NCBI GenBank assembly: GCA_964367355.1
Contig: CAYIWY010000003.1
Span: 36,919-100,918, forward strand
Direction: 5' to 3'
Source: an uncultured Gammaproteobacteria bacterium
GTDB taxonomy: Bacteria; Patescibacteriota; Microgenomatia; Woykebacterales; RBG-16-39-9b
DNA length: 64,000 nt
In this document: positions 1 through 64,000 of the stretch, one piece after another
Position numbering within the stretch: the first letter of the stretch is position 1
Layout of the letters: every line of letters starts with the position of its first letter
The notes under the pieces: model-generated
Databases searched by the model: none
What the model was told of the DNA's origin: nothing
Seen by the model: the letters and a program-made list of their open reading frames with translations, nothing else
Made by a program: the position numbers and the translations under genes

Positions 1-133
1 TAAGCCCAGATTATATCGATAAAGGCGCAAAAACAAGTTCACTTACCCATGTTGCACTAGAAACTTTTAGGGACTTACAAAGGAAACTTACGCTTCGTTA
101 TCAAAGAATGAAGCAGGGAACTTCTGGTTAATT

Positions 134-2779
134 ATGGAAGCTGCCGATCCGTTTTCCACAACTCTGAGCATTTTTGCAATAATATTTTTTATTGGGCTAC
201 TTGTTGTCATAATTGCAGCAGCAGTTTTTGCAGTTATCTACTGGAAGCGCTTTGTTAGTCGGGAGGAAAAATCTCTTGATTATATTCTGCTGAAAATAAA
301 ACCTCCAAAATATAACGAAATTAAAATTGAAGTGGCAGAGACACTTTTCAACGCCCTGCACGGTTTGCTGAGAACTGGAGTTTCCGGGTTGTTGAAAGGC
401 CAAGATCATTATTCTTTTGAGATCGTTTCGCAAAAAGGAGAAATATTTTTTTATTTAAGTATTCCAATGGCTGTCCGGGAAATCGCCGAAAAACAAATCC
501 ATAGTTTTTATTCAGATGCCGAGATTGAACTGGTACCGCATTATAATATTTTTTCGGCTGATAAATTTGTTGATATTGCTGAGTTATCACTGAAATCAGC
601 CGCTTACAAACCGATTTTACGGTTTCATCAATTACCTGAAGTTGATACGCTTAACTCCATTACGAGCGCGATGAGTCAGCTTGAAGCTGATGAATCAATA
701 GCAGTGCAAATCTTAGTTGCTCCGTCCAACGGGAGTTGGTCTGGTGCTGGACTACGGGCAATCCACAAAGCCCAAACTGCCAGTAGCGATAAATCTTTAC
801 TGGGGAACGTTTCGTTTAATAAGACAGTCATGAATCAAGAACAAAGTGTTGAATCTGCAGAAAAGCAGCCCGAAGCAAAAACCGATAGTGTGACAATGGA
901 TCCCTACAAAAAGATTGAGGAAAAATGTAGTAAACCCGGCTGGGAAAGTGTAATTAGAATAGTAGTTAGTGCCAACGATGAATTTAGTGCGAAAACTTAT
1001 ATAAAAAATATGGTCAGTGCTTTTGCCCAGTTTAATGATCCAACGGGAAATGGTTTTCGAAAAAGACGTTGGCCTTGGACTTTGACAAAAGGAACCTCAC
1101 TGAAAGAGTTTATTTACCGAATGATGCCCTTTTGGTTTGGAAAAATGATTTTAACATCCCCGGAGCTGGCGACAATTTTTCATCTTCCCAACAAGAATAT
1201 TACAACCCCAAATATCTCCTGGGCACTTACCAAGAAAGTTGCTGCACCAAGTTTGGTTCCAAAGGAAGGTCTTTATTTGGGGCTAAGTATCTTCCGTGGC
1301 CAAAAACAAAAAATCCACCTACTGGAAGATGATCGCCGCCGTCATATGTATGTCATCGGGCAAACCGGAACCGGAAAAAGTGAATTCCTCAAATTCATGG
1401 CAATTCAGGATATTAAAGAAGGAAAAGGCGTAGCGTTTATTGATCCGCATGGTAGTGCGGTTGAAGACATCCTGAATCAAATTCCCAAAGAGAGAGCTGA
1501 AGATGTGATTTATTTTGATGCCGGGGATACCGAGCGGCCAATGGGGTTAAACATTTTGGAAGCCTCTACTGACGAGCAGAAAAATCTAGTCGTCAACTCA
1601 TTTATCGCTTTGCTTTACAAGCTTTATGATCCGAAACGGACGGGGATTATGGGTCCCCGACTTGAGCGGGCGGTTCGTAACGTTATGCTGACAGCGATGG
1701 CTAAAGAAGGCAATACCTTGGTGGAAGTTTTACGTCTTTTGACCGACCAAAATTTTGTAAAAGAAACGCTTACCTATGTGACTGATCCTTTGGTGCGGCG
1801 ATACTGGACTGATGAAATTGCCCAAACTAGCGATTTTCATAAAAGTGAAACCATGGGTTACTTTGTTTCCAAATTCGATCGTTTTGTCACCGACACCTTA
1901 CTTCGAAATATTATTGGGCAATCAAAATCCGCTTTTGATTTTAGAAAAGTGATGGACGAAAAAAAGATTTTACTGGTCGATCTTTCCAAAGGCAAAGTTG
2001 GGGAAGAAAATTCAAACTTTTTGGGATTGATATTGGTCCCACGGTTGTTAATTGCCGCAATGAGCAGGGTCGATATGCCGGAAGAAGAGCGAGCAGATTT
2101 TTATCTTTATGTTGACGAGTTCCAAAATTTTGCTACCCCTGATTTTGCCCAAATTCTTTCTGAAGCCAGGAAGTATCGTTTGAGCTTGATTGTCGGCAAT
2201 CAGTTTATTGCTCAGATTGAAGAGACAATTCGAGAGGCAGTCTTTGGAAACGTTGGTAGTTTAATTTCTTTTCGAGTTGGGGTTGACGACGCAGCGTATT
2301 TGGAAAAACAATTTGAGCCGGTTTTTAAACAACAAGATTTGATTAATAATCCAATTGGTAATGCCTATGTGCGTTTGCTTGTTAAGGGGCAGCCAACCCC
2401 ACCATTCTCAATGGCAACTGATTGGGAAACCATGCAGCAGGTAAAGAGGAATTTGGAAGTGGGTAAAGCAATTCGGGGACTTTCAAGACTTCGTTTTGGA
2501 AGGGATAAAAAAATTGTTGAAGCGGAAATGGAGCGCCGATCTGGTTTGACGAAATCAACTCTGCAACCACCTGTATCTCCTCCAAAACCGGTTACTCCGC
2601 AACCAGTCGTTAATAACAACCCTCAACCTCTTCCCCAAGCAGACGTTGTTAGTGGCGACGTTGCGGTCTCAATAAATGCAGTTGGAAGCAGCGATCTTCC
2701 ACCCAATCCAAACCAGCTAGACACGAAAGCTACAATTATTCAGCCGGGAGGACCTGGGAAGAACGATGTCCAGTGGTGA
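134..2779 (+). CDS. Type IV coupling protein-like P-loop ATPase (VirD4/TraG/TraD family, FtsK/HerA superfamily) with N-terminal TM segment and Pro-rich C-terminus
   Basis: N-terminal hydrophobic helix; Walker A GQTGTGKS; downstream FIDPHGS (the DPKG-like motif of T4CPs); Walker B-like YLYVDEFQNF; C-terminal PPVSPPKPVTPQP low-complexity tail. Confidence 0.6.
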   Translation: MEAADPFSTTLSIFAIIFFIGLLVVIIAAAVFAVIYWKRFVSREEKSLDYILLKIKPPKYNEIKIEVAETLFNALHGLLRTGVSGLLKGQDHYSFEIVSQKGEIFFYLSIPMAVREIAEKQIHSFYSDAEIELVPHYNIFSADKFVDIAELSLKSAAYKPILRFHQLPEVDTLNSITSAMSQLEADESIAVQILVAPSNGSWSGAGLRAIHKAQTASSDKSLLGNVSFNKTVMNQEQSVESAEKQPEAKTDSVTMDPYKKIEEKCSKPGWESVIRIVVSANDEFSAKTYIKNMVSAFAQFNDPTGNGFRKRRWPWTLTKGTSLKEFIYRMMPFWFGKMILTSPELATIFHLPNKNITTPNISWALTKKVAAPSLVPKEGLYLGLSIFRGQKQKIHLLEDDRRRHMYVIGQTGTGKSEFLKFMAIQDIKEGKGVAFIDPHGSAVEDILNQIPKERAEDVIYFDAGDTERPMGLNILEASTDEQKNLVVNSFIALLYKLYDPKRTGIMGPRLERAVRNVMLTAMAKEGNTLVEVLRLLTDQNFVKETLTYVTDPLVRRYWTDEIAQTSDFHKSETMGYFVSKFDRFVTDTLLRNIIGQSKSAFDFRKVMDEKKILLVDLSKGKVGEENSNFLGLILVPRLLIAAMSRVDMPEEERADFYLYVDEFQNFATPDFAQILSEARKYRLSLIVGNQFIAQIEETIREAVFGNVGSLISFRVGVDDAAYLEKQFEPVFKQQDLINNPIGNAYVRLLVKGQPTPPFSMATDWETMQQVKRNLEVGKAIRGLSRLRFGRDKKIVEAEMERRSGLTKSTLQPPVSPPKPVTPQPVVNNNPQPLPQADVVSGDVAVSINAVGSSDLPPNPNQLDTKATIIQPGGPGKNDVQW

Positions 2780-3701
2780 ACAACTAGGACCAAGTCAATC
2801 AGATCTAAATTTCCAACAAGGAGATTCTCCTAGTTTGGTAGAGGTACCGAAAGGAGAACCGGTAAGTAAACGCGATGAAGTTCTAGGCAAAATTGAAAAT
2901 ATTCTCAAAGTAGAGGACGAAGAAGTTTGGAAAAAAGGGAAGGACGCACTAATTAACGGGAGATTGAGTGAGTTGCTTGAAGAATCCCAACCAACAAGGA
3001 TTTCTTTAATTGATAAGAAAGTGCATCAAGGTTTTATTAACCCTGAATCTGATATTTACAGATCGTTGCTTGTTAGTCCGTTTAGAGTTGATGACAGAGA
3101 AATTTACTCAGAACTTTTAGAGTCAATGAGACAAATGCAACAAGGAGCTTGGAAAGGCAGGGAAGTCAGAGATATGGTACCGAGTGTTGTTGGATATACG
3201 GTTGGTAAATATTTTGGTAATCATGTCGGGTTAGGGGGAACAGAATCAAGAAACAAACAATTCTATTTTGACCACTCTGGAGTGGGTATCGATTATATAA
3301 GTTTGTCTGAACTTAAGGGTCAGAGTTTAGCTGTGTGTGCTGAGAAAGCAGCGGTTACCCAAAACTTACTTAGTTTTTTAGGCTATCAATCGGAATTGGT
3401 GGCTTCGACTGGTAATCAAATTGGAGAAGACTCACAAGTTAATCAGGATGGTCATATGTACAATGTAGTTTCTAGCGAACGGGGACATTTTATTTTTGAT
3501 ACAACCAACCCTGTCGAAGTAATTAATCAAGATAATAAGTTAGTTCACGTAAATCCGGCAACTTACCCAATTTCGGAGCAAGAATATTCTGATTTGATGC
3601 GTGGTGGTAAAGTTGAAGTAATCCACACTAATTTGAATTGGGATGGAACAGAAACTACTCCACGAGAAAGTAGTACCAGAGTTTACGCTGGTCCAAAATA
3701 G
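2766..3701 (+). CDS. Hypothetical protein, possible transglutaminase-like / papain-fold cysteine peptidase domain
   Basis: Overlaps upstream ORF by 14 nt (operon). Ordered Cys...His...Asp pattern (AVCAEKAAVTQNLLSFLGY ... GHMYNVV ... FIFDTTNP) resembling transglutaminase-like cores. Weak motif-level call only. Confidence 0.35.
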   Translation: MSSGEQLGPSQSDLNFQQGDSPSLVEVPKGEPVSKRDEVLGKIENILKVEDEEVWKKGKDALINGRLSELLEESQPTRISLIDKKVHQGFINPESDIYRSLLVSPFRVDDREIYSELLESMRQMQQGAWKGREVRDMVPSVVGYTVGKYFGNHVGLGGTESRNKQFYFDHSGVGIDYISLSELKGQSLAVCAEKAAVTQNLLSFLGYQSELVASTGNQIGEDSQVNQDGHMYNVVSSERGHFIFDTTNPVEVINQDNKLVHVNPATYPISEQEYSDLMRGGKVEVIHTNLNWDGTETTPRESSTRVYAGPK

Positions 3702-3782
3702 ATATCTCTTACTGACGTAGACTTAATTAGTTAACGAGAATTTTAGAAATAGTTCTAAGCAGTTAATTGGCAAAAAGTATTT

Positions 3783-5135
3783 ATGGAAACGGAACCAAAT
3801 AGTTTAACAGAAGGACAACCTGCACCTAATAACGAAAACTCAAGTCCAGATTCAGTACAACCAAGTGCCGATATTGGAGCTAGTCTCGACAAGACTCGAA
3901 GCGATTCTGCGTTTGCCGCACAAATTAAAGATCAAGAAGAAAAGGACCGAAACCGAATTGCAGAATTGAGGAGTAGATTAGGTGTTGTTAATACACCAGA
4001 AAATAAAGCAGATTATGAAGAGCCGGTTACTAAACCTATTGAAAAGAGTCAAACAATCGAACCGACACAATTCGGTGTTGCTCATGTTCCGGGAGAGAAA
4101 TTACCGGAAGATCACCCACTAAACCAGCGGGAAAGCTTTAGTTATACAAAAGAGGGTCCCAAATTTACAGATGTATTAAGTGACTCAATAGATCGGGACA
4201 ATGTACTTTCTTCAAAAGAAAGTGATATTTACCCAAAACCTCCTATAAGGACTTTTACTGAAAGAGAAGGTTTGGCTGATTTAAATAAATTTTTAGACAA
4301 AACAATTGAATTAGCTACTCAAAAAGGTAATAAAAAGGTTGAAGAAACCGTCCGCGTTTTTAAAAGGGATTTAGTTTATATTGGTGAGCCCGAACTAAAA
4401 GAAGCCTTGCAAAGTATGGCGTCAGGGATTGTTTCTTCAGCTGAAAACGGCGAAAATGTTTATTTGTATATTTCTGGAAAAAGAAGTGAGCGTTATATCT
4501 CCTTAAGAATTTTGGAAGAGGTTGATCAACTAACTACTGAAAATTCACAACTGCGACAAAGGATTCATTTTTCTGAAAACCCAGCGGCAATTTCCAAGGC
4601 TTTGAAAGAGAGTGGAGGTCGCGGCAAAGCTATTGTCGTTGATGACTTTTCAGTTAGTGGTACGCGTATCGACGCTGCTGCCACAAATGCTTTTCGAGGT
4701 TTAGTTCAAGCTGGGTTTTCACCCGAAGAGGCAAGCAGAAGGATTGAAATTAATCTGATTGCTGACAAAACCAATCGAAGTAATCGGGGAGAAGGACATC
4801 ACGTTAGTGCTGCTATGACCGGAGAAAAGTTTGACTATCCGATTAAAACCTCGGCTTATTATGGAATTTCTGAGAGTCGAAAAAATGATGGTAGCTTAAA
4901 TGTCTTTACGGGGATGAGTGTTAGTGGAAGTCATAGTTCGACTGATTATGGATATGAAAATGTGCTAGACGAGTTTTGGCACTTTCAAATTGATAGCGGA
5001 GGAACTTCAAAAATGCCGCTGTTGCACAGTTTAAACAGGCCTTACGAAATGGAAGGTTACAGTGGGAATTATTACAAAGATAAGCAACTACAAGCAAGAT
5101 GGAACATGATAATGCACAAATATCAGCTTAGATAA
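3783..5135 (+). CDS. Hypothetical protein with disordered N-terminal region and a phosphoribosyltransferase-like motif
   Basis: AIVVDDFSVSGTRI matches the type I PRTase PRPP-binding loop (hhhhDDhhxTGxT), as in ComFC-like proteins. The rest is unassigned. Confidence 0.3.
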   Translation: METEPNSLTEGQPAPNNENSSPDSVQPSADIGASLDKTRSDSAFAAQIKDQEEKDRNRIAELRSRLGVVNTPENKADYEEPVTKPIEKSQTIEPTQFGVAHVPGEKLPEDHPLNQRESFSYTKEGPKFTDVLSDSIDRDNVLSSKESDIYPKPPIRTFTEREGLADLNKFLDKTIELATQKGNKKVEETVRVFKRDLVYIGEPELKEALQSMASGIVSSAENGENVYLYISGKRSERYISLRILEEVDQLTTENSQLRQRIHFSENPAAISKALKESGGRGKAIVVDDFSVSGTRIDAAATNAFRGLVQAGFSPEEASRRIEINLIADKTNRSNRGEGHHVSAAMTGEKFDYPIKTSAYYGISESRKNDGSLNVFTGMSVSGSHSSTDYGYENVLDEFWHFQIDSGGTSKMPLLHSLNRPYEMEGYSGNYYKDKQLQARWNMIMHKYQLR

Positions 5136-5178
5136 TCTCAGTGCAGTTGAATATTAGTGGAGTAACCAACAGGTTAAA

Positions 5179-6396
5179 TTAAGTTGAAGAAGTTGGAGTT
5201 TTCAGCATTTCAAAAGGTTTGAGGAGATCTTTTTCGGTACCAACTCTGAGTTTTATTTCTGCTTCAGTCTCGAAATTTTTCGGGTTGTGTTCAAAATAGC
5301 TGGCTAAGTTTAAGCTTGAGCGTAGGGTACCTAGGGCAACAATTACTCTTCCTTCTTCCTCCCGACCTTCTCTAGCATACGAAGCAATCATTTCTTTATC
5401 AAACGCTTCCTGGAACACAGGATTGTTCCAAGCACGGGCCCGCATATTGCCAAAATCATAAGCAGCTGCAAGCACTTCGTTTTGACTTATTCCCGCCCAT
5501 TCGAAATCCAGTCCGATAAATTTGTCACTGGCAAGGCCATCGCCGAGAAAAATATTGTTGGGGGCAAAGTCACCGTGGACAACGTGCTCTCCTTTTCCCT
5601 GATTTCGCTCGATAACCGGGCTAACTTGTTCGAGTAGTTGATCGATTCTTTGCACTAGGTCTGGGGTCTTGGTTTTTTCCGCCATTAGAGCAGCAAATAC
5701 ATGTTTTTCGGGAGAAAAATCATCTTCCGTACCGCTCACTTGTCGCGAGAGAATTTTTACTAGATTGGCCCGAAAACCAATATAATCGCTAAAAGCGGCC
5801 TTCTTGTCCAGAACCGCCCTTACTTCCGGGGTTAGTTTTTCTTCCTGATGACTCAGATCTCTAATGGCTTTAACAGCTTCGATTGCGTGCTCAGCAGTCA
5901 ATTCCTTGCTATCCTCGATAGTATACAAAAAGCCGACACCCTCACCTTTTTGATACCAGTTCATAACTGCATACATTGGTCCTTGAGCCTCTTGTGTATT
6001 GGTGTCAAGAACTTCCGTTACCGGAAAGTCAGTCCGCTCGTCCAAATAGTCTTGAACTTTGATTTGGCGAATGAAAAATTCCTTATGCTTCGCTTCTTTG
6101 ACTTGGTCAGGATCTGGAAGCGGGGCTTTAAAGAATCTTTCTTTCAGTAGTAGGCGATTGTCGGTTTCGTTTTGGTCAAATTCAACAACATGGAGTCTCA
6201 TATATCTATCACCGTGAATCTGTGTGTTCCAATCGTCCTGTGAATAAAAAAGATGGTGTTTCTCCAGTATTTTTTTAATATCACTTTCCCATTTTTCCTT
6301 TTTAACTTCGAAGGGGGATTTTTCAATGGGAATGTATGTTTCCGAAGGTTTTGAAGAAGTGTTAGTCGGCTCTGGTTTTGGAGCTTCTTGAGCCAT
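5179..6396 (-). CDS. APH/choline-kinase-like phosphotransferase (protein kinase-like fold)
   Basis: Catalytic loop HGDFAPNNIF (Brenner HxDxxxxN motif) followed by LDFEWAG (DFG-equivalent). Confidence 0.6.
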   Translation of the reverse strand: MAQEAPKPEPTNTSSKPSETYIPIEKSPFEVKKEKWESDIKKILEKHHLFYSQDDWNTQIHGDRYMRLHVVEFDQNETDNRLLLKERFFKAPLPDPDQVKEAKHKEFFIRQIKVQDYLDERTDFPVTEVLDTNTQEAQGPMYAVMNWYQKGEGVGFLYTIEDSKELTAEHAIEAVKAIRDLSHQEEKLTPEVRAVLDKKAAFSDYIGFRANLVKILSRQVSGTEDDFSPEKHVFAALMAEKTKTPDLVQRIDQLLEQVSPVIERNQGKGEHVVHGDFAPNNIFLGDGLASDKFIGLDFEWAGISQNEVLAAAYDFGNMRARAWNNPVFQEAFDKEMIASYAREGREEEGRVIVALGTLRSSLNLASYFEHNPKNFETEAEIKLRVGTEKDLLKPFEMLKTPTSST

Positions 6397-6509
6397 TGGA
6401 GGTGGAGATTCGAGAACACTAGTTTCAGACCATTAACTAAATCATAGAGACCCTCTGGTCTGAAATCAACCTTTAGACCAGGTTCGAGATAAAAGTTGTT
6501 TAGTAGTAA

Positions 6510-6842
6510 CTAACTTGGGTTTTCGGGAAGGTTCTTCTCCTTAGCTTTTTCACGCTCGTAATCTGCCTCGAAAGTTTCAATAAAAGCATCTAGGGCTAGA
6601 TCGCCAATTTCCTCAACATTTTTGCCAGTTCGTTGTTCGTAAAGTTTTGCAATCAATAGATTGACCTCTTCCTCTTTTGCTGCTTCGATTTCAGCCAAAT
6701 CTTCTTCAGTCAAAGCAGCGATAATCTCCATATGAGCCTTTTGAGCAATAGTATTGTTGAGGTTTGTCACAAATTCACCAATTTGGTCTTCCTTCAAACC
6801 CTCTTTTTTCAAAATTTCCAAAACACTATCAAGTTTATTCAT
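6510..6842 (-). CDS. Small acidic protein (candidate chaperone or immunity partner of the upstream 826-aa protein)
   Basis: 110 aa, Glu/Asp-rich, predicted helical; overlaps the 826-aa gene by 8 nt on the same strand. Confidence 0.4.
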   Translation of the reverse strand: MNKLDSVLEILKKEGLKEDQIGEFVTNLNNTIAQKAHMEIIAALTEEDLAEIEAAKEEEVNLLIAKLYEQRTGKNVEEIGDLALDAFIETFEADYEREKAKEKNLPENPS

Positions 6843-9315
6843 TAATTAGTTCCTCAGCGATTTCTTCAGATGCCCTTCTTTCAAAGAAATCAGTTATATC
6901 AGCAATATCGTTAAGCGAAAGAATCTTAAGTTTTTGGTTGACTGGAATCCAGTCTAAGCTAGTTTGCAGGTCATGAAACGCACCAGCATCACCACCTCGA
7001 GCGTGTTCTATTAAAGCGAGAACTTCTTGTTGGGTTGGAAAGTTGTTTGTGGCTAGACCAGATTCAACCATACGATTGTGCGTTTCAGCTAGCAGCTGAT
7101 GATTGGCAAGAATATGACCGCCAAAAAGATCTGCGTCAGCACTTGTCCAAGTAACTCTGTGCCCGTTATTTTGCAGGAGAGTTGAGACAGTATCTCCTTG
7201 ATGAATGTCGACCAAGTTACCAACATCTGCACTTGTCAAAGTATCGATCAGCGGGTTGGTATCAATACCAACTTCTGCCAAACGTCCAGCTTCATACAGC
7301 CGACCAACATCCGACCATTGTTCACTGGTGAGTGATGTAAAGGTTTTCCAGGCTTCAGGGTCCTGATGGATTCGATTAATCAGATCGATTTGATCTTGAG
7401 AAAGAGGTGGTAGACCTTCGGGTAAGGACGTTTCGAGATTACCTACATTAGGTGAATCTGGACCACCGTTTAGTTTATGCTCTACAAATTTATCAATATC
7501 GAAGAATTGATTGGTAATTCCTTGGGTAATTGCACCAACTTTCATCCCGGCGGAAAAACTTCGAATCCGTTCGTTGGCTTTACTGTATTTGAAAACTTTG
7601 TTTTGAAGTTCTTGGGTGAGTGTTTCAACGATCGGGTCGAAGGAATCTTTTTCGCTATAACCCATCCGGGACAATAAATCTTGGGAAATGCGGGTCATCT
7701 TTGTTTGGTATTCGGTTAAACCACTCGTTTTCAGAAGACGACTGGCTCGGTCGTATTGGTCTCTATAACTTCGAACGTCGATAGATTTAAGGCCCTCTTC
7801 ACTTAAATTGTTGACGTTTTGTCTAATGCTTCGCTCAATACCGCGAAGTCTTAGTGAGTTGACCCCGCTTGAAAGCAGATGCGTGACAGCGGTCGTTCCA
7901 ACTGAATTAATCAGGCTGCCGGCACCTGGAAGTACCAGATTAAGTGCGGTGTTGGTAGTGAAACCAGTGGCAATACCAGCTGCCCAGGCAACTTTGTCTT
8001 TGTCACGCCAATCAAAGTTATTGAGGTAGCGCTGCGCACTTTCATAAACAAAATTACCGCCTGGAGTTTTCAAAGCAACTGCGCGGGCAACTTCGGCAAC
8101 TTTTACTCTGGCAGTTTCGGCTACGGAGAAAATACGACTTGCATGAGACGGTTTATCTTTCTCTGATTCAGGTTCAGTAGGATCGCTATTCTTAACTTTA
8201 TCCACAAATTCCTTGATTTTACTATCAAGCTCGTCAGCTTTACCTGCTTGGCTTTCAGCCATCAACCGATCCATCTCAGAGGAAGTAAGTTGTACTTTTG
8301 AATCTGTATTGGCTTTTGGTTGTTCAGTTGGGGTTGTTGGATTAACTCCTTCAGGCCTTTCTTTAGGCGGATTTGCATTTTGTCTTTCGAGAAAACTGCG
8401 CGCGTATTCAATTTCTTGTTCGGGGGTGAGTAATATTTCCCGACCATCTCCAGTGGTATAAACTCTATATTTTTGTCCAAGCTCGTGTTCCCTTTGTTCG
8501 GAAAATCTTAAGTCCCCCAGCAGCTCACCCGAATGGGTTATTTCAGAGACTAGATTATGAGCTGAAGTTGTGAGTGGATCCTGGTCGATCTTTTCCGGTT
8601 CCGACAGAGTTTGTATTGAAGGGGGCTCTGCAGTTTCTGTTGTCGCAGCCACCAGTGCTTCTCGTTCAACTGCCTGTCTTTGTACCTCAGAGTTAATAAG
8701 ACTACTTAGATCTCCAGAAACATCTTCCGCTTGTCGGTGTTGGCTTTCATCTGGAGGTGCAATGGTTTGAGGAGATATTAAAGTTTCGACTTGACCAGGG
8801 TTGCTAGCGAAGTGTTCCATTGTTTCACGTGGTCCCAGAGCTTCTATTTCTTCAGGTGTAAGGCCTTGCTGGGGGAGAAGGATTGCTTTGGCAAATCTGA
8901 CTGCCTCGAGGTCGGCTTTGCCGGTTTGTCTGAAATTATTGACTGTGGTTTGAAATTCGGCTAACTCGTCCCTACGTTGGGAATTATTTTCCTTTCCCGA
9001 AGGTGGGGGGCCAGGAATTTCTGGGGTTTCGTCGTTTGGACTAGCAGAGTGTACAACTGATGTTTCTGGTCGAGCATCGATTCTGGTTGCATTTAGTCCA
9101 CTATGGCGTTCTAGCTCTTCCTGAGTTGGAAAATCAGTGATATTTGGTGGTCGTTCCCCTCCACCACGATGTAAGCGGTCTTGATCAGAACGGTCTGAAA
9201 TTTGTGCAGGATCAGCTCGAGAAGGAGCACGTTCTTGTACCTCGTTTTGGTTTGAGAAACTGTCCCCGCCAGAAGGAGCGTTTTCTGAAAAAGGAGAATT
9301 TTCGGCAGAATTCAT
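6835..9315 (-). CDS. Large hypothetical protein (826 aa) with low-complexity N-terminal third and a Gly-rich hydrophobic hairpin
   Basis: Long ORF. N-terminal ~330 aa is Pro/Ser/Glu-rich and disordered. Internal AWAAGIATGFTTNTALNLVLPGAGSLINSVGTTAVTHLL is a glycine-zipper-like hydrophobic segment. No recognisable catalytic motif. Confidence 0.5.
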   Translation of the reverse strand: MNSAENSPFSENAPSGGDSFSNQNEVQERAPSRADPAQISDRSDQDRLHRGGGERPPNITDFPTQEELERHSGLNATRIDARPETSVVHSASPNDETPEIPGPPPSGKENNSQRRDELAEFQTTVNNFRQTGKADLEAVRFAKAILLPQQGLTPEEIEALGPRETMEHFASNPGQVETLISPQTIAPPDESQHRQAEDVSGDLSSLINSEVQRQAVEREALVAATTETAEPPSIQTLSEPEKIDQDPLTTSAHNLVSEITHSGELLGDLRFSEQREHELGQKYRVYTTGDGREILLTPEQEIEYARSFLERQNANPPKERPEGVNPTTPTEQPKANTDSKVQLTSSEMDRLMAESQAGKADELDSKIKEFVDKVKNSDPTEPESEKDKPSHASRIFSVAETARVKVAEVARAVALKTPGGNFVYESAQRYLNNFDWRDKDKVAWAAGIATGFTTNTALNLVLPGAGSLINSVGTTAVTHLLSSGVNSLRLRGIERSIRQNVNNLSEEGLKSIDVRSYRDQYDRASRLLKTSGLTEYQTKMTRISQDLLSRMGYSEKDSFDPIVETLTQELQNKVFKYSKANERIRSFSAGMKVGAITQGITNQFFDIDKFVEHKLNGGPDSPNVGNLETSLPEGLPPLSQDQIDLINRIHQDPEAWKTFTSLTSEQWSDVGRLYEAGRLAEVGIDTNPLIDTLTSADVGNLVDIHQGDTVSTLLQNNGHRVTWTSADADLFGGHILANHQLLAETHNRMVESGLATNNFPTQQEVLALIEHARGGDAGAFHDLQTSLDWIPVNQKLKILSLNDIADITDFFERRASEEIAEELINE

Positions 9316-9383
9316 TGTTGAGTAAATTATATGCGAGTTTAGCTTAGCTCGTCAAACAAATAGTAAAGTCAGGATTTTGGGAT

Positions 9384-9644
9384 TTATCTTTGCTTGTAAA
9401 CTTCTTTCCTGTGGGCAACCGTAACCACCAAGATTAGTAATTCTTTTTTAAATATTTCGTAGAGAATTCTATAGACCCCGACCCTTAGAGATCGAAGATG
9501 ACCAAGTGGTGGGTCTAATTTTTTTCCTGCCAAAGGGTTTGTTGATAGAGCGTCTATGGAGTACTTGATGGCTTTTTGGTAACGAGGGTCTATTTTAGCG
9601 AGCTGTTTTTTTACCTTAGAATCAATCTGTATCTTATACATCAA
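9384..9644 (-). CDS. RelE/ParE-family type II toxin
   Basis: 86 aa; ...LRSLRVGVYRILYEI...VVTVAHRKEVY pattern typical of RelE/ParE; 4-nt overlap with upstream Phd-like gene. Confidence 0.8.
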   Translation of the reverse strand: MMYKIQIDSKVKKQLAKIDPRYQKAIKYSIDALSTNPLAGKKLDPPLGHLRSLRVGVYRILYEIFKKELLILVVTVAHRKEVYKQR

Positions 9645-9910
9645 AGATTAAGTTCTTCTTTAACCTGTTCCCAAGGAATAGCTTTACCTTCTCGAAATTC
9701 TTTCTCTGCTTGGCGAATATCTTTCATCAATTGCTCATCAGAAAGAATTTCAAGTGTTTCCTTCCAACCGTCAAATTCGTCAACCGACATAATGATGGCA
9801 CGAGGTTTGCCATTCTTAGTAATTTCTATTTGTTCGAACTTATTATTGACTTCATCAACAAGTTCGGTAAGTTTTTCTCGAGCTTCTGTTACTGGTAAGG
9901 TTCTTCTCAT
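9641..9910 (-). CDS. Phd/YefM-family antitoxin
   Basis: 89 aa; N-terminal TVTEAREKLTELVDEV and ITKNGKPRAIIMSVDEFDGWKETLEIL are Phd/YefM hallmarks. Confidence 0.8.
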   Translation of the reverse strand: MRRTLPVTEAREKLTELVDEVNNKFEQIEITKNGKPRAIIMSVDEFDGWKETLEILSDEQLMKDIRQAEKEFREGKAIPWEQVKEELNL

Positions 9911-9917
9911 AACTAGT

Positions 9918-9949
9918 AAACTTTACATAATTGTGTAAAGTTTGTCAAC
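9918..9949 (-). promoter_or_regulatory. Putative TA promoter/operator: 9-bp perfect inverted repeat adjacent to TTGACA -35 (read on the minus strand)
   Basis: Minus-strand reading gives TTGACA followed by AACTTTACA-caatta-TGTAAAGTT palindrome, directly upstream of the phd-like start. Confidence 0.45.
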
Positions 9950-9993
9950 AGAAAATTTAATCTAGCTTTTATGCTGCGGAGCACCGACCAATC

Positions 9994-10040
9994 CGCATTT
10001 TTTGAAGCGTTGTTTTAATGGTACAACATTAGAGTAACTC
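9994..10040. repeat. Diverged duplicate of the secA 3' end (copy 4, coding tail only)
   Basis: Reverse strand translates to ...NVVPLKQRFKKCGLVGAPQHKS*, homologous to the intact SecA tail ...GLKYKRCGLINSPTHQEN... Confidence 0.55.
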
Positions 10041-10045
10041 ACCCA

Positions 10046-10080
10046 TTGACAAATTGTACACAAAGTAGTACAAATTATGT
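10046..10080 (+). promoter_or_regulatory. Putative promoter/operator of the phd-relE pair 2 (TTGACA, TGTACA inverted repeats)
   Basis: TTGACA at 10046-10051, 17-nt spacer, TACAAA; TTGTAC...GTACAA inverted repeat overlaps the spacer. The TSS would fall at or near the ATG (leaderless). Confidence 0.4.
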
Positions 10081-10335
10081 ATGAGTGACTTAATATCTAT
10101 CTCCGATGCACGAACCAATCTTCCCGACCTTGTTACTAAGGTTAGTAACAATATGAGTAGGGTAATAATTACTGTTAACGGCAAGCCCAGAGCTACCCTT
10201 GTGAGTTCCGAAGAGTTAGAATCCCTTGAGGAAACAGCAGAAATTCTTTCTATTCCAGGTGCAAAGAAAAGTATTACGGAAGGCTTGAAACAGGCAAAAA
10301 AGGGACAAGGTATTTCTCTAAGCCAGTTAAAATAA
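10081..10335 (+). CDS. Phd/YefM-family antitoxin
   Basis: ISISDARTNLPDLV...VNGKPRATLVSSEELESLEETAEIL. Confidence 0.8.
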   Translation: MSDLISISDARTNLPDLVTKVSNNMSRVIITVNGKPRATLVSSEELESLEETAEILSIPGAKKSITEGLKQAKKGQGISLSQLK

Positions 10336-10339
10336 GCTT

Positions 10340-10588
10340 ATGGAAGTTATTATTACTCCAAAGGCTAGTAAGCTCTACAATCAAATTCCCAAAACTGAAC
10401 AACTTAAAATCAAAAAGAAACTTCTTGTACTTGATCATAATCCCTTTGATGGTAAGAAGCTTTCTGGAAATTTCTCAGGGTTAAGATCCTTGAGAGTATG
10501 GCCATATAGAATAATTTATTACGTCGACGAAAAGTTAAAGAAAGTATTTGTTGTTACAATTGCCCATCGACAAGGTGTGTACGAATAA
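10340..10588 (+). CDS. RelE/ParE-family toxin
   Basis: 82 aa; LRSLRVWPYRIIYYVD...VVTIAHRQGVY. Confidence 0.8.
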   Translation: MEVIITPKASKLYNQIPKTEQLKIKKKLLVLDHNPFDGKKLSGNFSGLRSLRVWPYRIIYYVDEKLKKVFVVTIAHRQGVYE

Positions 10589-10592
10589 ATAC

Positions 10593-10690
10593 TGTTAAGC
10601 CTTAGCCTTAGCCATATTTTCTTGGTGTGTCGGGCTATTTATATTACCACATTTTTTGAAGTGCTTGTTTAATGATATAGCATTAGATTC
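10593..10690. repeat. Diverged duplicate of the secA 3' end (copy 1)
   Basis: Reverse strand encodes ...SLNKHFKKCGNINSPTHQENMAKAKA*, near-identical to the last 16 codons of intact secA; ~85-90% nt identity to 13190-13260 and 11520-11606. Confidence 0.7.
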
Positions 10691-11094
10691 TTAGCGAATT
10701 TATTTTTTACTTTATTTAAGAGTTTCTCGTCAGCAGTATAAAAGTCTATTCCTAGATATTCGGCGAGTGCCAAATAAGAAGCATCGTAGGAGGATATGTT
10801 AAACTCGACTGCTGCCTCTAGTGTGGAAATTAAAAGTTCAGAAGTTGAGTAACTTACTAAGTCAAGAGATAAAAAGCCTTTATAAGCTTGGTTTGCTAGG
10901 GTCTTTTCAACCCTTAAGGTAGTTATTGCTGTTTTTAATATGTTGTTTAGTTCGTAGTAAATTAAGGTTGGGACGCAAATTCTTAATTGGCCTTCAATAA
11001 AGTCTTTTTGGATTTGAAGAGCTGTTTCGGAATTTTCTTCAGAAGGGAAAAACCACTTGGCTACGACCGAAGAGTCAACAATGATAGTTTTCAC
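10669..11094 (-). CDS. PIN-domain toxin (VapC-like)
   Basis: MKTIIVDSSVVAKWF... N-terminal PIN signature with conserved acidic residues. Confidence 0.75.
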   Translation of the reverse strand: MKTIIVDSSVVAKWFFPSEENSETALQIQKDFIEGQLRICVPTLIYYELNNILKTAITTLRVEKTLANQAYKGFLSLDLVSYSTSELLISTLEAAVEFNISSYDASYLALAEYLGIDFYTADEKLLNKVKNKFAKNLMLYH

Positions 11095-11345
11095 CGTAGA
11101 TCTTTTTTAGAATTAGCGAGTAGCTCTCTTAGATCAAAATTACTTTCCTCTAGGCTACTTCTCAATCGGTTGATTGATTGTACTGCCTTTTTTTGGGAAT
11201 TAAGGTCTGTGACACGTTTCAATCCTGAAGCTAATGTATCATTAATCGTTTCTTGCAGAGTTGTGCTGCGTTCAAAGGCAATCGATCGAGACTGATCAAG
11301 AAGGTCTTTTCTAATTCTTATAGTAGTCCGTACGAAGTTTTTCAT
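11091..11345 (-). CDS. VapB-type antitoxin (putative)
   Basis: 84 aa, overlaps the PIN gene by 4 nt, upstream position. Confidence 0.5.
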   Translation of the reverse strand: MKNFVRTTIRIRKDLLDQSRSIAFERSTTLQETINDTLASGLKRVTDLNSQKKAVQSINRLRSSLEESNFDLRELLANSKKDLR

Positions 11346-11380
11346 AACTAAAACCTAGCATCTTGTCATCAAGATGTCAA

Positions 11381-11399
11381 TATATATATATATATATAT
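11381..11399. repeat. (TA)9 dinucleotide microsatellite
   Basis: tatatatatatatatatat directly upstream (minus strand) of the vapBC operon start. Confidence 0.9.
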
Positions 11400-11430
11400 T
11401 TTTAATGTCCTCGGTAACTTTGTAGATACC

Positions 11431-11606
11431 ACAAGGAGGTAATAAGTTATAGATCTCTTCGAGCTCTGCGTCCACTTTGTGGGCTAAAACACCCTGAAAT
11501 TAGTGGCGTTTTAGGCTTTAGCCTTGGCCAAATTTTCTTGATGTGTCGGGCTATTTATATTTCCACATTTTTTGAAGTGCTCTTTTAATGGGATACACAT
11601 AGATTC
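11431..11606. repeat. Diverged duplicate of the secA 3' end plus its 3' flank (copy 2, most complete)
   Basis: Reverse strand encodes ...MCIPLKEHFKKCGNINSPTHQENLAKAKA* then ~90 nt matching the region downstream of the secA stop (13110-13189). Confidence 0.7.
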
Positions 11607-11692
11607 AATATATGATTAATAACAAAATGTTGCAACTTTTTAAGACGTATGATAATATGACGATGGTTCTGAAAAGAACCCCATAATTTGCT

Positions 11693-11737
11693 AACTCCCC
11701 CCAGTTCTTTACGACCTGGGGGTTTTTGGTTGCTAAA
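11693..11737 (+). terminator. Rho-independent terminator-like hairpin (CCCCCCAG...CTGGGGG + TTTTT)
   Basis: 7-8 bp GC stem, ~10-nt loop, T5 run; nothing obvious upstream on + strand except a 24-codon ORF. Confidence 0.4.
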
Positions 11738-11767
11738 AACTATTATCACTTATAGAATAGATAGGTT

Positions 11768-12307
11768 ATGAAAAAGGTCTTAGTACAATTTGACGGTAGT
11801 AATTTCTACAACAAGGTTAAAAAACTTTTGCCTTCTACTCATTTAACAAATTTTGATTACGCTGGTTTGGCCAAATCTATTATAGAAGATAAACAAGCAG
11901 AGATTACTTATTATGTTGGTGAGATAAGAAAATACCCAGGAAACAAAAAATCTCAAAGTCTTTATGCGAACCAACAGTCACTTTTCCTAAACTTAAGAAA
12001 GCAGGGACTTGAAGTAAAACTTGGCTACCTTTTGTTTTCTGGCGGAGTTTATCACGAAAAAGGTGTTGATGTTCAAATTGCGGTTGATATTGTTCGCGGA
12101 GCTATCAAAAATGAGTATGATAAATGCTACTTAATTTCCTCAGACACAGACCTTTTACCAGCTATTCAAACTGCTAAAGATGAGGGCAAACAGATTATTT
12201 ATGTTGGATTTGAGAATTTTATCAGCCGAGCACTTGCTAATAATTGTTCGTCTAGCGTAATTCTTAAAAAGAAGCAGATTCAGGTTTTTTCTGAAAAAGT
12301 TGAATAA
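11768..12307 (+). CDS. NYN-domain (LabA/PIN-like) putative RNase
   Basis: VLVQFDGSNFYNK ... VDVQIAVDIV ... ISSDTDLLPAIQ...GKQII: conserved Asp framework of NYN/LabA domains. Confidence 0.65.
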   Translation: MKKVLVQFDGSNFYNKVKKLLPSTHLTNFDYAGLAKSIIEDKQAEITYYVGEIRKYPGNKKSQSLYANQQSLFLNLRKQGLEVKLGYLLFSGGVYHEKGVDVQIAVDIVRGAIKNEYDKCYLISSDTDLLPAIQTAKDEGKQIIYVGFENFISRALANNCSSSVILKKKQIQVFSEKVE

Positions 12308-12326
12308 ATAAAAATCCCCTTTACAC

Positions 12327-12335
12327 CCCCCCCCG
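12327..12335. repeat. Poly-C homopolymer tract (C9) in the intergenic region upstream of 12364 ORF
   Basis: cccccccccc run. Confidence 0.9.
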
Positions 12336-12363
12336 TTTCTTTTGCTACCACCAAAATGCTAAA

Positions 12364-13071
12364 ATGGCAGCTATGGTTACAGGTGAATACCAACTTAAAC
12401 AAAAAGAACTTTTTGATAATTTGGAGGCGAAGCTCAAAAAAGGTGAGAGCTCTGTTACACTAGTTGAACCAGTTAAAGACTACGTCAACGACAGGAGAAC
12501 CTGTTTAACAAGTGTCGTTTTTATCCCGACAGAACTTCAAGAGAAAATATTAGATAAGGTTATTAGCCCTCTTAAAGAAGCGGATACTAGGCAATACTAT
12601 TACGTTCCAAACTCTTTTCATTTAACAATTCAAAACATAAAAACAATCAACGAGCCGCCTTCTTTTAATGAAAATGATATTGAACTAGCAAGGGAAGTAT
12701 TTCAGGAGGTAATTTCCAAGTTTAAATCTATTAATTTTCAAATAGCAGGGATTTTTGAACTTCCCACTAGTTTATCCCTACGTGCGTATTCTGACGAAAC
12801 ACTAAAAGATTTGGCTTTAGCTTTAAGAAAAAAGTTGAAAGAAGCTGGTGTGCCTGATAACAAAACATATGCTTCAGAGGAGGTAGTGTTCGGTAATATC
12901 AGTATTTCTAGATATACTTCTGATCCTAATCAGGCTTTCTTTGAGCAAGTGGAACAATTAAAGAACGTTGAGATAGGGGTTTTAAAAGCCTTTACGGTTT
13001 CTTTAATCACAACTAATTCTATTTGCCACCCAGATAAAACGAAAATTATTGAGAAATTCAATTTGCAATAG
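12364..13071 (+). CDS. Hypothetical protein, possibly degenerate 2H-phosphoesterase (LigT-like) fold
   Basis: One clear HxTx motif (FHLTIQN) and a second position with N in place of H (GNISISRY). Weak call. Confidence 0.25.
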   Translation: MAAMVTGEYQLKQKELFDNLEAKLKKGESSVTLVEPVKDYVNDRRTCLTSVVFIPTELQEKILDKVISPLKEADTRQYYYVPNSFHLTIQNIKTINEPPSFNENDIELAREVFQEVISKFKSINFQIAGIFELPTSLSLRAYSDETLKDLALALRKKLKEAGVPDNKTYASEEVVFGNISISRYTSDPNQAFFEQVEQLKNVEIGVLKAFTVSLITTNSICHPDKTKIIEKFNLQ

Positions 13072-13109
13072 CTTTGAAGCCAAAAACTTGATATTTGAGT
13101 AAAAAATTT

Positions 13110-13189
13110 GAGACTCCACATGGAGGTCATAAGTTATAGATCGCTTCGCGCCCTGCGACCACTGGTAGTTTAGAGAAATCAGTGGCGTT
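13110..13189 (-). other. secA 3' flank (3' UTR) conserved with copy 2; contains hairpins
   Basis: ~85% identical to the corresponding part of 11431-11520; CCACUG...CAGUGG and CUCCA-UG-UGGAG stems. Confidence 0.4.
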
Positions 13190-15898
13190 TTAGGCTTTAG
13201 CCTTGGCCATATTTTCTTGATGTGTCGGGCTATTTATTAAACCACAACGTTTATACTTTAGACCACTACCGCACGGACAAGGGTCGTTGCGGCCGATTTT
13301 GTCGTCAGTGCGAACTACACGAGTTACGGTTGGGGCGGAAGTTGACGAGCTCGATGTGGTGGTGTGTTGGTGGCCCTCGTGACCTTTTTGCTGTTCTTGA
13401 GGAGCGATTTGAACTTTATAAATTCGGTGGGCGATTTCAAAATCAATATTGTGAATCAACTCTTCAAAAAGCTTGAAAGCCTCGGCTTTGTACTCGACTA
13501 GTGGATCCTTGCCGGCATAACCGCGCAGGCCGACCCCTTCACGAAGTTCATCAACATCGTCAAGATGGTTGACCCAAAGAGTATCGATCACGGAAATCAT
13601 AACCAGTTTTTCGATTTCACGTTCTATTTCTGATCCTACTTGTTTTTCTCTTCCGTCAAAAACTTCATGGGCGATGTTTGTTAACGACTCTTTTATTTTG
13701 GTCGGGAATTTTTCTTCTTTAATTTTTTCAGCTAAAGACTTTTTGGTTGGTTCGTCAAAGGGAATAATAGTTACAAATTCATTTAAAATTCTTTCTTCCT
13801 CGACTGTTTCAGCTTCACCGGTTGCAAGATCAACTAAGCTTTCTATTTCAACATCAATTTTTTCCAGGATTCTTTCTTTTAGTTCTTTTTGAGCCTCTAC
13901 TTTATTTTCGTTTTGACGATCCCCAAGTTTCAGAATTTCGCGGCGCATTGAGTAGATTATTTCTCGTTGCTTATTCATTACATCGTCATATTCGACAACT
14001 CGTTTTCGAGCGTCGAAGTTTTGGCCCTCGACTCGGGACTGGGCTGATTCAATCGCTTTGCTCACAAGGCCTGCTTCGATCGGAACCTCGTCAGGCAATT
14101 TGAAAGCGTTCATGACTCGCTCGACAGCGTCTCCACCGAAAAGTCGCATCACATCATCTTGCAAAGAAACAAAGAAACGAGTTGAACCAGGATCACCTTG
14201 TCTTCCGGAACGACCACGAAGTTGGTTGTCGATTCGACGAGCCTCGTGTCTTTCGCTTCCAATAACGTGCAAGCCTCCAAGTTTGGCAACACCTTTGCCA
14301 AGTTTGATATCGACTCCACGTCCGGCGATATTGGTTGCTAGTGTAACTGCCCCTTCTTGTCCGGCAGCAGCAATAATTTGTGCTTCATGTTCATGATTTT
14401 TGGCGTTCAAAAGTTCAAACGGAACACCCCTTCGTTTTAGAAGATCACCAAGTAGTTCATTTTTTTCGATTGAAGTTGTTCCAACCAAAACTGGTTGTCC
14501 TATTTTATGCTTCCCGGCAATATCTTCAATAATCGCGCTGTACTTACCCTTTTCGTTTTTGTAGACCAGATCAGAAAGATCCTCTCTGATCGTGGGTCTA
14601 TTGGTTGGAATTACAACAGCATCAAGTTTGTAAACTTTATGAAATTCTTCAGCTGAGGTAACCGCAGTTCCGGTCATCCCGGCTAATTTATTGTACAGTC
14701 GGAAATAATTTTGGAAAGAAACTGTTGCCATGGTTTGACTTTCACGTTGAATCTCGACCCCTTCTTTGGCTTCGATTGCTTGGTGCAGGCCTTCGCTGTA
14801 ACGGCGGCCGGGCATTAGTCGGCCGGTAAACTCGTCAACGATGATGACCTCACCTTCTTTAACAACATAGTCTCGATCTTTGAAAAAAAGAGTTCGGGCT
14901 TTGAGCGCTTCTTCAATGTGATGGACGCTGTCAAAATCTTTTTCATATAAATTATCGACTCCGGTCATGCGTTCGATTTTGGAAATTCCAATTTCAGTTA
15001 AATTGGCAGTTTTCATTTTTTCGTCAACTACGTAATCAGTCTTGTCGGTCAATTTGTCGATGATTTTGGCAAACTCGTAGTATTTTTCAGTTGATTCCTC
15101 AGCGGCTTGGGAAATAATTAACGGTGTTCTGGCTTCATCGATCAAGATCGAATCGACTTCGTCAACAATCGCAAAATTCAAATCTCGCTGGACCATATTG
15201 TGTAGATCTTGGGCCATATTGTCGCGGAGATAGTCAAAACCGTACTCATTGTTGGTGCCATAAGTAATATCAGCTAGATAAGCCTGATTGCGGTTAACTT
15301 CTCTCAAAAATTTTCCGACACCTAAGCCTTCTTGCTCCGGGGAAAGTGATTCTTCCGGATCCATCTTCACCTCGACTTCCTCAGTTGCGGGTGTCTTTGG
15401 GTCAGGATCAAAAACGTAGGATACTTCATGGTTGATTACTCCAACTGAAACTCCCAGTGCGTGAAATATCGGTCCCATCCACTCAGCATCACGTTTTGCC
15501 AGATAATCATTTACAGTAACTAAATGAACACCTTTGCCTTCAAGTGCATTTAGATAGAGGGGGAGAGTAGCAACTAAAGTTTTTCCTTCTCCGGTACGCA
15601 TTTCCGTAATTTTTCCTTGGTGAAGCATTATCCCACCCATGAGCTGAACGTCGAAATGACGTTGTCCGATGCTGCGACGGGCAGCTTCCCGAACTGCCGC
15701 AAAAGCTTCTGGAAGTAGTTCATTAAGTGTTTCACCATCGCTTAAACGTTTTTTAAATTCGCCTGTTACAGCCTTTAATTTTGAATTTGAGAGTTTTTTA
15801 AAATCAGCTTCGTGGGAGTTAGTTAGCTCAACAAAAGCTTTTAGTTTTTTAATTTCACGTTCGTTTGAATCTAGTAAATTTCCAAGTATTTTGAACAT
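13190..15898 (-). CDS. secA: Preprotein translocase ATPase SecA
   Basis: 902 aa; DEAD motor motifs (MRTGEGKTL, LVTVNDYLAKRD, DEVDSILIDEARTPLIIS); C-terminal zinc finger CPCGSGLKYKRC followed by an unusual 16-aa extension shared with the duplicated fragments. Confidence 0.95.
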   Translation of the reverse strand: MFKILGNLLDSNEREIKKLKAFVELTNSHEADFKKLSNSKLKAVTGEFKKRLSDGETLNELLPEAFAAVREAARRSIGQRHFDVQLMGGIMLHQGKITEMRTGEGKTLVATLPLYLNALEGKGVHLVTVNDYLAKRDAEWMGPIFHALGVSVGVINHEVSYVFDPDPKTPATEEVEVKMDPEESLSPEQEGLGVGKFLREVNRNQAYLADITYGTNNEYGFDYLRDNMAQDLHNMVQRDLNFAIVDEVDSILIDEARTPLIISQAAEESTEKYYEFAKIIDKLTDKTDYVVDEKMKTANLTEIGISKIERMTGVDNLYEKDFDSVHHIEEALKARTLFFKDRDYVVKEGEVIIVDEFTGRLMPGRRYSEGLHQAIEAKEGVEIQRESQTMATVSFQNYFRLYNKLAGMTGTAVTSAEEFHKVYKLDAVVIPTNRPTIREDLSDLVYKNEKGKYSAIIEDIAGKHKIGQPVLVGTTSIEKNELLGDLLKRRGVPFELLNAKNHEHEAQIIAAAGQEGAVTLATNIAGRGVDIKLGKGVAKLGGLHVIGSERHEARRIDNQLRGRSGRQGDPGSTRFFVSLQDDVMRLFGGDAVERVMNAFKLPDEVPIEAGLVSKAIESAQSRVEGQNFDARKRVVEYDDVMNKQREIIYSMRREILKLGDRQNENKVEAQKELKERILEKIDVEIESLVDLATGEAETVEEERILNEFVTIIPFDEPTKKSLAEKIKEEKFPTKIKESLTNIAHEVFDGREKQVGSEIEREIEKLVMISVIDTLWVNHLDDVDELREGVGLRGYAGKDPLVEYKAEAFKLFEELIHNIDFEIAHRIYKVQIAPQEQQKGHEGHQHTTTSSSSTSAPTVTRVVRTDDKIGRNDPCPCGSGLKYKRCGLINSPTHQENMAKAKA

Positions 15899-16001
15899 AA
15901 TTTTTCAAAGCAGCGCCTAGTATAACATTGGTGAGAAAAAAAGGCTAGAGTACTCTAAACGAGGTTCAAAATCAATAGTTGACAAAAAATTTCAATTAGC
16001 T

Positions 16002-16076
16002 ACTTTGCGAAGCAATGTGAGTGAAGTGATACTTTGCGAAGCAATGTGAGTGAAGTGATACTTTGCGAAGCAATGA
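16002..16076. repeat. Tandem direct repeat, 29-bp unit x 2.6 (ACTTTGCGAAGCAATGTGAGTGAAGTGAT)
   Basis: Two perfect and one partial unit; no spacers, so not CRISPR. Lies in the secA upstream region. Confidence 0.9.
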
Positions 16077-16135
16077 AACGATTCAGCTCTTGACAAAAAA
16101 TCTCTATCGTTTATTATCTTCTCGGGTGTTACCCT

Positions 16136-16170
16136 AACCCCGACTCTGCAAAGAGCCGGGGTCTTTTTTT
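16136..16170 (+). terminator. Rho-independent terminator-like hairpin just upstream of the RAYT gene
   Basis: AACCCCGACTCT-gcaa-AGAGCCGGGGT + CTTTTTTT; preceded by TTGACA-16-TATTAT. IS200-family left ends are known to carry such terminators. Confidence 0.5.
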
Positions 16171-16211
16171 CCTTTGACAAAATTCTACCCCAGGGGTATC
16201 CTGTCTATAGG

Positions 16212-16784
16212 ATGAGCACCCCTATTAGACATTTTCAACAAAATAGTTACTATCACGTTTTTAATAGAGGTAACCACAAAAGTGACATTTTTCTCAATCC
16301 GTACGATTATTTACGGTTTCTTGAAAAAATTGAAGAATATAAGGATAAATGTCAGATAAAAGTTTTGTGTTTCTGTTTAATGCCGAATCATTTTCATTTA
16401 CTTTTGCAACAACTCAGTGACATACCGTTGACTAAATTTATGCTTTCTCTATCAACAAGTTATTCAAAGTACTTCAATATTAAATATGACCAGGTTGGGA
16501 GACTGTTTCAGGAAAGATTTAGAGCGGTTGAAGTCACTACTGATGAATATTTGTTGTATCTTACAAAATATATTCATCTTAACCCAACTAAACTTAAAGT
16601 TGATATTACAAAATATAAATGGTCCAGTTTAAATAATTACATTGATTATAGCGAATGGGATTTTGTTGAACCTGAACCTATTCTCAACTATTTTTCACAA
16701 ATAAATCCGAAAAAAGATTATTTGAATTTTGTGTTGGAAAATATATCAAATGTTGTTGGAGTTGAGAAGTTGTTAATCGATTAG
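16212..16784 (+). CDS. REP-associated tyrosine transposase / IS200-like TnpA (Y1 HUH)
   Basis: YHVFNRGN ... CLMPNHFHLLLQ (HUH motif) ... LTKYIHLNP (catalytic Tyr region), collinear with RAYT family. Confidence 0.8.
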   Translation: MSTPIRHFQQNSYYHVFNRGNHKSDIFLNPYDYLRFLEKIEEYKDKCQIKVLCFCLMPNHFHLLLQQLSDIPLTKFMLSLSTSYSKYFNIKYDQVGRLFQERFRAVEVTTDEYLLYLTKYIHLNPTKLKVDITKYKWSSLNNYIDYSEWDFVEPEPILNYFSQINPKKDYLNFVLENISNVVGVEKLLID

Positions 16785-16866
16785 TCTTATAATGTTGCTA
16801 CCCCTGGGGTTGAGCGGGATGTTGTTGGGCTTTGACACAACCTTTCAGTTTAAGTAATCTTATAGA

Positions 16867-17583
16867 GTGAAAATAGTAATTATTATCCCCACCTATTGCG
16901 AAGCAGCCAATATTATCAAATTAATTCCCGCCATCAAAAAACAAAAATCTTTGAATATGTATGAACCAGAACTTTTGGTTGTTGATGACAATAGCCCTGA
17001 CAAAACAGCCGATATAGTCCGAAATTTTATGAAAACAGATGAAAGAATCCATTTACTTACGGGAAACAAAATGGGTTTGGGAGCAGCTTATATTCGGGGG
17101 ATGAAGTATGCGATTGAGAAACTTGCAGCTGAAGTTGTGGTCGAAACTGACGCCGATTTTTCTCACGATCCGGGCGATATTTCGAGATTAATAAGTGAAA
17201 TTGAAAAAGGAGCTACTTTTGTTATTGGCAGTCGCTATATCGAGGGTGGAAAAATCAAAAATTGGTCGTTTTTTCGCCATTGGCTGAGTGGTTTGGGAAA
17301 TATAGTTGTTCGCAAAGCTTTGGGGTTACAAGAAGTTCAAGATTGTACCGCCGGGTTTCGGGCAATAAAAACTGATTTGATCAAAAAAGTTAATCTTGAT
17401 TCAATCAAAGCCAATGGTTACGCTTTTCAAGTTTGGTTGCTTTACAGTGCCTGCAAAGTGGGTGCCAAAATTAAAGAAGTTCCAGTAGAATTTGTCGATC
17501 GGCAGGTCGGGAAGACGAAACTTGGGTTTTGGGATATAATTGAAGGAATTATTATTTTGTTCAAGTTAAGAACAATAAAGTAA
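16867..17583 (+). CDS. GT2 polyprenol-phosphate mannosyl/glycosyltransferase (DPM1-like)
   Basis: GTG start; IIIPTYCEAANI ... LLVVDDNSPDKT ... TDADFSHDP ... VIGSRY: DPM1/GtrB-type GT2 motifs (DxD, DADxSHxP). Confidence 0.8.
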   Translation: MKIVIIIPTYCEAANIIKLIPAIKKQKSLNMYEPELLVVDDNSPDKTADIVRNFMKTDERIHLLTGNKMGLGAAYIRGMKYAIEKLAAEVVVETDADFSHDPGDISRLISEIEKGATFVIGSRYIEGGKIKNWSFFRHWLSGLGNIVVRKALGLQEVQDCTAGFRAIKTDLIKKVNLDSIKANGYAFQVWLLYSACKVGAKIKEVPVEFVDRQVGKTKLGFWDIIEGIIILFKLRTIK

Positions 17584-17627
17584 CGCAATATATGGCAAGA
17601 TTCGGTAACATTTGGTAATATGTTGGT

Positions 17628-18614
17628 ATGAAGATCCCTCCTTCGTATACAGTTACTCCAGAAATGCTGGGGTTTATTGCCAAAATTGAAGCTGAGCGAT
17701 TGCATATTGCATCCCTTACCCTCCCAAAACCTCTAAAAGAAAAAATCCAAAGAGTTAGCCTTTTAAAAAGCTCTCTTTTTTCAGCTCGTATTGAAGGAAA
17801 CCCACTTAAACTTGCAGATGTTGACACAGGAAATAAAAAATCCCAAAAGAAAATAGAAGTATTCAATATCACAAAAGCAATAAGGTTTATAGATGGTCAT
17901 GTAAGAAAAGGTGATCTAAAGATTGATACTCTTTTACAGATTCACATGCTGGTTCTCAAAAATCTAAGTCCTGGTGCCGGTCACATAAGAGCCACGGCAA
18001 GTGCGATTTTCAACCAGGCTGGTGTTGCCGTTTACATGCCACCGCCACCTCGTTCTATTTCAAAGTTGCTAGACGATTTACTCTTCTTTGTTAACTCGGA
18101 TACGGAAAAGTTTCCTCTTATAGCCGCTTTTGTTGCTCATCTTGTCTTTGAAAAAATCCACCCTTTTTTAGACGGAAACGGGAGAGTAGGTAGGCTTCTT
18201 ATTTCCTCAATACTAAAATCCCGCGGTTGGGATTTTACTTTCTCCGTACCATTCGAAGAATATCTAGATAACCACAAAGATGATTACTATTTTCACTTGG
18301 ACAAGGGGCAAGTTGATACTAATGATTATTTGCTTTTTATGCTTGAGGCTTTCTGGCAACAAACTCAAACTATAAAAGCTCAAATCGAAGAAGAATTAGC
18401 TCGTGGCGACAAAGTGTTTTTACCTCCAAGGCAGGAGGAGATATACAATGTAATACGCGATCATAAAGTTGTTCCTTTTGATATGATAAGGCGTAGGTTT
18501 GTTAAGGTACCAGAAAGGACGTTGCGATACGATTTAAAGAAACTTTTAGATAGAGAGCTTATTGAAAAAAGCGGAGAAACAAGAGGGCGGTTTTACCGAG
18601 TTAAGAACAAATAG
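17628..18614 (+). CDS. Fic/Doc-family protein (AMPylator-type) with N-terminal inhibitory motif
   Basis: Fic motif HPFLDGNGRVGR; N-terminal SARIEGN matches the [S/T]xxxE[G/N] auto-inhibition helix of class II Fic; C-terminal wHTH-like region. Confidence 0.85.
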   Translation: MKIPPSYTVTPEMLGFIAKIEAERLHIASLTLPKPLKEKIQRVSLLKSSLFSARIEGNPLKLADVDTGNKKSQKKIEVFNITKAIRFIDGHVRKGDLKIDTLLQIHMLVLKNLSPGAGHIRATASAIFNQAGVAVYMPPPPRSISKLLDDLLFFVNSDTEKFPLIAAFVAHLVFEKIHPFLDGNGRVGRLLISSILKSRGWDFTFSVPFEEYLDNHKDDYYFHLDKGQVDTNDYLLFMLEAFWQQTQTIKAQIEEELARGDKVFLPPRQEEIYNVIRDHKVVPFDMIRRRFVKVPERTLRYDLKKLLDRELIEKSGETRGRFYRVKNK

Positions 18615-18689
18615 TTGTACAAAACTTACCTTATTTTTCCAGTTAATATATAATTGAGGGAATTATTATTTTGATTAAATTAAGAATTT

Positions 18690-19613
18690 ATGTCTAAAGT
18701 AATTGTTGCCGGAGGAGCTGGGTTTCTCGGCTCTCACATAAATAAAGTACTACTTGATCAAGGTCACCAAGTTCGTGTTATAGACAATTTATCGACTGGT
18801 TTTAAAGAAAACATCGATCCACGTGCCGAATTTGTTCAAGTGGATTTGGCCTCTCAAGATGAATTAGCAAAATCACTTTCAGGATTTGAGGCTGTAATTC
18901 ATTTAGCCAATTCAATCATCGTCCCGGAGTCAGTTGAAAAACCGGTAGAATATGCAGAGAACAATGTAGTTAACAGCGTAAAATTGCTTGAAGCGATGAA
19001 GGAAGCTGGAGTTAGAAAGATAATTTTTTCCTCTTCGGCAACAGTTTACGGAGACAGCGGAAAACTGCCGTTGACTGAAAGTAGCCCACTTGGAGTTCAA
19101 AACAATCAATATGGAGCTTCCAAAGTTGCCATGGAAGCTTTTATTGGGGTTTATCACAAGCTCTACAATTTCGACACAATTATTTTGCGTTATTTCAATC
19201 CATTTGGACCAAATGAAAAACACGAGCCGGAAACTCACGCAATTCCAAATTTTATTCAGGCAGCCTTAAAGAAAGAAGAAATCCCACTTTACTGGAAAGG
19301 CGAGCAAGTCCGCGATTTTATTTATGCTCCAGATTTGGCCGAAGCTCACTCGGCTGTTTTGGACCTGAAAGGTTTACAAATATTTAATGTCGGAACGGAG
19401 ACTGGAACAAAAGTTATTGATACAGTTCACGAAATCTTCAAAATAGTCGGTTACGAGGTTCCAATCAAAGATTTAGGGGAAAGAGCTGGGGACGCTGCTG
19501 CAACTTACGCTAGTTCAGAGAAACTGATGTCGACTACTGGTTGGAAGGCAAAACACTCACTTCACGACGGGTTAGTTAAAACTATCGAATATTTCAAAAA
19601 CCAAAATGATTAA
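18690..19613 (+). CDS. NAD-dependent sugar epimerase/dehydratase (GalE-like)
   Basis: Rossmann GGAGFLGSH; catalytic YGASK; short-chain dehydrogenase/reductase (SDR) extended family. Confidence 0.8.
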   Translation: MSKVIVAGGAGFLGSHINKVLLDQGHQVRVIDNLSTGFKENIDPRAEFVQVDLASQDELAKSLSGFEAVIHLANSIIVPESVEKPVEYAENNVVNSVKLLEAMKEAGVRKIIFSSSATVYGDSGKLPLTESSPLGVQNNQYGASKVAMEAFIGVYHKLYNFDTIILRYFNPFGPNEKHEPETHAIPNFIQAALKKEEIPLYWKGEQVRDFIYAPDLAEAHSAVLDLKGLQIFNVGTETGTKVIDTVHEIFKIVGYEVPIKDLGERAGDAAATYASSEKLMSTTGWKAKHSLHDGLVKTIEYFKNQND

Positions 19614-20583
19614 CGAGAAGAAAATTGTTGTTATTGGTGGAGGAACCGGGACTTATACTGTCTTGTCTGGGCTAAAAAAAATTTCTGCCCAAATTACCGC
19701 GGTTGTGACCATGATGGACTCCGGTGGGTCTTCAGGACGTTTGCGCGACGAGTTTGGACAACTTCCAACCGGAGACGTCCGTCAGGCTTTGGTGGCGCTA
19801 AGTAACGACTCTTCCGTAATGCGACAGCTGTTCAATTATCGATACGAAAAAGGGGAAGGTCTGCAAGGACATAGTTTTGGAAACCTTTTTTTAACCGCCC
19901 TTGCTGAGGTAACCGGGGGGATGGAAAATGCCCTACAAGAGGCTGGAAGAATTTTGAATATTAAAGGCAGTGTTCTTCCGGTTACATTATCTAATTCCAA
20001 TTTAGTTGCCGAATATGAAAACGGACTGATAGTTAAGGGAGAAAATGATATCGATGTTCCGAAACATGATGGAAAACTTCATATAACGAGACTTTCTTTG
20101 GAGCCAAAAGCAGCACCTTTTGAAAAAACCCTTGCTGCAATCTCCCAAGCAGATTTAATCATTCTTGGTCCAGGGGATATTTATACCAGTTTAATCCCAA
20201 ACCTTGTAGTTCCAAAAGTTGCTGATGCAATTTGTAATTCAAAAGCCAAAAAGGTTTATATTGTTAACCTAATGACAAAGTTTGGCCAAACCTACAATTT
20301 TAAAGCCAGCAATTTTGTCGCTGAAATAGAAAAATATTTAGGAAAATGTTTAGACTATGTTTTGATCAATAATAAAGATTTACCAGAGGCTATTATTGAA
20401 CGTTACAAGGCCGAAAACGATTCTCCAGTGGAAGATGATCTTAACGACTCAAACTACAAAGTTATCAGAGAAGATTTGCTGGCAACCGAACCAATTGAAA
20501 GAAAAGCTGGTGATGTTCTTCAAAGAAGCCTGATTCGTCATGATTCTGATAAACTTTCACAAATACTTACAACTTTAGTTTAA
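19606..20583 (+). CDS. yvcK: YvcK/CofD-like (UPF0052) gluconeogenesis factor family protein
   Basis: VVIGGGTGTYTVLSGLK ... VTMMDSGGSSGRLRDEFG ... PTGDVRQAL. Confidence 0.85.
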   Translation: MINEKKIVVIGGGTGTYTVLSGLKKISAQITAVVTMMDSGGSSGRLRDEFGQLPTGDVRQALVALSNDSSVMRQLFNYRYEKGEGLQGHSFGNLFLTALAEVTGGMENALQEAGRILNIKGSVLPVTLSNSNLVAEYENGLIVKGENDIDVPKHDGKLHITRLSLEPKAAPFEKTLAAISQADLIILGPGDIYTSLIPNLVVPKVADAICNSKAKKVYIVNLMTKFGQTYNFKASNFVAEIEKYLGKCLDYVLINNKDLPEAIIERYKAENDSPVEDDLNDSNYKVIREDLLATEPIERKAGDVLQRSLIRHDSDKLSQILTTLV

Positions 20584-20612
20584 ATTTATATATTGACATA
20601 ACTTTACGACAT

Positions 20613-20888
20613 GTGTACCATATGTTTAGTATGATTAGAACTTACATTTACTTTCCTAAGGAATTAAATAGCGAAATTGAGGTTTTAGCCAAAGATGTTA
20701 ATAAAAGCAAAGCTAGTGTAATTAGAGAAGCCTTGCAAGAAGGTCTAAATTCCATTAAAAAGCAAAAAAGTGGCGGTATTGAGGCTCTTCTTAAAATTGC
20801 TGATTTAGGTGAAAAAATAAAAGCAAAAGGCCCAAGTGATTTATCTTCTAATATAGATAAGTATTTGTGGGAAAATTGGAATGTATAA
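20613..20888 (+). CDS. Ribbon-helix-helix antitoxin (VapB/CopG-like)
   Basis: 91 aa; upstream of and overlapping the PIN gene by 8 nt; paralog of 21469-21723. Confidence 0.5.
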   Translation: MYHMFSMIRTYIYFPKELNSEIEVLAKDVNKSKASVIREALQEGLNSIKKQKSGGIEALLKIADLGEKIKAKGPSDLSSNIDKYLWENWNV

Positions 20889-21312
20889 GAAGTTAAAAAC
20901 TATCGTGGTAGATGCAGACGCGATCGTCGCCCAAGCACACCCAGACGATTCTAACCATAGAAAAGCTCTTTCCACCACGCAATATTTAAAAAGTATTAAC
21001 GCACGTGTAGTTTATCCGACCACAGCAGTGTGTGAAGCAGTGACAGTTTTACAACATAAATTGGAAAACTCCGCTACCGCATACGGTACAGCCGTGATAT
21101 TCACCGACCCGGCTCTTCAGGTAGTGGAGATTAATCAAGAAATTATGACGCAAGCAATTAACAATCATTTTAGGCCACACACAAGTAAGAAAAACACTTT
21201 ATTTGATTGTATTGTCCTGGAAATTGCAGAGCAATACAGCGCTGATGCTATCTTCTCATTCGATCACTTTTACAAAAGTAAGGGGTTTAAATTAGCCAGT
21301 GAACTAAAATAG
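20881..21312 (+). CDS. PIN-domain toxin (VapC-like)
   Basis: IVVDADAIVAQ... PIN N-terminal; paralog of 21716-22141. Confidence 0.7.
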   Translation: MYKKLKTIVVDADAIVAQAHPDDSNHRKALSTTQYLKSINARVVYPTTAVCEAVTVLQHKLENSATAYGTAVIFTDPALQVVEINQEIMTQAINNHFRPHTSKKNTLFDCIVLEIAEQYSADAIFSFDHFYKSKGFKLASELK

Positions 21313-21468
21313 TCAATTTTGATACCCTGCTCTTAGGTTTTCAATCCATATACCTTTACTTTTACTAGCAATAATACCTTGATGTATCGGTCTAATATCT
21401 CTGTTTGACTCATTATAGTACATGTACTATTGACATACATCACATATTTAGGGTAAAGTAAATCTACT

Positions 21469-21723
21469 ATGTTGAGAACAAATGTTTATTTAACAAAAGA
21501 ACAGGATCAGGAAATTAAAACTCGTGCTAATGCGACACAAAGAGCTAAAGCTGTAGTTCTGCGTGAGATTATTGAAACAGGAATAAAAGTTACCAATTTA
21601 CAAAAGTCTGCTTCTACCGAAGTCTATATGAAACTTGCCAACATAGCTGACCAGTTTAAGGGTAAAGGCACTGCTCCAAAAGACCTTTCTGCAAATTTAA
21701 ATAAGTATACTTGGGATGAATAA
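21469..21723 (+). CDS. Ribbon-helix-helix antitoxin (paralog)
   Basis: Shares ...KGKG.APKDLS.NL.KY.W. C-terminal pattern with 20613-20888. Confidence 0.5.
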   Translation: MLRTNVYLTKEQDQEIKTRANATQRAKAVVLREIIETGIKVTNLQKSASTEVYMKLANIADQFKGKGTAPKDLSANLNKYTWDE

Positions 21724-22141
21724 ACCGCTAATTGTTATCGCTGACGCTGACTCAATTGTTGCCCAGGCATACGCTGATGACTCTAACCACAAGCTAGTTT
21801 TAGGTTTAGCACAAAAACTTCATGATCAAAGAGCACATATTCTTTTTCCGGCAACAGCAATCGCCGAAGCAGTGACCACCCTGCAAAGAAAATTTTCAGA
21901 CCCACATTTAGCCGCTTCTACACTTGAAGTTTTTACTGAAATTGGTGTCTCAATTGAAAATATAGACGATGAAGTAATTCGTGAAGCGAGGAAGTTATTC
22001 GACCCAAACAAAAGTAAGCAGAACACTTTCTTCGATTGCATAGTCGCTACTGAAGCTAAAAAACACCATGCAGACGCTATTTTCTCTCTCGACACTTGGT
22101 ATACAAAACTAGGTTATAAATTAGTTTCCGATTTGTTTTAG
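21716..22141 (+). CDS. PIN-domain toxin (VapC-like, paralog)
   Basis: LIVIADADSIVAQAYADDSNH... collinear with 20881-21312. Confidence 0.7.
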   Translation: MNKPLIVIADADSIVAQAYADDSNHKLVLGLAQKLHDQRAHILFPATAIAEAVTTLQRKFSDPHLAASTLEVFTEIGVSIENIDDEVIREARKLFDPNKSKQNTFFDCIVATEAKKHHADAIFSLDTWYTKLGYKLVSDLF

Positions 22142-22158
22142 GTTTACTTCATTGTGGG

Positions 22159-22195
22159 TTGACGTTTGTACACATTTGTACTAATATGTACTTAT
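22159..22195 (+). promoter_or_regulatory. Putative promoter/operator with TGTACA/TGTACT repeats
   Basis: TTGACG then TTTGTACACATTTGTACTAATATGTACT; same TGTAC operator theme as at 10046-10080. Confidence 0.4.
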
Positions 22196-22210
22196 TAGAT
22201 TTAATTCAGT

Positions 22211-22531
22211 TTGAGAATTGAGGTGAATAAGATAACTATGATCGAAATAATGAAAGCATCAGAAGCAAGACAACAATGGAGTCAAGTTCTAAACAAAGTA
22301 TTCCGTAATCAAACTCGAGTAATTGTTGAAAAAAGTGGTATTCCAGTAGCCGCTGTCATTTCTACTGAAGATCTGCAACGATTAACTGCCCTAGAAGAAC
22401 AGCGTAAAGAACGCTTTAAAGCACTCGATAAAATGCGCGAAGCCTTCAAGGATGTTCCTACTGAAGTAGTCAAACAGGAGATTAATAAAGCAGTTACCCA
22501 AGTACGAGTAGAGAAACGGTCTAACGGTTAG
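22211..22531 (+). CDS. Phd/YefM-like antitoxin
   Basis: 106 aa; SEARQQWSQVLNKV ... RVIVEKSGIPVAAVISTEDLQRL. Confidence 0.6.
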   Translation: MRIEVNKITMIEIMKASEARQQWSQVLNKVFRNQTRVIVEKSGIPVAAVISTEDLQRLTALEEQRKERFKALDKMREAFKDVPTEVVKQEINKAVTQVRVEKRSNG

Positions 22532-22541
22532 TCGCTAATAT

Positions 22542-22964
22542 ATGATTTCAGCAGTTTTGGATACTAATGTCTTAGCATCAGGTACTTTGGTTGCCTTTAC
22601 TCCTCCTGGTCAAATACTCAATGCATGGCGAGCTAACGAATTTGAGTTAGTGCTATCAGAACATATTATTGGTGAGCTGACTCGAACACTTCAGAAGCCT
22701 TATTTTCAAAACCATGTTACTAGTCAGAAAATCGTTTCTTTTATCGACTTATTGCAAAACGAAGCAACTATTATTTCCATAACTGTGAATATTGAAGGAG
22801 TAGCCACTCATCCAGAAGACGATCTGGTACTTGCGACTGCTGTTAGCGCAAAGGTTGACTACTTAGTAACTGGAGACAAACCCCTTATTGAAAAAATTGG
22901 TGATTCTTATCACAAAATTAACCTTGTTACCCCAGCCAATTTTCTACAAATACTTAAACGATAG
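22542..22964 (+). CDS. PIN-domain toxin
   Basis: MISAVLDTNVLASG... PIN N-terminus; conserved D/T. Confidence 0.7.
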   Translation: MISAVLDTNVLASGTLVAFTPPGQILNAWRANEFELVLSEHIIGELTRTLQKPYFQNHVTSQKIVSFIDLLQNEATIISITVNIEGVATHPEDDLVLATAVSAKVDYLVTGDKPLIEKIGDSYHKINLVTPANFLQILKR

Positions 22965-23040
22965 AATTAACAATACGCATACAATTGTATATAATCGCAT
23001 ATAGATAGTCTGCACAAACCATGTTAAAAAAAATAGAAAG

Positions 23041-23179
23041 ATACCAAGTTATTCGCGAAGATTTGTTAGCTGCTGAACCAATTGAAAGAAAAGCTGGGGA
23101 TGTGTTGCAAAGAAGCCTGATTCGGCATGATAGTGAAAAGTTAGCTAAAGTAATATCTAGATTCCCTTTAGTTGTTTGA
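23041..23179 (+). pseudogene. Diverged duplicate of the yvcK 3' end (fragment 1)
   Basis: Translates YQVIREDLLAAEPIERKAGDVLQRSLIRHDSEKLAKVI..., ~85% nt identity to 20455-20583 (VIREDLLATEPIERKAGDVLQRSLIRHDSDKLSQILTTLV*). Confidence 0.75.
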
Positions 23180-23292
23180 CAAACCGTCTCAATATGATAC
23201 GATATAGTCCATGAGTGAGACGATTCTAACTCTTCGACAGCTGACTTAAACCCTTCTGTTAAAAAGTCAACACAATTTCTAGTATTCCTAAG

Positions 23293-23916
23293 TTACAGAT
23301 TACTAAGTTTCTTAACTTCACTCCTCAATCTTTTTTTTACCTCTTCGAAAGCAATACCATTATTATTTTTAAATATTATTTTCTCCTGCATAACATCTTC
23401 AAAATAAACCAGGCTTTTCAAGATCAAGTTCCTGTCTAATTGGGGGTATTTCCTACGAGCCTTATCTAAGAGATCAGATAGTGAAAAAATCTTTAAAATA
23501 AAATACAGGTCAATGTAATCCTTGTTACTTGCTCTTGTGGTGATGGCCGATAACTTCATGCAACCGATATCTGCTATTCCAGCATAAGTTATATTTTCAT
23601 CACTAATGGTTTCATCGATTAATTTATATTTATAAGTAAAAAAGCTTATCTTTACTGAGTCATCAATTAGCACTGTTAGCGTATTGTTTTCTTCTTGTAT
23701 TTTTAATAATTTATACCCTTCAAAAAATTTTCTTAATCGTTCAAATAATCTTGCAGTATGTATGTCTCCATCGCTAAAAAAATCAAAGTCTAGACTGTCT
23801 CGATGCCCTATTTGTAAAGCTAGGGATGTCCCGCCAGCAAGGTAGAAATCATTCTTAAAATTTTTAAAAAGAGGTAGGAGGTCGAGTCTTTTTTTATCTA
23901 AAATAGTGTAAAACAT
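23293..23916 (-). CDS. AbiEii/AbiGii-like nucleotidyltransferase (putative toxin)
   Basis: LAGGTSLALQIGHRDSLDFDFF matches the GGTAL...R.S.DiDf N-terminal signature of DUF1814/AbiEii; paralog of 41422-42084. Confidence 0.5.
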   Translation of the reverse strand: MFYTILDKKRLDLLPLFKNFKNDFYLAGGTSLALQIGHRDSLDFDFFSDGDIHTARLFERLRKFFEGYKLLKIQEENNTLTVLIDDSVKISFFTYKYKLIDETISDENITYAGIADIGCMKLSAITTRASNKDYIDLYFILKIFSLSDLLDKARRKYPQLDRNLILKSLVYFEDVMQEKIIFKNNNGIAFEEVKKRLRSEVKKLSNL

Positions 23917-23918
23917 AA

Positions 23919-24188
23919 CTATCTCAAAATTCTTATATTAGCCTGTCCGGGCTCAACATCCAGCAGAAGAGACCAAAAAACTATCGATTTATTATTCCAT
24001 TCTCCGGGCAAGGGATGAATCAGACAAGCTTTGATATCTGCCTTTGAGTACACCTTAAAAAGCCAATCAGTTGCCTCTTTTGTACCAAGATTCAGCACAT
24101 TGGTGATAATCCGCTTTTTATCAGCTGCTAGGTCTAATTCTTTAATATCATACGACCATAAAAAAGGCTGAACAAATTTAGGTATCAT
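23919..24188 (-). CDS. Small partner protein of the AbiEii-like NTase (putative antitoxin)
   Basis: Directly upstream; weakly similar to 41225-41425 (LINLGLNG vs VLNLGTKE). Confidence 0.4.
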   Translation of the reverse strand: MIPKFVQPFLWSYDIKELDLAADKKRIITNVLNLGTKEATDWLFKVYSKADIKACLIHPLPGEWNNKSIVFWSLLLDVEPGQANIRILR

Positions 24189-24349
24189 AACTATATTTTA
24201 ACACAGCTCGCCCGTTTTATCAGTGGCCTGAAGTTCGTGATATTGGAGCTGGATCGTTGATAACAAGTTCAGTACCAAGCACAAAGATTTGCAAACGAGA
24301 CTTATTTTAGATAACTAATTTTCGGATATAAAATGGGCTGGGGGACACA

Positions 24350-24415
24350 CAGGCAAGAAGCCTAATTCGGTATGATAGCGGTAAACTTTCTGGAATAATC
24401 ACAAATTTACTTTAA
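24350..24415 (+). pseudogene. Diverged duplicate of the yvcK 3' end (fragment 2)
   Basis: Translates QARSLIRYDSGKLSGIITNLL*, matching the last ~20 codons of yvcK. Confidence 0.65.
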
Positions 24416-24445
24416 CTTTAGTTTGTTTGTGGTAAAATAGCACGC

Positions 24446-24559
24446 ATGAAAGGTGCAATACTAGCGGGTGGTAAGGGAATACGACTTTATCCTTTAACTC
24501 ACGCAACCAATAAACATCTACTTGCGGTTTTTGATAAGAAAGTTTTAAAAAAATTATAG
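24446..24559 (+). pseudogene. N-terminal remnant (37 codons) of a glucose-1-phosphate nucleotidyltransferase (RfbA/RmlA-like)
   Basis: [32 protein letters not shown] matches the RmlA N-terminus (MKGIILAGGSGTRLYPIT...K.LLP..DKP); premature stop. Confidence 0.6.
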
Positions 24560-24565
24560 GAATGA

Positions 24566-25369
24566 ATGAAAAACATTAGAAATCACTATCGATACCCCAT
24601 TATTCTATTAAAGCAACTAGTCAAGACCGACTTTAAGTTACGCTACCAAGGTTCGGTGTTGGGTTATTCCTGGTCATTGTTAAGACCAATGATACTCTTC
24701 CTGATCTTGTACATAGTATTCGTTAAATTTTTGCGAATAGGTGGGGATACCCCACACTTCGCGGTTTATTTACTGCTAGGAATCGTTGTCTGGGGATATT
24801 TTGCAGAAGTAACAATAGGAAGTGTTAGTTCTATTGTGGCTCGTGGTGATTTGCTGCGAAAGATAAACTTCCCTAAGTATGTCATTGTACTCGCTGGTTC
24901 GTTTTCGGCCTTCATAAACCTCCTGCTCAACTTTGTAGTTATAGCTGTTTTTATGTACATTGACGGAGTTGATCTCCGTTTTACCGTAATTTTATTCCCA
25001 ATTCTGTTGTTGGAACTATATATATTTTCTTTAGCTTTAGCTTTTGTTTTGAGCGCTGTATTTGTTCGTTTCCGGGACATGAATTATATATGGGAGGTAG
25101 TAATGCAGGCGGCCTTCTACGCCACTCCAATCTTATATCCTTTGAGTTTGGTGCCGCTTAGTGCCTCCAAAATCTTAATGCTAAATCCAATGGCACAGAT
25201 TATTCAAGATCTTAGGTACATTCTAATTACCCCACAAGCTGTAACAGTTGATCAGATTTACAACACGCAATATATACGTTTGATTCCTATTACGATCGTC
25301 CTTCTTAGCGTCATTTTTGCAGCACTGTACTTTAGAAAACGATCAAAGTTTTTTGCGGAGGATGTGTAA
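24566..25369 (+). CDS. ABC-2 type polysaccharide export permease (Wzm/TagG-like)
   Basis: 267 aa, 6 predicted TM helices, ABC-2 family pattern; immediately upstream of ATPase. Confidence 0.8.
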   Translation: MKNIRNHYRYPIILLKQLVKTDFKLRYQGSVLGYSWSLLRPMILFLILYIVFVKFLRIGGDTPHFAVYLLLGIVVWGYFAEVTIGSVSSIVARGDLLRKINFPKYVIVLAGSFSAFINLLLNFVVIAVFMYIDGVDLRFTVILFPILLLELYIFSLALAFVLSAVFVRFRDMNYIWEVVMQAAFYATPILYPLSLVPLSASKILMLNPMAQIIQDLRYILITPQAVTVDQIYNTQYIRLIPITIVLLSVIFAALYFRKRSKFFAEDV

Positions 25370-25372
25370 ATT

Positions 25373-26566
25373 ATGAAAAATAAGCAAGAAACGACTATAA
25401 GAGTGGAAGGAGTTTACAAGGATTTTCGATTGCCCTACGAAAAAATATCAACAATTAAATCACTTTTTTTGGATGTTCTAAAAGGAAAATTATTTAAGCG
25501 TAGCTACGAAATGCAACAGGCGCTTAAAGACATTAGTTTTGAAATAAATAAAGGCGAATTCTTTGGTATAGTTGGCCGTAATGGTAGCGGCAAAAGTACC
25601 CTGCTGAAGATTCTGGCCGGGATATACCAACCAACCAAGGGCAAGGTCAGCGTACGTGGTAAGCTGGTGCCGTTTATAGAGCTAGGAGTTGGATTTAACC
25701 CAGAACTTACCGGGCGGGACAACGTATATCTAAACGGCGCGTTGCTAGGCTTTGACCACAAAGAAATAGATGACATGTACGACAGTATTGTAGAGTTTGC
25801 CGAGCTAGAGCAGTTTATGGACCAAAAACTAAAGAACTACTCGTCCGGTATGCAGGTGCGATTAGCCTTTTCAATGGCTATCCGTGCTAAAGCAGATATT
25901 TTGCTAGTCGACGAAGTACTTGCGGTTGGTGATGCTGATTTTCAAAGAAAATGCTTCGAGTATTTTCAGCGGATTAAAGCTGAAGGAACAACTGTTGTCT
26001 TTGTAACACACGACATGGCAGCGGTTAGGCAATATTGTGACAGAGTAGCGCTGATAGATATGAATAAATTGATTTATTTAGATGATGCCGAGACAGTTGC
26101 CAAAAAATATACACAGCTTTTTACTGAAGACAAAGCTGATCAAGAACAGCCTTCAAAACAGACAAAACGCTGGGGAGATAAAAAGGCAGTTTATGAGAGA
26201 GCTACGATCATTCTTGTTGATAATCAAAAAAATATTTTGTTAAGCGCTATGGTACAAGCTAAAGAAGATATATCAGACCCAAACTATGGGTTTATGGTTT
26301 CAAACCAAGCGAAACAACCTATACTGGGCACCAACTCAAAAATCGAGCAGGTCAAAATAAAACCTCTTAAAGCAGGGCAACAGATTAATTTGGAGTGGAA
26401 ATTTCCAAATATTTTTAATGAAGGTAGGTTCTATGTCGAACTTGCATTGATGCATAACACGACGCAAGTAGCTGATTGGTGGGAAAAAGCCACAACATTT
26501 ACTGTAAAAAATGAAAAAAGAACGCCTTATATTGTAAATCCGCCAACTGAATTTTCGAGCAAGTAG
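25373..26566 (+). CDS. ABC transporter ATP-binding protein (Wzt/TagH-like) with C-terminal extra domain
   Basis: Walker A GRNGSGKST, signature YSSGMQVRLAF, Walker B ILLVDEVLAVGD; ~150-aa C-terminal extension as in Wzt proteins that bind modified glycan termini. Confidence 0.85.
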   Translation: MKNKQETTIRVEGVYKDFRLPYEKISTIKSLFLDVLKGKLFKRSYEMQQALKDISFEINKGEFFGIVGRNGSGKSTLLKILAGIYQPTKGKVSVRGKLVPFIELGVGFNPELTGRDNVYLNGALLGFDHKEIDDMYDSIVEFAELEQFMDQKLKNYSSGMQVRLAFSMAIRAKADILLVDEVLAVGDADFQRKCFEYFQRIKAEGTTVVFVTHDMAAVRQYCDRVALIDMNKLIYLDDAETVAKKYTQLFTEDKADQEQPSKQTKRWGDKKAVYERATIILVDNQKNILLSAMVQAKEDISDPNYGFMVSNQAKQPILGTNSKIEQVKIKPLKAGQQINLEWKFPNIFNEGRFYVELALMHNTTQVADWWEKATTFTVKNEKRTPYIVNPPTEFSSK

Positions 26567-26625
26567 TTTATATGAGCTTGGATCTATCTTTACCTTACGA
26601 CCATTATTTTGATAGGATATAGATT

Positions 26626-27876
26626 ATGACCGAATACAAAAAAAGTGTGGTTTCAGGCGCCACTTTGGAGCCACTATTTAGTATAGGAGAACTGTATGTA
26701 TCGGACTTTTTGAAGAAGAATGAGAAGCCTAAAGGGTTACCATGCGAGCTAGAGCTAGGGTTTGACCCAGTCAGTAAGGCAGTACAGTTAACTAAACAGC
26801 CAGACGCTTCGCTGATGTGGGGTAGCATGTACTACTATCGTAGTGCTGTCAACCCAGCTATGCGCGGTGCTTTGCGTGATTTAGCTGAAAGAACCTGTAA
26901 ATCAATTCCTGAAACCCAAAAGAAAACTGTATATTTGGACATTGCTTCGAACGACGGATATTTATTATCTACGGTCGACAAAAAAAAGTATCTATGTGTC
27001 GGGATAGATCCCTCAGATTATCCTGAAGCCAAAGATAATACCGACGTCAATATTCAGGAATATTTTTCAGCTAAGGCCTTTATCGATGCTGGTTTTACCA
27101 AAGCCTCAAGGATTAGTTGTGCCGCTTGCTTCTATGATGTTGATGAGCCAGAAAAATTTCTGAAGGATGTCTATGATATTCTTGAAAATGATGGATTGTT
27201 CACATTGCAAATTTCATACACTCCAGCGAATATTCTACAAACTGAGTTGGGGGTTATTTGCCACGAGCATTTGTCCTATTACAACCTGACGTCGGTCAAA
27301 TGGATGACTGACAGAGTTGGTTTTGTTATTAGAGACGTGGAGTTAAATAACGTCAATGGAGGCTCAATACGACTATACTTGCAAAAGAAAGATGCTCAGA
27401 ACAACTATCTGACTCCAGCTGACCGAGACGTCTGTAAAATCCGGGTCGAGTCTTTGTTGCTTTGGGAAGAACAGTCAGGTTTTAACGACCCAAAAATATA
27501 CAAGGATTTTTACAAACAGATATTAGAACTCAAGGAAGAAACAGTAACATTCATTAAAAAAGTAAAAGCGAGTGGTAAATCTGTTTGGGGTTATGGAGCA
27601 AGCACTAAAGGCAACACCTTGCTCCAGATGTTTGGGTTGGACAATAGTTTGATTGATGGTATCGCCGAAAAACAGGAATTTAAATGGGGGAGACACACTG
27701 TTGGTACCAACATACCGATTTATTCAGAAGCAGAGATGCGCAAGGTGCAACCAGACTACCTATTAATACTTCCTTGGTTTTTTCGAGATACTTTTATTGA
27801 GCGTGAGAAAGAATATCTTAAAAAAGGAGGCACAATGATTTTCCCAGCCCCCCACTTCTCTACCTATCCACTATAG
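26626..27876 (+). CDS. Class I SAM-dependent methyltransferase (sugar C-/O-methyltransferase-like, two-domain)
   Basis: Motif I-like VYLDIASNDGYLL (cf. VLEIGSNDG of TylCIII-type MTases); 416 aa. Confidence 0.5.
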   Translation: MTEYKKSVVSGATLEPLFSIGELYVSDFLKKNEKPKGLPCELELGFDPVSKAVQLTKQPDASLMWGSMYYYRSAVNPAMRGALRDLAERTCKSIPETQKKTVYLDIASNDGYLLSTVDKKKYLCVGIDPSDYPEAKDNTDVNIQEYFSAKAFIDAGFTKASRISCAACFYDVDEPEKFLKDVYDILENDGLFTLQISYTPANILQTELGVICHEHLSYYNLTSVKWMTDRVGFVIRDVELNNVNGGSIRLYLQKKDAQNNYLTPADRDVCKIRVESLLLWEEQSGFNDPKIYKDFYKQILELKEETVTFIKKVKASGKSVWGYGASTKGNTLLQMFGLDNSLIDGIAEKQEFKWGRHTVGTNIPIYSEAEMRKVQPDYLLILPWFFRDTFIEREKEYLKKGGTMIFPAPHFSTYPL

Positions 27877-28022
27877 GTTTTGAATTAGGTCTTAACTTTA
27901 CATTATGCATAAATACGACTCACTTTTCAAATTTCTTCTCTATGCGAGCCAGACTAATTTTATTAAGTTTAAGTTAGCTTGGTTCGAAAATGTACCTGGT
28001 TTCTTAGATCAATTGATACAAT

Positions 28023-29219
28023 GTGAGCTACGTGTATAATATGGAAGAACTCGACCCCTATAATATAGAAGAACTCGACCAATCATTTAAGATTTCCTAT
28101 GCCCAAAACCGCGAAGATATTATCCTAGACTATTTTTTCAAAGATGTGTCGCGAGGGTTTTATGTTGATGTAGGAGCAGGCCACCCAGAAGAAGATTCAG
28201 TTACGAAGCTTTTCTATGACAAGGGATGGAGAGGTATAAATATAGAGCCGATAAAAAGAGTGTACAACTTAATTCAAAAAAGCCGCCCCAGAGACACAAA
28301 TCTCAACATTGGTCTATCGGATAAGAAAGGAAAGTTACTCTTCCGAGAATATGAGAATTATGGTCAATCTACCTTCACTGTAGATATGAAAGAAGAATAT
28401 CAAAGTTCTTTAGGCATTATGAATAAATATGAGGATTATGAAGTGCAGGTTGACACTTTAGCTAACGTATTGAATCAGCAAGAAGTCAAACACATAAACT
28501 TTTTAAAGATAGACGTTGAAGGTTTAGAGAATGAGGTATTAGAAGGCAACGATTGGCGTAGATATCGTCCCGATGTTCTATGCGTAGAAGCAAATCATAT
28601 ATTTAAGGATTGGCGCCCACTCCTTAGCACTAATGGCTATACAAAAGTCTTCAATGATGGGCTAAACGATTACTATTTAGCCAAGGAGTTTAGTAGAGTA
28701 AAAAGTTTCTCATACGTGGCGGCTCTACTTAGTGACGTACGACCGCTAGATTATAGAGTTGCCAATGTATTTAATAAAGAGATTGCTATACTTAATTCCA
28801 AAATTGTTACTTATATATCAAAAGATGCTGAAAAATATTTAATGATTGACCAACTAGAGCACGAAGTTAATAAGCTAAACAGCCACCTATCAAATTACCA
28901 GAGCATACGACCATTAATAAAAGCTTTGTTTGCAAGAGTCAGTTTAAAAATTGAAGAACATATCTACCCTTCTAAATATAGAAAGCAGCTCACTCTTCCT
29001 CGAGACGCAAAATTGGCTCTACATAACGAAGTTCATGAACAACTTAAGGAGATCAATGAATACGACAAGATTTATTTAACAAAAATTAAAGTAGCATCTC
29101 ATCCAGTTCGGGCATACGAACTGGGCCTATATAGAAAAACGAAGCACTTGGCAATTCGCATTATTAGGACTAGACAGCGTGTAATGATGAAAATTAAGAA
29201 AATAATCCCGGGAAGATAA
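28023..29219 (+). CDS. FkbM-family methyltransferase with C-terminal coiled-coil extension
   Basis: VDVGAGHPEEDS ... LNIGLSDKKG ... FLKIDVEGLENEVLEG: FkbM motifs. Confidence 0.7.
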   Translation: MSYVYNMEELDPYNIEELDQSFKISYAQNREDIILDYFFKDVSRGFYVDVGAGHPEEDSVTKLFYDKGWRGINIEPIKRVYNLIQKSRPRDTNLNIGLSDKKGKLLFREYENYGQSTFTVDMKEEYQSSLGIMNKYEDYEVQVDTLANVLNQQEVKHINFLKIDVEGLENEVLEGNDWRRYRPDVLCVEANHIFKDWRPLLSTNGYTKVFNDGLNDYYLAKEFSRVKSFSYVAALLSDVRPLDYRVANVFNKEIAILNSKIVTYISKDAEKYLMIDQLEHEVNKLNSHLSNYQSIRPLIKALFARVSLKIEEHIYPSKYRKQLTLPRDAKLALHNEVHEQLKEINEYDKIYLTKIKVASHPVRAYELGLYRKTKHLAIRIIRTRQRVMMKIKKIIPGR

Positions 29220-31516
29220 TGGATAAAAAGCGTGTTCTACTAGTTGATTCACAGTTGTTCCAAAGCCATGCCTTGCATAGAGGGGTTGGAAAGTATTCCC
29301 AATCTTTACTTAAAGAACTTAATAAAAAGTCGGATTTATACGCTAAGAAAATATTGATATTTAATGACTCTGGTATAGATAAGCATGATTTTCAGAACAT
29401 TAAAAGAATCGCTAACAATTTTGATTTCGAATTTCTTGCTCTTCACCGTGCAGATACGAGTAGTTTTGAGCAGTATAGATCGATAGAAAAAATTAATAAA
29501 GAAACCCTGGATTTGTACATCAAAGACAACCTCCCAAATTATTTAGTCGACTTTTTGATATTATCTCTTTTTCAACACGATGAGTGCCCAACCTTCCCTA
29601 GCTTGAATGTTCGCAAATGTTTGTTACTATACGATTTAATCCCTTTGCTAGCACCAAATCTTTATCTAAGCGATCCCGGTGCTGCTACAATATACCTTTC
29701 AAGATACAAAGTTCTCTATGAAGCAGACCATTTTTTTACGATTTCACAAACAGTCGCGACTGATCTTTCTGTAAATTTAGGTATACCTAAAGAGCACATC
29801 ACGCCAATTTACGGAGCACCAATAAATCGAAAACTCTTTAAACCAAAACCTTTGAAAGAACTTGTAAATCAAAAATTTATTTTGTTACCTTCAGGTAATG
29901 ACCCCAGAAAAAATAACCCGCGTGCTGTTCTCGCATTTGAAGCCTTTAACCGAAAGCACGGTGGCCAGTTTATGCTAGTCATAACTTCGTTCTTTGATGA
30001 TAGAACCAAAAGCAAACTAAAAAATTTATGCGATCGGCTGGTTTTTACGGGTAATGTATCGGACGAGCATATGGCTTGGCTGTATAAAAACGCATCGTTG
30101 GTGTTGTTCCCTTCTACATTTGAGGGGCTGGGCATGCCCGTTTTGGAAGCAGTAGAATTTAGCAAGCCGGTTGTTTGTTCGAATCTAGATGTATTTAAGG
30201 AAATCAGCAAGACAGCTTTTAATTTCTGTGACCCTTACAAGGTTGAGAGTATAGAAAAAACAATCACTAAATCGTTTAGAAACGGGTTCAAGGTGGATGC
30301 CAGTTCCTATAAGGAAATACTAAAAGCCTACTCATGGGAAAAAACCGCAGAACTAGTTTTGAAAAAACTAAAAAAACCGTATATTACTCAACCACCTAAA
30401 GCTAAACTTAAAATCGCAATATTCGCCCCCACCCCGAGCGGGTATTCTGCGATAGGCAAATTTGTTCAAGAGCAACATTATGTGTTCTCCAGGTCGGCCG
30501 AAATAGATTATTATCTAGAAACAGGGTTCTCAGGCAAGGCTAAAGAAGTAAAGCTTAGGGAGAACCTTCTTCCTTTTATTACAAACTGCAAAGACCCCTG
30601 GCAGTTTAATGATAAAGAAAAAAATCAATACGATAAAGTAATCTACCATATTGGAAATAGTGAATATCACGTAGCAACCCTTATAAAAGCTCTCAGTTTT
30701 CCAGCAACTGTAGTAATACACGACCCAAATATCGAAGGTCTGTATGAGGTCTCACATAAGGAGGGCATGTTTGGAAAACAGCGACTCGAGGCGGAGCAAA
30801 GACTACAAGATTTAATTAAGCCAAAAGAGGCTAAATTCATCACAAGCCTGTTAAGCAAACAGGAAGAGATAATAGTTCACTCTGATCACGCTAAAGACGC
30901 GGTGGAAGAATCGTTGCCTGAAACTATTGAACAACGGCCTAATCTAGTCCGGCTGAACCTTACTACTCCGATACCCTACCATATTGATCTTGATACAAGA
31001 GGCAAAAAAGATATCCTAACCGTGGTAATTGCTGGCATAGTGCACGAAGCCAAAGGGCCAGAAATTGTTGAGGAGATAGCAAAACTTAAGCTTACTCAAA
31101 AATCATTAACTGTGAAAATAATTGGTTTTTCGCTTCTTTCCCAATCTACTGAGGAAAGAATCGCAAAAATTGATAACGTAGAGCTAATCTATTCTCCTTC
31201 AGATGCAAGATTTTTGTATGAATTACGTAACAGTGATGTTATCGTAAATTTTCGTTCTGATTATCAGGGAGAGCCGTCTCTTACAGTACTTGAAGCCATG
31301 AGGCAGGGTAAAGCAGTTATCGTTAACAAGCAAGGTTGGTTCGATAAGCTACCAAATGACTTAGTATACAAGGCAAGCACTAAGGACGAAGCTATAGATT
31401 TGATTTTAAAAGTTAGCAATGATGATCAATCAGTATCTGCTAAAAAACGTTGGCGCTATATAGAAAAGAACCATAATATTAGCGACTACATCAACACACT
31501 TATTAATGTCGAATAA
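29219..31516 (+). CDS. Two-domain GT4 glycosyltransferase
   Basis: First GT4 C-domain FPSTFEGLGMPVLEAVEFSKPVVCS; second GT4-like half with LTVLEAMRQGKAVIV. Confidence 0.75.
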   Translation: MDKKRVLLVDSQLFQSHALHRGVGKYSQSLLKELNKKSDLYAKKILIFNDSGIDKHDFQNIKRIANNFDFEFLALHRADTSSFEQYRSIEKINKETLDLYIKDNLPNYLVDFLILSLFQHDECPTFPSLNVRKCLLLYDLIPLLAPNLYLSDPGAATIYLSRYKVLYEADHFFTISQTVATDLSVNLGIPKEHITPIYGAPINRKLFKPKPLKELVNQKFILLPSGNDPRKNNPRAVLAFEAFNRKHGGQFMLVITSFFDDRTKSKLKNLCDRLVFTGNVSDEHMAWLYKNASLVLFPSTFEGLGMPVLEAVEFSKPVVCSNLDVFKEISKTAFNFCDPYKVESIEKTITKSFRNGFKVDASSYKEILKAYSWEKTAELVLKKLKKPYITQPPKAKLKIAIFAPTPSGYSAIGKFVQEQHYVFSRSAEIDYYLETGFSGKAKEVKLRENLLPFITNCKDPWQFNDKEKNQYDKVIYHIGNSEYHVATLIKALSFPATVVIHDPNIEGLYEVSHKEGMFGKQRLEAEQRLQDLIKPKEAKFITSLLSKQEEIIVHSDHAKDAVEESLPETIEQRPNLVRLNLTTPIPYHIDLDTRGKKDILTVVIAGIVHEAKGPEIVEEIAKLKLTQKSLTVKIIGFSLLSQSTEERIAKIDNVELIYSPSDARFLYELRNSDVIVNFRSDYQGEPSLTVLEAMRQGKAVIVNKQGWFDKLPNDLVYKASTKDEAIDLILKVSNDDQSVSAKKRWRYIEKNHNISDYINTLINVE

Positions 31517-31542
31517 TTCAAGTACCTGGGCGGTTATAAAAG

Positions 31543-32841
31543 CTAACGTTTAGACTCTAGAGATTCAATCAGTTCAATAAACTTGGATGTTGTTCTCTGC
31601 CAAGAGAACTTTTTAGCTTGTTTCTTGCCTGCTGAAATGGTCTGCTTGCGAAGATTTTTATCAACAAGCAACCTTTTAATAATAAAGGCTATATCCTCTG
31701 CTACATTGGCATAGAGAGCAGCCCCACCTACTACTTCAGCTAATGATGGGTTATTGTAGCACACGACCGGACAACCTTGTTGCATAGCCTCTAATACTGG
31801 TAGCCCAAACCCTTCGTATAGCGTTGGATATACAAATGCAACAGCGTTTTGATAAAGCAGTTTTTTTTCTTCTGGAGTTACGAAACCCAATAAATAAATG
31901 TTGTCACTGTAAGAGGAACATTTCAGAGCCTCCCTAACGTCTTCGTTTGGTATAGTTTCCAGATCTTGTAAATCATAACCTGCAAGTACTAGAGCGCAGT
32001 CTATTCCTTCGGCTCGCAGGAGATTATAAGACAAGATCAAATCTTGAATGCGCCGACGAGGATCGACCCCACCGATGTACAGGATATAAGGTTTATCTTT
32101 TATGGATAGTGAACGATATCTTCTCTGGCTGGGGATAAATCGCCAGTCTAATGACCAAAAAAGTTTATCTTTTGGCTCGTTCCTTGTGACAGACATCAAT
32201 TCATCGGCTGCTAGAAGCAATGGTTTAATTTTCTGTTCATCTACATTGAGGTAATTTACCAAGTCGTGTTTGGTGTGCTCTGATATTGCCAGCACAAGAT
32301 CGGTTCGTTGCAAGGACTTGCGTAGGTGCCAAAAATAGCGAGATCGGTGAAACTGACCCTTAGCTGCCGCCATGACGCTTCTAGTATATGTCCATGTCTG
32401 ACTGAAGGTTGGTAGGTAGTATTCCTCAAATATTAGAGGTATGAGATCATATTTAATCAAAGCATTTTTAACTCCAGGGTGGTTTGGAACTCCAAGCAAA
32501 AAATCAAACTGAACAAATACATCTATGTGTTTAATCTCAGGCAAATGGTTGATCGAATTTGCTTTACGCCAAGAAGAGTAAAGTTTTTTTAGATACCTGA
32601 CTGGTTTCAATCGGTCATGCGGAGGGAGAATTTCTTTTGTATTAATAATGCGGTGAGAAATATTGTAGTCATTTAAAATAGTCGGTACTTGGTGATTCTC
32701 ATAAAGATAGAACACAAGCTCCCAATGTTTGATCTGGTCAGAGTTTTTCTGAAGCTGTGTGAGGATATTCTGTAAGCAAATACCAATACCTCTGTACTGG
32801 TGACCTATTTGTAGTGTTCGTAAATCAAAAGCCACCTTCAT
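31543..32841 (-). CDS. GT4 glycosyltransferase
   Basis: YPTLYEGFGLPVLEAMQQGCPVVCYNNPSLAEVVG (EX7E motif). Confidence 0.85.
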   Translation of the reverse strand: MKVAFDLRTLQIGHQYRGIGICLQNILTQLQKNSDQIKHWELVFYLYENHQVPTILNDYNISHRIINTKEILPPHDRLKPVRYLKKLYSSWRKANSINHLPEIKHIDVFVQFDFLLGVPNHPGVKNALIKYDLIPLIFEEYYLPTFSQTWTYTRSVMAAAKGQFHRSRYFWHLRKSLQRTDLVLAISEHTKHDLVNYLNVDEQKIKPLLLAADELMSVTRNEPKDKLFWSLDWRFIPSQRRYRSLSIKDKPYILYIGGVDPRRRIQDLILSYNLLRAEGIDCALVLAGYDLQDLETIPNEDVREALKCSSYSDNIYLLGFVTPEEKKLLYQNAVAFVYPTLYEGFGLPVLEAMQQGCPVVCYNNPSLAEVVGGAALYANVAEDIAFIIKRLLVDKNLRKQTISAGKKQAKKFSWQRTTSKFIELIESLESKR

Positions 32842-34010
32842 TCTAGTTGCAGTAAAGCCTTATAAATTTTTTGAGCACTTATGTCCCAGGAGAATTTTTG
32901 GGACTGGGAATACCCTTTTTCGACTAGAGAATCTCGGAGAGACTCATCGTCAAGCAATTTAATCATAGATTCAGTAAGTCCTTTCTCATCGGTGCTTTTT
33001 ACTAATATTCCTGCATTGCCGACTACCTCTGGCAAAGATGTATTGTCCGAAGTAATTACGGGCACACCGCACGACATTGCTTCCAGGGGCGGCATGCCGA
33101 AACCTTCGTAGTGGCTTGGGTATACAAGCATTGATGAACCTGAATAAACTGCTGGAATGTCTTCATCATCAACGTAAGATTTTGGGCGGGCAATGGTATA
33201 GCCATTTTGCTTGGCTTTTTTTATTTTGTCAAAAATATCTTCGTTCAACCAGCCGCTAGCACCTACAAGTAGCAAAGGTGCTTTATCAGAATAACTGCGT
33301 GGTAGTTTGGTGTATGCGTCAATCAAAGTAGTTATATTTTTGCGAGGCTCAATATTGCCCACAAACAATATGTAGTTATCTGGCAGTTCATAATTTCGCT
33401 TTACCCTATCAACTTCCCACTCGGAGCGTCGGTAGAAGTACTTCCTGTCTACCGCTGGGTAAGCCACTAAAACCTTAGCGGGATTGATATTATAGAATGA
33501 TATAAGCTCACTCTTTGTATAGTTTGAGATGGTTATGATCAAGTTTGATTCCTTGATTGTCTTGCGTACTACTTTTGATAAGTATTGGGCGTTATTAGCG
33601 TCCACATACTGTGGTACAATCTCAAAAGATATATCGTACACGATAGTAGCACTTTTAGACCTTAAAAGCGGGTAACTGGCGAAATTGGTGAAAAGATATG
33701 TGCCCTGGTCGAGCCATAAATCCAGTGGTATACCTGCATCAATGAGCTTTTGGGGGACCCAAGCGGGTGGTGTTTTGGTCTTTCGCTGAGTGTGTTCGAG
33801 ATGAAATTTGTCAAGGTGTTTTATTCTACTTCTCGAAGTAAAAAGCACTGTAGAGTAGCGACTTAGCCTCTGATTCTGGGATAGTATATTGTCGGGATGT
33901 CCAAGGTAGCGATCCCAAGCTTGAGCAATGCCCTTTACATAATGGCCCACACCGCTGAAGTGATCAGCGACCAATACGTTACATTCGAAATATATTTTTT
34001 TGTTGCGCAT
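32838..34010 (-). CDS. GT4 glycosyltransferase
   Basis: [35 protein letters not shown]. Confidence 0.85.
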
Positions 34011-34195
34011 AGATTAATGACATTTTAGCACTTAATTTCGTTTGTACCTATACTAGTATGCATAACTGCAATTGGTTTCTATGTTTTTGATCCTTCGATA
34101 TAGGTGGGCAGCTATCTAGCTGAATATTTCTCTCGTTGTTTTATATTATAACTCGACGGTCTATACAACAATGCCCGTTTGACAGTATCTAACTT

Positions 34196-35395
34196 ATGAA
34201 AATTGGAATCGACTTACGTCCGCTACAAGAGTACTCGAGATTTAGAGGAATCGGTACAGTCACTTATGAAATAACAAAGGGATTACTAAATAATTACCCA
34301 AAAGAGCAATACTTTTTCTATGTATATAAAGATTTACCTAATCCGGATTTACCAGAAATATTAAACAAGGGTACTGTGATTGGTTTTGATAAAAGTAGTA
34401 AAGATTATGTGGTAGAAAGTTTTCTTGCTAAATTAACAAAAAAAAAGTTAACTGTTTCGGAAAATATAGACGTTTTTCTGGCGACCGACCCATTAAAACA
34501 GATACCTGATGGGAAATTTAGGAAAGTTGTAATTTTTTATGACATTATTCACCTGCTTTTTACTCAGAAATATCTTCAAACACCAACAGGGAATTTTGCG
34601 ATAAATATAATTAAATTGCTTAAACTCATAAGATTTATGTTTGCAAGAAGGGTTTTGACCAAAAAGTTAGGCGAGGCCTCAAAAGCGGATAAAATTTTAG
34701 CAATATCTCAGACGACAAAGCACGATATTGTCAGTTATTTTAAAATCCCAGATGAAAACGTCGTAGTAATGCATCTCGCTGCATCTGACGTATTTAGAAA
34801 AATTGATGGTATAGACAAAAAACCACTACTTAAAAAATATCATCTTAAAGAGCCGTTTATCCTCTATGTTGGTGGACTTGACTATCGAAAAAATGTTTTA
34901 AATTTACTAAAGGCAGTTGTATTGATAAGAGAAAAAGATGGGTTTCCTTATCAACTTGTTATTATTGGAAAAGATGTCAGTAGAAAAAATATGCCTGAAG
35001 CTCTAGAAATAAAAGGATTTATTGCTAAAGAAAATCTTTGGTCAAATGTAAAATTGATTGATTTTGTTACGGGAGATGAATTAATAAAATTTTACAATCT
35101 TGCCAAAATATTTGTCTTTCCTTCACTTTATGAAGGGTATGGTCTGCCTGTTTTGGAAGCAATGCAGTGCGGTACTCCAGTTGCCTGTTCTAACATTCTG
35201 TCAGTTAAAGAAGTTGCAGGGGACGCTGCTCTTTACTTCGATCCTGATACTACTGAAAATATGTCTAAGGAAATAAACACACTAATAAATAATGTAGATC
35301 TCAGAGAAGAGTTAAGAAAAAAAGGTTTACAACAAGCAAAAAAATTTTCCTGGAAAAAAGCCGCAGACGTCGCATACGATTCTTTCAAGCGGTAG
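34196..35395 (+). CDS. GT4 glycosyltransferase
   Basis: FPSLYEGYGLPVLEAMQCGTPVACSNILSVKEVAG; N-terminal MKIGIDLRPL. Confidence 0.85.
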   Translation: MKIGIDLRPLQEYSRFRGIGTVTYEITKGLLNNYPKEQYFFYVYKDLPNPDLPEILNKGTVIGFDKSSKDYVVESFLAKLTKKKLTVSENIDVFLATDPLKQIPDGKFRKVVIFYDIIHLLFTQKYLQTPTGNFAINIIKLLKLIRFMFARRVLTKKLGEASKADKILAISQTTKHDIVSYFKIPDENVVVMHLAASDVFRKIDGIDKKPLLKKYHLKEPFILYVGGLDYRKNVLNLLKAVVLIREKDGFPYQLVIIGKDVSRKNMPEALEIKGFIAKENLWSNVKLIDFVTGDELIKFYNLAKIFVFPSLYEGYGLPVLEAMQCGTPVACSNILSVKEVAGDAALYFDPDTTENMSKEINTLINNVDLREELRKKGLQQAKKFSWKKAADVAYDSFKR

Positions 35396-35434
35396 ATTTG
35401 TTTATTAAATACTGATATATTAAATTCCAAAACT

Positions 35435-36373
35435 ATGAAAGCTTTAATTACTGGAATCTCTGGTTTTGCTGGTACCTACCTTTCTGACCTTCTTTTAAAA
35501 GAGGGTTATGAGGTTAGTGGTACAGTAAAACCTGATGCAATTGAAAAGAGATCAGAAAGAGATGATGTTTCACTATATAGTGGCAATTTATTGGATCAGA
35601 AATTTATTGAAAAAGTAATCAGAAAGGCAAATCCTGATATTGTTTTTCACCTAGCCTCCTATACAAGTTCGGTTGTAAGTTTTTCCGCTCCCGCAGAAAC
35701 CTTAACTAATAATATTGGAATAACAGTAAATTTACTAGAAACTTTAAAATCAATGAGTACAAAAGTGCTTTTAGTTGGTTCATCTGAAGAGTATGGGGTA
35801 GTCAAAGATAATGAGAACCCCGTCTCTGAAAACAACCCTTTTCGCCCGACCAATCCATATGCTGTTTCAAAAATTACCCAGGATTTTCTAGGTTTGCAGT
35901 ACCATCTGAGTAATAGAATGAATATTGTACGAGTGCGCCCAGGTAATCATATTGGACCTGGACAAAGACCAGACTTTGTAGTTTCTGCTTTTGCCAAACA
36001 AATTGCTTTGATTGAAGCTGGAAAACAAAATCCGCTAATTAAGGTTGGAAATCTTGAAGCCGAGCGTGATTTTACTGACGTAAGAGATATAGTTAGAGCA
36101 TACTTATTGGCAGTATTAAAAGGTAAACCTGGGGATGTCTATAATTTAGGATCAGGTAAATCTGTTAAGATAGGTACTATCTTAGAATCACTCATTAAAC
36201 TTTCAACTGCCAATTTAAAAGTTGAGCAAGATAGTTCAAGAAAAAGAATTGTTGACGTTCCCAAGATAGTAATTGATTATTCCAAGTTTAATAAAATTTC
36301 GAAATGGAAACCGGAAATAACACTCAGTCAGTCATTACAAGATATTCTTGATTACTGGAGGAAAAATGTCTAA
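35435..36373 (+). CDS. NAD(P)-dependent reductase, likely GDP-4-keto-6-deoxy-D-mannose reductase (Rmd-like)
   Basis: [16 protein letters not shown]; SDR extended family; 312 aa; adjacent to gmd. Confidence 0.55.
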
Positions 36374-37346
36374 AAACAAACAAAAAATTGCTTTAATTAC
36401 TGGTATTACCGGTCAGGATGGGTCTTATTTGGCTGAGTTTTTACTGGAAAAAGGTTATAAAGTTTACGGAATGACCAGACGAACTAGCACAACCAACATA
36501 GATCGTATCAAACAAATTGAAGACAAAATAGAACTAGTGCAAGGAGATTTGTTGGATCAGCATTCGATAACCACTATTATCAACGAAATAAAGCCTGATG
36601 AAGTTTATAATTTGGCGGCTCAGTCTTTTGTCCCAACTAGTTGGAACCAACCTGTTTTGACAGGTGAGTTTACAGCACTTGGTGTAACTCGAGTACTTGA
36701 GGCAATAAGATTAGTTAAACCAGATACAAAAGTTTACCAAGCTTCATCCTCAGAAATGTTTGGGAAGGTTGTTGAAACCCCTCAATCTGAAAAAACCCCT
36801 TTTTACCCAAGAAGTCCTTATGGTGTCGCCAAAGCTTATGGACACTGGATCACAGTAAATTATCGAGAATCTTATAATATTTTTGCTGTTGCGGGAATTT
36901 TATTTAATCACGAATCACCCAGAAGGGGATTAGAATTTGTTACTAGGAAAATTTCACATTCAGTTGCTCGGATATCACTAAAAAAACAAGATAAAATTCA
37001 TTTAGGAAATATAGAGGCACAGCGGGATTGGGGTTTTGCTGGAGACTATGTTGAAGCGATGTGGCTAATGCTGCAACAAGAGAAACCTGTGGATTTTGTT
37101 ATCGGTACCGGAGAGACACATTCGGTCAGAGAATTTCTCGAAATTGCCTTTGCGGTAGTTGGAATTAAGGACTGGAAAAAATATATTGTTCAGGACAAAG
37201 CTTTTATGAGGCCGGCAGAAGTTGATCAGTTGATCGCAGATCCGACTAAAGCAAAAAAGATTCTCAAATGGGAACCAAAGGTTAGCTTCGATAAGCTGGT
37301 TGAAATGATGGTAAAAGAAGATATTAAGTTAGAAGAGAGTAAATAA
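36348..37346 (+). CDS. gmd: GDP-mannose 4,6-dehydratase
   Basis: [33 protein letters not shown] ... [37 protein letters not shown]. Confidence 0.9.
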
Positions 37347-37378
37347 GAATATTCTCCTTAAAATTTACTAGAAAAATT

Positions 37379-37450
37379 ATGCGTGTTGGTATTGATGCTC
37401 GGTTTTTGGGTCCGGATGGAACTGGAATTGGACCACAGGAGCCAAATTAG
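37379..37450 (+). pseudogene. Remnant of a GT4 5' end (23 codons), diverged copy of the start of 38341-39474
   Basis: MRVGIDARFLGPDGTGIGPQEPN* vs MKIGIDARFLGPDGTGIGRYVEKL of the intact downstream GT. Confidence 0.65.
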
Positions 37451-37574
37451 TTCTAAAAAACAAAATCTCGCTTAGCTGGAGCTCATATGGGATAATCTGG
37501 TTAGATGTGGGGGAAGATCGAGAAAAATCACTTCGAATTGACATCAATAAGAATATCATTTATGGTAATACCAT

Positions 37575-37844
37575 ATGTCAAAAGTAAGTGCAAGAGTAAT
37601 CGGTGTTACTAAAATAACCTCCAAGGGTCAGGTGACTATACCGCAGTCTATTCGACGTAGCCTGTCTTTGAAGACGGGCGACAGTCTTGTAGTTGATCTG
37701 GAAAAAAATAAAGTTAATTTGACACCCCTACCAAGAAAATCACTTGAGGAAATTTACGGTAGTTTGCCGGTTCAGGAACCCATTAACTTCAAAAAAGTAA
37801 GAAAAGCATTTAAGGAAGAAGTAGCCAAAAGGCATTCTCGGTAG
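37575..37844 (+). CDS. AbrB/MazE/SpoVT-type antitoxin
   Basis: KITSKGQVTIPQSIRRSLSLKTGDSLVVDL: swapped-hairpin AbrB-type motif. Confidence 0.65.
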   Translation: MSKVSARVIGVTKITSKGQVTIPQSIRRSLSLKTGDSLVVDLEKNKVNLTPLPRKSLEEIYGSLPVQEPINFKKVRKAFKEEVAKRHSR

Positions 37845-37847
37845 GGT

Positions 37848-38261
37848 ATGAAGAAGTATTTATTGGATACTAATATTTTCTTAAGGTTTTTGACTAAAGA
37901 CGATCCAATAAAATCAGAAAAAATCTTAGCGTTTTTTCAAAAGGCGGAAAGAGGAGATATCAAACTTAGTACTTCAGATTTGATTGTAGCCGAAGTAGTT
38001 TGGGTACTTACTTCAAAAAAACTTTTCAATTTCTCGAGGAAACAAATTTACGACAGTTTTCTTCCACTTCTCCTAAAAGACTACTTAGAAATATCGTCTA
38101 AGGTAATGTTGCTGAAGATATTTGATTTGTTTATTGAAAAAAGTATTGATTTCATTGATTGTTATAATGCTGTTTTGGTTGGTGAATCAAACGAAAGGTT
38201 TATTTTGAGCTATGATGGGGATTTTGATAAAGTACCTTTCGTTGTGAGGGTTGAGCCTTGA
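37848..38261 (+). CDS. PIN-domain toxin (VapC-like)
   Basis: MKKYLLDTNIFLRFL... Confidence 0.7.
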   Translation: MKKYLLDTNIFLRFLTKDDPIKSEKILAFFQKAERGDIKLSTSDLIVAEVVWVLTSKKLFNFSRKQIYDSFLPLLLKDYLEISSKVMLLKIFDLFIEKSIDFIDCYNAVLVGESNERFILSYDGDFDKVPFVVRVEP

Positions 38262-38340
38262 AAGTAAGAACCTTCTCACATTCGTTCGAAGAACCCTGCA
38301 TTCACAAAATGAAAATAGCTCATAGAAACAGAGGAGCCTT
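38262..38340 (+). promoter_or_regulatory. Conserved ~80-nt upstream element, copy A (AAGAACC ... AAGAACCCTGCATTC, start codon 50 nt downstream)
   Basis: Aligns position-for-position with 45344-45422 and 60939-61017, including fixed distance to the start codon. Confidence 0.5.
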
Positions 38341-39474
38341 GTGAAAATTGGAATCGACGCTCGATTTTTAGGACCAGACGGGACTGGAATTGGGCGCTAC
38401 GTTGAAAAATTGCTGGAAAATTTGGAAAAACTCGATACTCAAAACGAGTATTTTGTTTTCCTGCGAAAAAGTAACTTTCCGCTTTACAATCCAAAAAACA
38501 GAAACTTCACAAAAGTAACCGTTGACGCTCACTGGTACTCCTTAAAAGAGCAGGTGATAATGCCGGCTGTTTTGAATAAATTAAAACTTGATTTAGTCCA
38601 TTTTCCTCATTTCAATATCCCACTTCTTTACAGCGGCAAGTTTTTGGTCACTATCCACGATTTGACTAAGACAAAATTTGGTCGGGGAGCTGCCAGTTCT
38701 AAGAGCCTACCTGTTTATTGGACAAAAAATAATATTTATAAATTTACGATCAACCAAGCACTGAAGCGGGCAGAGAGAATCTTGGTTCCCAGTAATTTTG
38801 TTAAAAATGAAATTGCCAAGGAAAACAAAAATTTGGAAAGAAAGATTACAGTCACCTACGAAGCAGCTGATGATTTTGCCAATAATCATGTTGAGCCAAG
38901 CGAGGGTCGGGTTAAAGAAATTTACAATAAATTTGGGATAAGAGAGCCGTTTATTATTTATGTTGGTAATACCTATTCTTACAAAAATGTTCAGATTATT
39001 CTTGAAGCACTGCCAAAACTTGACCAAAATATAAAATTTGTTTGTGTTTCATCTAGGAATTCTCAATTGGAAGCGCTAATTCATAAAGCACAAAGTTTGG
39101 GGTTGAAAGATCGACTAATCACAACCGGATACCTTAGTGACCAGGATTTGGGAATACTTTTTTCTCAAGCAGTTTGTTTTGTGTTCCCATCCTTGTCCGA
39201 GGGTTTTGGCTTAACCGGGCTTGAAGCCATGGCTAGCGGTTGTCCGGTGATTGCTGCAAAAGTAAGTAGTTTACCGGAGGTTTACGGCGAAGCCGCCCTT
39301 TACTTTAATCCAAAATCTGACAAAGACTTAGCGGAAAACATAAACGAGCTTCTTAAGAATAAATTGTTAAGGTCTAAAATGGTCGAGAAAGGGCTAAAGA
39401 AGGTCAGAGAATATTACTGGCGAGATACTGCCAGGCAAACATTGTCTGTCTATAAAGAAATTTTAGGTCAGTAG
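38341..39474 (+). CDS. GT4 glycosyltransferase
   Basis: GTG start; FPSLSEGFGLTGLEAMASGCPVIAAKVSSLPEVYG. Confidence 0.85.
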   Translation: MKIGIDARFLGPDGTGIGRYVEKLLENLEKLDTQNEYFVFLRKSNFPLYNPKNRNFTKVTVDAHWYSLKEQVIMPAVLNKLKLDLVHFPHFNIPLLYSGKFLVTIHDLTKTKFGRGAASSKSLPVYWTKNNIYKFTINQALKRAERILVPSNFVKNEIAKENKNLERKITVTYEAADDFANNHVEPSEGRVKEIYNKFGIREPFIIYVGNTYSYKNVQIILEALPKLDQNIKFVCVSSRNSQLEALIHKAQSLGLKDRLITTGYLSDQDLGILFSQAVCFVFPSLSEGFGLTGLEAMASGCPVIAAKVSSLPEVYGEAALYFNPKSDKDLAENINELLKNKLLRSKMVEKGLKKVREYYWRDTARQTLSVYKEILGQ

Positions 39475-39484
39475 TTTAAAGTTT

Positions 39485-40390
39485 ATGAAGAAAAGTTCGA
39501 AAATAGGTTTCTTTATCAAAATACTTTTTGTTTTTCTGCTGGTAATTGCTGGTTTTTTAAGTCTGCTGAAAGAAACAGTTTTTGTAATCAGAAAAGCAGA
39601 AACTCCATCCGTTGAAAATGTTTTGGGTAAAAGTACACAGGTACAGCAACTTTATTCCGAGAGTTTAAAATCGGAAATTACTCCAGTGTCGATCCATTCG
39701 GCTACTGACTACGCGGCCCGTGTACCGGTTTTGATGTATCATTATATACGATCGGGAATTTCGGCTGCAGATACACTTGCCTATGGTTTATCAATCAGCC
39801 CCGAACAACTTGACCAACAGCTTTCTTTCATAGAGCAAAATGGGTATCAGACGATTAGTTTAAATGATTTATCAGATGCACTGGAGAACAAAACTCCTCT
39901 GCCGCCAAGATCAGTTATTTTGACCTTTGATGATGGGTACCGTGATTTTTATACAACAGCCTTCCCCTTGCTTAAAAAATACAATCTGCGCGCAGTGAGT
40001 TTTTATGTTGTCGGTTATTCCAATTATCCGGGGTATATGAACTGGGATATGGTCAGCGAGATTCACAAATCAGGATTAATCGATGTTGAAAGTCACACCT
40101 TGGGTCATTTGATGTTGACTCAGTTAACCCCAGAGCAAGCGAAAAATGAAATTTTTGAAAGCAAAAGAATTCTGGAGGAAAAATTAAACAAAAAAGTAAA
40201 TTTCTTTGCTTATCCTTACGGCGATTCAAATGAGGGGATTGTTAATCTAGTTGCACAAGCTGGCTATAAACTTGCTTTTGGCACCAGAGTTGGATCAGAT
40301 TTACACACGGGCGAAAAATTAACTTTAAAAAGAGTTCCGGTCAACGGCTTTGATAGTTTTGACGTTTTCAAAGCCAAACTGGATAATTGA
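39485..40390 (+). CDS. Polysaccharide deacetylase (NodB/CE4 family), membrane-anchored
   Basis: N-terminal TM helix; LTFDDGYRDFYTTAFPLLKKYNLRAVSFYVVG ... HTLGH. Confidence 0.8.
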   Translation: MKKSSKIGFFIKILFVFLLVIAGFLSLLKETVFVIRKAETPSVENVLGKSTQVQQLYSESLKSEITPVSIHSATDYAARVPVLMYHYIRSGISAADTLAYGLSISPEQLDQQLSFIEQNGYQTISLNDLSDALENKTPLPPRSVILTFDDGYRDFYTTAFPLLKKYNLRAVSFYVVGYSNYPGYMNWDMVSEIHKSGLIDVESHTLGHLMLTQLTPEQAKNEIFESKRILEEKLNKKVNFFAYPYGDSNEGIVNLVAQAGYKLAFGTRVGSDLHTGEKLTLKRVPVNGFDSFDVFKAKLDN

Positions 40391-40430
40391 CTCGGGTATC
40401 TAATAGATGATCCGACTATATTAGTAGACT

Positions 40431-40686
40431 TGGTTATGAGTGCCTATATCAAGCAGAATTATATAGTTTTCGGAAACTTTCAAATAAACAATACGAATAT
40501 CGCCAGCTATAGAAAAGGCTCTTAGATTGTTTTTAGTACCTTTTAATTGATGATTCTTAAGAATCGGGTCGTTTGAACTATCTTGAAAAAGTTGGATTCT
40601 TTGGGCTGTTTTTAGTACCAGTTTGGATTGTTTGAAATGCGCTTTTTGTAGGATTTATTGAAATCAGGGTGGAGTTCAATTTTCAT
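40431..40686 (-). pseudogene. Frameshifted YafQ/RelE-family toxin
   Basis: ATG overlaps the antitoxin stop (ATGA). Frame 1 gives MKIELHPDFNKSYKKRISNNPNWY*, then a shift gives ...QRIQLFQDSSNDPILKNHQLKGTKNNLRAFSIAGDIRIVYLKVSENYIILLDIGTHNQVY*, matching the YafQ C-terminus (KDHPLKG...RECHI.PDWLLIY...RTGTHSDLF). Confidence 0.6.
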
Positions 40687-40964
40687 TTTTCAAGATGCTT
40701 CATTAGTGAATTTACATCTGTAAAAGTTTTAGTCTTGACCTTACCTTTTTCGATATCATCAGTCATTTTATCGTAGCGCGTAATAGCCTGCGGCGAAAGT
40801 TGTACACTTTGCTCAAAAACGATCCCAATTCGTTTTTCAGCAAATCTGCTTAAAAAAACTCTTACGACTTCTTGTAGAGAAGAGAACCCCTGATCCTGAG
40901 CCTCTTGTTCTGCTTCATTCTTAAGTTCCAGATCTATTGGTACTTGTAATACAGTTCTTTGCAT
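40683..40964 (-). CDS. RelB/DinJ-family antitoxin
   Basis: RTVLQVPIDLELKNEAEQEAQDQGFSSLQEVVRVFLSRF: ribbon-helix-helix (RHH) RelB/DinJ pattern. Confidence 0.6.
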   Translation of the reverse strand: MQRTVLQVPIDLELKNEAEQEAQDQGFSSLQEVVRVFLSRFAEKRIGIVFEQSVQLSPQAITRYDKMTDDIEKGKVKTKTFTDVNSLMKHLEK

Positions 40965-41224
40965 TTGTGATAATTATAATATTTTGGTAAGGAGAATGCA
41001 AGTGTCAATTTAATAAAGTTAAAAGGTTAAAAAACTAGTCCGAACGTACTCTCACTTGGCCAGGGGTTTATTCAACCTTCCGATTGAGCGCGTTTGTATT
41101 TTAAGCCTCAGAGGCTGTCTGAAATTAGAAAACTACACGAATCTCAATCTTAAGTCTTAAACCTACCTTTGTTATCCACTGCGGCTGGTTTAGCTTCCAT
41201 TAGAACATAATTTTATGGTATAAT

Positions 41225-41425
41225 ATGAACATGTACAATTGGTCTACGGATACAAAAACTCTATCTAAATACCCCGATAAATATGCAGTCTGGAAACTAG
41301 AACAACTTATTAATTTGGGTCTTAATGGTCAGACACTAGATCCTAAAGAGCTTAAAAAATACTTTAATCAATTACAGATTGATCCGCAAAAAAAGAAATA
41401 TCTCATGTTTCTAATTTCTCAATGA
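41225..41425 (+). CDS. Small partner protein of AbiEii-like NTase (putative antitoxin)
   Basis: 66 aa, 4-nt overlap with downstream NTase; paralog of 23919-24188. Confidence 0.4.
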   Translation: MNMYNWSTDTKTLSKYPDKYAVWKLEQLINLGLNGQTLDPKELKKYFNQLQIDPQKKKYLMFLISQ

Positions 41426-42084
41426 AAAATGCAAGCATTCTAACAAAGACTCAAAAGCTTTTTTTAGAACTTTTTGGTAAACAACCTTTTTCCCAAAAAT
41501 TTTATCTTTCCGGAGGTACAGCTCTTACGACTTTTTATATCCCTTATAGATATTCTGAAGATCTAGATTTTTTTAGCGATCAAGAAATACAAATTGATGA
41601 AGTAATAGCATTTATTAGCTCCATAAAAAAGCCGCTTGGATTTACTGTCTTTGATTTTAATACTAGTTTTAATCGTAATCTCATTTTTTTACACCTCCCT
41701 AAGGATCAACTCAAGCTTGAGTTTACCTATTATCCTTTCACCCAGCTAAATACTCCGAAAGAAGAGTTTGGAATAAAAATAGATAGTATTGAAGATATAG
41801 CAATAAATAAACTTTTTACTATTTACCAAAATCCCAGAAGTAGAGATTTTACCGATTTATTTATGATTATTAAAAAGTACGGTTTTAGTATAGGAGATTT
41901 AGTTAAAAAAGCTAAGATTAAATTTGATTGGCATGTAGACCCTTTAAAACTTGGTTCTCAATTTATTTTAGTTGATGATTTAAAAGACTATCCAAGGATG
42001 ATTGAGCCGATAAAAGAAACAGATTGGCAAAATTTCTTTAAAGAAGAAGCAAAAAAACTCAAAAGAGATATTATGAAACCTTAA
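41422..42084 (+). CDS. AbiEii/AbiGii-like nucleotidyltransferase
   Basis: LSGGTALTTFYIPYRYSEDLDFF matches the DUF1814 signature. Confidence 0.5.
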   Translation: MKNASILTKTQKLFLELFGKQPFSQKFYLSGGTALTTFYIPYRYSEDLDFFSDQEIQIDEVIAFISSIKKPLGFTVFDFNTSFNRNLIFLHLPKDQLKLEFTYYPFTQLNTPKEEFGIKIDSIEDIAINKLFTIYQNPRSRDFTDLFMIIKKYGFSIGDLVKKAKIKFDWHVDPLKLGSQFILVDDLKDYPRMIEPIKETDWQNFFKEEAKKLKRDIMKP

Positions 42085-42086
42085 TT

Positions 42087-42857
42087 TTATCCCACTCTCC
42101 GCCAAATATCTAGTTTAATTCCCTGTTCTTCAATCTGATTGACAGTTGAAAGATAAAAAGCAAGATTTCTTGTTTCCGAGTCCCGTTGACTTTTAATAAA
42201 TTTTGCCAGAAATGTCCGAGTCAGATATGTTGGGCAAACCAATAGGATTGTAGGGAAGGGGTGTCTTGTAGACTGTTCCCATTTTCCTGAGGTGGCATAT
42301 TTGAATAAGTACTCGATGTGTTTTCTTAAGGCATAGCGCGGCACTTGTTCACTGATTATTTCGAGAAAATAGCGCTTTGTTACTTTTCCTTCAGTTAGTG
42401 CTATATACGCGTCTGGTAACGGCTTGTATAGGTATTTGTGAGGTTTCAAGTCAACTTTGGTGAAAAAGTGGAATTCGCTGCCCATCTCTTTGGTTTGAGA
42501 TCTCAGGTTTAGGTAAATATCGGCAATTAACATCGAATGGTCTCTAAAGAGCTGTGAGCGTCTTTTTTCCTCATAAATACGCTCAAGGAGAGAAGGGATT
42601 ACATTCTCATTTGCTTTTAAAATGTTTCTACTTTTTATATCAAGCCAATATACGGCTGGTTTGATATTTTCCCCAAACTTTCGGGAGTAGGTTCTGGCAA
42701 GTACTCTCTTTTTCGTCATATCAGCAAGCCACTTTTTAATTAGACCGGGATATTTATGATTTAACATTGTCTGAATTTGTTTTCGATCTAGGAAGCGGAA
42801 TCTGTAGAAGATATAGGGTATTTCGCTTTGTTTTGGTGTTAGAACTGGTTGTTCCAT
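42087..42857 (-). CDS. Replication-relaxation family protein (plasmid/mobile-element marker)
   Basis: N-terminal LTPKQSEIPYIFYRFRFLDRKQI (wHTH) and PDAYIAL...RYFLEI, resembling the Replic_Relax family core. Confidence 0.45.
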   Translation of the reverse strand: MEQPVLTPKQSEIPYIFYRFRFLDRKQIQTMLNHKYPGLIKKWLADMTKKRVLARTYSRKFGENIKPAVYWLDIKSRNILKANENVIPSLLERIYEEKRRSQLFRDHSMLIADIYLNLRSQTKEMGSEFHFFTKVDLKPHKYLYKPLPDAYIALTEGKVTKRYFLEIISEQVPRYALRKHIEYLFKYATSGKWEQSTRHPFPTILLVCPTYLTRTFLAKFIKSQRDSETRNLAFYLSTVNQIEEQGIKLDIWRRVG

Positions 42858-43108
42858 TTGTGATTTAAGAAGGTATGGGGCAAGAGGCAGAAGTAGTAAT
42901 TATTACCTTTAGTTTTGAGGATTATACCATTCCTCCCTTATGTATAAGGAAAAGAGACAGAGAAATACAAAATAATAGCTTCAAAATGGGCTAAAAACTA
43001 TGGCCGCGCGCGGCTATAAAATAAAGCAAAAAAACCTGCTAAACTAACAAGACTTTACGGATTTTAATATATTGACAGTATATACACCATAGATATAATG
43101 TATAAAAT

Positions 43109-43372
43109 ATGAAAAGATATCAGGTTTATCTTAACCCCAAAGCAGTGTCAGTACTTGATGAATTTGAGAAGCACGCTTCTGTTTCCAGATCAAAACTCAT
43201 CCGAGAGGCAATTGACAGATTAGCCTTGAATTTAGCTAAAACATTTACCGAAAAGGGAATTGCCCCTAAAGACAGGTTGATTTTAGATTCACTAATTGGG
43301 AAGATTAATACTGGTAGTCTAAAACAAACCAACTACGCCTTAAAAGATGACAGTTCGTACCTAAGAGATTGA
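43109..43372 (+). CDS. Ribbon-helix-helix antitoxin
   Basis: YQVYLNPKAVSVLDEFEKHASVSRSKLIREAIDRL. Confidence 0.6.
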   Translation: MKRYQVYLNPKAVSVLDEFEKHASVSRSKLIREAIDRLALNLAKTFTEKGIAPKDRLILDSLIGKINTGSLKQTNYALKDDSSYLRD

Positions 43373-43785
43373 TGAAAGTATTTTTTGACACTGGAGTTTT
43401 CATTGCCCTTTTTGTTTCCCAGGAGAAATATCACAAGCAAGTTGCTAAGGAGTATGACTATTATCGTCAGCAAAGAGCTCAATTTTACACCTCTTATTAC
43501 ATACTTGATGAACTATTTACCCGATTAGTATATGACTTCGGTTCTAAAGAAACCGAAAAAGTTATCAATCTGTTTGTAAAATCCCTGGAAAAAGAAGAAA
43601 TAAAAGTGCTAGATATCGATGAAGAAACTTTTAAAAAATCATTAACTATTTTGTTAAAATTTTCCGAGCACAAAGTTTCCCTAACTGATGCAACCACATA
43701 CACTCTTTTTAAGGACTTAGAACTCGACGAAGTGTTCACGTTGAACAGCGACTTTAAGAAAATAGGATTAAAAACCTCGTTTTAG
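43369..43785 (+). CDS. PIN-domain toxin (VapC-like)
   Basis: MMKVFFDTGVFIALF ... LTDATTYTLF. Confidence 0.7.
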   Translation: MMKVFFDTGVFIALFVSQEKYHKQVAKEYDYYRQQRAQFYTSYYILDELFTRLVYDFGSKETEKVINLFVKSLEKEEIKVLDIDEETFKKSLTILLKFSEHKVSLTDATTYTLFKDLELDEVFTLNSDFKKIGLKTSF

Positions 43786-43825
43786 GATCAACATTTGTAT
43801 TTTCTTTACATTCAAAAGATTTATT

Positions 43826-43891
43826 CTAAAGAGAATTCCGGTTAATGGTTTTGATAGTTTCGATGTCTTCAAAGCTAAACTCAATAATTAA
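43826..43891 (+). pseudogene. Diverged duplicate of the polysaccharide deacetylase 3' end
   Basis: Translates ...LKRIPVNGFDSFDVFKAKLNN* vs deacetylase C-terminus LKRVPVNGFDSFDVFKAKLDN* (40328-40390); ~80% nt identity. Confidence 0.75.
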
Positions 43892-43948
43892 TTTTCCTTT
43901 TATTTGCGCTTTTGAGGTATACTGTTTGTACTCTAAAGGAGGAGATCA

Positions 43949-44056
43949 ATGCCTGATTGGTTAGTCCTGTCAATGCTTTTCGTAGCCGTAGTTGGAATTC
44001 CAGTTGCTATCGAATTAACTTTGTTCTGGGATAAAAGGGTTCACAAGGAAACGTAG
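43949..44056 (+). CDS. Small hydrophobic peptide (35 aa, single TM)
   Basis: Strong SD AAGGAGGAG 7 nt upstream; MPDWLVLSMLFVAVVGIPVAIELTLFWDKRVHKET. Below the ORF-track cutoff. Confidence 0.45.
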   Translation: MPDWLVLSMLFVAVVGIPVAIELTLFWDKRVHKET

Positions 44057-44082
44057 TTGGCGAAAGCCAAAGGAGGATCTTT

Positions 44083-44193
44083 ATGTTACTGCTCAGCTCT
44101 GGTGATTTAGGTTTCACCATAGTCGGTGTTGCCACATCAGCAGTGATACTGTTCGCTACCGTGGCTCTTGTTGTCTTGACCAAACGCGGATAA
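44083..44193 (+). CDS. Small hydrophobic peptide (36 aa, single TM)
   Basis: SD AAAGGAGGA; MLLLSSGDLGFTIVGVATSAVILFATVALVVLTKRG. Confidence 0.45.
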   Translation: MLLLSSGDLGFTIVGVATSAVILFATVALVVLTKRG

Positions 44194-44362
44194 ATTAAGT
44201 AAACCTCTACAAAGGGAAAGAATGCACTCTTTTCCTTCTTTTTTACCCCGAACTATATCGTTAAGAAACTCATAATTGCCTGATTATAAAATGGATAGAA
44301 GAACACAATTTCTAAGTTTGTAAGTCAAGTTAATGGGATTTATAGAGAAAGATTGAGATCTG

Positions 44363-44629
44363 CTAAATGGTGTGGGGAAGTACCTTTTCAAAGACCCATG
44401 GCTGTTCTAAGTCACTAGTCTGCTTTGCCTTATAAACTGTTTTACCTTGTTGGACTAAACTCTTAACAATTTTATCATTCAATTTGTTGAGTCTAGTGTT
44501 TTTTTCAGAAAATGTAACAAAAGCAGCGTTTTCAGGTAAGTTTTTTGATTCTTTAGGGGTTTTACCTAAATAATTAGCAAGTTTTTCGGAAAGAGCTGAG
44601 TTGTATTTAGCCTGTTCTTTAATGCTCAT
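44363..44629 (-). CDS. Hypothetical protein
   Basis: ORF only; second gene of a two-gene minus-strand unit. Confidence 0.3.
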   Translation of the reverse strand: MSIKEQAKYNSALSEKLANYLGKTPKESKNLPENAAFVTFSEKNTRLNKLNDKIVKSLVQQGKTVYKAKQTSDLEQPWVFEKVLPHTI

Positions 44630-44656
44630 GGTCTTGTATATATACTAATACATTAG

Positions 44657-45097
44657 TCACTTGTCAACAACCATGCTTCTTTTTTCGAAAGCACGTCTCA
44701 TATACCAAAACTTCTTAATGATATCTCTTCTAGCCCAATCAAGCCAAGTCCAGACATCTCCTCGTTGTTTAACACCTTCTGTATCTATGATAGGAATCGC
44801 ATTCTTTATTGAGGTTCTTGTATGCCTGTGCAGTATTTTTATGTTATGTGTATTATCGTACATTTTTATCATTAACCAGTCACCACTGATTTCGATTTCG
44901 TATAAAACAGTAATTCTAACAAGGGTATTAACATCAAATTCTTTAACGATTCTTAACCTATCTTCGACTGTAAAATACATTTCCTCAGACTCCCTCCTAA
45001 GAATTGGAAGGTTCTTCCCAGATATTTTTTTAATATCTTTTGCCAACCCGATTTCCTTTAACAAAAGTTTATGAAATTTTCTTTTGCGTTTTTTCAT
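44657..45097 (-). CDS. Hypothetical protein (basic N-terminus)
   Basis: ORF only. Confidence 0.3.
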   Translation of the reverse strand: MKKRKRKFHKLLLKEIGLAKDIKKISGKNLPILRRESEEMYFTVEDRLRIVKEFDVNTLVRITVLYEIEISGDWLMIKMYDNTHNIKILHRHTRTSIKNAIPIIDTEGVKQRGDVWTWLDWARRDIIKKFWYMRRAFEKRSMVVDK

Positions 45098-45343
45098 AAA
45101 TAAAACCCAATAAGTACTGAGCAGTAAATTGATTATACATTAGATAAAAATTGTCAGAGATATATAATGTCGTACAATATTTGATAACAAAATGTTTTCG
45201 CTCAGCTCTTTTTAAGTCCTTTTACTCCTCTCATTTGGCTGTTAAGTGACTTTAGGCTATAATCTCGCCAGAGATTACATCAGGCGAGTTTGTATCAGCA
45301 AAGCCTGATATAATAACGCCTATGTCTAATTCAAGAGAACTGA

Positions 45344-45422
45344 AAATAAGAACTTTTTCGTCCGAACTCAAAAAACCTTGCATTCATAAATTAGAATTTA
45401 CTGATAGAAATGGATGTAATTT
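45344..45422 (+). promoter_or_regulatory. Conserved ~80-nt upstream element, copy B
   Basis: ATAAGAAC...AAAAACCTTGCATTC...50 nt...ATG; collinear with copies A and C. Confidence 0.5.
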
Positions 45423-46574
45423 ATGAAAGTGGCGCTCGTCCATGATTTCTTAAATCAATACGGAGGTGGAGAGCGAGTGATTGAACAATTGGCTGAGATC
45501 TGGCCGGAAGCAAATATTTACACCAGTTTGTATGATCGAGACTTGATGAAGAACTGGTTAAAAATTGATCCAAGTCGAATTAAGACCAACTTTATCAGCA
45601 AGCTTCCTTTTGCAAATTATCTTTCCAAACATTATTTTTTTCTTTATCCTCTAGCATTCCGAATGCAAAATCTAGGGGACGCGGACATAATTTTCAGTAC
45701 TTCTTCTTACGCGGCAAAATTTGCGCGTGGAAAAAAAGGCTCGATTCACATTTGTTATCTCCATACGGTTCCGAGGTTTCTTTGGGGTTACGATACCGAG
45801 CTCTCCGGATATTACCGCCGATCCTTTGATCGAGTTCTTGCGCCAATATATAAACTAGTCGTTCCGATAGCGAAATTCTTTTTGAAAAAAGCTGATTTTG
45901 CGGCTGCCCAAAAAATTGATTATTTTATTGTCAATTCGAACGAAGTTAAAAAGCGCTTAGTTAAACATTACAAACGGGACGGAATTGTAATCTATCCCCC
46001 GGTCGATACCAAAAGATTTACAGAAGAGTTAAGAGTTAAGAGTGTAGAGTTAGGAGTTAAAAAAGAGGACTATTATTTAATTGTTTCACGTCTAAGTGGT
46101 TATAAAAAAATTGATATTGCTGTTCACGCTTTTAACAAACTCGGAAAAAGATTAAAAATTGTTGGCGATGGTCCGCAGATGGCCTATTTAAAATCAATTG
46201 CGGCACCAAACGTAGAAATTTTGGGAAGAGTTGCTGACGAAAAGGTTACACAACTAGTAAAAAATTGCAAAGCATTTGTTTTCCCCGCACTTGAAGATTT
46301 TGGGATCGTAGTTGTCGAGGCCGAAGCAGCCGGAAAGAGCGTTATTGCTTATGGGCAAGGTGGGGCAACCGAGACCGTAGTCGAAGGAAAAACAGGTTTG
46401 TTCTTTCAAGAACAGACGCCAAAGTCTATAATAGAAGCAGTCAAAAAATTTGAGACCATGAAATTTGATCCGGAAGACTGTCGCAAGCAAGCGGAGAAAT
46501 TTTCAGAAAGTGTGTTTAAGAAAAATATGATTGAATTTGTAAATAAAGTTGTTAAAGAAAGGAAACTACAATGA
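45423..46574 (+). CDS. GT4 glycosyltransferase
   Basis: FPALEDFGIVVVEAEAAGKSVIAYGQGGATETV. Confidence 0.8.
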   Translation: MKVALVHDFLNQYGGGERVIEQLAEIWPEANIYTSLYDRDLMKNWLKIDPSRIKTNFISKLPFANYLSKHYFFLYPLAFRMQNLGDADIIFSTSSYAAKFARGKKGSIHICYLHTVPRFLWGYDTELSGYYRRSFDRVLAPIYKLVVPIAKFFLKKADFAAAQKIDYFIVNSNEVKKRLVKHYKRDGIVIYPPVDTKRFTEELRVKSVELGVKKEDYYLIVSRLSGYKKIDIAVHAFNKLGKRLKIVGDGPQMAYLKSIAAPNVEILGRVADEKVTQLVKNCKAFVFPALEDFGIVVVEAEAAGKSVIAYGQGGATETVVEGKTGLFFQEQTPKSIIEAVKKFETMKFDPEDCRKQAEKFSESVFKKNMIEFVNKVVKERKLQ

Positions 46575-47656
46575 AGTTAATGGTTTTTTCCGGTGGTTCC
46601 GGAACCAGAATGTGGCCCTTGAGTCGAAAATCTATGCCCAAGCAATTCCAAAATTTGGTTGGTGAAACCTCGTTGTTTCAACAAATGATGGCTATGGTGC
46701 TGTCTGGTTTTGAGAGTAAAGATGTCTTTGTTTTAACAGGTAAAGATTTTATTGATCTAGTTGGTAAGCAGGCTCCTGAAATACCGAAGGAAAATATTAT
46801 TGGTGAGCCGGAAATGCGCGATACTTTGGCAGCCGTTAGTTTTGCTGTAGCCTATTTAGACAAGAAATTTCCCGGGGAAACTATGGCGGCAATTTGGGGA
46901 GCTGACCATATTGTCCGGGAAAAAGAAACTTTTGTAAAAGCGCTAAAAGCAGCTGAAAAACTGGCTAACGAGGAATATGTAATCGCTAAAGTCGATGTTC
47001 ATCCGACTTTCCCCAGCGTCCATCTTGGCTATCTTGAAATCGGAAAGAAGCTCAGGGAAGTCGATGGTTTTGACGTTTTCGAATTTATTCGTCAGGTGGA
47101 AAAACCAGATCACGCGACGGCGGAAAAATTTCTTGAAACGGGTAATTATTTATGGAATACAGGTTACTTTGTTTGGCCGTTGAAAAAAATTATGGAGTTA
47201 TTTCAAAAGCACACCCCGGAAACTTTTCAGAGTTTAGTAAAAATCCAAAAAGCATTGGGCACAGACGAAGAGAGCAAAACTATTGAAAAGGAGTATCAAA
47301 AAATCCCCAAGATGAGTGTTGATTACGCTTTGTTTGAAAAACTGGAGAAAAAAGATCAATTGGAAATCCCGGCAGTTTTGGGTTGGACAGATGTGGGTGC
47401 TTGGAATGTCCTGAAGGATGAGCTCGCGGATAGCACGGAAATGAATGTCGTTCGCGGGGAACATGTTGATATTGATTCAGTTGATTGCTTGATTCACCAG
47501 ACCAACGAGGGAAAAATAATTGCTACAGTTGGACTTGAAAGTATGATCGTGGTCGATACACCCGATGCTCTTTTAATTTGTCCAAAAGCTAGAAGCCAGG
47601 ATGTCAAAAAAATTGTCCAAGAGCTAAAAGACAGAAAGAAACATCAGTATCTGTGA
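46571..47656 (+). CDS. manC: Mannose-1-phosphate guanylyltransferase
   Basis: MKLMVFSGGSGTRMWPLSRKSMPKQF ... nucleotidyltransferase fold, ManC length without PMI domain. Confidence 0.8.
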   Translation: MKLMVFSGGSGTRMWPLSRKSMPKQFQNLVGETSLFQQMMAMVLSGFESKDVFVLTGKDFIDLVGKQAPEIPKENIIGEPEMRDTLAAVSFAVAYLDKKFPGETMAAIWGADHIVREKETFVKALKAAEKLANEEYVIAKVDVHPTFPSVHLGYLEIGKKLREVDGFDVFEFIRQVEKPDHATAEKFLETGNYLWNTGYFVWPLKKIMELFQKHTPETFQSLVKIQKALGTDEESKTIEKEYQKIPKMSVDYALFEKLEKKDQLEIPAVLGWTDVGAWNVLKDELADSTEMNVVRGEHVDIDSVDCLIHQTNEGKIIATVGLESMIVVDTPDALLICPKARSQDVKKIVQELKDRKKHQYL

Positions 47657-47737
47657 TATAATTAGATACACTCAAAACAGGTTTGTGGCAAGGGGATTAC
47701 CTTTGCCTATTTTTAAGTTTTAGAAGTTTCAAAATCA

Positions 47738-48376
47738 ATGTTTTACGATTTACCTAAGCGTTTTTTAGATGTTGTTGGGGCAATTTTGTTTTTAGGTATT
47801 CTCTCTCCAGTCATAATTTTGGCAGCAGTTCTGGTAAAAATTACCTCTGACGGACCACTTTTAGTTGAGCATTCTGACCGCGTTGGAGAAAATAACAAAC
47901 TTTTTCGAATGTATAAATTTCGTTCAATGATAAAAAATTCGCATCAACTGATTCGAAATGACCCTAAATTCAAAAAGCTGTTGGCAGAGTACAAGAGTAA
48001 TAGTTTTAAGTTGGGAAAGGACCCAAGAATTACATCGGTTGGGACTTTTCTGCGAAGATTTAGTATCGATGAGCTTCCCCAGCTCTTTAATGTCCTGAAA
48101 GGTGATATGAGCCTGATTGGCCCGCGAGCTTACTATTCAGACGAATTGAGCGAACAAAAGAAGAAATACCCACGCTGTAAAGAAAATATTTCCGTTGCCT
48201 TGAGTGTAAAACCGGGAATGACTGGTCTTTGGCAGGTTTCGGGGAGAAGTAAGATTGGTTTTGAAAAAAGAGTTGAGCTTGATTCAAACTATGCGAAATC
48301 GAAATCATTGGTTTTAGATCTAGTCATACTGCTCAAAACTCCTTGGGCAGTTTTCGCTGGCGAGGGAGTTAATTGA
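47738..48376 (+). CDS. Polyprenyl-phosphate hexose-1-phosphate transferase (bacterial sugar transferase, WbaP/WcaJ C-domain type)
   Basis: N-terminal TM; [21 protein letters not shown] ... [14 protein letters not shown]. Confidence 0.85.
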
Positions 48377-50286
48377 TGGCGATAACCTATATAGACACCT
48401 CCTCAAAGGAGGTAAAAACAGAAGCAAAAAAAGGTTCGAAAATAAAACTAAGATTGTTTTTCAAAACAGTTTTAGTAACAATTCTCGTTACTTTTGGTAT
48501 TCTACTGGTAGTTAGTTTAGTTTTAGCAATTGTTATTTATCCAAAAGCAAAATCCCTACAGACCAAAGTCGAATCAACCTACAAACAAGCAAAAGTTTTT
48601 GAAGCAAGTTTAAAAGATAAGGATATTAAAAAAGCCGAATCTGACCTTGATAAGCTTAAAATTGACGTTAAAGAAACGAGAGGAGAATTCAATAAACTAG
48701 CGTTCGTCCGTTTTATTCCAATTGCTGCTGGTTATTATAGCGATGGGGGGCACTTGCTCAATGTAGCTGATATTGGTATTGCTCTTGGTAAAGATAGTCT
48801 CGTTGTCGCCGAGCCTTTTGGAGATGTGCTCGGATTTAAGGGAGCCACATCAGAACTGAACGCTGAAAAAAAGGCTGAAGTGTTGATTACCGAAGTAGTT
48901 CCAAAATTTATTCCACTAGTTGATGAAATTGCCGAAAAACTTACTAAAGTTCAGCAGGAATTAAAGCAGATAGATCCAAATCACTACCCTTCAAATCTAA
49001 CACTTAAGGGAATTAGAGTACGCGACGCACTTTTAGTTTCAAAAAAATATTTAAATAAAGTCCAAGAGATTATTCCTGAAGTAAAACCACTATTGCTCGC
49101 CGCTCCAGAAATTGCCGGAGTGAGTGAGCAAAAAACTTATTTAATACTTTTTCAAAATGACAAGGAACTGCGCCCGACTGGAGGTTTTATCACTTCTTAT
49201 GCTTTGGCTAAAGTTAAGGGAGGCAGACTTTTGGATGTTGAGAGTGATGATATTTATCGTCTTGACCAAAAATATAAGAAAACTGAAAAATCACCCGTAC
49301 CAATACTCAAGTATCTGGGAAACGTGATGTTGCCGATACGGGATTCAAATATTTCTCCAGATTACAAAGTAGCGGCGATGAAGTTTGAAAGTATGTACAA
49401 TACAATCCCCAAAATGCCCAAAGTTGCTGGTGTCTTTGCTCTTGATACAGAATTCGTTAGAGCCTTTTTAGAAGTTACTGGTCCGATCAAAACAAAAAAA
49501 ACCAAAGAAACTTTTTCAGCTGAAAATAACCGATTGGGAATTCCAGATGTTGTTTATAAACTTGAGCTGCATGCTGAAAAAATCAAACAAGGCCAACCTG
49601 ATCGCAAAGGAATTTTAGGAGAGCTGATGGACGCCATGATAGACAAGGTTTCAAATGCAAAGACCGATCAACTGCCAAAATATATCGATGTATTTTTGAA
49701 AGAAGTAAAGGAGAAACATATCTTATTTTATTTTCATAACAGCGCAGTCCAGAATTTTGTTGAAAAGTACAATGCTGCTGGTCAAATTAAAGATTACAAC
49801 CAAGACTACTTTCATCTGAACAACTCAAATTTTGGTGGTCTCAAAGGTAATCTTTATATCAAACAAAAAGTAGTTCAGGACATAAAGATTGATAGTGATG
49901 GTAATGTTACAAAAAAGATCGATGTCACGTTGACCAATCCGGTTAAAGCCGATGGTTGGCTAAGTTCAATTTATTTAAATTGGATGCGAATTTATGTCCC
50001 CGAAGGAAGCACTTTGATTGATAAAAAAGTCTACAAAGATTTTACCAGTGGGATTGAGCTTGGTAAAGATTTTTATGCCGGGTTTGGTCCAACTTACCCA
50101 CTGAACTCTAGCGTTTCGACCTTTAGTTATAAGTTGCCGTTTACTCTTACGAGTGGAGAACCGTACAAAATGTTGATTCAGAAACAACCAGGAGTTGGAG
50201 AAGTTCAGATGATAATTAAGATAAATGGTGAGGTAAAAAAAGATTTCAAGCTTCTTTTCGACACGCAGTTGAGTATTCCCTATTAA
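48373..50286 (+). CDS. DUF4012-like membrane-anchored protein
   Basis: N-terminal TM; ILFQNDKELRPTGGFITSYA resembles the DUF4012 core (N..ELRPTGG); often adjacent to sugar transferases. Confidence 0.5.
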   Translation: MMAITYIDTSSKEVKTEAKKGSKIKLRLFFKTVLVTILVTFGILLVVSLVLAIVIYPKAKSLQTKVESTYKQAKVFEASLKDKDIKKAESDLDKLKIDVKETRGEFNKLAFVRFIPIAAGYYSDGGHLLNVADIGIALGKDSLVVAEPFGDVLGFKGATSELNAEKKAEVLITEVVPKFIPLVDEIAEKLTKVQQELKQIDPNHYPSNLTLKGIRVRDALLVSKKYLNKVQEIIPEVKPLLLAAPEIAGVSEQKTYLILFQNDKELRPTGGFITSYALAKVKGGRLLDVESDDIYRLDQKYKKTEKSPVPILKYLGNVMLPIRDSNISPDYKVAAMKFESMYNTIPKMPKVAGVFALDTEFVRAFLEVTGPIKTKKTKETFSAENNRLGIPDVVYKLELHAEKIKQGQPDRKGILGELMDAMIDKVSNAKTDQLPKYIDVFLKEVKEKHILFYFHNSAVQNFVEKYNAAGQIKDYNQDYFHLNNSNFGGLKGNLYIKQKVVQDIKIDSDGNVTKKIDVTLTNPVKADGWLSSIYLNWMRIYVPEGSTLIDKKVYKDFTSGIELGKDFYAGFGPTYPLNSSVSTFSYKLPFTLTSGEPYKMLIQKQPGVGEVQMIIKINGEVKKDFKLLFDTQLSIPY

Positions 50287-50303
50287 AATATTAAAATTTA
50301 ACT

Positions 50304-51074
50304 ATGCACTCCTTTGCAGCTGAAGGCATAATTCTAAAACGTAAAAACTTCTCTGAAGCAGATAAACTGGTTACTATTTTTACCAAGAATCAAGGTAAGG
50401 TTATCTGTGTTGCTAAAGGTGTGCGTAAGATCACTTCAAGAAGAGCCGGCAGTCTCGAGTTACTTAACCATGTTAAGGTCTACTTGCATCAGACAAAGGG
50501 TCTACCAATCCTAACTGAAGCGCAAATTCAAAACACCTTCCCAGATTTGAAGGAAGATTTAAATAAAATAAGTATCGCATTTCTAGTTCTTGAACTCGTT
50601 GATCGTTTATTCGATGAAGGTCAGGAAAATCGAATCGTTTTTGATTTGCTTTTTGATACTATTGATCGCATCGACAGCGCCCGGTCTTTATCCGAAGCAA
50701 AAAAATTCCAAATTAGCTTTCAGATTAAGCTACTAACCCAAGTTGGTTACCTACCACAACTTTATAACTGCGTACAGTGCGAGAAGAAACTTGAGAAGAA
50801 AGAAACTTTTCTTGCGCCAAATTGTGGTGGATTGGTTGACTATAGCTGTAATCAAAGTATTTTACTTTCAAAAGTAGTTGCTCCGGAGGAAGTAAAGGTA
50901 CTGCGCTTTTTAAATAATGAAAATTTTAGTCTTGTGCAGCGTCTAAAATTGGACGATGATCTTTTAAATCAAACCTCTGAACTATTAAATTACTACACTG
51001 TCTATTTTCTTGAAAGAAACCTAAATTCAATTGCTTTTGCTACTCAGCTCCAAAGACTTTATTTACCAAGTTAA
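50304..51074 (+). CDS. recO: DNA repair protein RecO
   Basis: N-terminal OB fold (EGIILKRKNFSEADKLVTIFTKNQGKV...AKG) and C-terminal zinc motif CVQCEKK...C. Confidence 0.7.
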   Translation: MHSFAAEGIILKRKNFSEADKLVTIFTKNQGKVICVAKGVRKITSRRAGSLELLNHVKVYLHQTKGLPILTEAQIQNTFPDLKEDLNKISIAFLVLELVDRLFDEGQENRIVFDLLFDTIDRIDSARSLSEAKKFQISFQIKLLTQVGYLPQLYNCVQCEKKLEKKETFLAPNCGGLVDYSCNQSILLSKVVAPEEVKVLRFLNNENFSLVQRLKLDDDLLNQTSELLNYYTVYFLERNLNSIAFATQLQRLYLPS

Positions 51075-51079
51075 TATAA

Positions 51080-51703
51080 ATGGAGCTTTCTCAAAAAATA
51101 TTTAACTACTACAAAAAATTAATCTTTGATAATCGGCGTTGGCTTTACGTTATTATAGTAATTTTCGCAGTTGGAGTTACCTTAGGTTTATTTACAGCCC
51201 AAACAAATCCTGAAATAACCAAGAAAATAATTGCCCAATACGCAGAATCGATTGATAAATCGCTAAGAGCAGGTTGGGAAGTAACTCAGGTTATTTTTAC
51301 CCGTAATGTTTTTGTGGTTGTAGTCGCAACTTTAACTAGTCTAATTTTAGGTTTTTCTTCTGTGTTTGTGGTATTTATCAACGGTACAATCCTCGGATTA
51401 TTTATCGGTTTTGGGGAAATGTATTCAAAAATTACTCCGTGGCAGCTTTTTTTGTTACTATTTCCACATGGTATATTCGAATACGCTGGAATTTTTTTGG
51501 GATTAAGTTTTAGCTTGCGCTTGGGTTTAAATTGGTTAAGGAAGGCTAGCAAGGGAAAAAGATTAATAGTACTAAAAACAAATATCAAGGAAACTGCCGC
51601 AATTTTAATCTTAACAATAATCATATTAGGTTTTGCAGCAATTATTGAAGGGTTCCTCACAGTTAATATTGCTTGTTTGTTCGGGGGTTTGTGTATTAAG
51701 TAA
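51080..51703 (+). CDS. Membrane protein, SpoIIM/DUF95-like
   Basis: Multiple TM helices, FPHGIFEYAGIFLG motif region similar to SpoIIM family. Confidence 0.45.
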   Translation: MELSQKIFNYYKKLIFDNRRWLYVIIVIFAVGVTLGLFTAQTNPEITKKIIAQYAESIDKSLRAGWEVTQVIFTRNVFVVVVATLTSLILGFSSVFVVFINGTILGLFIGFGEMYSKITPWQLFLLLFPHGIFEYAGIFLGLSFSLRLGLNWLRKASKGKRLIVLKTNIKETAAILILTIIILGFAAIIEGFLTVNIACLFGGLCIK

Positions 51704-51738
51704 AAAAAAGTATCAGAATCATTTTTTCAGAAAAAAAA

Positions 51739-51772
51739 GTAGCTGAAACCCAAAAATTGGAATTTCAGCTAC
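51739..51772 (-). terminator. Rho-independent terminator of csrA (10-bp perfect stem)
   Basis: GTAGCTGAAA...TTTCAGCTAC inverted repeat; on the minus strand followed by T8. Confidence 0.6.
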
Positions 51773-51779
51773 ACTCTAC

Positions 51780-51986
51780 TTAACCAGTGTCTCGAAGTGT
51801 CTCTTGGTCTACATCTTGGTTCGAAGAATCAGATTCATCTACTAAAAGCTCCTGGCGAAACACTTTTATTTCAACCGGAGCGCTGATTCCAATCTTTACT
51901 CGATCGCGTTCGATACCGAGTACTTGAACCAGGATGTTACCATCAATGACGATTCCTTGATTGACTTTTCGCGTCAAGATCAACAT
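51780..51986 (-). CDS. csrA: Carbon storage regulator CsrA
   Basis: MLILTRKVNQGIVIDGNILVQVLGIERDRVKIGISAPVEIKVFRQEL; start taken at the internal Met of the 76-aa ORF. Confidence 0.85.
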   Translation of the reverse strand: MLILTRKVNQGIVIDGNILVQVLGIERDRVKIGISAPVEIKVFRQELLVDESDSSNQDVDQETLRDTG

Positions 51987-52068
51987 GGCAACCCCTTTCT
52001 CTCTGGGCACATTGTACTACACTTTGTCTAGGTTGCAATACACTCAGGCAAGTCTTATACTTTTAGCC

Positions 52069-53385
52069 ATGTCAAAAGAAACAGAAAATCTGATGGATAA
52101 GTTAGTTTCGTTAGCTAAGAGGCGAGGTTTCGTTTTTCAGGGTAGTGAAATTTATGGTGGTTTAAACGGAACCTGGGATTTCGGTCCTTTGGGAACCTTA
52201 CTTGCCAGAAATATCAAAGAAGAGTGGTGGAAGGCTGTGGTCCAGAAACGCGATGACGTGGTTGGGCTTGACTCCACAATTCTTCATCATCCCAAAGTTT
52301 GGGAAGCTTCTGGTCATATCAAAAATTTCACTGATTCCCTAGTTGAGTGTAAAAACTGTCACAACCGAATTCGTGTTGATCATATGCCAGAGGACGGAAA
52401 ATGCCCAAACTGCGGCAAAAAAGATTTCACCAAAGCTCGCGATTTTAATTTAATGTTTAAGACTTTCATTGGCCCAGTAGAAGATGAATCCGGTACTGTC
52501 TATTTACGACCAGAAACTGCCCAAGGGATCTTTATCAATTTTGACAATGTGATGCAAAGCTCTCGAGTTAAATTACCGTTTGGTATTGCCCAGATCGGCA
52601 AAGGTTTTCGAAACGAGATAACTACCGGTAACTTCCTTTTTCGGGTGCGGGAATTTGAAATGATGGAGCTCGAATATTTTGTAAAACCTGGGACCGAGAA
52701 AAAAACCCACGAGTATTGGCAAAAAGAGAGATTGAACTGGTTTCTGGGTCTTGGAATTAAAAAAGAAAATATCAAACTGATTCAACTGCCAAAAGAGGAT
52801 TTGGCCCACTACTCAAAGGGAACAGCTGAACTTTGGTACAACTGGCCGTTTATGGGTTTTGGAGAGCTTGAAGGGATTGCTAGCCGTGGGGATTACGATC
52901 TCAAGCAACATATGCAAGTTTCCGGTAAAGACCTAACTTTTTTTGACGAAGAAGATAAAGAAAAGTATTTACCTTATGTAATCGAACCATCAGTTGGAGT
53001 TGGACGGGCCTTCCTAGCCTTCTTTATCGATGCCTACAATGAAGAAGAAACTGAAGGTGAGATAAGGACTGTTTTAAAATTTCACCCGAAACTAGCGCCA
53101 ATCAAGGCTTCGGTGCTGCCTTTAATCAAAGATGAGAAATTGCAAAAAATCGCCAAAGATATCTTCCATGAATTAAAGGAAGATTGGATGGTAACTTATG
53201 ACGAAACTAGCTCAATCGGCCGCCGTTATCGTCGTGCCGACGAAATCGGAACTCCTTTTTGTATTACGGTCGATTTTGATTCCCTCAAAGATAAAGCAAT
53301 TACCGTCCGTGACCGTGATAGTATGAAGCAAAAAAGAGTTAAAATTGATGGAATCAGTTCTTACATAAGGGAAAAATTAAAATGA
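52069..53385 (+). CDS. glyQS: Glycine--tRNA ligase (alpha2 dimeric type)
   Basis: VSLAKRRGFVFQGSEIYGGLNGTWDFGPLG ... class II motifs FRNE, GxGxGRxxL-like; start chosen at MSKETENL (alternative 52093). Confidence 0.85.
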   Translation: MSKETENLMDKLVSLAKRRGFVFQGSEIYGGLNGTWDFGPLGTLLARNIKEEWWKAVVQKRDDVVGLDSTILHHPKVWEASGHIKNFTDSLVECKNCHNRIRVDHMPEDGKCPNCGKKDFTKARDFNLMFKTFIGPVEDESGTVYLRPETAQGIFINFDNVMQSSRVKLPFGIAQIGKGFRNEITTGNFLFRVREFEMMELEYFVKPGTEKKTHEYWQKERLNWFLGLGIKKENIKLIQLPKEDLAHYSKGTAELWYNWPFMGFGELEGIASRGDYDLKQHMQVSGKDLTFFDEEDKEKYLPYVIEPSVGVGRAFLAFFIDAYNEEETEGEIRTVLKFHPKLAPIKASVLPLIKDEKLQKIAKDIFHELKEDWMVTYDETSSIGRRYRRADEIGTPFCITVDFDSLKDKAITVRDRDSMKQKRVKIDGISSYIREKLK

Positions 53386-53921
53386 AACGTGGGCCTTTTG
53401 AAGTAACCGGTTCAAAAATTGTCTATCAAAACCCTTGGATAAAGGTACGAGAAGATGAAATTATTCGACCAAATGGGGAGAAGGGAATCTTTGGGGTCGT
53501 AGATGCTGGTACTGGCGTTACAGTTGTTGCCCTGGACAAAGACAATGAAGTTTACATTATTAGAGAATTTCATTATGCAATCGAAACTAATGATTATATT
53601 TTACCGAGTGGTGGTATTGGACAGGGAGAAGAGCCTTTAAGTGCCGCTAAAAGAGAATTAGAAGAAGAAGCCGGAGTAACTGCTAAAAAGTGGACATTTC
53701 TGGGAAAATACAACCCCTTAACGATGATTCTTAACTCTGCAAGTTATTTTTTTCTAGCCGAGGAACTGGAAGAAGGAGAACAAGGTGAAGAGGAGAAGGG
53801 TTTGATTAAAATTGAAAAAATTCCTCTCAAAACTGTTGTTGAAATGGCAGTAGCTGGGGAATTAAACCATTCTGGAAGTGTAATTTCAATTCTTTTAACC
53901 GCACGACTCAAGGGAATATGA
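53382..53921 (+). CDS. NUDIX hydrolase
   Basis: Nudix box GGIGQGEEPLSAAKRELEEEAGV. Confidence 0.85.
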   Translation: MKRGPFEVTGSKIVYQNPWIKVREDEIIRPNGEKGIFGVVDAGTGVTVVALDKDNEVYIIREFHYAIETNDYILPSGGIGQGEEPLSAAKRELEEEAGVTAKKWTFLGKYNPLTMILNSASYFFLAEELEEGEQGEEEKGLIKIEKIPLKTVVEMAVAGELNHSGSVISILLTARLKGI

Positions 53922-54514
53922 TTAAAGCAGTTATTTTTGATGTCGGTGGTGTTTTAGTTAATAAATCTCCAGTGCTTAAAGAAATTCTTGACGAGTTTAA
54001 TCTAAAGGAAAAGGAAATTTACGTCTACTACTTGGAAACCTTGAGAAAACTTGAAGCGGGAGAAATTGATGAACCCACTTTTTGGGAGCTTTTTACTCAG
54101 AGGTTTGGTGTTACAAAACCCGTTCCAAAACCCTCGCCTTTAATTAAACGCTACAAAGAAGAGATCAAGATAAATAAAGATACGGTAAGAGTGAAATTAG
54201 ACCTCAAAAGAAAAGGTTTTAAACTTGCTGTTTTGTCTAATACAATTCCACCCCACGCAGATTATTTGAAGAAGTTGGGTGTTTTCGAAAACTTGGACGT
54301 AGTTATTTTATCTAATGAAGTTGGTTTCCTGAAACCAAACCCCGCAATCTATAAAATAACCTTGGAAAAACTAAGCGTTAAACCAGAAGAAGCTATTTTT
54401 ATCGATGATGATCCAAGTTATGTAAAAGCGGCGGAACAGCTTGGGATTAAAAGTTTTGTTTTTACTAAAGCAAGAGATTTAGAGAAAGACTTAAAAGAAA
54501 TAAAGCTATTATAG
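53918..54514 (+). CDS. HAD-superfamily hydrolase (subfamily IA)
   Basis: Motif I FDVGGVL, motif II LSN, motif IV IFIDDD. Confidence 0.8.
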   Translation: MIKAVIFDVGGVLVNKSPVLKEILDEFNLKEKEIYVYYLETLRKLEAGEIDEPTFWELFTQRFGVTKPVPKPSPLIKRYKEEIKINKDTVRVKLDLKRKGFKLAVLSNTIPPHADYLKKLGVFENLDVVILSNEVGFLKPNPAIYKITLEKLSVKPEEAIFIDDDPSYVKAAEQLGIKSFVFTKARDLEKDLKEIKLL

Positions 54515-54562
54515 AAATAAACCCACAATAACTGTCCACCTTCTAGGTGACAGTTTGCTCAA

Positions 54563-55123
54563 CTAGTCTTCCTTAACCACATCTTTAAATTCCTTGAACA
54601 ATTTAGTAATTTTTGGATCAATCACTATTTTACAGTAAGGTTGGTCGGGATTTTTAGCGTAATAATCAAGGTGATAGGCCTCCGCTTTATAGAAATTCTT
54701 GAATGGTACGATTTCGGTGACAATTGGTTTACCGTAAATTTTTTCTTCCTCAATCTTTTTCCTTACTTTTTCAGCAGTTTCTTTTTGTTTTTCATCAAGA
54801 TAAAAAATCGCGCTGCGGTATTGCGTGCCGATATCATTGCCCTGACGATCCATTGTGGTTGGGTCATGGAGTTTGAAAAAAACTTCAAGTAATTTTTCAT
54901 ATGAAATAGTATTTGGATCAAACTCGATTTGAATTGTTTCAGCATGGCCAGTACGACCAGAAGTGACCGCTTCATAACTTGGTGTTACTCCGCCAAATCC
55001 GCCAGCTGGCGGAGGCGGTTCTCCACCAGAATACCCCGGAGTTACGGAAACAACACCCTTCAAACGTTTAAAAATTGCTTCGGAACACCAAAAACACCCA
55101 CCGGCTAGCGTTGCCTTCTCCAT
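54563..55123 (-). CDS. msrA: Peptide methionine sulfoxide reductase MsrA
   Basis: Active site GCFWC; 186 aa with a Gly/Pro-rich insertion. Confidence 0.9.
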   Translation of the reverse strand: MEKATLAGGCFWCSEAIFKRLKGVVSVTPGYSGGEPPPPAGGFGGVTPSYEAVTSGRTGHAETIQIEFDPNTISYEKLLEVFFKLHDPTTMDRQGNDIGTQYRSAIFYLDEKQKETAEKVRKKIEEEKIYGKPIVTEIVPFKNFYKAEAYHLDYYAKNPDQPYCKIVIDPKITKLFKEFKDVVKED

Positions 55124-55126
55124 AAT

Positions 55127-55609
55127 TTAGTCTGTAGCGGCAATTGCTTTTACTGAGCCAATAATTGTAATAATATTTAAAACTAACGCTGGGATCGAAA
55201 CTGAAAGAAGAATTGCAGAAGCGACAACGACCCCTTCTTTTACCGAACAGAGCGATAAATTCTTAATACAGCTCGGCAAATGCCCATTGATGACAGTTTG
55301 AGCATTTGGAAGAGCGATTACAAAAAGAATTAAAGCAGCAATTGTCGTAAAAAAAATTAGTACGAGAGCTAGAATTAGTAAATTGGTATTTTGAGTAAAG
55401 AAGGAAACTGCTAAAACCAGGCAATAAAAAGCTAAGCCGCCGACTAGTAGATAAACAATAATGTCGGGAATATTGTAGCTCTCTAACACGGCAACTTGTT
55501 TGTACCAGAGTGCTGAGGAAGCAATACCAAGGCCAAAAGATAAGTAAAACCATTGCAATATTTTTACTAAAATGGCCTTTGGAGCCACATTTTTTTGGGA
55601 TTTTTCCAT
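55127..55609 (-). CDS. Integral membrane protein (4-5 TM)
   Basis: Hydrophobicity pattern only. Confidence 0.4.
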   Translation of the reverse strand: MEKSQKNVAPKAILVKILQWFYLSFGLGIASSALWYKQVAVLESYNIPDIIVYLLVGGLAFYCLVLAVSFFTQNTNLLILALVLIFFTTIAALILFVIALPNAQTVINGHLPSCIKNLSLCSVKEGVVVASAILLSVSIPALVLNIITIIGSVKAIAATD

Positions 55610-55803
55610 TTTCGAGTGTAGCGAGAAAATATTGACCTTAATTTTAGGAATCGTCCAGCTTTAGTGGTCAATATTTTCGTAGCTAAGAAAATCATAACAG
55701 CTAGTCTAATTAAAGCAAATACTACATATTGTATCCTGTAATGTTTTGCTATTGCATATGTAGTGGCTTGACGAGGCTAAATTTCGGATCTAGAATAACT
55801 ACA

Positions 55804-55843
55804 GTGGAAAAATAGGGAAAAAAGTGGGAATAAGTGGAAAACT
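55804..55843 (+). promoter_or_regulatory. Putative MraZ operator: four direct GTGGRA-like repeats with exact 10-bp phasing
   Basis: GTGGAAaaat AGGGAAaaaa GTGGGAataa GTGGAAaact, ~120 bp upstream of mraZ. Confidence 0.5.
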
Positions 55844-55960
55844 TTTTCCCTAATTTAAACCTGCCCTCTGGACAGCGGGGTATCTCTTTAAGCACATTAA
55901 AACGTGTTCTAAATAGGTACTCACAAAACTTGGAGCGGAAACCTGCCCTTCTGAATTTGA

Positions 55961-56392
55961 TTGTTTTTAGGACAATACCAACACACACTCGATTATAAAA
56001 ACAGAACTTCAATTCCGAAGAAATTTCGGATAGCTTTAAATGAAGGTGCGGTTTTAACTCTTGGGCTTGATAATTGTCTTTTCCTGTATTCAAAAACGGA
56101 ATGGCAAAAGCTGTCAGAGAGAATGAAAGATTTGCCTTTGACGGGAAGCGATGCTAGAGCTTTCTCCCGATATTTGTTTGGTGGTGCCAACGAAACTACT
56201 TTTGATAGTCTTGGGCGAATAAAGATTCCAGACTACTTAAAAACCCATGCCGGTCTTGAGAAAAAAATAATTATTCTGGGAGTAGTAAATCGAATTGAAA
56301 TTTGGTCAGAAAGAAATTGGCATATATTTAACAAAAAAATAACAAAAACAAGTTCAGAAATTGCCGAGAAATTGTCCGGAAGCGGAATTTGA
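55961..56392 (+). CDS. mraZ: Transcriptional regulator MraZ
   Basis: MFLGQYQHTLDYKNRTSIPKKFR; two SpoVT/AbrB-like halves; heads dcw cluster. Confidence 0.85.
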   Translation: MFLGQYQHTLDYKNRTSIPKKFRIALNEGAVLTLGLDNCLFLYSKTEWQKLSERMKDLPLTGSDARAFSRYLFGGANETTFDSLGRIKIPDYLKTHAGLEKKIIILGVVNRIEIWSERNWHIFNKKITKTSSEIAEKLSGSGI

Positions 56393-57291
56393 AAATGGAA
56401 ACTAATTATCACACAAGTGTACTTTTCAAAGAAAGTTTAGAAGCTCTTTCTGTAGTTCCGGGAGAAACCTATTTAGACGCGACTTTTGGTGGGGGTGGTC
56501 ATACAAAAGGAATTTTAGATTTTGGTGGCAAAGTAATAGCTTTGGATGTTGATCAAGACGCGATAGAAAACGCCAAACGGAAATTTGATTTAGCAGGCAA
56601 AGACGGGGTTTGGGTAACGCGAAGTGGCAACTTAAAAATTTATAAAAATAATTTTCAGAATCTTGACTTTGTAGCAAAAAAAGAACAAATCAAAGGTTTT
56701 TCGGGAATTATTTTTGACCTGGGTGTTTCAAGTTTTATGCTTGATACACCAAAGCGTGGTTTTAGTTTCTCAAAGCCTGGCCCACTCGATATGCGAATGG
56801 ATAAGGATTTGGAAGTAAGAGCTGCGGATTTATTAAATGCATTAAACGAAGGAGAACTTTATGAGCTTTTTAGTAAGTTGGGCGAAGAACCTTATGCAAG
56901 ACGTATTGCTAGTGATGTCGTCAGATACAGACTAAACAAAAAATTTGAGAGTACGGAAGAATTGGCGAATTTAGTTAGTAAAGTACATAAAAATATTAGG
57001 AAAGAAATAAATCCAAGTACCAAAGTCTTTATGGCTTTGAGGATTGCCGTTAATGATGAGTTAAATGCTTTGAAAGAGGCACTACCAAAAGCTTCAGGTT
57101 TGCTGAAAAAAGGTGGACGGCTGGTAGTTATAAGCTTCCATTCTCTGGAAGATAAAATTGTGAAGGAGTATTTTAAACAAGATCAAAGTCTAGTTGCGAT
57201 TACGGCCAAACCGATAACTGCATCACAAGAAGAACTTAAGTTAAACAAGAGGTCTCGAAGCGCAAAAATGCGTGTCGCACAAAAGAGATAG
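56389..57291 (+). CDS. rsmH: 16S rRNA (cytosine1402-N4)-methyltransferase RsmH
   Basis: HTSVLFKESLEAL ... LDATFGGGGHTKGIL ... SFHSLEDKIVK. Confidence 0.9.
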   Translation: MKMETNYHTSVLFKESLEALSVVPGETYLDATFGGGGHTKGILDFGGKVIALDVDQDAIENAKRKFDLAGKDGVWVTRSGNLKIYKNNFQNLDFVAKKEQIKGFSGIIFDLGVSSFMLDTPKRGFSFSKPGPLDMRMDKDLEVRAADLLNALNEGELYELFSKLGEEPYARRIASDVVRYRLNKKFESTEELANLVSKVHKNIRKEINPSTKVFMALRIAVNDELNALKEALPKASGLLKKGGRLVVISFHSLEDKIVKEYFKQDQSLVAITAKPITASQEELKLNKRSRSAKMRVAQKR

Positions 57292-57305
57292 TTAGGAACC
57301 TGCCC

Positions 57306-57689
57306 ATGAAATTAATAGGAAGACATAAGCAAAATTCAAATATTGGCTTCTCATTTTCCAAAATAACGGGAAAAACAAGGGAAGTGGCAGAGCGTTCTCG
57401 AGGTTTTTTCCTTTATAGCAAAGTCATTTCCTGTTTTCTAGTTCTCGCCTTTGGATTATTGTTAACTAGAATTTATTTTTCAAATCAGCTGGCTGTTTCC
57501 GGAGGATTTGTTAGTGTCAATTCCCAAAGAGTAGAGAAACTCAGCAAGGAGAATTACCAATTAGAAAATAAGCTTAGTGAATTATCTTCTTTAAGCTATA
57601 TCAACTCACAAGCGGAAAAGATGGGAATGGTGAAGGTTAGCAAGGTCGAGGTTTTGAAAACTGTTTCTGGAGTTGCTTTAAAACCATAA
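57306..57689 (+). CDS. ftsL: Cell division protein FtsL/DivIC-like
   Basis: Single TM followed by coiled coil; position between rsmH and ftsI. Confidence 0.5.
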   Translation: MKLIGRHKQNSNIGFSFSKITGKTREVAERSRGFFLYSKVISCFLVLAFGLLLTRIYFSNQLAVSGGFVSVNSQRVEKLSKENYQLENKLSELSSLSYINSQAEKMGMVKVSKVEVLKTVSGVALKP

Positions 57690-57783
57690 GTTCAAAATGT
57701 AGATTATATCGTGCAGTTTGTAATTTGTAGAAAACAAATAGATCTTATCATATTACGCACGATATTTTCTCGAGGACTCGAAA

Positions 57784-59562
57784 TTGAAATCTTGGAGGCT
57801 AATTGCGCTAAAATTTTTCTTCCTTTTTCTAATGGCCGCTGTTGCGGCCAGGCTTTTTTATTGGCAAGTTATTAACTACGAGCGTTTTGCTATTGCTGCG
57901 GGAGAGCAGCATATTTCAACAGTTAGAATTGATGCTCCTCGTGGTCGAATCTTTGCTGCTGATGGAAACCTACTGGTGACCAACAAAGATGCTTTTTTAC
58001 TCTACGCATCCATTCCAGACATAAAAAAAAGTTTAACTAAAGGTGAGAATTATCTTGATAAAGTAGACAAAATTATTGATGATCTTACCCCAATTTTATA
58101 TCAGGAAGAGATTTCAAAAAATAAAGAACCAGAAAAACTTTCCAGAAAAGAAAAAGAAACAATTAAAGCTAATCTAAAAAATAAAATTAAAGAAAAATTA
58201 AACACCGAAGGGGTGGTTTGGATACCCTTAGAGAAAAAAATTTCAATTCAAGCCCATGGTGAAATTGAGAAATTGAATATCAAGGGAATTGGTTTCGAAG
58301 AGCAGAGTATTAGAATGTATCCAGAAGGACAACTTGCCTCTTCGTTACTTGGTTTTGTTGGGAAAGATGGTGATGGTAACGATAAAGGTTACTTTGGACT
58401 TGAAGGTTATTATGAGGAGCAACTGGCTGGGAAAAGTGGAAATTTGACGCAGGAAGTCGATGCTTCAGGAAAGCCTATTATCGCGTCAGATTCGATGGAA
58501 GCCTATGCTAGGAATGGTTTAGATATTGAAACCACGATCGACCGTACAGTTCAGTATACAGCCGAAAAATATTTGTTTGAAGGAGCGAAAAAATATGGTG
58601 CAAAAGAAGCCTCAGTGGTTGTTTTAGATCCGAAAACCGGAGCGGTTTTGGCTATGGCAAGCTACCCTTCATACGACCCGGCTAAATGGGATCAGTTTGC
58701 AGAAGAAGAAAGACGAAATACTGCGATCGACAGCGTTTTTGAACCAGGTTCCACCTTTAAAGTTATTACCGCTGCCTCGGCTTTGGATGCTGGGGCTGTT
58801 AAAGTCGATACTGTCTGTCCATGTGCGGGACCAATAGATATTGGTAAATATCAGGTTCAAACTTGGAACAACAAATATAGCCCCAATACTACAATGGCCC
58901 AAATACTTGAACATTCTGACAACATTGGAGCAGCTTTTTGGGCACAAAAACTGGGCAAAGATAAATTCATAAATTATCTTGGTAAATTCGGAATTGGATC
59001 TGTTAGCGGTATAGATTTGCAGGGTGAAGAAACCGGCATATTAAATAAAATTCAAGATTGGGGCGAAATAGAGCTTGTGACCGGAGCGTTTGGTCAAGGT
59101 TTGTCTGTCACACCGTTGCAAATGGTTCAGGCGGTTGCGGCTATTGCTAACAACGGAAAGATGATGCAACCCTATATTGTGAAAAAAATTATTTCCAAAG
59201 ATAAACAAATCATTAAAGATCCAAAACAAGTAGGAAAAGTTATTAAGCCTGAGGTTGCGAGTACAATGAAAGAGTTGATGCTGGCTGCGGTTGAAAATGG
59301 AGAGGCAAAAAAAATTATTCCGCATGGTCTAAGAGTAGGCGGAAAGACTGGAACAGCCCAAATTCCAAAAAACGGTATTTACGATCCCGGAAAGACGGTA
59401 GCTTCCTTTATTGGGTTTGGACCAATCGAAGATCCGAAATTTGTTATGATTGTAAAATATACTGAACCTGTTCCGATCTACGGAGCTGAAACGGCTGAAC
59501 CGACTTTTTTTAAAATTGCCCAGGAACTATACACTTATTGGGGTATCGAGATCCATAAATAA
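57784..59562 (+). CDS. ftsI: Penicillin-binding protein (class B transpeptidase, FtsI/PBP2-like)
   Basis: N-terminal TM; STFK (SxxK), SDN, KTGT motifs in the transpeptidase domain. Confidence 0.9.
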   Translation: MKSWRLIALKFFFLFLMAAVAARLFYWQVINYERFAIAAGEQHISTVRIDAPRGRIFAADGNLLVTNKDAFLLYASIPDIKKSLTKGENYLDKVDKIIDDLTPILYQEEISKNKEPEKLSRKEKETIKANLKNKIKEKLNTEGVVWIPLEKKISIQAHGEIEKLNIKGIGFEEQSIRMYPEGQLASSLLGFVGKDGDGNDKGYFGLEGYYEEQLAGKSGNLTQEVDASGKPIIASDSMEAYARNGLDIETTIDRTVQYTAEKYLFEGAKKYGAKEASVVVLDPKTGAVLAMASYPSYDPAKWDQFAEEERRNTAIDSVFEPGSTFKVITAASALDAGAVKVDTVCPCAGPIDIGKYQVQTWNNKYSPNTTMAQILEHSDNIGAAFWAQKLGKDKFINYLGKFGIGSVSGIDLQGEETGILNKIQDWGEIELVTGAFGQGLSVTPLQMVQAVAAIANNGKMMQPYIVKKIISKDKQIIKDPKQVGKVIKPEVASTMKELMLAAVENGEAKKIIPHGLRVGGKTGTAQIPKNGIYDPGKTVASFIGFGPIEDPKFVMIVKYTEPVPIYGAETAEPTFFKIAQELYTYWGIEIHK

Positions 59563-59663
59563 ACGTTATATAATTGAAGCCTAAAGGCCGTTGTGATAAA
59601 ATTCCCCGAGGAAAAAAGTATTAGCTTAAAAATTTCTCGCACTCTCCAGATTGAGGCGCAAAG

Positions 59664-60938
59664 ATGAAAGAAAGGATTCCACAGCCTGCAAAAAATATTT
59701 ATCATTTAGTTATTGCATTTATTTCAGCTCTAATCTTTCGTTTTCCGGCCTTTCGATTACAAGTGATTGGAGTTACTGGAACAGATGGAAAAACTACTAC
59801 AGTTAGTTTGATTTACCATATTCTTAGTACACTCGGAATGAAAGCCGGAATGATCTCGACTGTTGAAGCCAAATTCGGAGGTAAAAGCTTTGAAACTGGT
59901 TTTCACGTCACGACCCCAAGTTCGTTTTTAATTCAAAAATTTCTAAGAAAGATGGTCGATAATAAAATAAAAGTTGTGATTTTAGAAATTACTTCGCACG
60001 GCCTTGATCAAAATCGAGTAGCTTTTGTGCCACTTCACACAAGTTTGATTACCAATGTTTCACAGGAGCACTTGGATTACCACAAAAACTACAAAAATTA
60101 TTTACTCACCAAAGCAAAGATTTTAAGAAATGTAAATTATCGAGTATTAAATTCTGAGGATCAGTCTTTCGAGATGCTGAAAATGTTAGGTTCCGGACAG
60201 TTAGTTGCTTTTGGAAAACTTGGCTCTGATTATTTTGGCGAAATAATAAATAGTGATGGGTTTTCAACAAATTATGCGATTCATTACAAAACTAAACAAA
60301 AATTACTCAAAACTATGGTAGTTCAAAGTAACCTAATCGGTGAGTTTAACCTTTCAAATATCTTGGCGGCTTTTGCAGTTTGTAAGATTTTAGGTTTGGA
60401 AGACAAGAAGATTTTAAGTGCGATCGAGACTTTTACTGGGGTTCCGGGAAGGATGGAACAAGTTGATTTGGGACAAAATTTTAAGGTTGTGGTTGATTTT
60501 GCTCATACCCCAAGGTCGCTTGAGTTAGCGCTTTCTGCTTTAAGAGGAAATACTGAGAAAAAATTAATCTGTGTTTTTGGGGCGGCGGGTGAGCGGGATA
60601 AGAGTAAACGTCTCCTTATGGGTCAGGTGGCGGCTAATCTTGCTGATTTGATAATTTTGACAAGTGAAGATCCGAGAAGCGAAAACCCGGAAAAAATAAT
60701 TGCTGAAATTGCCAGAGGAATTGAGAAAGTTGGTGGAGAAGAAAATACAAATTATTGGAAAATTGTTGATCGAGTCGACGCTATCAACAAAGCAGTTGGC
60801 AATTTAGCAGAAGTAGGTGATACAGTCGTAATTTTGGGAAAAGGTCATGAGCAAAGTATGAATATAGGCGGAAAAGAAATCCCTTGGGATGACAAAAAAG
60901 TCGCGACCGAATCTTTGAAAATGAGGCTTGGGATATGA
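59664..60938 (+). CDS. murE: UDP-MurNAc-tripeptide synthetase MurE (short form)
   Basis: Mur ligase P-loop GVTGTDGKTTT; DAP-recognition-like EDPRSENP (DNPR-equivalent); 424 aa. Confidence 0.7.
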   Translation: MKERIPQPAKNIYHLVIAFISALIFRFPAFRLQVIGVTGTDGKTTTVSLIYHILSTLGMKAGMISTVEAKFGGKSFETGFHVTTPSSFLIQKFLRKMVDNKIKVVILEITSHGLDQNRVAFVPLHTSLITNVSQEHLDYHKNYKNYLLTKAKILRNVNYRVLNSEDQSFEMLKMLGSGQLVAFGKLGSDYFGEIINSDGFSTNYAIHYKTKQKLLKTMVVQSNLIGEFNLSNILAAFAVCKILGLEDKKILSAIETFTGVPGRMEQVDLGQNFKVVVDFAHTPRSLELALSALRGNTEKKLICVFGAAGERDKSKRLLMGQVAANLADLIILTSEDPRSENPEKIIAEIARGIEKVGGEENTNYWKIVDRVDAINKAVGNLAEVGDTVVILGKGHEQSMNIGGKEIPWDDKKVATESLKMRLGI

Positions 60939-61017
60939 AAATAAGAACCTTTTCGCGTTTCTCAAAGAACCTTGCATTCGCAAGCAATTTCTATCTAAGT
61001 AAGACTGGGGGTGGTTT
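60939..61017 (+). promoter_or_regulatory. Conserved ~80-nt upstream element, copy C
   Basis: AATAAGAACC...AAAGAACCTTGCATTC...51 nt...GTG; immediately after the murE stop. Confidence 0.5.
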
Positions 61018-61755
61018 GTGAAAGTTGGAGCGATTATCTTAGCGGCTGGATCCGGAACCCGGTTAAATAGTGGTAATCCGTCAGATAAGCCAAAGGTTCT
61101 TTATGAACTTAACAAAAAACCAATGGTTGAATACACTCTTGATTTACTTGATCAGTTGAGTATTTCTGAAAAAGTTATGGTGGTTGGGTATAAAGAAGAA
61201 CTTGTCCGGGAATATTTTGGAGAAAGAGTAAAATACGTGTCACAACCCGAAAGGAAAGGAACCGGTCACGCTGCCAAACTTGGGGAGGAAAAATTGGATC
61301 CAAGTATAACCCACTTATTGATTATCCAAGGTGATGATAGTTCTTTTTATAAAGTCGAAACTATCCAAAAATTTATTGCTGACTGTGCAGATTGTAAGAT
61401 GGGATTTACAACTGTGAAACTTACTGAACCGGCGCAATACGGTCGGGTAATTAGAAACTCGGAAGGCGAAGTCTGCGCAATTGTTGAAAAAGAATCGTTA
61501 ACAGAAGAGCAAAAAAAAATTAATGAAGTAAATGCTGCCACATATTTTGTCAAAAGAGATTGGTTTAACACTGTTTATCCGATCTTAAAACCAAGTGCCG
61601 TCGGAAAAGGTGAGATAATTATGCCGGATTTAATCGCGGTTGCTGCCACCTCAGGGGGAAAAGTTATTGGTTTTGAAGTTCCTGTCGCAGAGTGGGTTGG
61701 TGTCAATACACCAGCGGAATTAGAACGGGCTGATAAACTAAAAAGAGAAAGCTAA
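61018..61755 (+). CDS. Sugar-phosphate nucleotidyltransferase (GlmU N-domain-like / MurU-like), no acetyltransferase domain
   Basis: GTG start; AIILAAGSGTRLNSGNPSDKPKVLYELNKKPMVEYTLD (GxGTRx nucleotidyltransferase signature); 245 aa. Confidence 0.6.
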   Translation: MKVGAIILAAGSGTRLNSGNPSDKPKVLYELNKKPMVEYTLDLLDQLSISEKVMVVGYKEELVREYFGERVKYVSQPERKGTGHAAKLGEEKLDPSITHLLIIQGDDSSFYKVETIQKFIADCADCKMGFTTVKLTEPAQYGRVIRNSEGEVCAIVEKESLTEEQKKINEVNAATYFVKRDWFNTVYPILKPSAVGKGEIIMPDLIAVAATSGGKVIGFEVPVAEWVGVNTPAELERADKLKRES

Positions 61756-63039
61756 ATGGAAAAGAAAAAAGTACATTTTATGGGTTTAGGTGGCGCCGGA
61801 ATTTCAGCTGTTGCTGCTTTTGCAAAAGCTAACGGTTACGAAATTTCTGGTTGTGATATCGATGACACTTCTCCATTTTTGAAAAGTTTACGGGAAAATA
61901 AAGTTCAATTTTTTTCTGAGCACAACAAGTCTCACCTTCAAGATATTAATTACTTAGTAGTTTCCCCGGCGATTGAGAGTTTAGACGTCAATAATTCGGA
62001 ATTAATAGCTGCCAAAGAAACAAATATTCCAGTATTAATTGGTGAAGAGTTTTTGGCGAAATATATTCTTGGGAATAAAAAAGTTATTGCAATTTCCGGA
62101 ACCCACGGTAAATCGACTACAACCGCGATGATTGGAAAAATATTGGAGGATGCTGATTTAGACCCTTCAGTTTTGGTTGGGGCAATAGTTAAGGACTGGG
62201 GGACAAACTTTCGTTTAGGTCAGGGAGAATATTTTGTGATTGAAGCCGATGAATATCAAAAGAAATTTTTACTTTACAGTCCTTACATTTCGGTTGTCAC
62301 TACAATAGAAATGGATCACCCGGAATATTTTAAAGATCTTGCTGAGATTGAAAACGCATTTAAGGATTTTATTGCCAAGACTCAAAGCGGCGGGCAGGTT
62401 GTTTTGGGGCAGTCTGTTCCGATTGAAATGAGTCATGCCAAAGTTTTGGGTCGTGATTTTCAGATTGAGAGATTTAACTTAAAATTAATTGGAGATTTTA
62501 ATTTGGAAAACGCTGCGTTTGCTGCGCAAGTTGGTAGGATTGTAGGAGTTGACGAAACAAGGATAAAAACTTCATTAGAAAATTTTAATGGGATTGGTAG
62601 AAGATTTGAGTTTTTTGGAGAAGCAAGGGGGGTGAGAATTTTTGATGACTATGCTCACCACCCAACTGCAATCAAAGCAACAATAAATGCAGCAAAGAAT
62701 TATTTTCCAAACGAAAAGATTTGGCTGGTTTATCAGCCGCATATGTACAGCCGGACAAAATATCTTTTCGAGGAGTTTGTCGACGTATTCAAAGGTCTAA
62801 ATATTGAAGGGACAGTTCTTGTTGATATTTACGGTGCTCGGCAGGAAAACAAAGAAAATATTAGTAGTCGTGATATTGTTGAAAAAATTAATAAGAAGCA
62901 AGTTTCTTACCTTGCGAGTTTTGAACAAGTTTGTGACTTTTTAGTTTCGCATCTTGGTTACGGAAATGTTGTGATAGTAATGGGAGCAGGGGATATTTAC
63001 AAATTGACTGAATTACTTTTAGATAAACTAAAAGGATAA
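61756..63039 (+). CDS. murC: UDP-N-acetylmuramate--L-alanine ligase MurC
   Basis: HFMGLGGAGISAVA (N-terminal Rossmann), ISGTHGKSTTTAMI P-loop. Confidence 0.85.
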   Translation: MEKKKVHFMGLGGAGISAVAAFAKANGYEISGCDIDDTSPFLKSLRENKVQFFSEHNKSHLQDINYLVVSPAIESLDVNNSELIAAKETNIPVLIGEEFLAKYILGNKKVIAISGTHGKSTTTAMIGKILEDADLDPSVLVGAIVKDWGTNFRLGQGEYFVIEADEYQKKFLLYSPYISVVTTIEMDHPEYFKDLAEIENAFKDFIAKTQSGGQVVLGQSVPIEMSHAKVLGRDFQIERFNLKLIGDFNLENAAFAAQVGRIVGVDETRIKTSLENFNGIGRRFEFFGEARGVRIFDDYAHHPTAIKATINAAKNYFPNEKIWLVYQPHMYSRTKYLFEEFVDVFKGLNIEGTVLVDIYGARQENKENISSRDIVEKINKKQVSYLASFEQVCDFLVSHLGYGNVVIVMGAGDIYKLTELLLDKLKG

Positions 63040-63130
63040 ATGCTAAATTCAGTCATCTCGAGTGGAACAAGAGATCTCTCACGGAGCCTGCACTGAGTGC
63101 AACGAGCGTGTTCGAGATGACAAGTTAAAA

Positions 63131-64000
63131 ATGATAGAAAAAACTGATTTATTAATTAAAAAATTGGGCTTTTCCAGAGTTAAGCTTGATGAACCAATGC
63201 GAGCTCATACTTGGATCAAGGTTGGTGGGCCAGCTGATTATTACTTTGAAGCTGAATCTGAAGAAGATATTGAAATTGCGGTAAAGACAGCAATTGAGGC
63301 CAAGGTACCATATACAATAATCGGACTAGGAGCCAATATTTTGGTTTCGGATAGAGGTATTCGTGGTTTATTAATTTTAAATAAAACAAAGGAAATTAAA
63401 TTTTTGCCGCATAATTTTGTTGAGGTTTCCTCTGGCGTAAATATTGTTGAATTAACCAGAGAAGCGGGAAAAAGGGGTTTGGGTGGGGTCGAGCGGATGA
63501 CCAAAGTCCCGGCAACAATTGGCGGGGCAATATTTATGAATGCTGGGGATACCGGTAGAGCCGAATTTTTTGAAGATTTAGTTGTTTCAATCAAGATTGT
63601 TGATAAAAATGGGGAAGTGAAAAAAATCTTTCGTGAGAATGCTGATTTTTCCTACAGAACCAGCCGTTTCCAGAGTAGTGGTGAAATAATTTTGTCCTCT
63701 AAACTAGAGCTGCAAAAAATGTCCAAAGAAGAAATTGATACTAAAGTTCGTGATATTCTGGTGCGCAAAACTCATCAACCAGCTGGCCCATCTGTGGGAT
63801 CGACTTTTCGTAATCCAGAAGGTGAACACGCCGGTGCTTTGTTAGACCAATGTGGTCTTAAGGGAACAGTCTTGGGCGGAGCTAAGATTTCCGACCAACA
63901 CGCTAATTTTATTATCAATACCGGCAATGCTAAAGCCTCTGACGTCAAAAATTTAATTGACCTAATGAAAAAAGCAGTCAAAGAAAAATTTAATATTGAT
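63131..64000 (+). CDS. murB: UDP-N-acetylenolpyruvoylglucosamine reductase MurB (3' partial, runs off window)
   Basis: EPMRAHTWIKVGGPADYYFEA ... IIGLGANILVSDRGIRG ... FRNPEGEHAGALLDQCGLKG; no stop before window end. Confidence 0.85.
   Translation, partial: MIEKTDLLIKKLGFSRVKLDEPMRAHTWIKVGGPADYYFEAESEEDIEIAVKTAIEAKVPYTIIGLGANILVSDRGIRGLLILNKTKEIKFLPHNFVEVSSGVNIVELTREAGKRGLGGVERMTKVPATIGGAIFMNAGDTGRAEFFEDLVVSIKIVDKNGEVKKIFRENADFSYRTSRFQSSGEIILSSKLELQKMSKEEIDTKVRDILVRKTHQPAGPSVGSTFRNPEGEHAGALLDQCGLKGTVLGGAKISDQHANFIINTGNAKASDVKNLIDLMKKAVKEKFNID

Follow-up and report, generated by a model that had tools for sequence, protein, structure and literature searches.

Genomic setting and the three copies

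The window examined here, the whole stretch of 64,000 nucleotides, belongs to a Patescibacteria (CPR) genome from groundwater; proteins identical to its own are found in Hainich aquifer assemblies, and the homologues carry names such as Patescibacteria and Woykebacteria. It contains a glycan and cell-wall gene cluster densely interleaved with toxin–antitoxin and defence-like genes (37575-38261, 43109-43785, 23293-23916, 41422-42084 and 17628-18614); these comprise a MazE/PIN pair, a second PIN pair, two AbiEii-like genes and a Fic gene. At 20455-20552 and 23042-23139, the 3′ end of a CofD-like gene is duplicated as a direct repeat of 98 nt (83% identity); between the two lie about 2.6 kb of small toxin–antitoxin-like ORFs, and the arrangement looks like an integrated islet with att-like duplications. 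At the left end (134-9315), large ORFs of 881, 450, 405 and 826 aa, with no Pfam match but a weak one to TraG-D_C, could belong to an element involved in conjugation or secretion. In a related sequence with 85% GT4 glycosyltransferase identity (L093:1263-9976; L093 and L008 share a contig), an island takes the place of the sequence upstream of the GT4 gene; it carries an N6/N4 methyltransferase, a ResIII helicase and, directly against the GT4 start, a phage-type integrase.

An earlier note on this DNA had described three copies of an element of about 80 nt, aligning position for position and each lying upstream of a cell-envelope gene. All three are present and the alignment holds. The downstream genes are also as described, namely two GT4 glycosyltransferases and an NTP-transferase located between two Mur ligases. 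Of the two conserved boxes that the note defined in the element, box 2 (AAGAACCYTGCATTC) is found in the window with 0–1 mismatch only at 38289, 45371 and 60965. A position-weight scan of the window gave the three copies 25–28 bits and every other site at most 16 bits, while a covariance model scored them at 83–99 bits (E ≤ 3e-12) and the rest of the window at no more than 14 bits.

The extent of about 80 nt is roughly correct, the actual conserved unit being slightly larger and running from TGAAA to TGAAA. This pentanucleotide bounds each unit on both sides (38259/38342, 45341/45424 and 60936/61019) with a period of exactly 83 nt in all three window copies—an insert of 83 bp made up of 78 bp and the 5-nt TGAAA direct repeat. 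Copy 1 (38259-38346, + strand; 82.9 bits) has its left TGAAA at 38259-38263, which holds the stop codon TGA of a PIN-toxin gene, and its right TGAAA at 38342-38346. Copy 2 (45341-45428, + strand; 89 bits; TGAAA at 45341-45345 and 45424-45428) lies within the former N-terminal coding region of a GT4 gene, after codon 7. Copy 3 (60936-61023, + strand; 99 bits) is situated between murE and the NTP-transferase gene of the dcw cluster, with the murE stop in its left TGAAA (60936-60940) and the right TGAAA at 61019-61023. The left TGA is thus the upstream gene's stop codon in copies 1 and 3. In each copy the base before the right TGAAA is G or A, so that the downstream gene starts with GTG or ATG. 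Every copy is co-oriented with both of its neighbouring genes, on their coding strand. Tandem Repeats Finder detected no tandem arrays at the three window loci, and the relatives carry single units throughout. With one further locus in the relative L094, four insertion sites are known, all before sugar or peptidoglycan genes.

At copy 1 only, the 8-nt sequence GAGCCTTG stands right before both TGAAA junctions (38253-38260 and 38334-38341), a doublet that could reflect a longer duplication or a conversion event there. Longer target duplications were rejected as a general feature: this doublet and the Shine–Dalgarno (SD)-like left flank of copy 3 are inconsistent across copies, and the target gene's original SD is the best explanation for them.

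An open reading frame through every copy

Overlooked in the earlier note is the fact that the whole unit forms an open reading frame in every copy. This frame, which we term the relay ORF, has 28 codons when read from the codon ending in the left TG, and it begins at the gene's former start codon or at a codon further upstream in the gene. The TGA that ends this frame shares bases with the new start codon of the downstream gene, as GTGA or ATGA (−4 spacing) in all copies, and an SD sequence (AGGAG, GGAGG) is positioned 7–9 nt upstream of this codon. On the left, the frame likewise overlaps the upstream stop in copies 1 and 3, as TTGA and ATGA. Upstream of the relay ORF are the target gene's own initiation signals or, in L096 and L099, an AAGGA of its own.

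In copy 1, the relay ORF (38258-38344, + strand) begins with a TTG overlapping the PIN stop (TTGA), encodes (M)KVRTFSHSFEEPCIHKMKIAHRNRGAL in 28 codons, and ends in a TGA overlapping the GT4 GTG at 38341 (GTGA); it is the sole open frame. In copy 3 (60935-61021, + strand) an ATG overlapping the murE stop (ATGA) opens 28 codons (MKIRTFSRFSKNLAFASNFYLSKTGGGL), with the TGA overlapping the GTG at 61018. The relay ORF of copy 2 (45322-45426, + strand) runs from the GT4 gene's original ATG at 45322, which is probably leaderless, through 34 codons (MSNSRELKIRTFSSELKKPCIHKLEFTDRNGCNL) to a TGA overlapping the new ATG at 45423 (ATGA). Relative to copies 1 and 2, the copy-3 relay ORF has a compensated −1/+1 frameshift, which places box 2 in a different frame.

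The joining frame is open in all eight copies (three in the window and those of L007, L009, L096, L094 and L099), and neither of the remaining frames is open in any of the seven copies tested (three in the window, L007, L009, L096 and L094). In shuffles, the probability of an open frame was 0.09–0.19 per copy and about 3e-4 over four distinct lineages. The fixed distance of 50–51 nt to the start codon, on which the earlier note had laid weight, is present in the three copies and is set directly by the relay ORF and its overlap geometry. Gene callers miss the element, its ORF of 87 nt being shorter than those they report at these loci.

A covarying helix at the new start codon

RNAalifold proposed two helices, and the element probably acts on the mRNA. 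Helix 1, as seen in copy 3 (60936-60955, + strand), pairs TGAAAA (60936-60941) with TTTTCG (60950-60955) around the loop TAAGAACC, which is box 1; it displays one compensatory pair, GAGAA/TTCTC in L094. Helix 2 is formed by the box 2 tail, TTCACAA, and TTGTGAA, which combines the new start codon with the stop of the ORF. In copy 1, TTCACAA at 38301-38307 (+ strand) pairs with TTGTGAA at 38339-38345, that is, the GT4 start codon and relay-ORF stop, and the SD AGGAG (38332-38336) is located between the two arms. In copy 2, TTCATAAATTA (45383-45393, + strand) is perfectly complementary over 11 pairs to TAATTTATGAA (45417-45427), which contains the ATG start. In copy 3, TTCGCAAGC (60977-60985, + strand) pairs with GTTTGTGAA (61014-61022).

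Compensatory base changes were looked for in seven sequences, and four pairs of helix 2 have them. Over these sequences 94% of the alignment cells of helix 2 are paired, against 26–55% in slid controls, and its covariation score was reached by 2 of 500 shuffles. The pairing changed from CAC/GTG to CAT/ATG twice independently, in copy 2 and in L096/L099; the covariation is drawn from eight related sequences and two independent events, in a helix that is short and AU-rich. Folding energies were no lower than those of shuffled sequences (z −1.8 to +1.4). Helix 2 would mask the new start codon.

The earlier proposal of a 5′-UTR cis-regulatory RNA survives in part: the copies are cis-acting units locked to the start codon, with the start codon in a covarying helix, but a leader shared for envelope control is not supported. 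Its remark that no known riboswitch or leader could be recognised agrees with Rfam, which gave no match at gathering thresholds over the whole window; in permissive mode the sole match was RAGATH-30, a chance match of 16.6 bits (threshold 59.5).

Gain, loss and decay at orthologous sites

Orthologous element-free sites are found in close relatives for all three loci. The copy-1 locus is empty in L094 (L094:1500-1525, AAAAAATGAAAATTGGAATAG), the ortholog there (1510) reading AAAAAATGAAAATTGG with a single TGAAA; although this ortholog is without the element, a paralogous GT4 gene of L094 carries a copy. At the copy-2 locus, the ortholog in L094 reads TATAAT-N7-ATGTCTGATTCGAAACAACCAAAAGTCGCA (protein MSDSKQPKVALVHDY) without interruption, whereas the window reads TATAAT-N7-ATGTCTAATTCAAGAGAAC-TGAAA-[78 nt]-TGAAA-GTGGCGCTC. 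The uninterrupted GT4 N-terminus (MSDSKQPKVALVHDY and similar) is kept in six relatives. By this comparison, copy 2 was gained.

The original promoter of the copy-2 GT4 gene lies upstream of the element: an extended −10 box, TGaTATAAT (45306-45314, + strand), stands 7 nt upstream of the ATG at 45322, and the same gene has TATAAT-N7-ATG in L094 and TATAAT-N6-ATG in L095. TATAAT followed after 6–7 nt by ATG is thus seen at this gene in three genomes (window 45306-45324, L094:4405-4425 and L095:9985-10003), a spacing that suggests the use of leaderless mRNAs in this lineage.

Copy 3 is present in L007, L009, L099 and L096 (NTP-transferase identity of 95, 82, 80 and 79%, respectively). It is absent from L008, where murE and the NTP-transferase gene overlap as ATGA, and from the outgroup L098. 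A tree of MurE, the NTP-transferase and MurC places L008 within the element-bearing clade in 200 of 200 bootstraps; this nesting among carriers implies a precise loss of the element in L008. In L100 the copy-3 site holds a decayed remnant that lacks box 1 and has its ORF closed, with the SD and GTG intact.

Empty sites hold one TGAAA, and every copy is flanked by two. The flanking 5-nt repeat could equally be a target-site duplication, a fixed target together with the element's own end, or microhomology, and it could reflect microhomology-mediated gain and loss instead of transposition. Taken together, presence, absence and decay at orthologous sites are more in keeping with an insertion element than with a conserved regulatory leader.

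These patterns also bear on the idea that the element is not mobile but an ancient spacer or leader between cistrons, present ancestrally at these loci and deleted time and again in relatives. The copy-3 site is old, being common to lineages down to 79% protein identity, compensated frameshift included, and a precise loss between TGAAA repeats did happen in L008. However, the copy-2 site is intact and colinear with the window halves in six relatives, including deeper-branching ones, and an insertion there is far more parsimonious since the alternative entails six precise frame-restoring deletions. Moreover, the window copies are about 70–80% identical in front of non-homologous genes, which requires copying between loci. 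We accordingly give the ancestral spacer hardly any credence.

Sequence constraint and the leader-peptide alternative

Between the window and L009 the element is 76% identical, and between the window and L096 70%, compared to about 50% for the adjacent gene at its third codon positions; the nucleotide sequence of the element is thus under selection. Among copies of the copy-3 type, the variable columns fall 10/10/12 by codon position, with no third-position bias, and this lineage reads box 2 as KNLAF where EEPCIH is read elsewhere. For copies 1, 2 and that of L094, 16 of 60 codon differences are synonymous in the ORF frame, as against 7–8 of 51–54 in the other frames, a mild excess that may reflect some peptide-level selection. 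Overall, the relay peptide is probably weakly constrained or unconstrained, and it would be the translation of the ORF that matters and not its product.

An internal direct repeat is a further constrained feature. In copy 3 it is AAGAACCTT (60943-60973, + strand; units at 60943-60951 and 60965-60973), and in copy 1 the same repeat appears as AAGAACC at 38266-38272 and 38289-38295. It is kept as AARAACY in all eight copies with a spacing of 22–23 bp, about two helical turns. The repeated AARAACY is not explained by a translational coupling model and hints at an additional protein-binding or regulatory function.

Selection on the nucleotide sequence and a start-masking helix are both also what one would expect of a regulatory leader peptide, in which the 28-codon upstream ORF senses by stalling or attenuation and tunes envelope-glycan and peptidoglycan-precursor genes, the sensor being either AARAACY or the peptide (K-I/V-R-T-F-S ... 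E-E-P-C-I-H-K). Copies 1, 2 and that of L094 share RTFS...(E/K)(E/K)P(C/L)IHK with some synonymous changes, the start-masking helix is typical of such switches, and each of the four known sites stands before a GT4 or GlmU-like gene. This last point is weak evidence, as the window itself is rich in envelope genes. Against a leader peptide stand the many other GT4 and Mur genes of the window that are without the element, the gain, precise loss and decay at orthologous sites in close relatives, and the copy-3 lineage, with box 2 in another frame and no third-position bias. Further, a conserved terminator or antiterminator alternative was sought in the copies and not found. On balance, we regard a sensing leader peptide as improbable.

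Promoter, operator and regulon readings

The earlier note had offered a shared promoter and operator coordinating envelope glycan synthesis as one explanation of the copies, with TTGCAT as a possible −35 box. A relaxed consensus scan of the + strand (16–18 nt spacing) found no sigma-70-like −35/−10 pair in any copy, and canonical TTGACA and TATAAT boxes are seen elsewhere in this genome. Nor is TTGCAT conserved: it is replaced by GTTAAT in L094, TTTGCC in L096 and TTGCAC in L009. The nearest −10-like hexamers would place the transcription start at or past the SD. Promoters of the sigma-54 and ECF sigma-factor types were ruled out by inspection of spacing.

In full, this reading combines a TTGCAT −35 with an operator formed by the AAGAACC repeat, to which a transcription factor would bind and so control an envelope regulon. 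It draws on the AARAACY repeat, the most conserved feature and one unexplained by the RNA helices, and on the fixed distance to the start codon; that distance is, however, fully accounted for by the ORF and its overlaps. The positions of the copies speak against it as well: copy 2 sits downstream of the conserved TATAAT-N7-ATG promoter, inside the former coding region and within a translated region, copy 3 is internal to the dcw operon, and copy 1 directly adjoins a toxin gene's stop codon. Coordination of envelope genes finds no backing in relatives with 75–95% protein identity, where orthologous sites vary in having the element or not, and where it has decayed in one relative. The association with envelope genes is itself weak evidence because all the sites found lie in an envelope-gene-dense region. 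We consider a promoter with operator very unlikely; the feature is real, and the promoter or regulon reading should be replaced.

Searches beyond the window

A strict two-box DNA pattern had no match in 185,579 species genomes, so the lineage, or the element in this form, is absent from that genome set. A looser two-box pattern gave 76 matches, all of them single, attributable to chance and in unrelated taxa, with none in Patescibacteria. The pattern scan of metagenomes returned the window's own copy 1 (L091), chance matches (a methyltransferase motif, and a hairpin in L087 and L088) and the pair L089/L092; the scan of viral contigs returned nothing. A concatenated query of the relay peptides came back empty, and a profile search of 1.8 billion representatives gave low-complexity matches only.

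The L089/L092 match is a 23-codon ORF, MKKIKAIVRTFSLRERTLQLPIN, between nusG and rplK on a JGI metagenome contig (L089:417-520, minus strand; identical in L092). Both boxes are contained in it (TAAGAACCTTTTCG...AAAGAACCTTGCA), and a duplicated 25-nt stretch of the rplK start flanks it. At 26.7 bits (E = 0.03), too weak to count, it could be either distantly related to the element or a chance match.

A probable start-codon insertion that would hand ribosomes on

We think it likely that the copies represent a short, non-autonomous, MIRU-like insertion element that settles at gene starts and carries a relay ORF handing ribosomes on to the displaced gene. The insertion site would be xTG-AAA, xTG standing for a gene's start codon or one of its early codons. 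Ribosomes initiating at the gene's original signals would read the 28-codon relay ORF through the element; these signals are, for copies 1 and 3, the overlap with the upstream stop together with the old SD, for copy 2 the probably leaderless ATG, and for L096/L099 AAGGA. The new GTG or ATG, which would be composed of the element's last base and the duplicated TGAAA, overlaps the TGA of the relay ORF. In untranslated mRNA this start codon is predicted to be paired with the box 2 tail (TTCAC/GTGAA); translation of the relay ORF would melt helix 2 and presumably unmask the start, whereupon the terminating ribosome could re-initiate at the overlapping codon, aided by the SD borne on the element. 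The displaced gene would in this manner stay expressed and become translationally coupled to what lies upstream. That the element is mobile, beyond gain and loss by recombination, is something we infer; a donor copy, a link to a transposase and terminal inverted repeats were sought for the element and not found.

If the element is of this kind, it would be a case of MIRU-type start-codon insertion with ribosome hand-on from outside mycobacteria; no earlier description of such an element in Patescibacteria was found in the literature searched. Its evolutionary record would be unusually clean, combining empty sites, an insertion within a gene, a precise loss, a decayed copy and a covarying helix. 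It would also indicate that a small element can enter essential operons, such as the dcw cluster, of a streamlined genome with the host surviving, and that such elements can impose new translational coupling. For annotation, they would carry the risk of truncated N-termini and of apparent "conserved leaders", and an apparent regulon motif would have to be re-read as the signature of a mobile element.

Comparison with known systems

IS200/IS605-type and REP/RAYT systems are single-strand systems that employ a Y1 transposase. Non-autonomous derivatives of these resemble the present element in several respects: they are without terminal inverted repeats; they have a fixed pentanucleotide target, the same at the element's 3′ end; they have internal sequences complementary to both junctions, here TTTTC/GAAAA and TTCAC/GTGAA; and they undergo precise loss. 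A RAYT-like Y1 (IS200-like) transposase gene is indeed present in the window (16212-16784; PF01797 E = 7.5e-14; NF047646 (REP_Tyr_transpos) 51 bits, below the cutoff of 80). In contrast to REP/RAYT systems, the element has no REP-like palindrome. The RAYT-like gene is flanked by the inverted sequences ACCCCAGGGGT (16187-16197) and ACCCCTGGGGT (16800-16810); this flanking repeat, ACCCCWGGGGT, has no other copy in the window and is unrelated to the element, so it lends no support to the gene as the element's mobiliser. Just upstream of the gene is a terminator-like hairpin (about 16140-16170), preceded by a perfect 29-nt tandem repeat (16001-16075; TACTTTGCGAAGCAATGTGAGTGAAGTGA, 2.6 copies) between repeated promoter-like TTGACAAAAAAT boxes.

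A more far-reaching proposal, which we hold to be a speculative and rather doubtful one, is that the copies belong to a new type of CPR non-autonomous mobile DNA, which would target xTGAAA at the starts of genes by pairing of guide-like TTTTC and TTCAC sequences with both junctions, in a Y1-like manner. It would carry an expression-rescue cassette, consisting of the relay ORF, the SD, the start-making base and the masking helix; AARAACY would be bound by a mobilising or regulatory protein, and its insertions would rewire the translational coupling of envelope genes in transcription-factor-poor genomes.

Returning to the relay-ORF insertion that we favour, a second group for comparison is that of the Rickettsia palindromic elements (RPEs) and ORF-bearing MITEs. 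Like the present element, these are small non-autonomous repeats tolerated in expressed or coding regions, and the ORF they carry keeps the host gene functional (PMC10969869). RPEs differ in being about 150 bp long, palindromic and fused in frame into the host protein (PMC10969869). Unlike them, the element described here is out of frame (83 = 3n+2), stops and restarts translation, and has no terminal inverted repeats. The last feature also led us to reject a MITE: the termini do not match, the only correspondence being the internal-to-junction TTCACAA/TTGTGAA.

With respect to translation, there are parallels in engineered bicistronic designs and natural "delivery" uORFs, in which a short uORF ends on the main start and contains its SD, and in which translating ribosomes clear inhibitory structure and re-initiate (PMC12548453). 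Unlike either of these, the cassette here is a naturally repeated, insertion-polymorphic DNA element.

The closest known analogues overall are the MIRUs (mycobacterial interspersed repetitive units). In the summary that a 2025 review gives of them (Supply et al. 1997, via PMC12548453), these are apparently mobile and insert at start codons, with an internal ORF coupled to the gene at −4 spacing. Both they and the present element are short repeats (tens of bp) between co-oriented operon genes and in the same orientation as these; in both, the ends of a small ORF overlap the flanking stop and start codons with −4 spacing; and MIRUs, too, are thought to insert at start codons, the gene being expressed through translational coupling (all as outlined in PMC12548453). 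The differences concern the host, Mycobacterium as against Patescibacteria, the base composition, which is unlike, and the tandem VNTR arrays of MIRUs, as against single units here. Peculiar to the present element in this comparison are the flanking 5-nt TGAAA direct repeat, the covarying start-masking helix, the internal AARAACY repeat and the copy inside a coding region that truncates an N-terminus. The element may hence be viewed as an analogue of the MIRUs, likened to them by organisation and not by sequence, rather than as a member of their family.

Follow-up and report, generated by a model that had tools for sequence, protein, structure and literature searches.

The window analysed here, a 64,000-nt (64-kb) stretch of DNA, belongs to a Woykebacteria-like patescibacterium, and the junction of interest lies inside a chromosomal glycan-synthesis cluster. 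The host is an ultrasmall groundwater bacterium, and the deacetylase is a cell-wall sugar gene. From the deacetylase to the next glycosyltransferase, the locus reads as follows.

39485-40390, plus strand: polysaccharide deacetylase gene, the target gene (Pfam Polysacc_deac_1, E 3e-30)
40314-40390, plus strand: repeat copy 1, the deacetylase's present 3' end, its last 25 codons and stop (EKLTLKRVPVNGFDSFDVFKAKLDN, then stop)
40421-40686, minus strand: YafQ/RelE-type toxin pseudogene, frameshifted near 40612-40626
40683-40964, minus strand: probable RelB/DinJ-type antitoxin, 93 aa (TIGR02384, E 0.0019, full-length but below cut-off)
41059-41165, plus strand: frameshifted DUF2958 gene fragment, the C-terminal ~30 codons (tblastn, tblastx)
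41225-41425, plus strand: 66-aa ORF overlapping the AbiEii start, a candidate partner or antitoxin
41422-42084, plus strand: AbiEii-family nucleotidyltransferase toxin (Pfam E 8e-22; PADLOC AbiEii E 3.5e-16)
42087-42857, minus strand: intact Replic_Relax protein of the MOBC relaxase superfamily (Pfam 26.2 bits, gathering cut-off 25.3, E 1e-5)
42858-43040, minus strand: conserved region upstream of the relaxase gene (six-locus alignment with many invariant columns; tblastx conservation)
43069-43785, plus strand: VapBC unit with its own promoter, RHH antitoxin (43109-43372) and PIN toxin (43369-43785)
43815-43891, plus strand: repeat copy 2, apparently a displaced non-coding piece of a diverged deacetylase allele (KRFILKRIPVNGFDSFDVFKAKLNN, then stop)
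43892-45422: second, repeat-less insertion, from the displaced gene end to the glycosyltransferase, absent from L090 and L092
43949-44056 and 44083-44193: two small membrane ORFs in the second insertion, both with AAGGAGG
44363-44629 and 44657-45097, minus strand: DUF5647/DUF7718 pair in the second insertion (weak Pfam matches below cut-offs)
45423-46574, plus strand: GT4 glycosyltransferase, directly 3' of the deacetylase in island-free relatives

The two repeat copies bracket ~3.5 kb of cargo. They match over 75 nt in direct orientation (40314-40388 against 43815-43889, spacing 3501 nt; blastn E 1.4e-11) at about 80% identity (78.7-80%), and the longest exact run common to both is 12 nt. The initial annotation had the deacetylase C-terminus re-encoded downstream, and copy 2 does stay in frame, with its stop at the position matching the deacetylase C-terminus, but the re-encoding is not exact (V->I and D->N in the stretch then quoted), and no in-frame start codon was found in copy 2. 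All 17 of the 17 residues conserved among deacetylase orthologues are intact in copy 2; the orthologues in L090, L092, L097, L099 and L093 share 67-81% amino acid identity with the deacetylase. Copy 2 is 84% identical to the L093 allele and 78.7% to copy 1, although 75 sites are too few to separate copy 1, copy 2 and L093 statistically by distance. It has RFI...KLNN in common with the L093 and P0130 alleles, KLD being common to copy 1 and the nearest relatives, and its 3' flank (TAATTTTCCTT) is similar to that in L092 and L099 and looks ancestral. DNA identity between the deacetylase and L097 drops from ~90% to ~75% over the last 50 codons, which weakly hints at a mosaic 3' end in a gene whose C-terminus is generally less conserved.

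Among the cargo, the frameshifted YafQ-like toxin that had been proposed is borne out: the reconstituted 89-aa frame scores 37.3 bits for YafQ_toxin (cut-off 30) and 34.6 bits for RelE_StbE, and its ATG overlaps the antitoxin stop (ATGA) at the 40683..40686 junction. The partner's RelB/DinJ identity stands in part, as the RelB_DinJ alignment is full-length but weak and under the cut-off; a Pfam search with the ORF gave no match, and the assignment, which is probable, leans mainly on operon position. Likewise, of the suggested AbiEi/AbiEii-like pair, AbiEii is clear but the upstream 66-aa ORF has no detectable AbiEi similarity, no match in Pfam, NCBIfam or PADLOC, and no similarity to the DUF6922 partner of the window's other AbiEii gene. 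The VapBC pair is upheld by its PIN domain (E 3e-11), the Pfam match of the RHH antitoxin being weak, and its promoter is a perfect TTGACA-16-TATAAT.

The gene predicted to be Replic_Relax-like does match that family in Pfam, just over the cut-off. Of 130 homologues found, 120 were listed, and most of these carry PF13814, which is equivalent to the MOBC superfamily (PMC5357655); several of those listed bear the NCBI name "replication-relaxation family protein", and the matches listed are mostly from Patescibacteria. The AlphaFold model (pLDDT 91.6), for which the top Foldseek matches were FokI (2.6e-5), BstEII, PaqCI and MarR-type winged helices, has a predicted fold of a winged helix and a restriction-endonuclease-like domain. 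The conserved region upstream holds an extended -10 promoter (TGGTATAAT in the window, TGATATAAT in most relatives), a small inverted repeat, and a GC-rich hairpin with a T-run that terminates the coupling-ATPase gene in relatives and whose arms, read by eye in the six-locus alignment, vary between loci yet remain complementary. The region is a possible oriT.

In relatives the module runs in the order T4CP-like ATPase, Replic_Relax, s53, DUF2958, and in L086 and L087/L088 it adjoins a large serine recombinase that itself abuts a tRNA gene; where a recombinase is present, the gene abutted is tRNA-Gln or tRNA-Leu and not a deacetylase. Only the relaxase gene, the conserved upstream region with the ATPase terminator, and the DUF2958 fragment are retained in the window. 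The fragment is convergent with the relaxase gene, as in the relatives, and matches the L088 DUF2958 in two frames at 72% and 91% identity (tblastn, E 1.5e-5) as well as L088 and L094 by tblastx. When compared with the relatives' module, the coupling ATPase is missing beside the island relaxase. By this comparison the relaxase is stranded and the window has a module remnant rather than an element, although the relaxase may work with a paralogous T4CP-like ATPase located elsewhere in the window (134-2779).

The island is not universally present. In the island-free relatives L090/L091 and L092, only 21-27 nt separate the deacetylase from the next glycosyltransferase, which is followed, as in the window, by genes for an NTP-transferase, Bac_transf, DUF4012 and RecO; in L097, L099 and L093 the same junction carries different, unrelated cargo. 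The window's GT4 shares 77% amino acid identity with L090 and L092; for L097 (92%) and L099 (88%) the comparison covers the portions that those contigs contain. Judged by these loci, the 3.5-kb segment is a genuine insertion. All same-strain contigs (100% or 99.9% identical) carry the island, and no recombination junction or intermediate was seen among them.

The initial annotation read this insertion as an integrated plasmid-derived or mobilizable element with the deacetylase 3' end as its att site. The first part survives insofar as there is a real insertion, a Replic_Relax gene and a mobilisation module in relatives, but the coupling ATPase is missing and no integrase or excisionase was found in the island; the sole recombination-type gene in the 64 kb is an IS200-like Y1 transposase (16212-16784), and there are no tRNA genes or Rfam families anywhere in the window. 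The island also varies internally in its affinities. The VapBC DNA is 87% identical to that of L096 from the -35 box to the stop codon, and 86-87% identical to the L101, L102 and L103 copies, with sharp ends, whereas the adjacent relaxase gene has only ~70% DNA identity to other genomes' copies, and its orientation relative to VapBC varies between genomes. On these identities VapBC appears to behave as a discrete, separately exchanged cassette, and the island is, in its composition, a mosaic. The att-site claim is not supported: with 80% identity, a 12-nt exact run and recurrence at integrase-less cassettes, the gene-end repeat is not evidence for an element-specific att site, and the recombinase-bearing relatives sit at tRNA genes.

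That recurrence is plain within the window. Copies of the SecA 3' end occur at 11511-11606, 10595-10690 and 9993-10033, separated by toxin-antitoxin cassettes, and copies of the CofD 3' end at 23042-23175 and 24355-24420; the GT2 3' end recurs behind a Fic gene, and the GT4 5' end ahead of a MazE-PIN pair. The cassettes flanked at SecA, CofD and the two glycosyltransferases are of the toxin-antitoxin, Fic and AbiE types. Counting the deacetylase repeat, the window has at least five similar gene-end duplications, and those at the other genes flank integrase-less cassettes. The repeats are about 40-180 nt long and 64-90% identical; in the SecA array they are nested, with the 3' end of a PIN gene recurring alongside a SecA remnant, and farther remnants are shorter and more diverged. 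By-eye comparison revealed no motif common to the repeats of different loci. A census of such repeat pairs, taken over loci that form a non-random genome sample, counted 6 in this 64 kb. Non-CPR loci totalling 942 kb had 5, and other CPR loci totalling 312 kb had 3, of which two are apparently template/variable repeats of diversity-generating retroelements (DGR). Outside the window, L086 has a Fic gene, and L096 a MazE-PemK pair, enclosed in the same manner.

The differences between copies fall mostly at synonymous sites: seven intact-versus-remnant comparisons, pooled, give a pN/pS of 0.21. A model of in-place duplication followed by neutral decay of the remnant predicts 45-52 nonsynonymous changes as against the 33 observed, a value reached in 0/1000 to 0/2000 simulations under realistic settings and in at most 36/1000 under the most lenient; for the deacetylase pair alone, the observed value was reached in 77/3000. 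Because they differ mainly at synonymous sites, the copies look like pieces of different functional alleles, and by this substitution pattern they do differ in the manner of alleles.

Our preferred reading, to which we assign a probability of about one half, is that the island is a non-autonomous accessory-gene mosaic left by gene-end displacement, not by site-specific integration at an att site. Its genes would have accumulated at the variable deacetylase-glycosyltransferase junction, around a core consisting of a stranded mobilisation piece (the relaxase with its promoter, the lost ATPase's terminator and the DUF2958 fragment), with three addiction or defence cassettes placed about that core, namely the dead YafQ/RelB pair, the AbiEii pair and VapBC. 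DNA of a related lineage, with its own deacetylase 3' end and cargo, would have recombined into the resident gene, guided by homology on one side and joined illegitimately or via very short homology on the other, such that the deacetylase would have kept a functional 3' end, with the final 25 codons of the other allele left 3.5 kb downstream. We infer the route, which would be either natural transformation in which only one side had homology or a circular intermediate entering by a Campbell-type single crossover, and likewise which repeat copy is resident. In a compact genome whose genes abut or overlap, an insertion survives only if both gene ends stay intact, and duplicates would therefore mark cassette borders. 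Sequential 3'-end displacement that leaves orphan ends has been proposed to proceed via homology-facilitated illegitimate recombination (PMC5361080), insertion of restriction-modification units with long target duplication is known in competent bacteria (PMC2853133), and natural competence has been demonstrated in Saccharibacteria (PMC10633639). Against displacement, 80% homology with a 12-nt maximum exact run is a poor RecA substrate.

The best placed of the alternatives, although unlikely, is a true integrative mobilizable element or a remnant mobilizable in cis, with the repeats as attL and attR, excision by a recombinase encoded elsewhere, and transfer by its own relaxase and upstream oriT with a coupling ATPase and secretion system acting in trans. 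The intact relaxase gene and strongly conserved upstream region, the paralogous T4CP-like ATPase, the restored reading frame of the target gene (as with phage 21 and e14 at icd), the linkage of module relatives to large serine recombinases and the existence of related genomes lacking the island all speak for it. However, neither island nor window has a recombinase, the repeats have no long exact core, the tRNA-gene location of the recombinase-bearing relatives points elsewhere, repeats just as good are found around single Fic or toxin-antitoxin cassettes devoid of any transfer genes, and the internal mosaic, the pseudogene and the gene fragment indicate decay.

Somewhat less probable is a Campbell-type single crossover in which the short gene-end copy on a circular cassette served as the targeting site and recombined with the chromosomal gene end, an event that, repeated, would build integron-like arrays without an integron integrase. 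Its exact product is direct repeats flanking an insert, and a crossover near the stop codon predicts a resident-like copy 1 and a foreign copy 2 with resident flank, which matches the data, as do the cassette/repeat/cassette arrays at SecA and CofD; yet VapBC occurs in L096 and L102 with no accompanying deacetylase-end copy, the repeats of different loci lack a shared motif, the homology is too short and diverged for an efficient RecA crossover, and no circles have been observed. We consider it a little less probable again that ~75 nt were duplicated in place upon insertion, leaving copies that were first identical and later drifted. Such long target duplications are documented in competent bacteria for restriction-modification units that lack mobility genes, with repeats of 46-423 bp that sometimes overlap gene 3' ends (PMC2853133), and they would account for the nested SecA repeats and for distal remnants being shorter and more diverged, but the published repeats are near-identical, the synonymous bias and the sparing of all conserved residues are unexpected for a copy that has been non-coding since the event, and copy 2 has residues typical of other lineages' alleles. 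Finally, although the source is a metagenome assembly, the chaining of two strain variants of the deacetylase end into one contig can be dismissed as very improbable, given that the same-strain sequence was assembled from five separate runs at 100% identity and from a sixth, spanning copy 2, at 99.86%, that an assembly graph could not join copies with no common exact word above 12 nt, and that analogous structures occur in the unrelated assemblies L086 and L096/L102.

The locus has features in common with several known systems. Phage 21 and e14 integrate into icd and supply a substitute 3' end; as at the deacetylase, a slightly different alternative 3' end completes the target, with the second copy beyond the inserted DNA, but the integrase that each of these elements encodes and the defined core at which they recombine are not seen in the window. 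Chromosomal integron cassette arrays, which are rich in toxin-antitoxin genes, are similar in having small promoter-to-stop cassettes, a recurring repeat between them and a fixed entry point; the window differs in having no IntI or attC-like structure, and its repeat is locus-specific, being no more than the end of the housekeeping gene next to it.

Further parallels come from the literature. MOBC (PF13814) relaxases are found in integrative mobilizable elements (PMC5357655), and MOBC-T4CP pairs in Patescibacteria (PMC12102498); the window resembles these in its Replic_Relax homologue with a predicted winged-helix and endonuclease-like fold, in relatives whose relaxase adjoins a coupling-protein-like ATPase and sometimes a serine recombinase, and in a chromosomal segment with toxin-antitoxin cargo that is absent from relatives, but it has no integrase or coupling protein, its oriT is only putative, and the module neighbour is fragmentary. 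Restriction-modification units with long target duplications (Nobusato 2000; Furuta 2010, PMC2853133), most of them in competent species, are likewise addiction-type modules lacking a mobility gene, flanked by direct repeats of >30 bp; the empty-site genome has a single copy of the repeat sequence, which in some cases overlaps a gene 3' end. Their repeats are, however, 94-100% identical, whereas those of the window are 64-90% identical and allele-like, and its cargo is toxin-antitoxin, Fic or AbiE instead of restriction-modification genes.

In the C-terminal displacement arrays of Rhs, CDI and T6SS effector-immunity loci (PMC5361080), incoming DNA replaces a 3' end, and the old end is shifted downstream in the same orientation together with its linked small genes; when this happens again and again, it builds arrays of orphan 3' fragments that separate protective modules, with no dedicated recombinase and in naturally transformable hosts. 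There, the displaced end is a polymorphic toxin's variable toxin domain, with immunity-gene cargo, while in the window it is short ends of housekeeping genes (deacetylase, SecA, CofD, glycosyltransferases) with cargo unrelated to the gene, including one 5'-end case, at GT4. By analogy, the best fit would be a "C-terminal displacement" of the Rhs/T6SS kind, in which a foreign gene end with its cargo pushed out the resident end, and the footprint would then mark a general way in which this genome takes up foreign cassettes, not the docking site of one plasmid.

Judged by gene order in related genomes, the 3.5-kb segment bounded by two copies of the deacetylase 3' end is an insertion. In the related loci L090/L091 and L092, whose deacetylases are 67% and 76% identical to that of the window, 21-27 nt separate the deacetylase stop from the glycosyltransferase gene GT4, which is followed by NTP-transferase, Bac_transf, DUF4012 and RecO genes, exactly the order found in the window from 45423 onwards; since the same series stands there without an insert, the window holds ~5.0 kb of extra DNA, made up of the repeat-bounded 3.5 kb and a second insertion of 1.5 kb without flanking repeats.

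Features at the deacetylase-GT4 junction (window positions)
39485-40390, plus strand, deacetylase gene (polysaccharide deacetylase match, Pfam E 3e-30)
40314-40390, copy 1, the present deacetylase 3' end
42087-42857, minus strand, relaxase gene (Replic_Relax protein)
42858-43040, non-coding region upstream of the relaxase gene
43069-43785, plus strand, VapBC unit
43815-43891, copy 2, the displaced, non-coding remnant
43892-45422, second insertion: two small hydrophobic/membrane ORFs with strong ribosome-binding sites and a DUF5647/DUF7718 pair
45423-46574, plus strand, GT4

The junction is a variable hotspot. It is empty in L090/L091 and L092 and holds other cargo in L097 (deacetylase 81%, glycosyltransferase 92% identical; a phosphoribosyltransferase gene and an 89-aa ORF), in L099 (three small secreted or membrane proteins) and in L093 (cargo different from both), and the relaxase, the toxin-antitoxin genes and a deacetylase-end remnant are absent from it in all of these last three; the variable presence among relatives that the initial annotation proposed to check for is thereby borne out. 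Among the species-representative genomes scanned with the deacetylase, the best relative was 50% identical and useless for synteny. The window itself is chromosomal, its gene content including SecA, CofD, an mraZ-mraW-PBP-Mur ligase cluster, an aminoacyl-tRNA synthetase, RecO and a long run of glycosyltransferases, and the segment within it is a real, strain-specific accessory island. Every contig of the island's strain is nearly identical, with no empty or excised form seen among them.

The re-encoding of the deacetylase C-terminus downstream of the island, noticed in the initial annotation, is genuine: 40314-40388 and 43815-43889 form a direct repeat of 75 nt, ~80% identical, at a spacing of 3501 nt (blastn E 1.4e-11), in which the longest exact run is 12 nt. 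Copy 2 keeps the frame and stop position of the deacetylase C-terminus with six codons altered (KRFILKRIPVNGFDSFDVFKAKLNN versus EKLTLKRVPVNGFDSFDVFKAKLDN, each read up to the stop), and the lack of an in-frame start codon marks it as a gene fragment. A repeat of more than 30 bp thus surrounds an insert without mobility genes and is single-copy in the empty-site genomes. It is one instance of a gene-end displacement footprint that recurs in this genome, as a window-wide search found diverged gene-end duplicates at four further places.

Further gene-end duplicates in the window
9384-13285, minus-strand array: the 3' end of SecA (13190-15898), 13190-13285 plus ~85 nt downstream, recurs at 11416-11606, 10595-10690 and 9993-10033; between the copies are an NYN-domain gene with an adjoining 235-aa gene, a PIN pair and two Phd/RelE pairs
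20455-24420: the 3' end of CofD (19606-20583) recurs at 23042-23175 (83%, within a 52-aa ATG-started ORF) and 24355-24420 (77%); between the copies are three VapBC-like pairs and an AbiEii/DUF6922 pair
17534-17572: the 3' end of GT2 recurs at 18648-18686 (39 nt, 90%); a Fic gene (17628-18614) is between
38348-38393: the 5' end of another GT4 gene, downstream of its duplicate, recurs at 37386-37431 (ATG plus 18 codons, 80%); a MazE-PIN pair (~37578-38261) is between

The remnants can be serial, with three at SecA and two at CofD, the more distal ones being shorter or more diverged. The three SecA remnants also have in common ~25 nt similar to the 3' end of the PIN gene itself, which suggests nested rounds of one process. 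In the GT4 5'-end copies every difference within the conserved IDARFLGPDGTGIG stretch is synonymous, and the GT2 remnant leads directly into the start codon (18690) of the gene that follows, which makes it probable that these genes overlapped in the ancestor. Comparable duplicates occur in related loci: in L086 the relaxase 3' end is duplicated around a Fic gene (79 nt, 71%), and in L096 a gene end is duplicated around a MazE-PemK pair (73 nt, 88%). No recombinase was found within the repeat-flanked inserts of the window, L086 or L096; an IS200-like Y1 transposase gene (16212-16784), just upstream of the Fic region, is the sole recombination-type gene found in the window. Repeats resembling that of the deacetylase flank cassettes that cannot be integrative mobilizable elements. 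Adjoining the SecA-linked toxin-antitoxin array, at 6835-9315, is the gene of an 826-aa protein without a family match, whose N-terminal half is long, low-complexity and rich in proline and glutamate.

As the raw count of all direct repeats is unspecific (~5 per 100 kb everywhere), a gene-end-specific census was used instead, counting pairs with one copy at the 3' terminus of an ORF of 150 aa or longer and a non-genic copy 300-8000 nt away. It gave 6 pairs in the 64 kb of the window, against 5 in 942 kb of non-CPR loci and 3 in 312 kb of other CPR loci (two of these three appear to be DGR template/variable repeats), the comparison loci having been gathered around deacetylase and relaxase genes and not being a random sample. 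A search of the literature on toxin-antitoxin cassettes flanked by gene-end repeats returned nothing that matches directly.

The way in which the copies differ bears on their origin. Within the deacetylase pair, C/T transitions at third codon positions predominate among the mismatches (third positions account for 10 of the 16-17 differences), pN/pS is 0.15, and the six amino-acid differences all fall at positions variable among orthologues, with none of 17 conserved residues touched. Pooled over seven intact-versus-remnant comparisons, pS is 0.48 and pN 0.10, a ratio of 0.21, and the stop codon is kept in place in four remnants. From the synonymous bias and the intact conserved residues we conclude, on sequence grounds, that the repeat copies are most probably pieces of different, once-functional alleles. 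Copy 2 has RFI...KLNN, as in the alleles of L093 and of the orthologous deacetylase P0130, and is 84% identical to L093 as against 78.7% to copy 1, a difference that, over 75 sites, lacks significance when taken alone. In the last 50 deacetylase codons, a region that is generally variable, DNA identity to L097, the closest relative, falls from 87-91% to 74-77%, and this drop is a weak hint that the deacetylase gene may be mosaic. Informative sites within the repeat, compared with L097, L099, L092 and L093 to place a crossover point, give a noisy, saturated pattern. As to which copy is the resident one, the signs point both ways: copy 1 shares KLD with the nearest relatives, and the flank after copy 2 (TAATTTTCCTT) resembles the post-stop flank in L092 and L099. 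Both features would be accounted for if the crossover took place close to the stop codon.

The overall pattern is that of an intact gene, its cargo and an orphan end of another allele, all in the same orientation and sometimes serially repeated. The favoured explanation, by analogy with the displacement seen in Rhs, CDI and T6SS loci, with target-duplication insertions and with competence in Saccharibacteria, is that a diverged gene end would have been imported together with its cargo from a related lineage, one join being made by homology and the other illegitimately or through short homology. As genes here abut or overlap, like GT2 and its neighbour, only insertions that leave both gene ends intact would survive, which amounts to selection for gene-end duplicates. 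Less probably, the same product could have come from a circular intermediate that entered by a Campbell-type crossover. Duplication of the target in place fares less well, as from that event on one copy would have had no coding role and changes would be expected at all codon positions, which is not what the copies show. In simulations of such a duplication (neutral remnant, omega of 0.1 on the gene, transition bias of 1-8), 45-52 nonsynonymous differences were expected and 33 were observed; between 0 of 1000 and 0 of 2000 runs reached the observed value with equal branch shares, and at most 36 of 1000 under the most lenient setting. It is accordingly rejected for the pooled data (pN/pS 0.21), with 77 of 3000 simulations reaching the observed value for the deacetylase pair alone.

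The initial annotation had read the island as an integrated plasmid or mobilizable element with its att site at the deacetylase 3' end. The gene calls behind that reading were largely correct. The frameshifted toxin is of the YafQ/RelE type, the reconstituted protein scoring 37.3 bits against YafQ_toxin, and the 93-aa protein upstream of it matches RelB/DinJ weakly (E 0.0019); the VapBC pair comprises RHH antitoxin and PIN toxin genes, so that each toxin domain has an adjoining small upstream partner gene. In the supposed AbiEi/AbiEii pair the AbiEii member stands (Pfam E 8e-22; PADLOC E 3.5e-16), and its 66-aa partner matched no family in profile searches. The Replic_Relax assignment of 42087-42857 also stands, at 26.2 bits against a cut-off of 25.3 (E 1e-5), a score that is marginal taken alone; the match spans positions 5-155 of the 191 in the profile, and PF13814 is carried by most of the listed homologues, at 34-74% identity. 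The closest named relatives among the matches listed come from Candidatus Woykebacteria and from further Patescibacteria; their contigs reach 586 kb.

PF13814 is equivalent to the MOBC relaxase superfamily (PMC5357655) and has been placed in the PD-(D/E)XK fold (PMC3424549), with an N-terminal winged helix and a restriction-endonuclease-like domain. An AlphaFold model built from 27 homologues (pLDDT 91.6, pTM 0.88) is consistent with this assignment: its Foldseek matches are FokI (2.6e-5), BstEII, PaqCI and XisH-like nucleases, with MarR-type winged helices for the N-terminus, at TM-scores that are low (0.3) because the domains match separately. A profile search of solved structures returned no relative of the family. 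As regards the superfamily's catalytic acidic/lysine motif, invariant columns of the family alignment include Q10, R21, E97, P148 and Y163, but D149 and E166 lie outside the columns conserved at 90% or more.

In relatives this gene is part of a larger module. It lies directly downstream of a gene for an ATPase of ~875 aa with DUF8128, DUF87 and TraG/TrwB signatures in L086, L087/L088, L094, L096 and L102; in L087/L088 and L094 the genes after it encode a 53-aa protein and DUF2958. A gene for a large serine recombinase adjoins the module in L086 and L087/L088, its 3' end overlapping a tRNA gene, which suggests that recombinase/ATPase/relaxase elements integrate at tRNA genes. In Patescibacteria, MOBC has been detected more often than any other relaxase class, and a t4cp gene is often found close to the relaxase genes there (PMC12102498).

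Module parts and VapBC units in related loci (positions of each locus)
L086 5167-6900, large serine recombinase gene overlapping the 3' part of tRNA-Gln(ttg)
L087 4876-6598, large serine recombinase gene overlapping the 3' part of tRNA-Leu(cag)
L086 9820-10000, L088 4910-5095 and L096 7813-8000, also L094 and L095, non-coding region upstream of the relaxase gene
L096 8870-9587, L101/L102 5697-6414 and L103 1261-2002, VapBC unit

The window relaxase gene has no coupling-protein gene next to it, only the ATPase terminator being left, and the gene in L095 is likewise an orphan without the coupling ATPase. What the window keeps of the module is the relaxase gene, ~180 nt of its upstream region and a frameshifted DUF2958 fragment of 30 codons in the convergent position expected; with the ATPase and recombinase lost, the plasmid-marker gene is a stranded piece of a mobilisation module and not a working element. 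The upstream region is conserved far above its protein-coding flanks, and has an extended -10 promoter of the TGATATAAT type, a CCTTAT/ATAAGG inverted repeat and a GC hairpin that, with its T-run, ends the ATPase gene in relatives; in an alignment read by eye, the hairpin arms vary between loci yet stay complementary. From these features it is a candidate oriT or operator. A T4CP-like ATPase of 881 aa (134-2779; TraG-D_C, TrwB, DUF87), 38 kb from the window relaxase, is 31-35% identical to the relaxase-linked ATPases of relatives; the gene downstream of it is unrelated to the relaxase, 311-aa and 450-aa proteins without a family match follow, and the region 134-5135 could be a second, divergent transfer or secretion module. 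In L094, a Woykebacteria contig, an apparent DGR (300-4700; bAvd, reverse transcriptase, two paralogous targets, 123-167-nt repeats) lies directly upstream of the T4CP-relaxase pair, and its layout differs from that of the window repeats.

The pieces of the island also have separate histories. The VapBC unit is 87% identical in DNA to that of L096 and 86-87% to those of L101, L102 and L103, with conservation bounded exactly by the -35 box and the stop codon, and the relaxase genes adjoining it are only ~65% identical in protein and ~70% in DNA. VapBC adjoins a relaxase gene in at least four genomes, on differing sides or in differing orientations. L096 and L102 have, in one direction, GT2, MazE-PemK, ATPase, relaxase, VapBC, AbiEi-AbiEii, an AAA ATPase and Fic, whereas the window has its relaxase segment inverted with respect to VapBC, and its AbiEii pair lies between the relaxase gene and the DUF2958 fragment. 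Given this jump in identity and the rearranged order, small transcription units have evidently been exchanged independently; no deacetylase-end copy travels with VapBC in L096 or L102.

The integrated-element reading is therefore only partly supported, with no integrase, the coupling ATPase and recombinase missing, and a repeat that is not unique. Neither an active mobilizable element nor an integrated plasmid can be identified in the island, which is a decayed piece of a relaxase module lying among toxin-antitoxin cassettes that have been exchanged separately. A DGR is rejected, there being no reverse transcriptase in the window and no adenine specificity in the repeat mismatches. A tRNA- or RNA-based att site, with no tRNA gene or Rfam match in the whole 64-kb window, and an assembly artefact as the source of the structure are also rejected.

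Of more interest than the island is the displacement footprint itself, found at housekeeping genes and with addiction modules as cargo in a Patescibacterium. Patescibacteria have very small, packed genomes, yet many toxin-antitoxin and defence genes, and the route by which these enter is poorly understood. It is a speculative possibility, to which we give roughly one chance in five, that some Patescibacteria load addiction and defence cassettes by an integrase-free, gene-end-guided process in which a short diverged end of a housekeeping gene is brought in or recombined through and the resident end displaced, building arrays that resemble those of integrons (gene, cassette, old end, cassette, older end) at SecA, CofD, glycosyltransferases and the deacetylase, with the relaxase island as one product. 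Such a route may run on natural transformation. If displaced ends are a regular footprint of cassette entry, they would offer a simple signature for recent gene gain in uncultured genomes, the relative order of arrival within an array could be read, and transformation-type recombination, not integrases, would be indicated as a main route by which genes are gained. Annotators should not take a lone Replic_Relax gene in such genomes as the mark of a plasmid or an active element.

Among known systems, an integrative mobilizable element has its own integrase/excisionase, and none was found among the island ORFs or the window ORFs scanned. Integrons need IntI, attI and attC, whereas the window has no tyrosine recombinase and its repeats are locus-specific gene ends in which no motif shared between loci was seen by eye. 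Closer are the restriction-modification units that insert with long target duplications in competent bacteria (PMC2853133), although their repeats are near-identical and those here are 80% identical; natural competence has been demonstrated in Saccharibacteria (PMC10633639). The closest likeness is to the C-terminal displacement known from effector-immunity loci of the Rhs, CDI and T6SS kinds, which has been proposed to come about through homology-facilitated illegitimate recombination once DNA is taken up (PMC5361080). There too an orphan 3' fragment lies in the same orientation downstream of an intact gene, with cargo between them and serial arrays, but here the displaced ends are those of housekeeping genes, the cargo is addiction modules and the host is a Patescibacterium.
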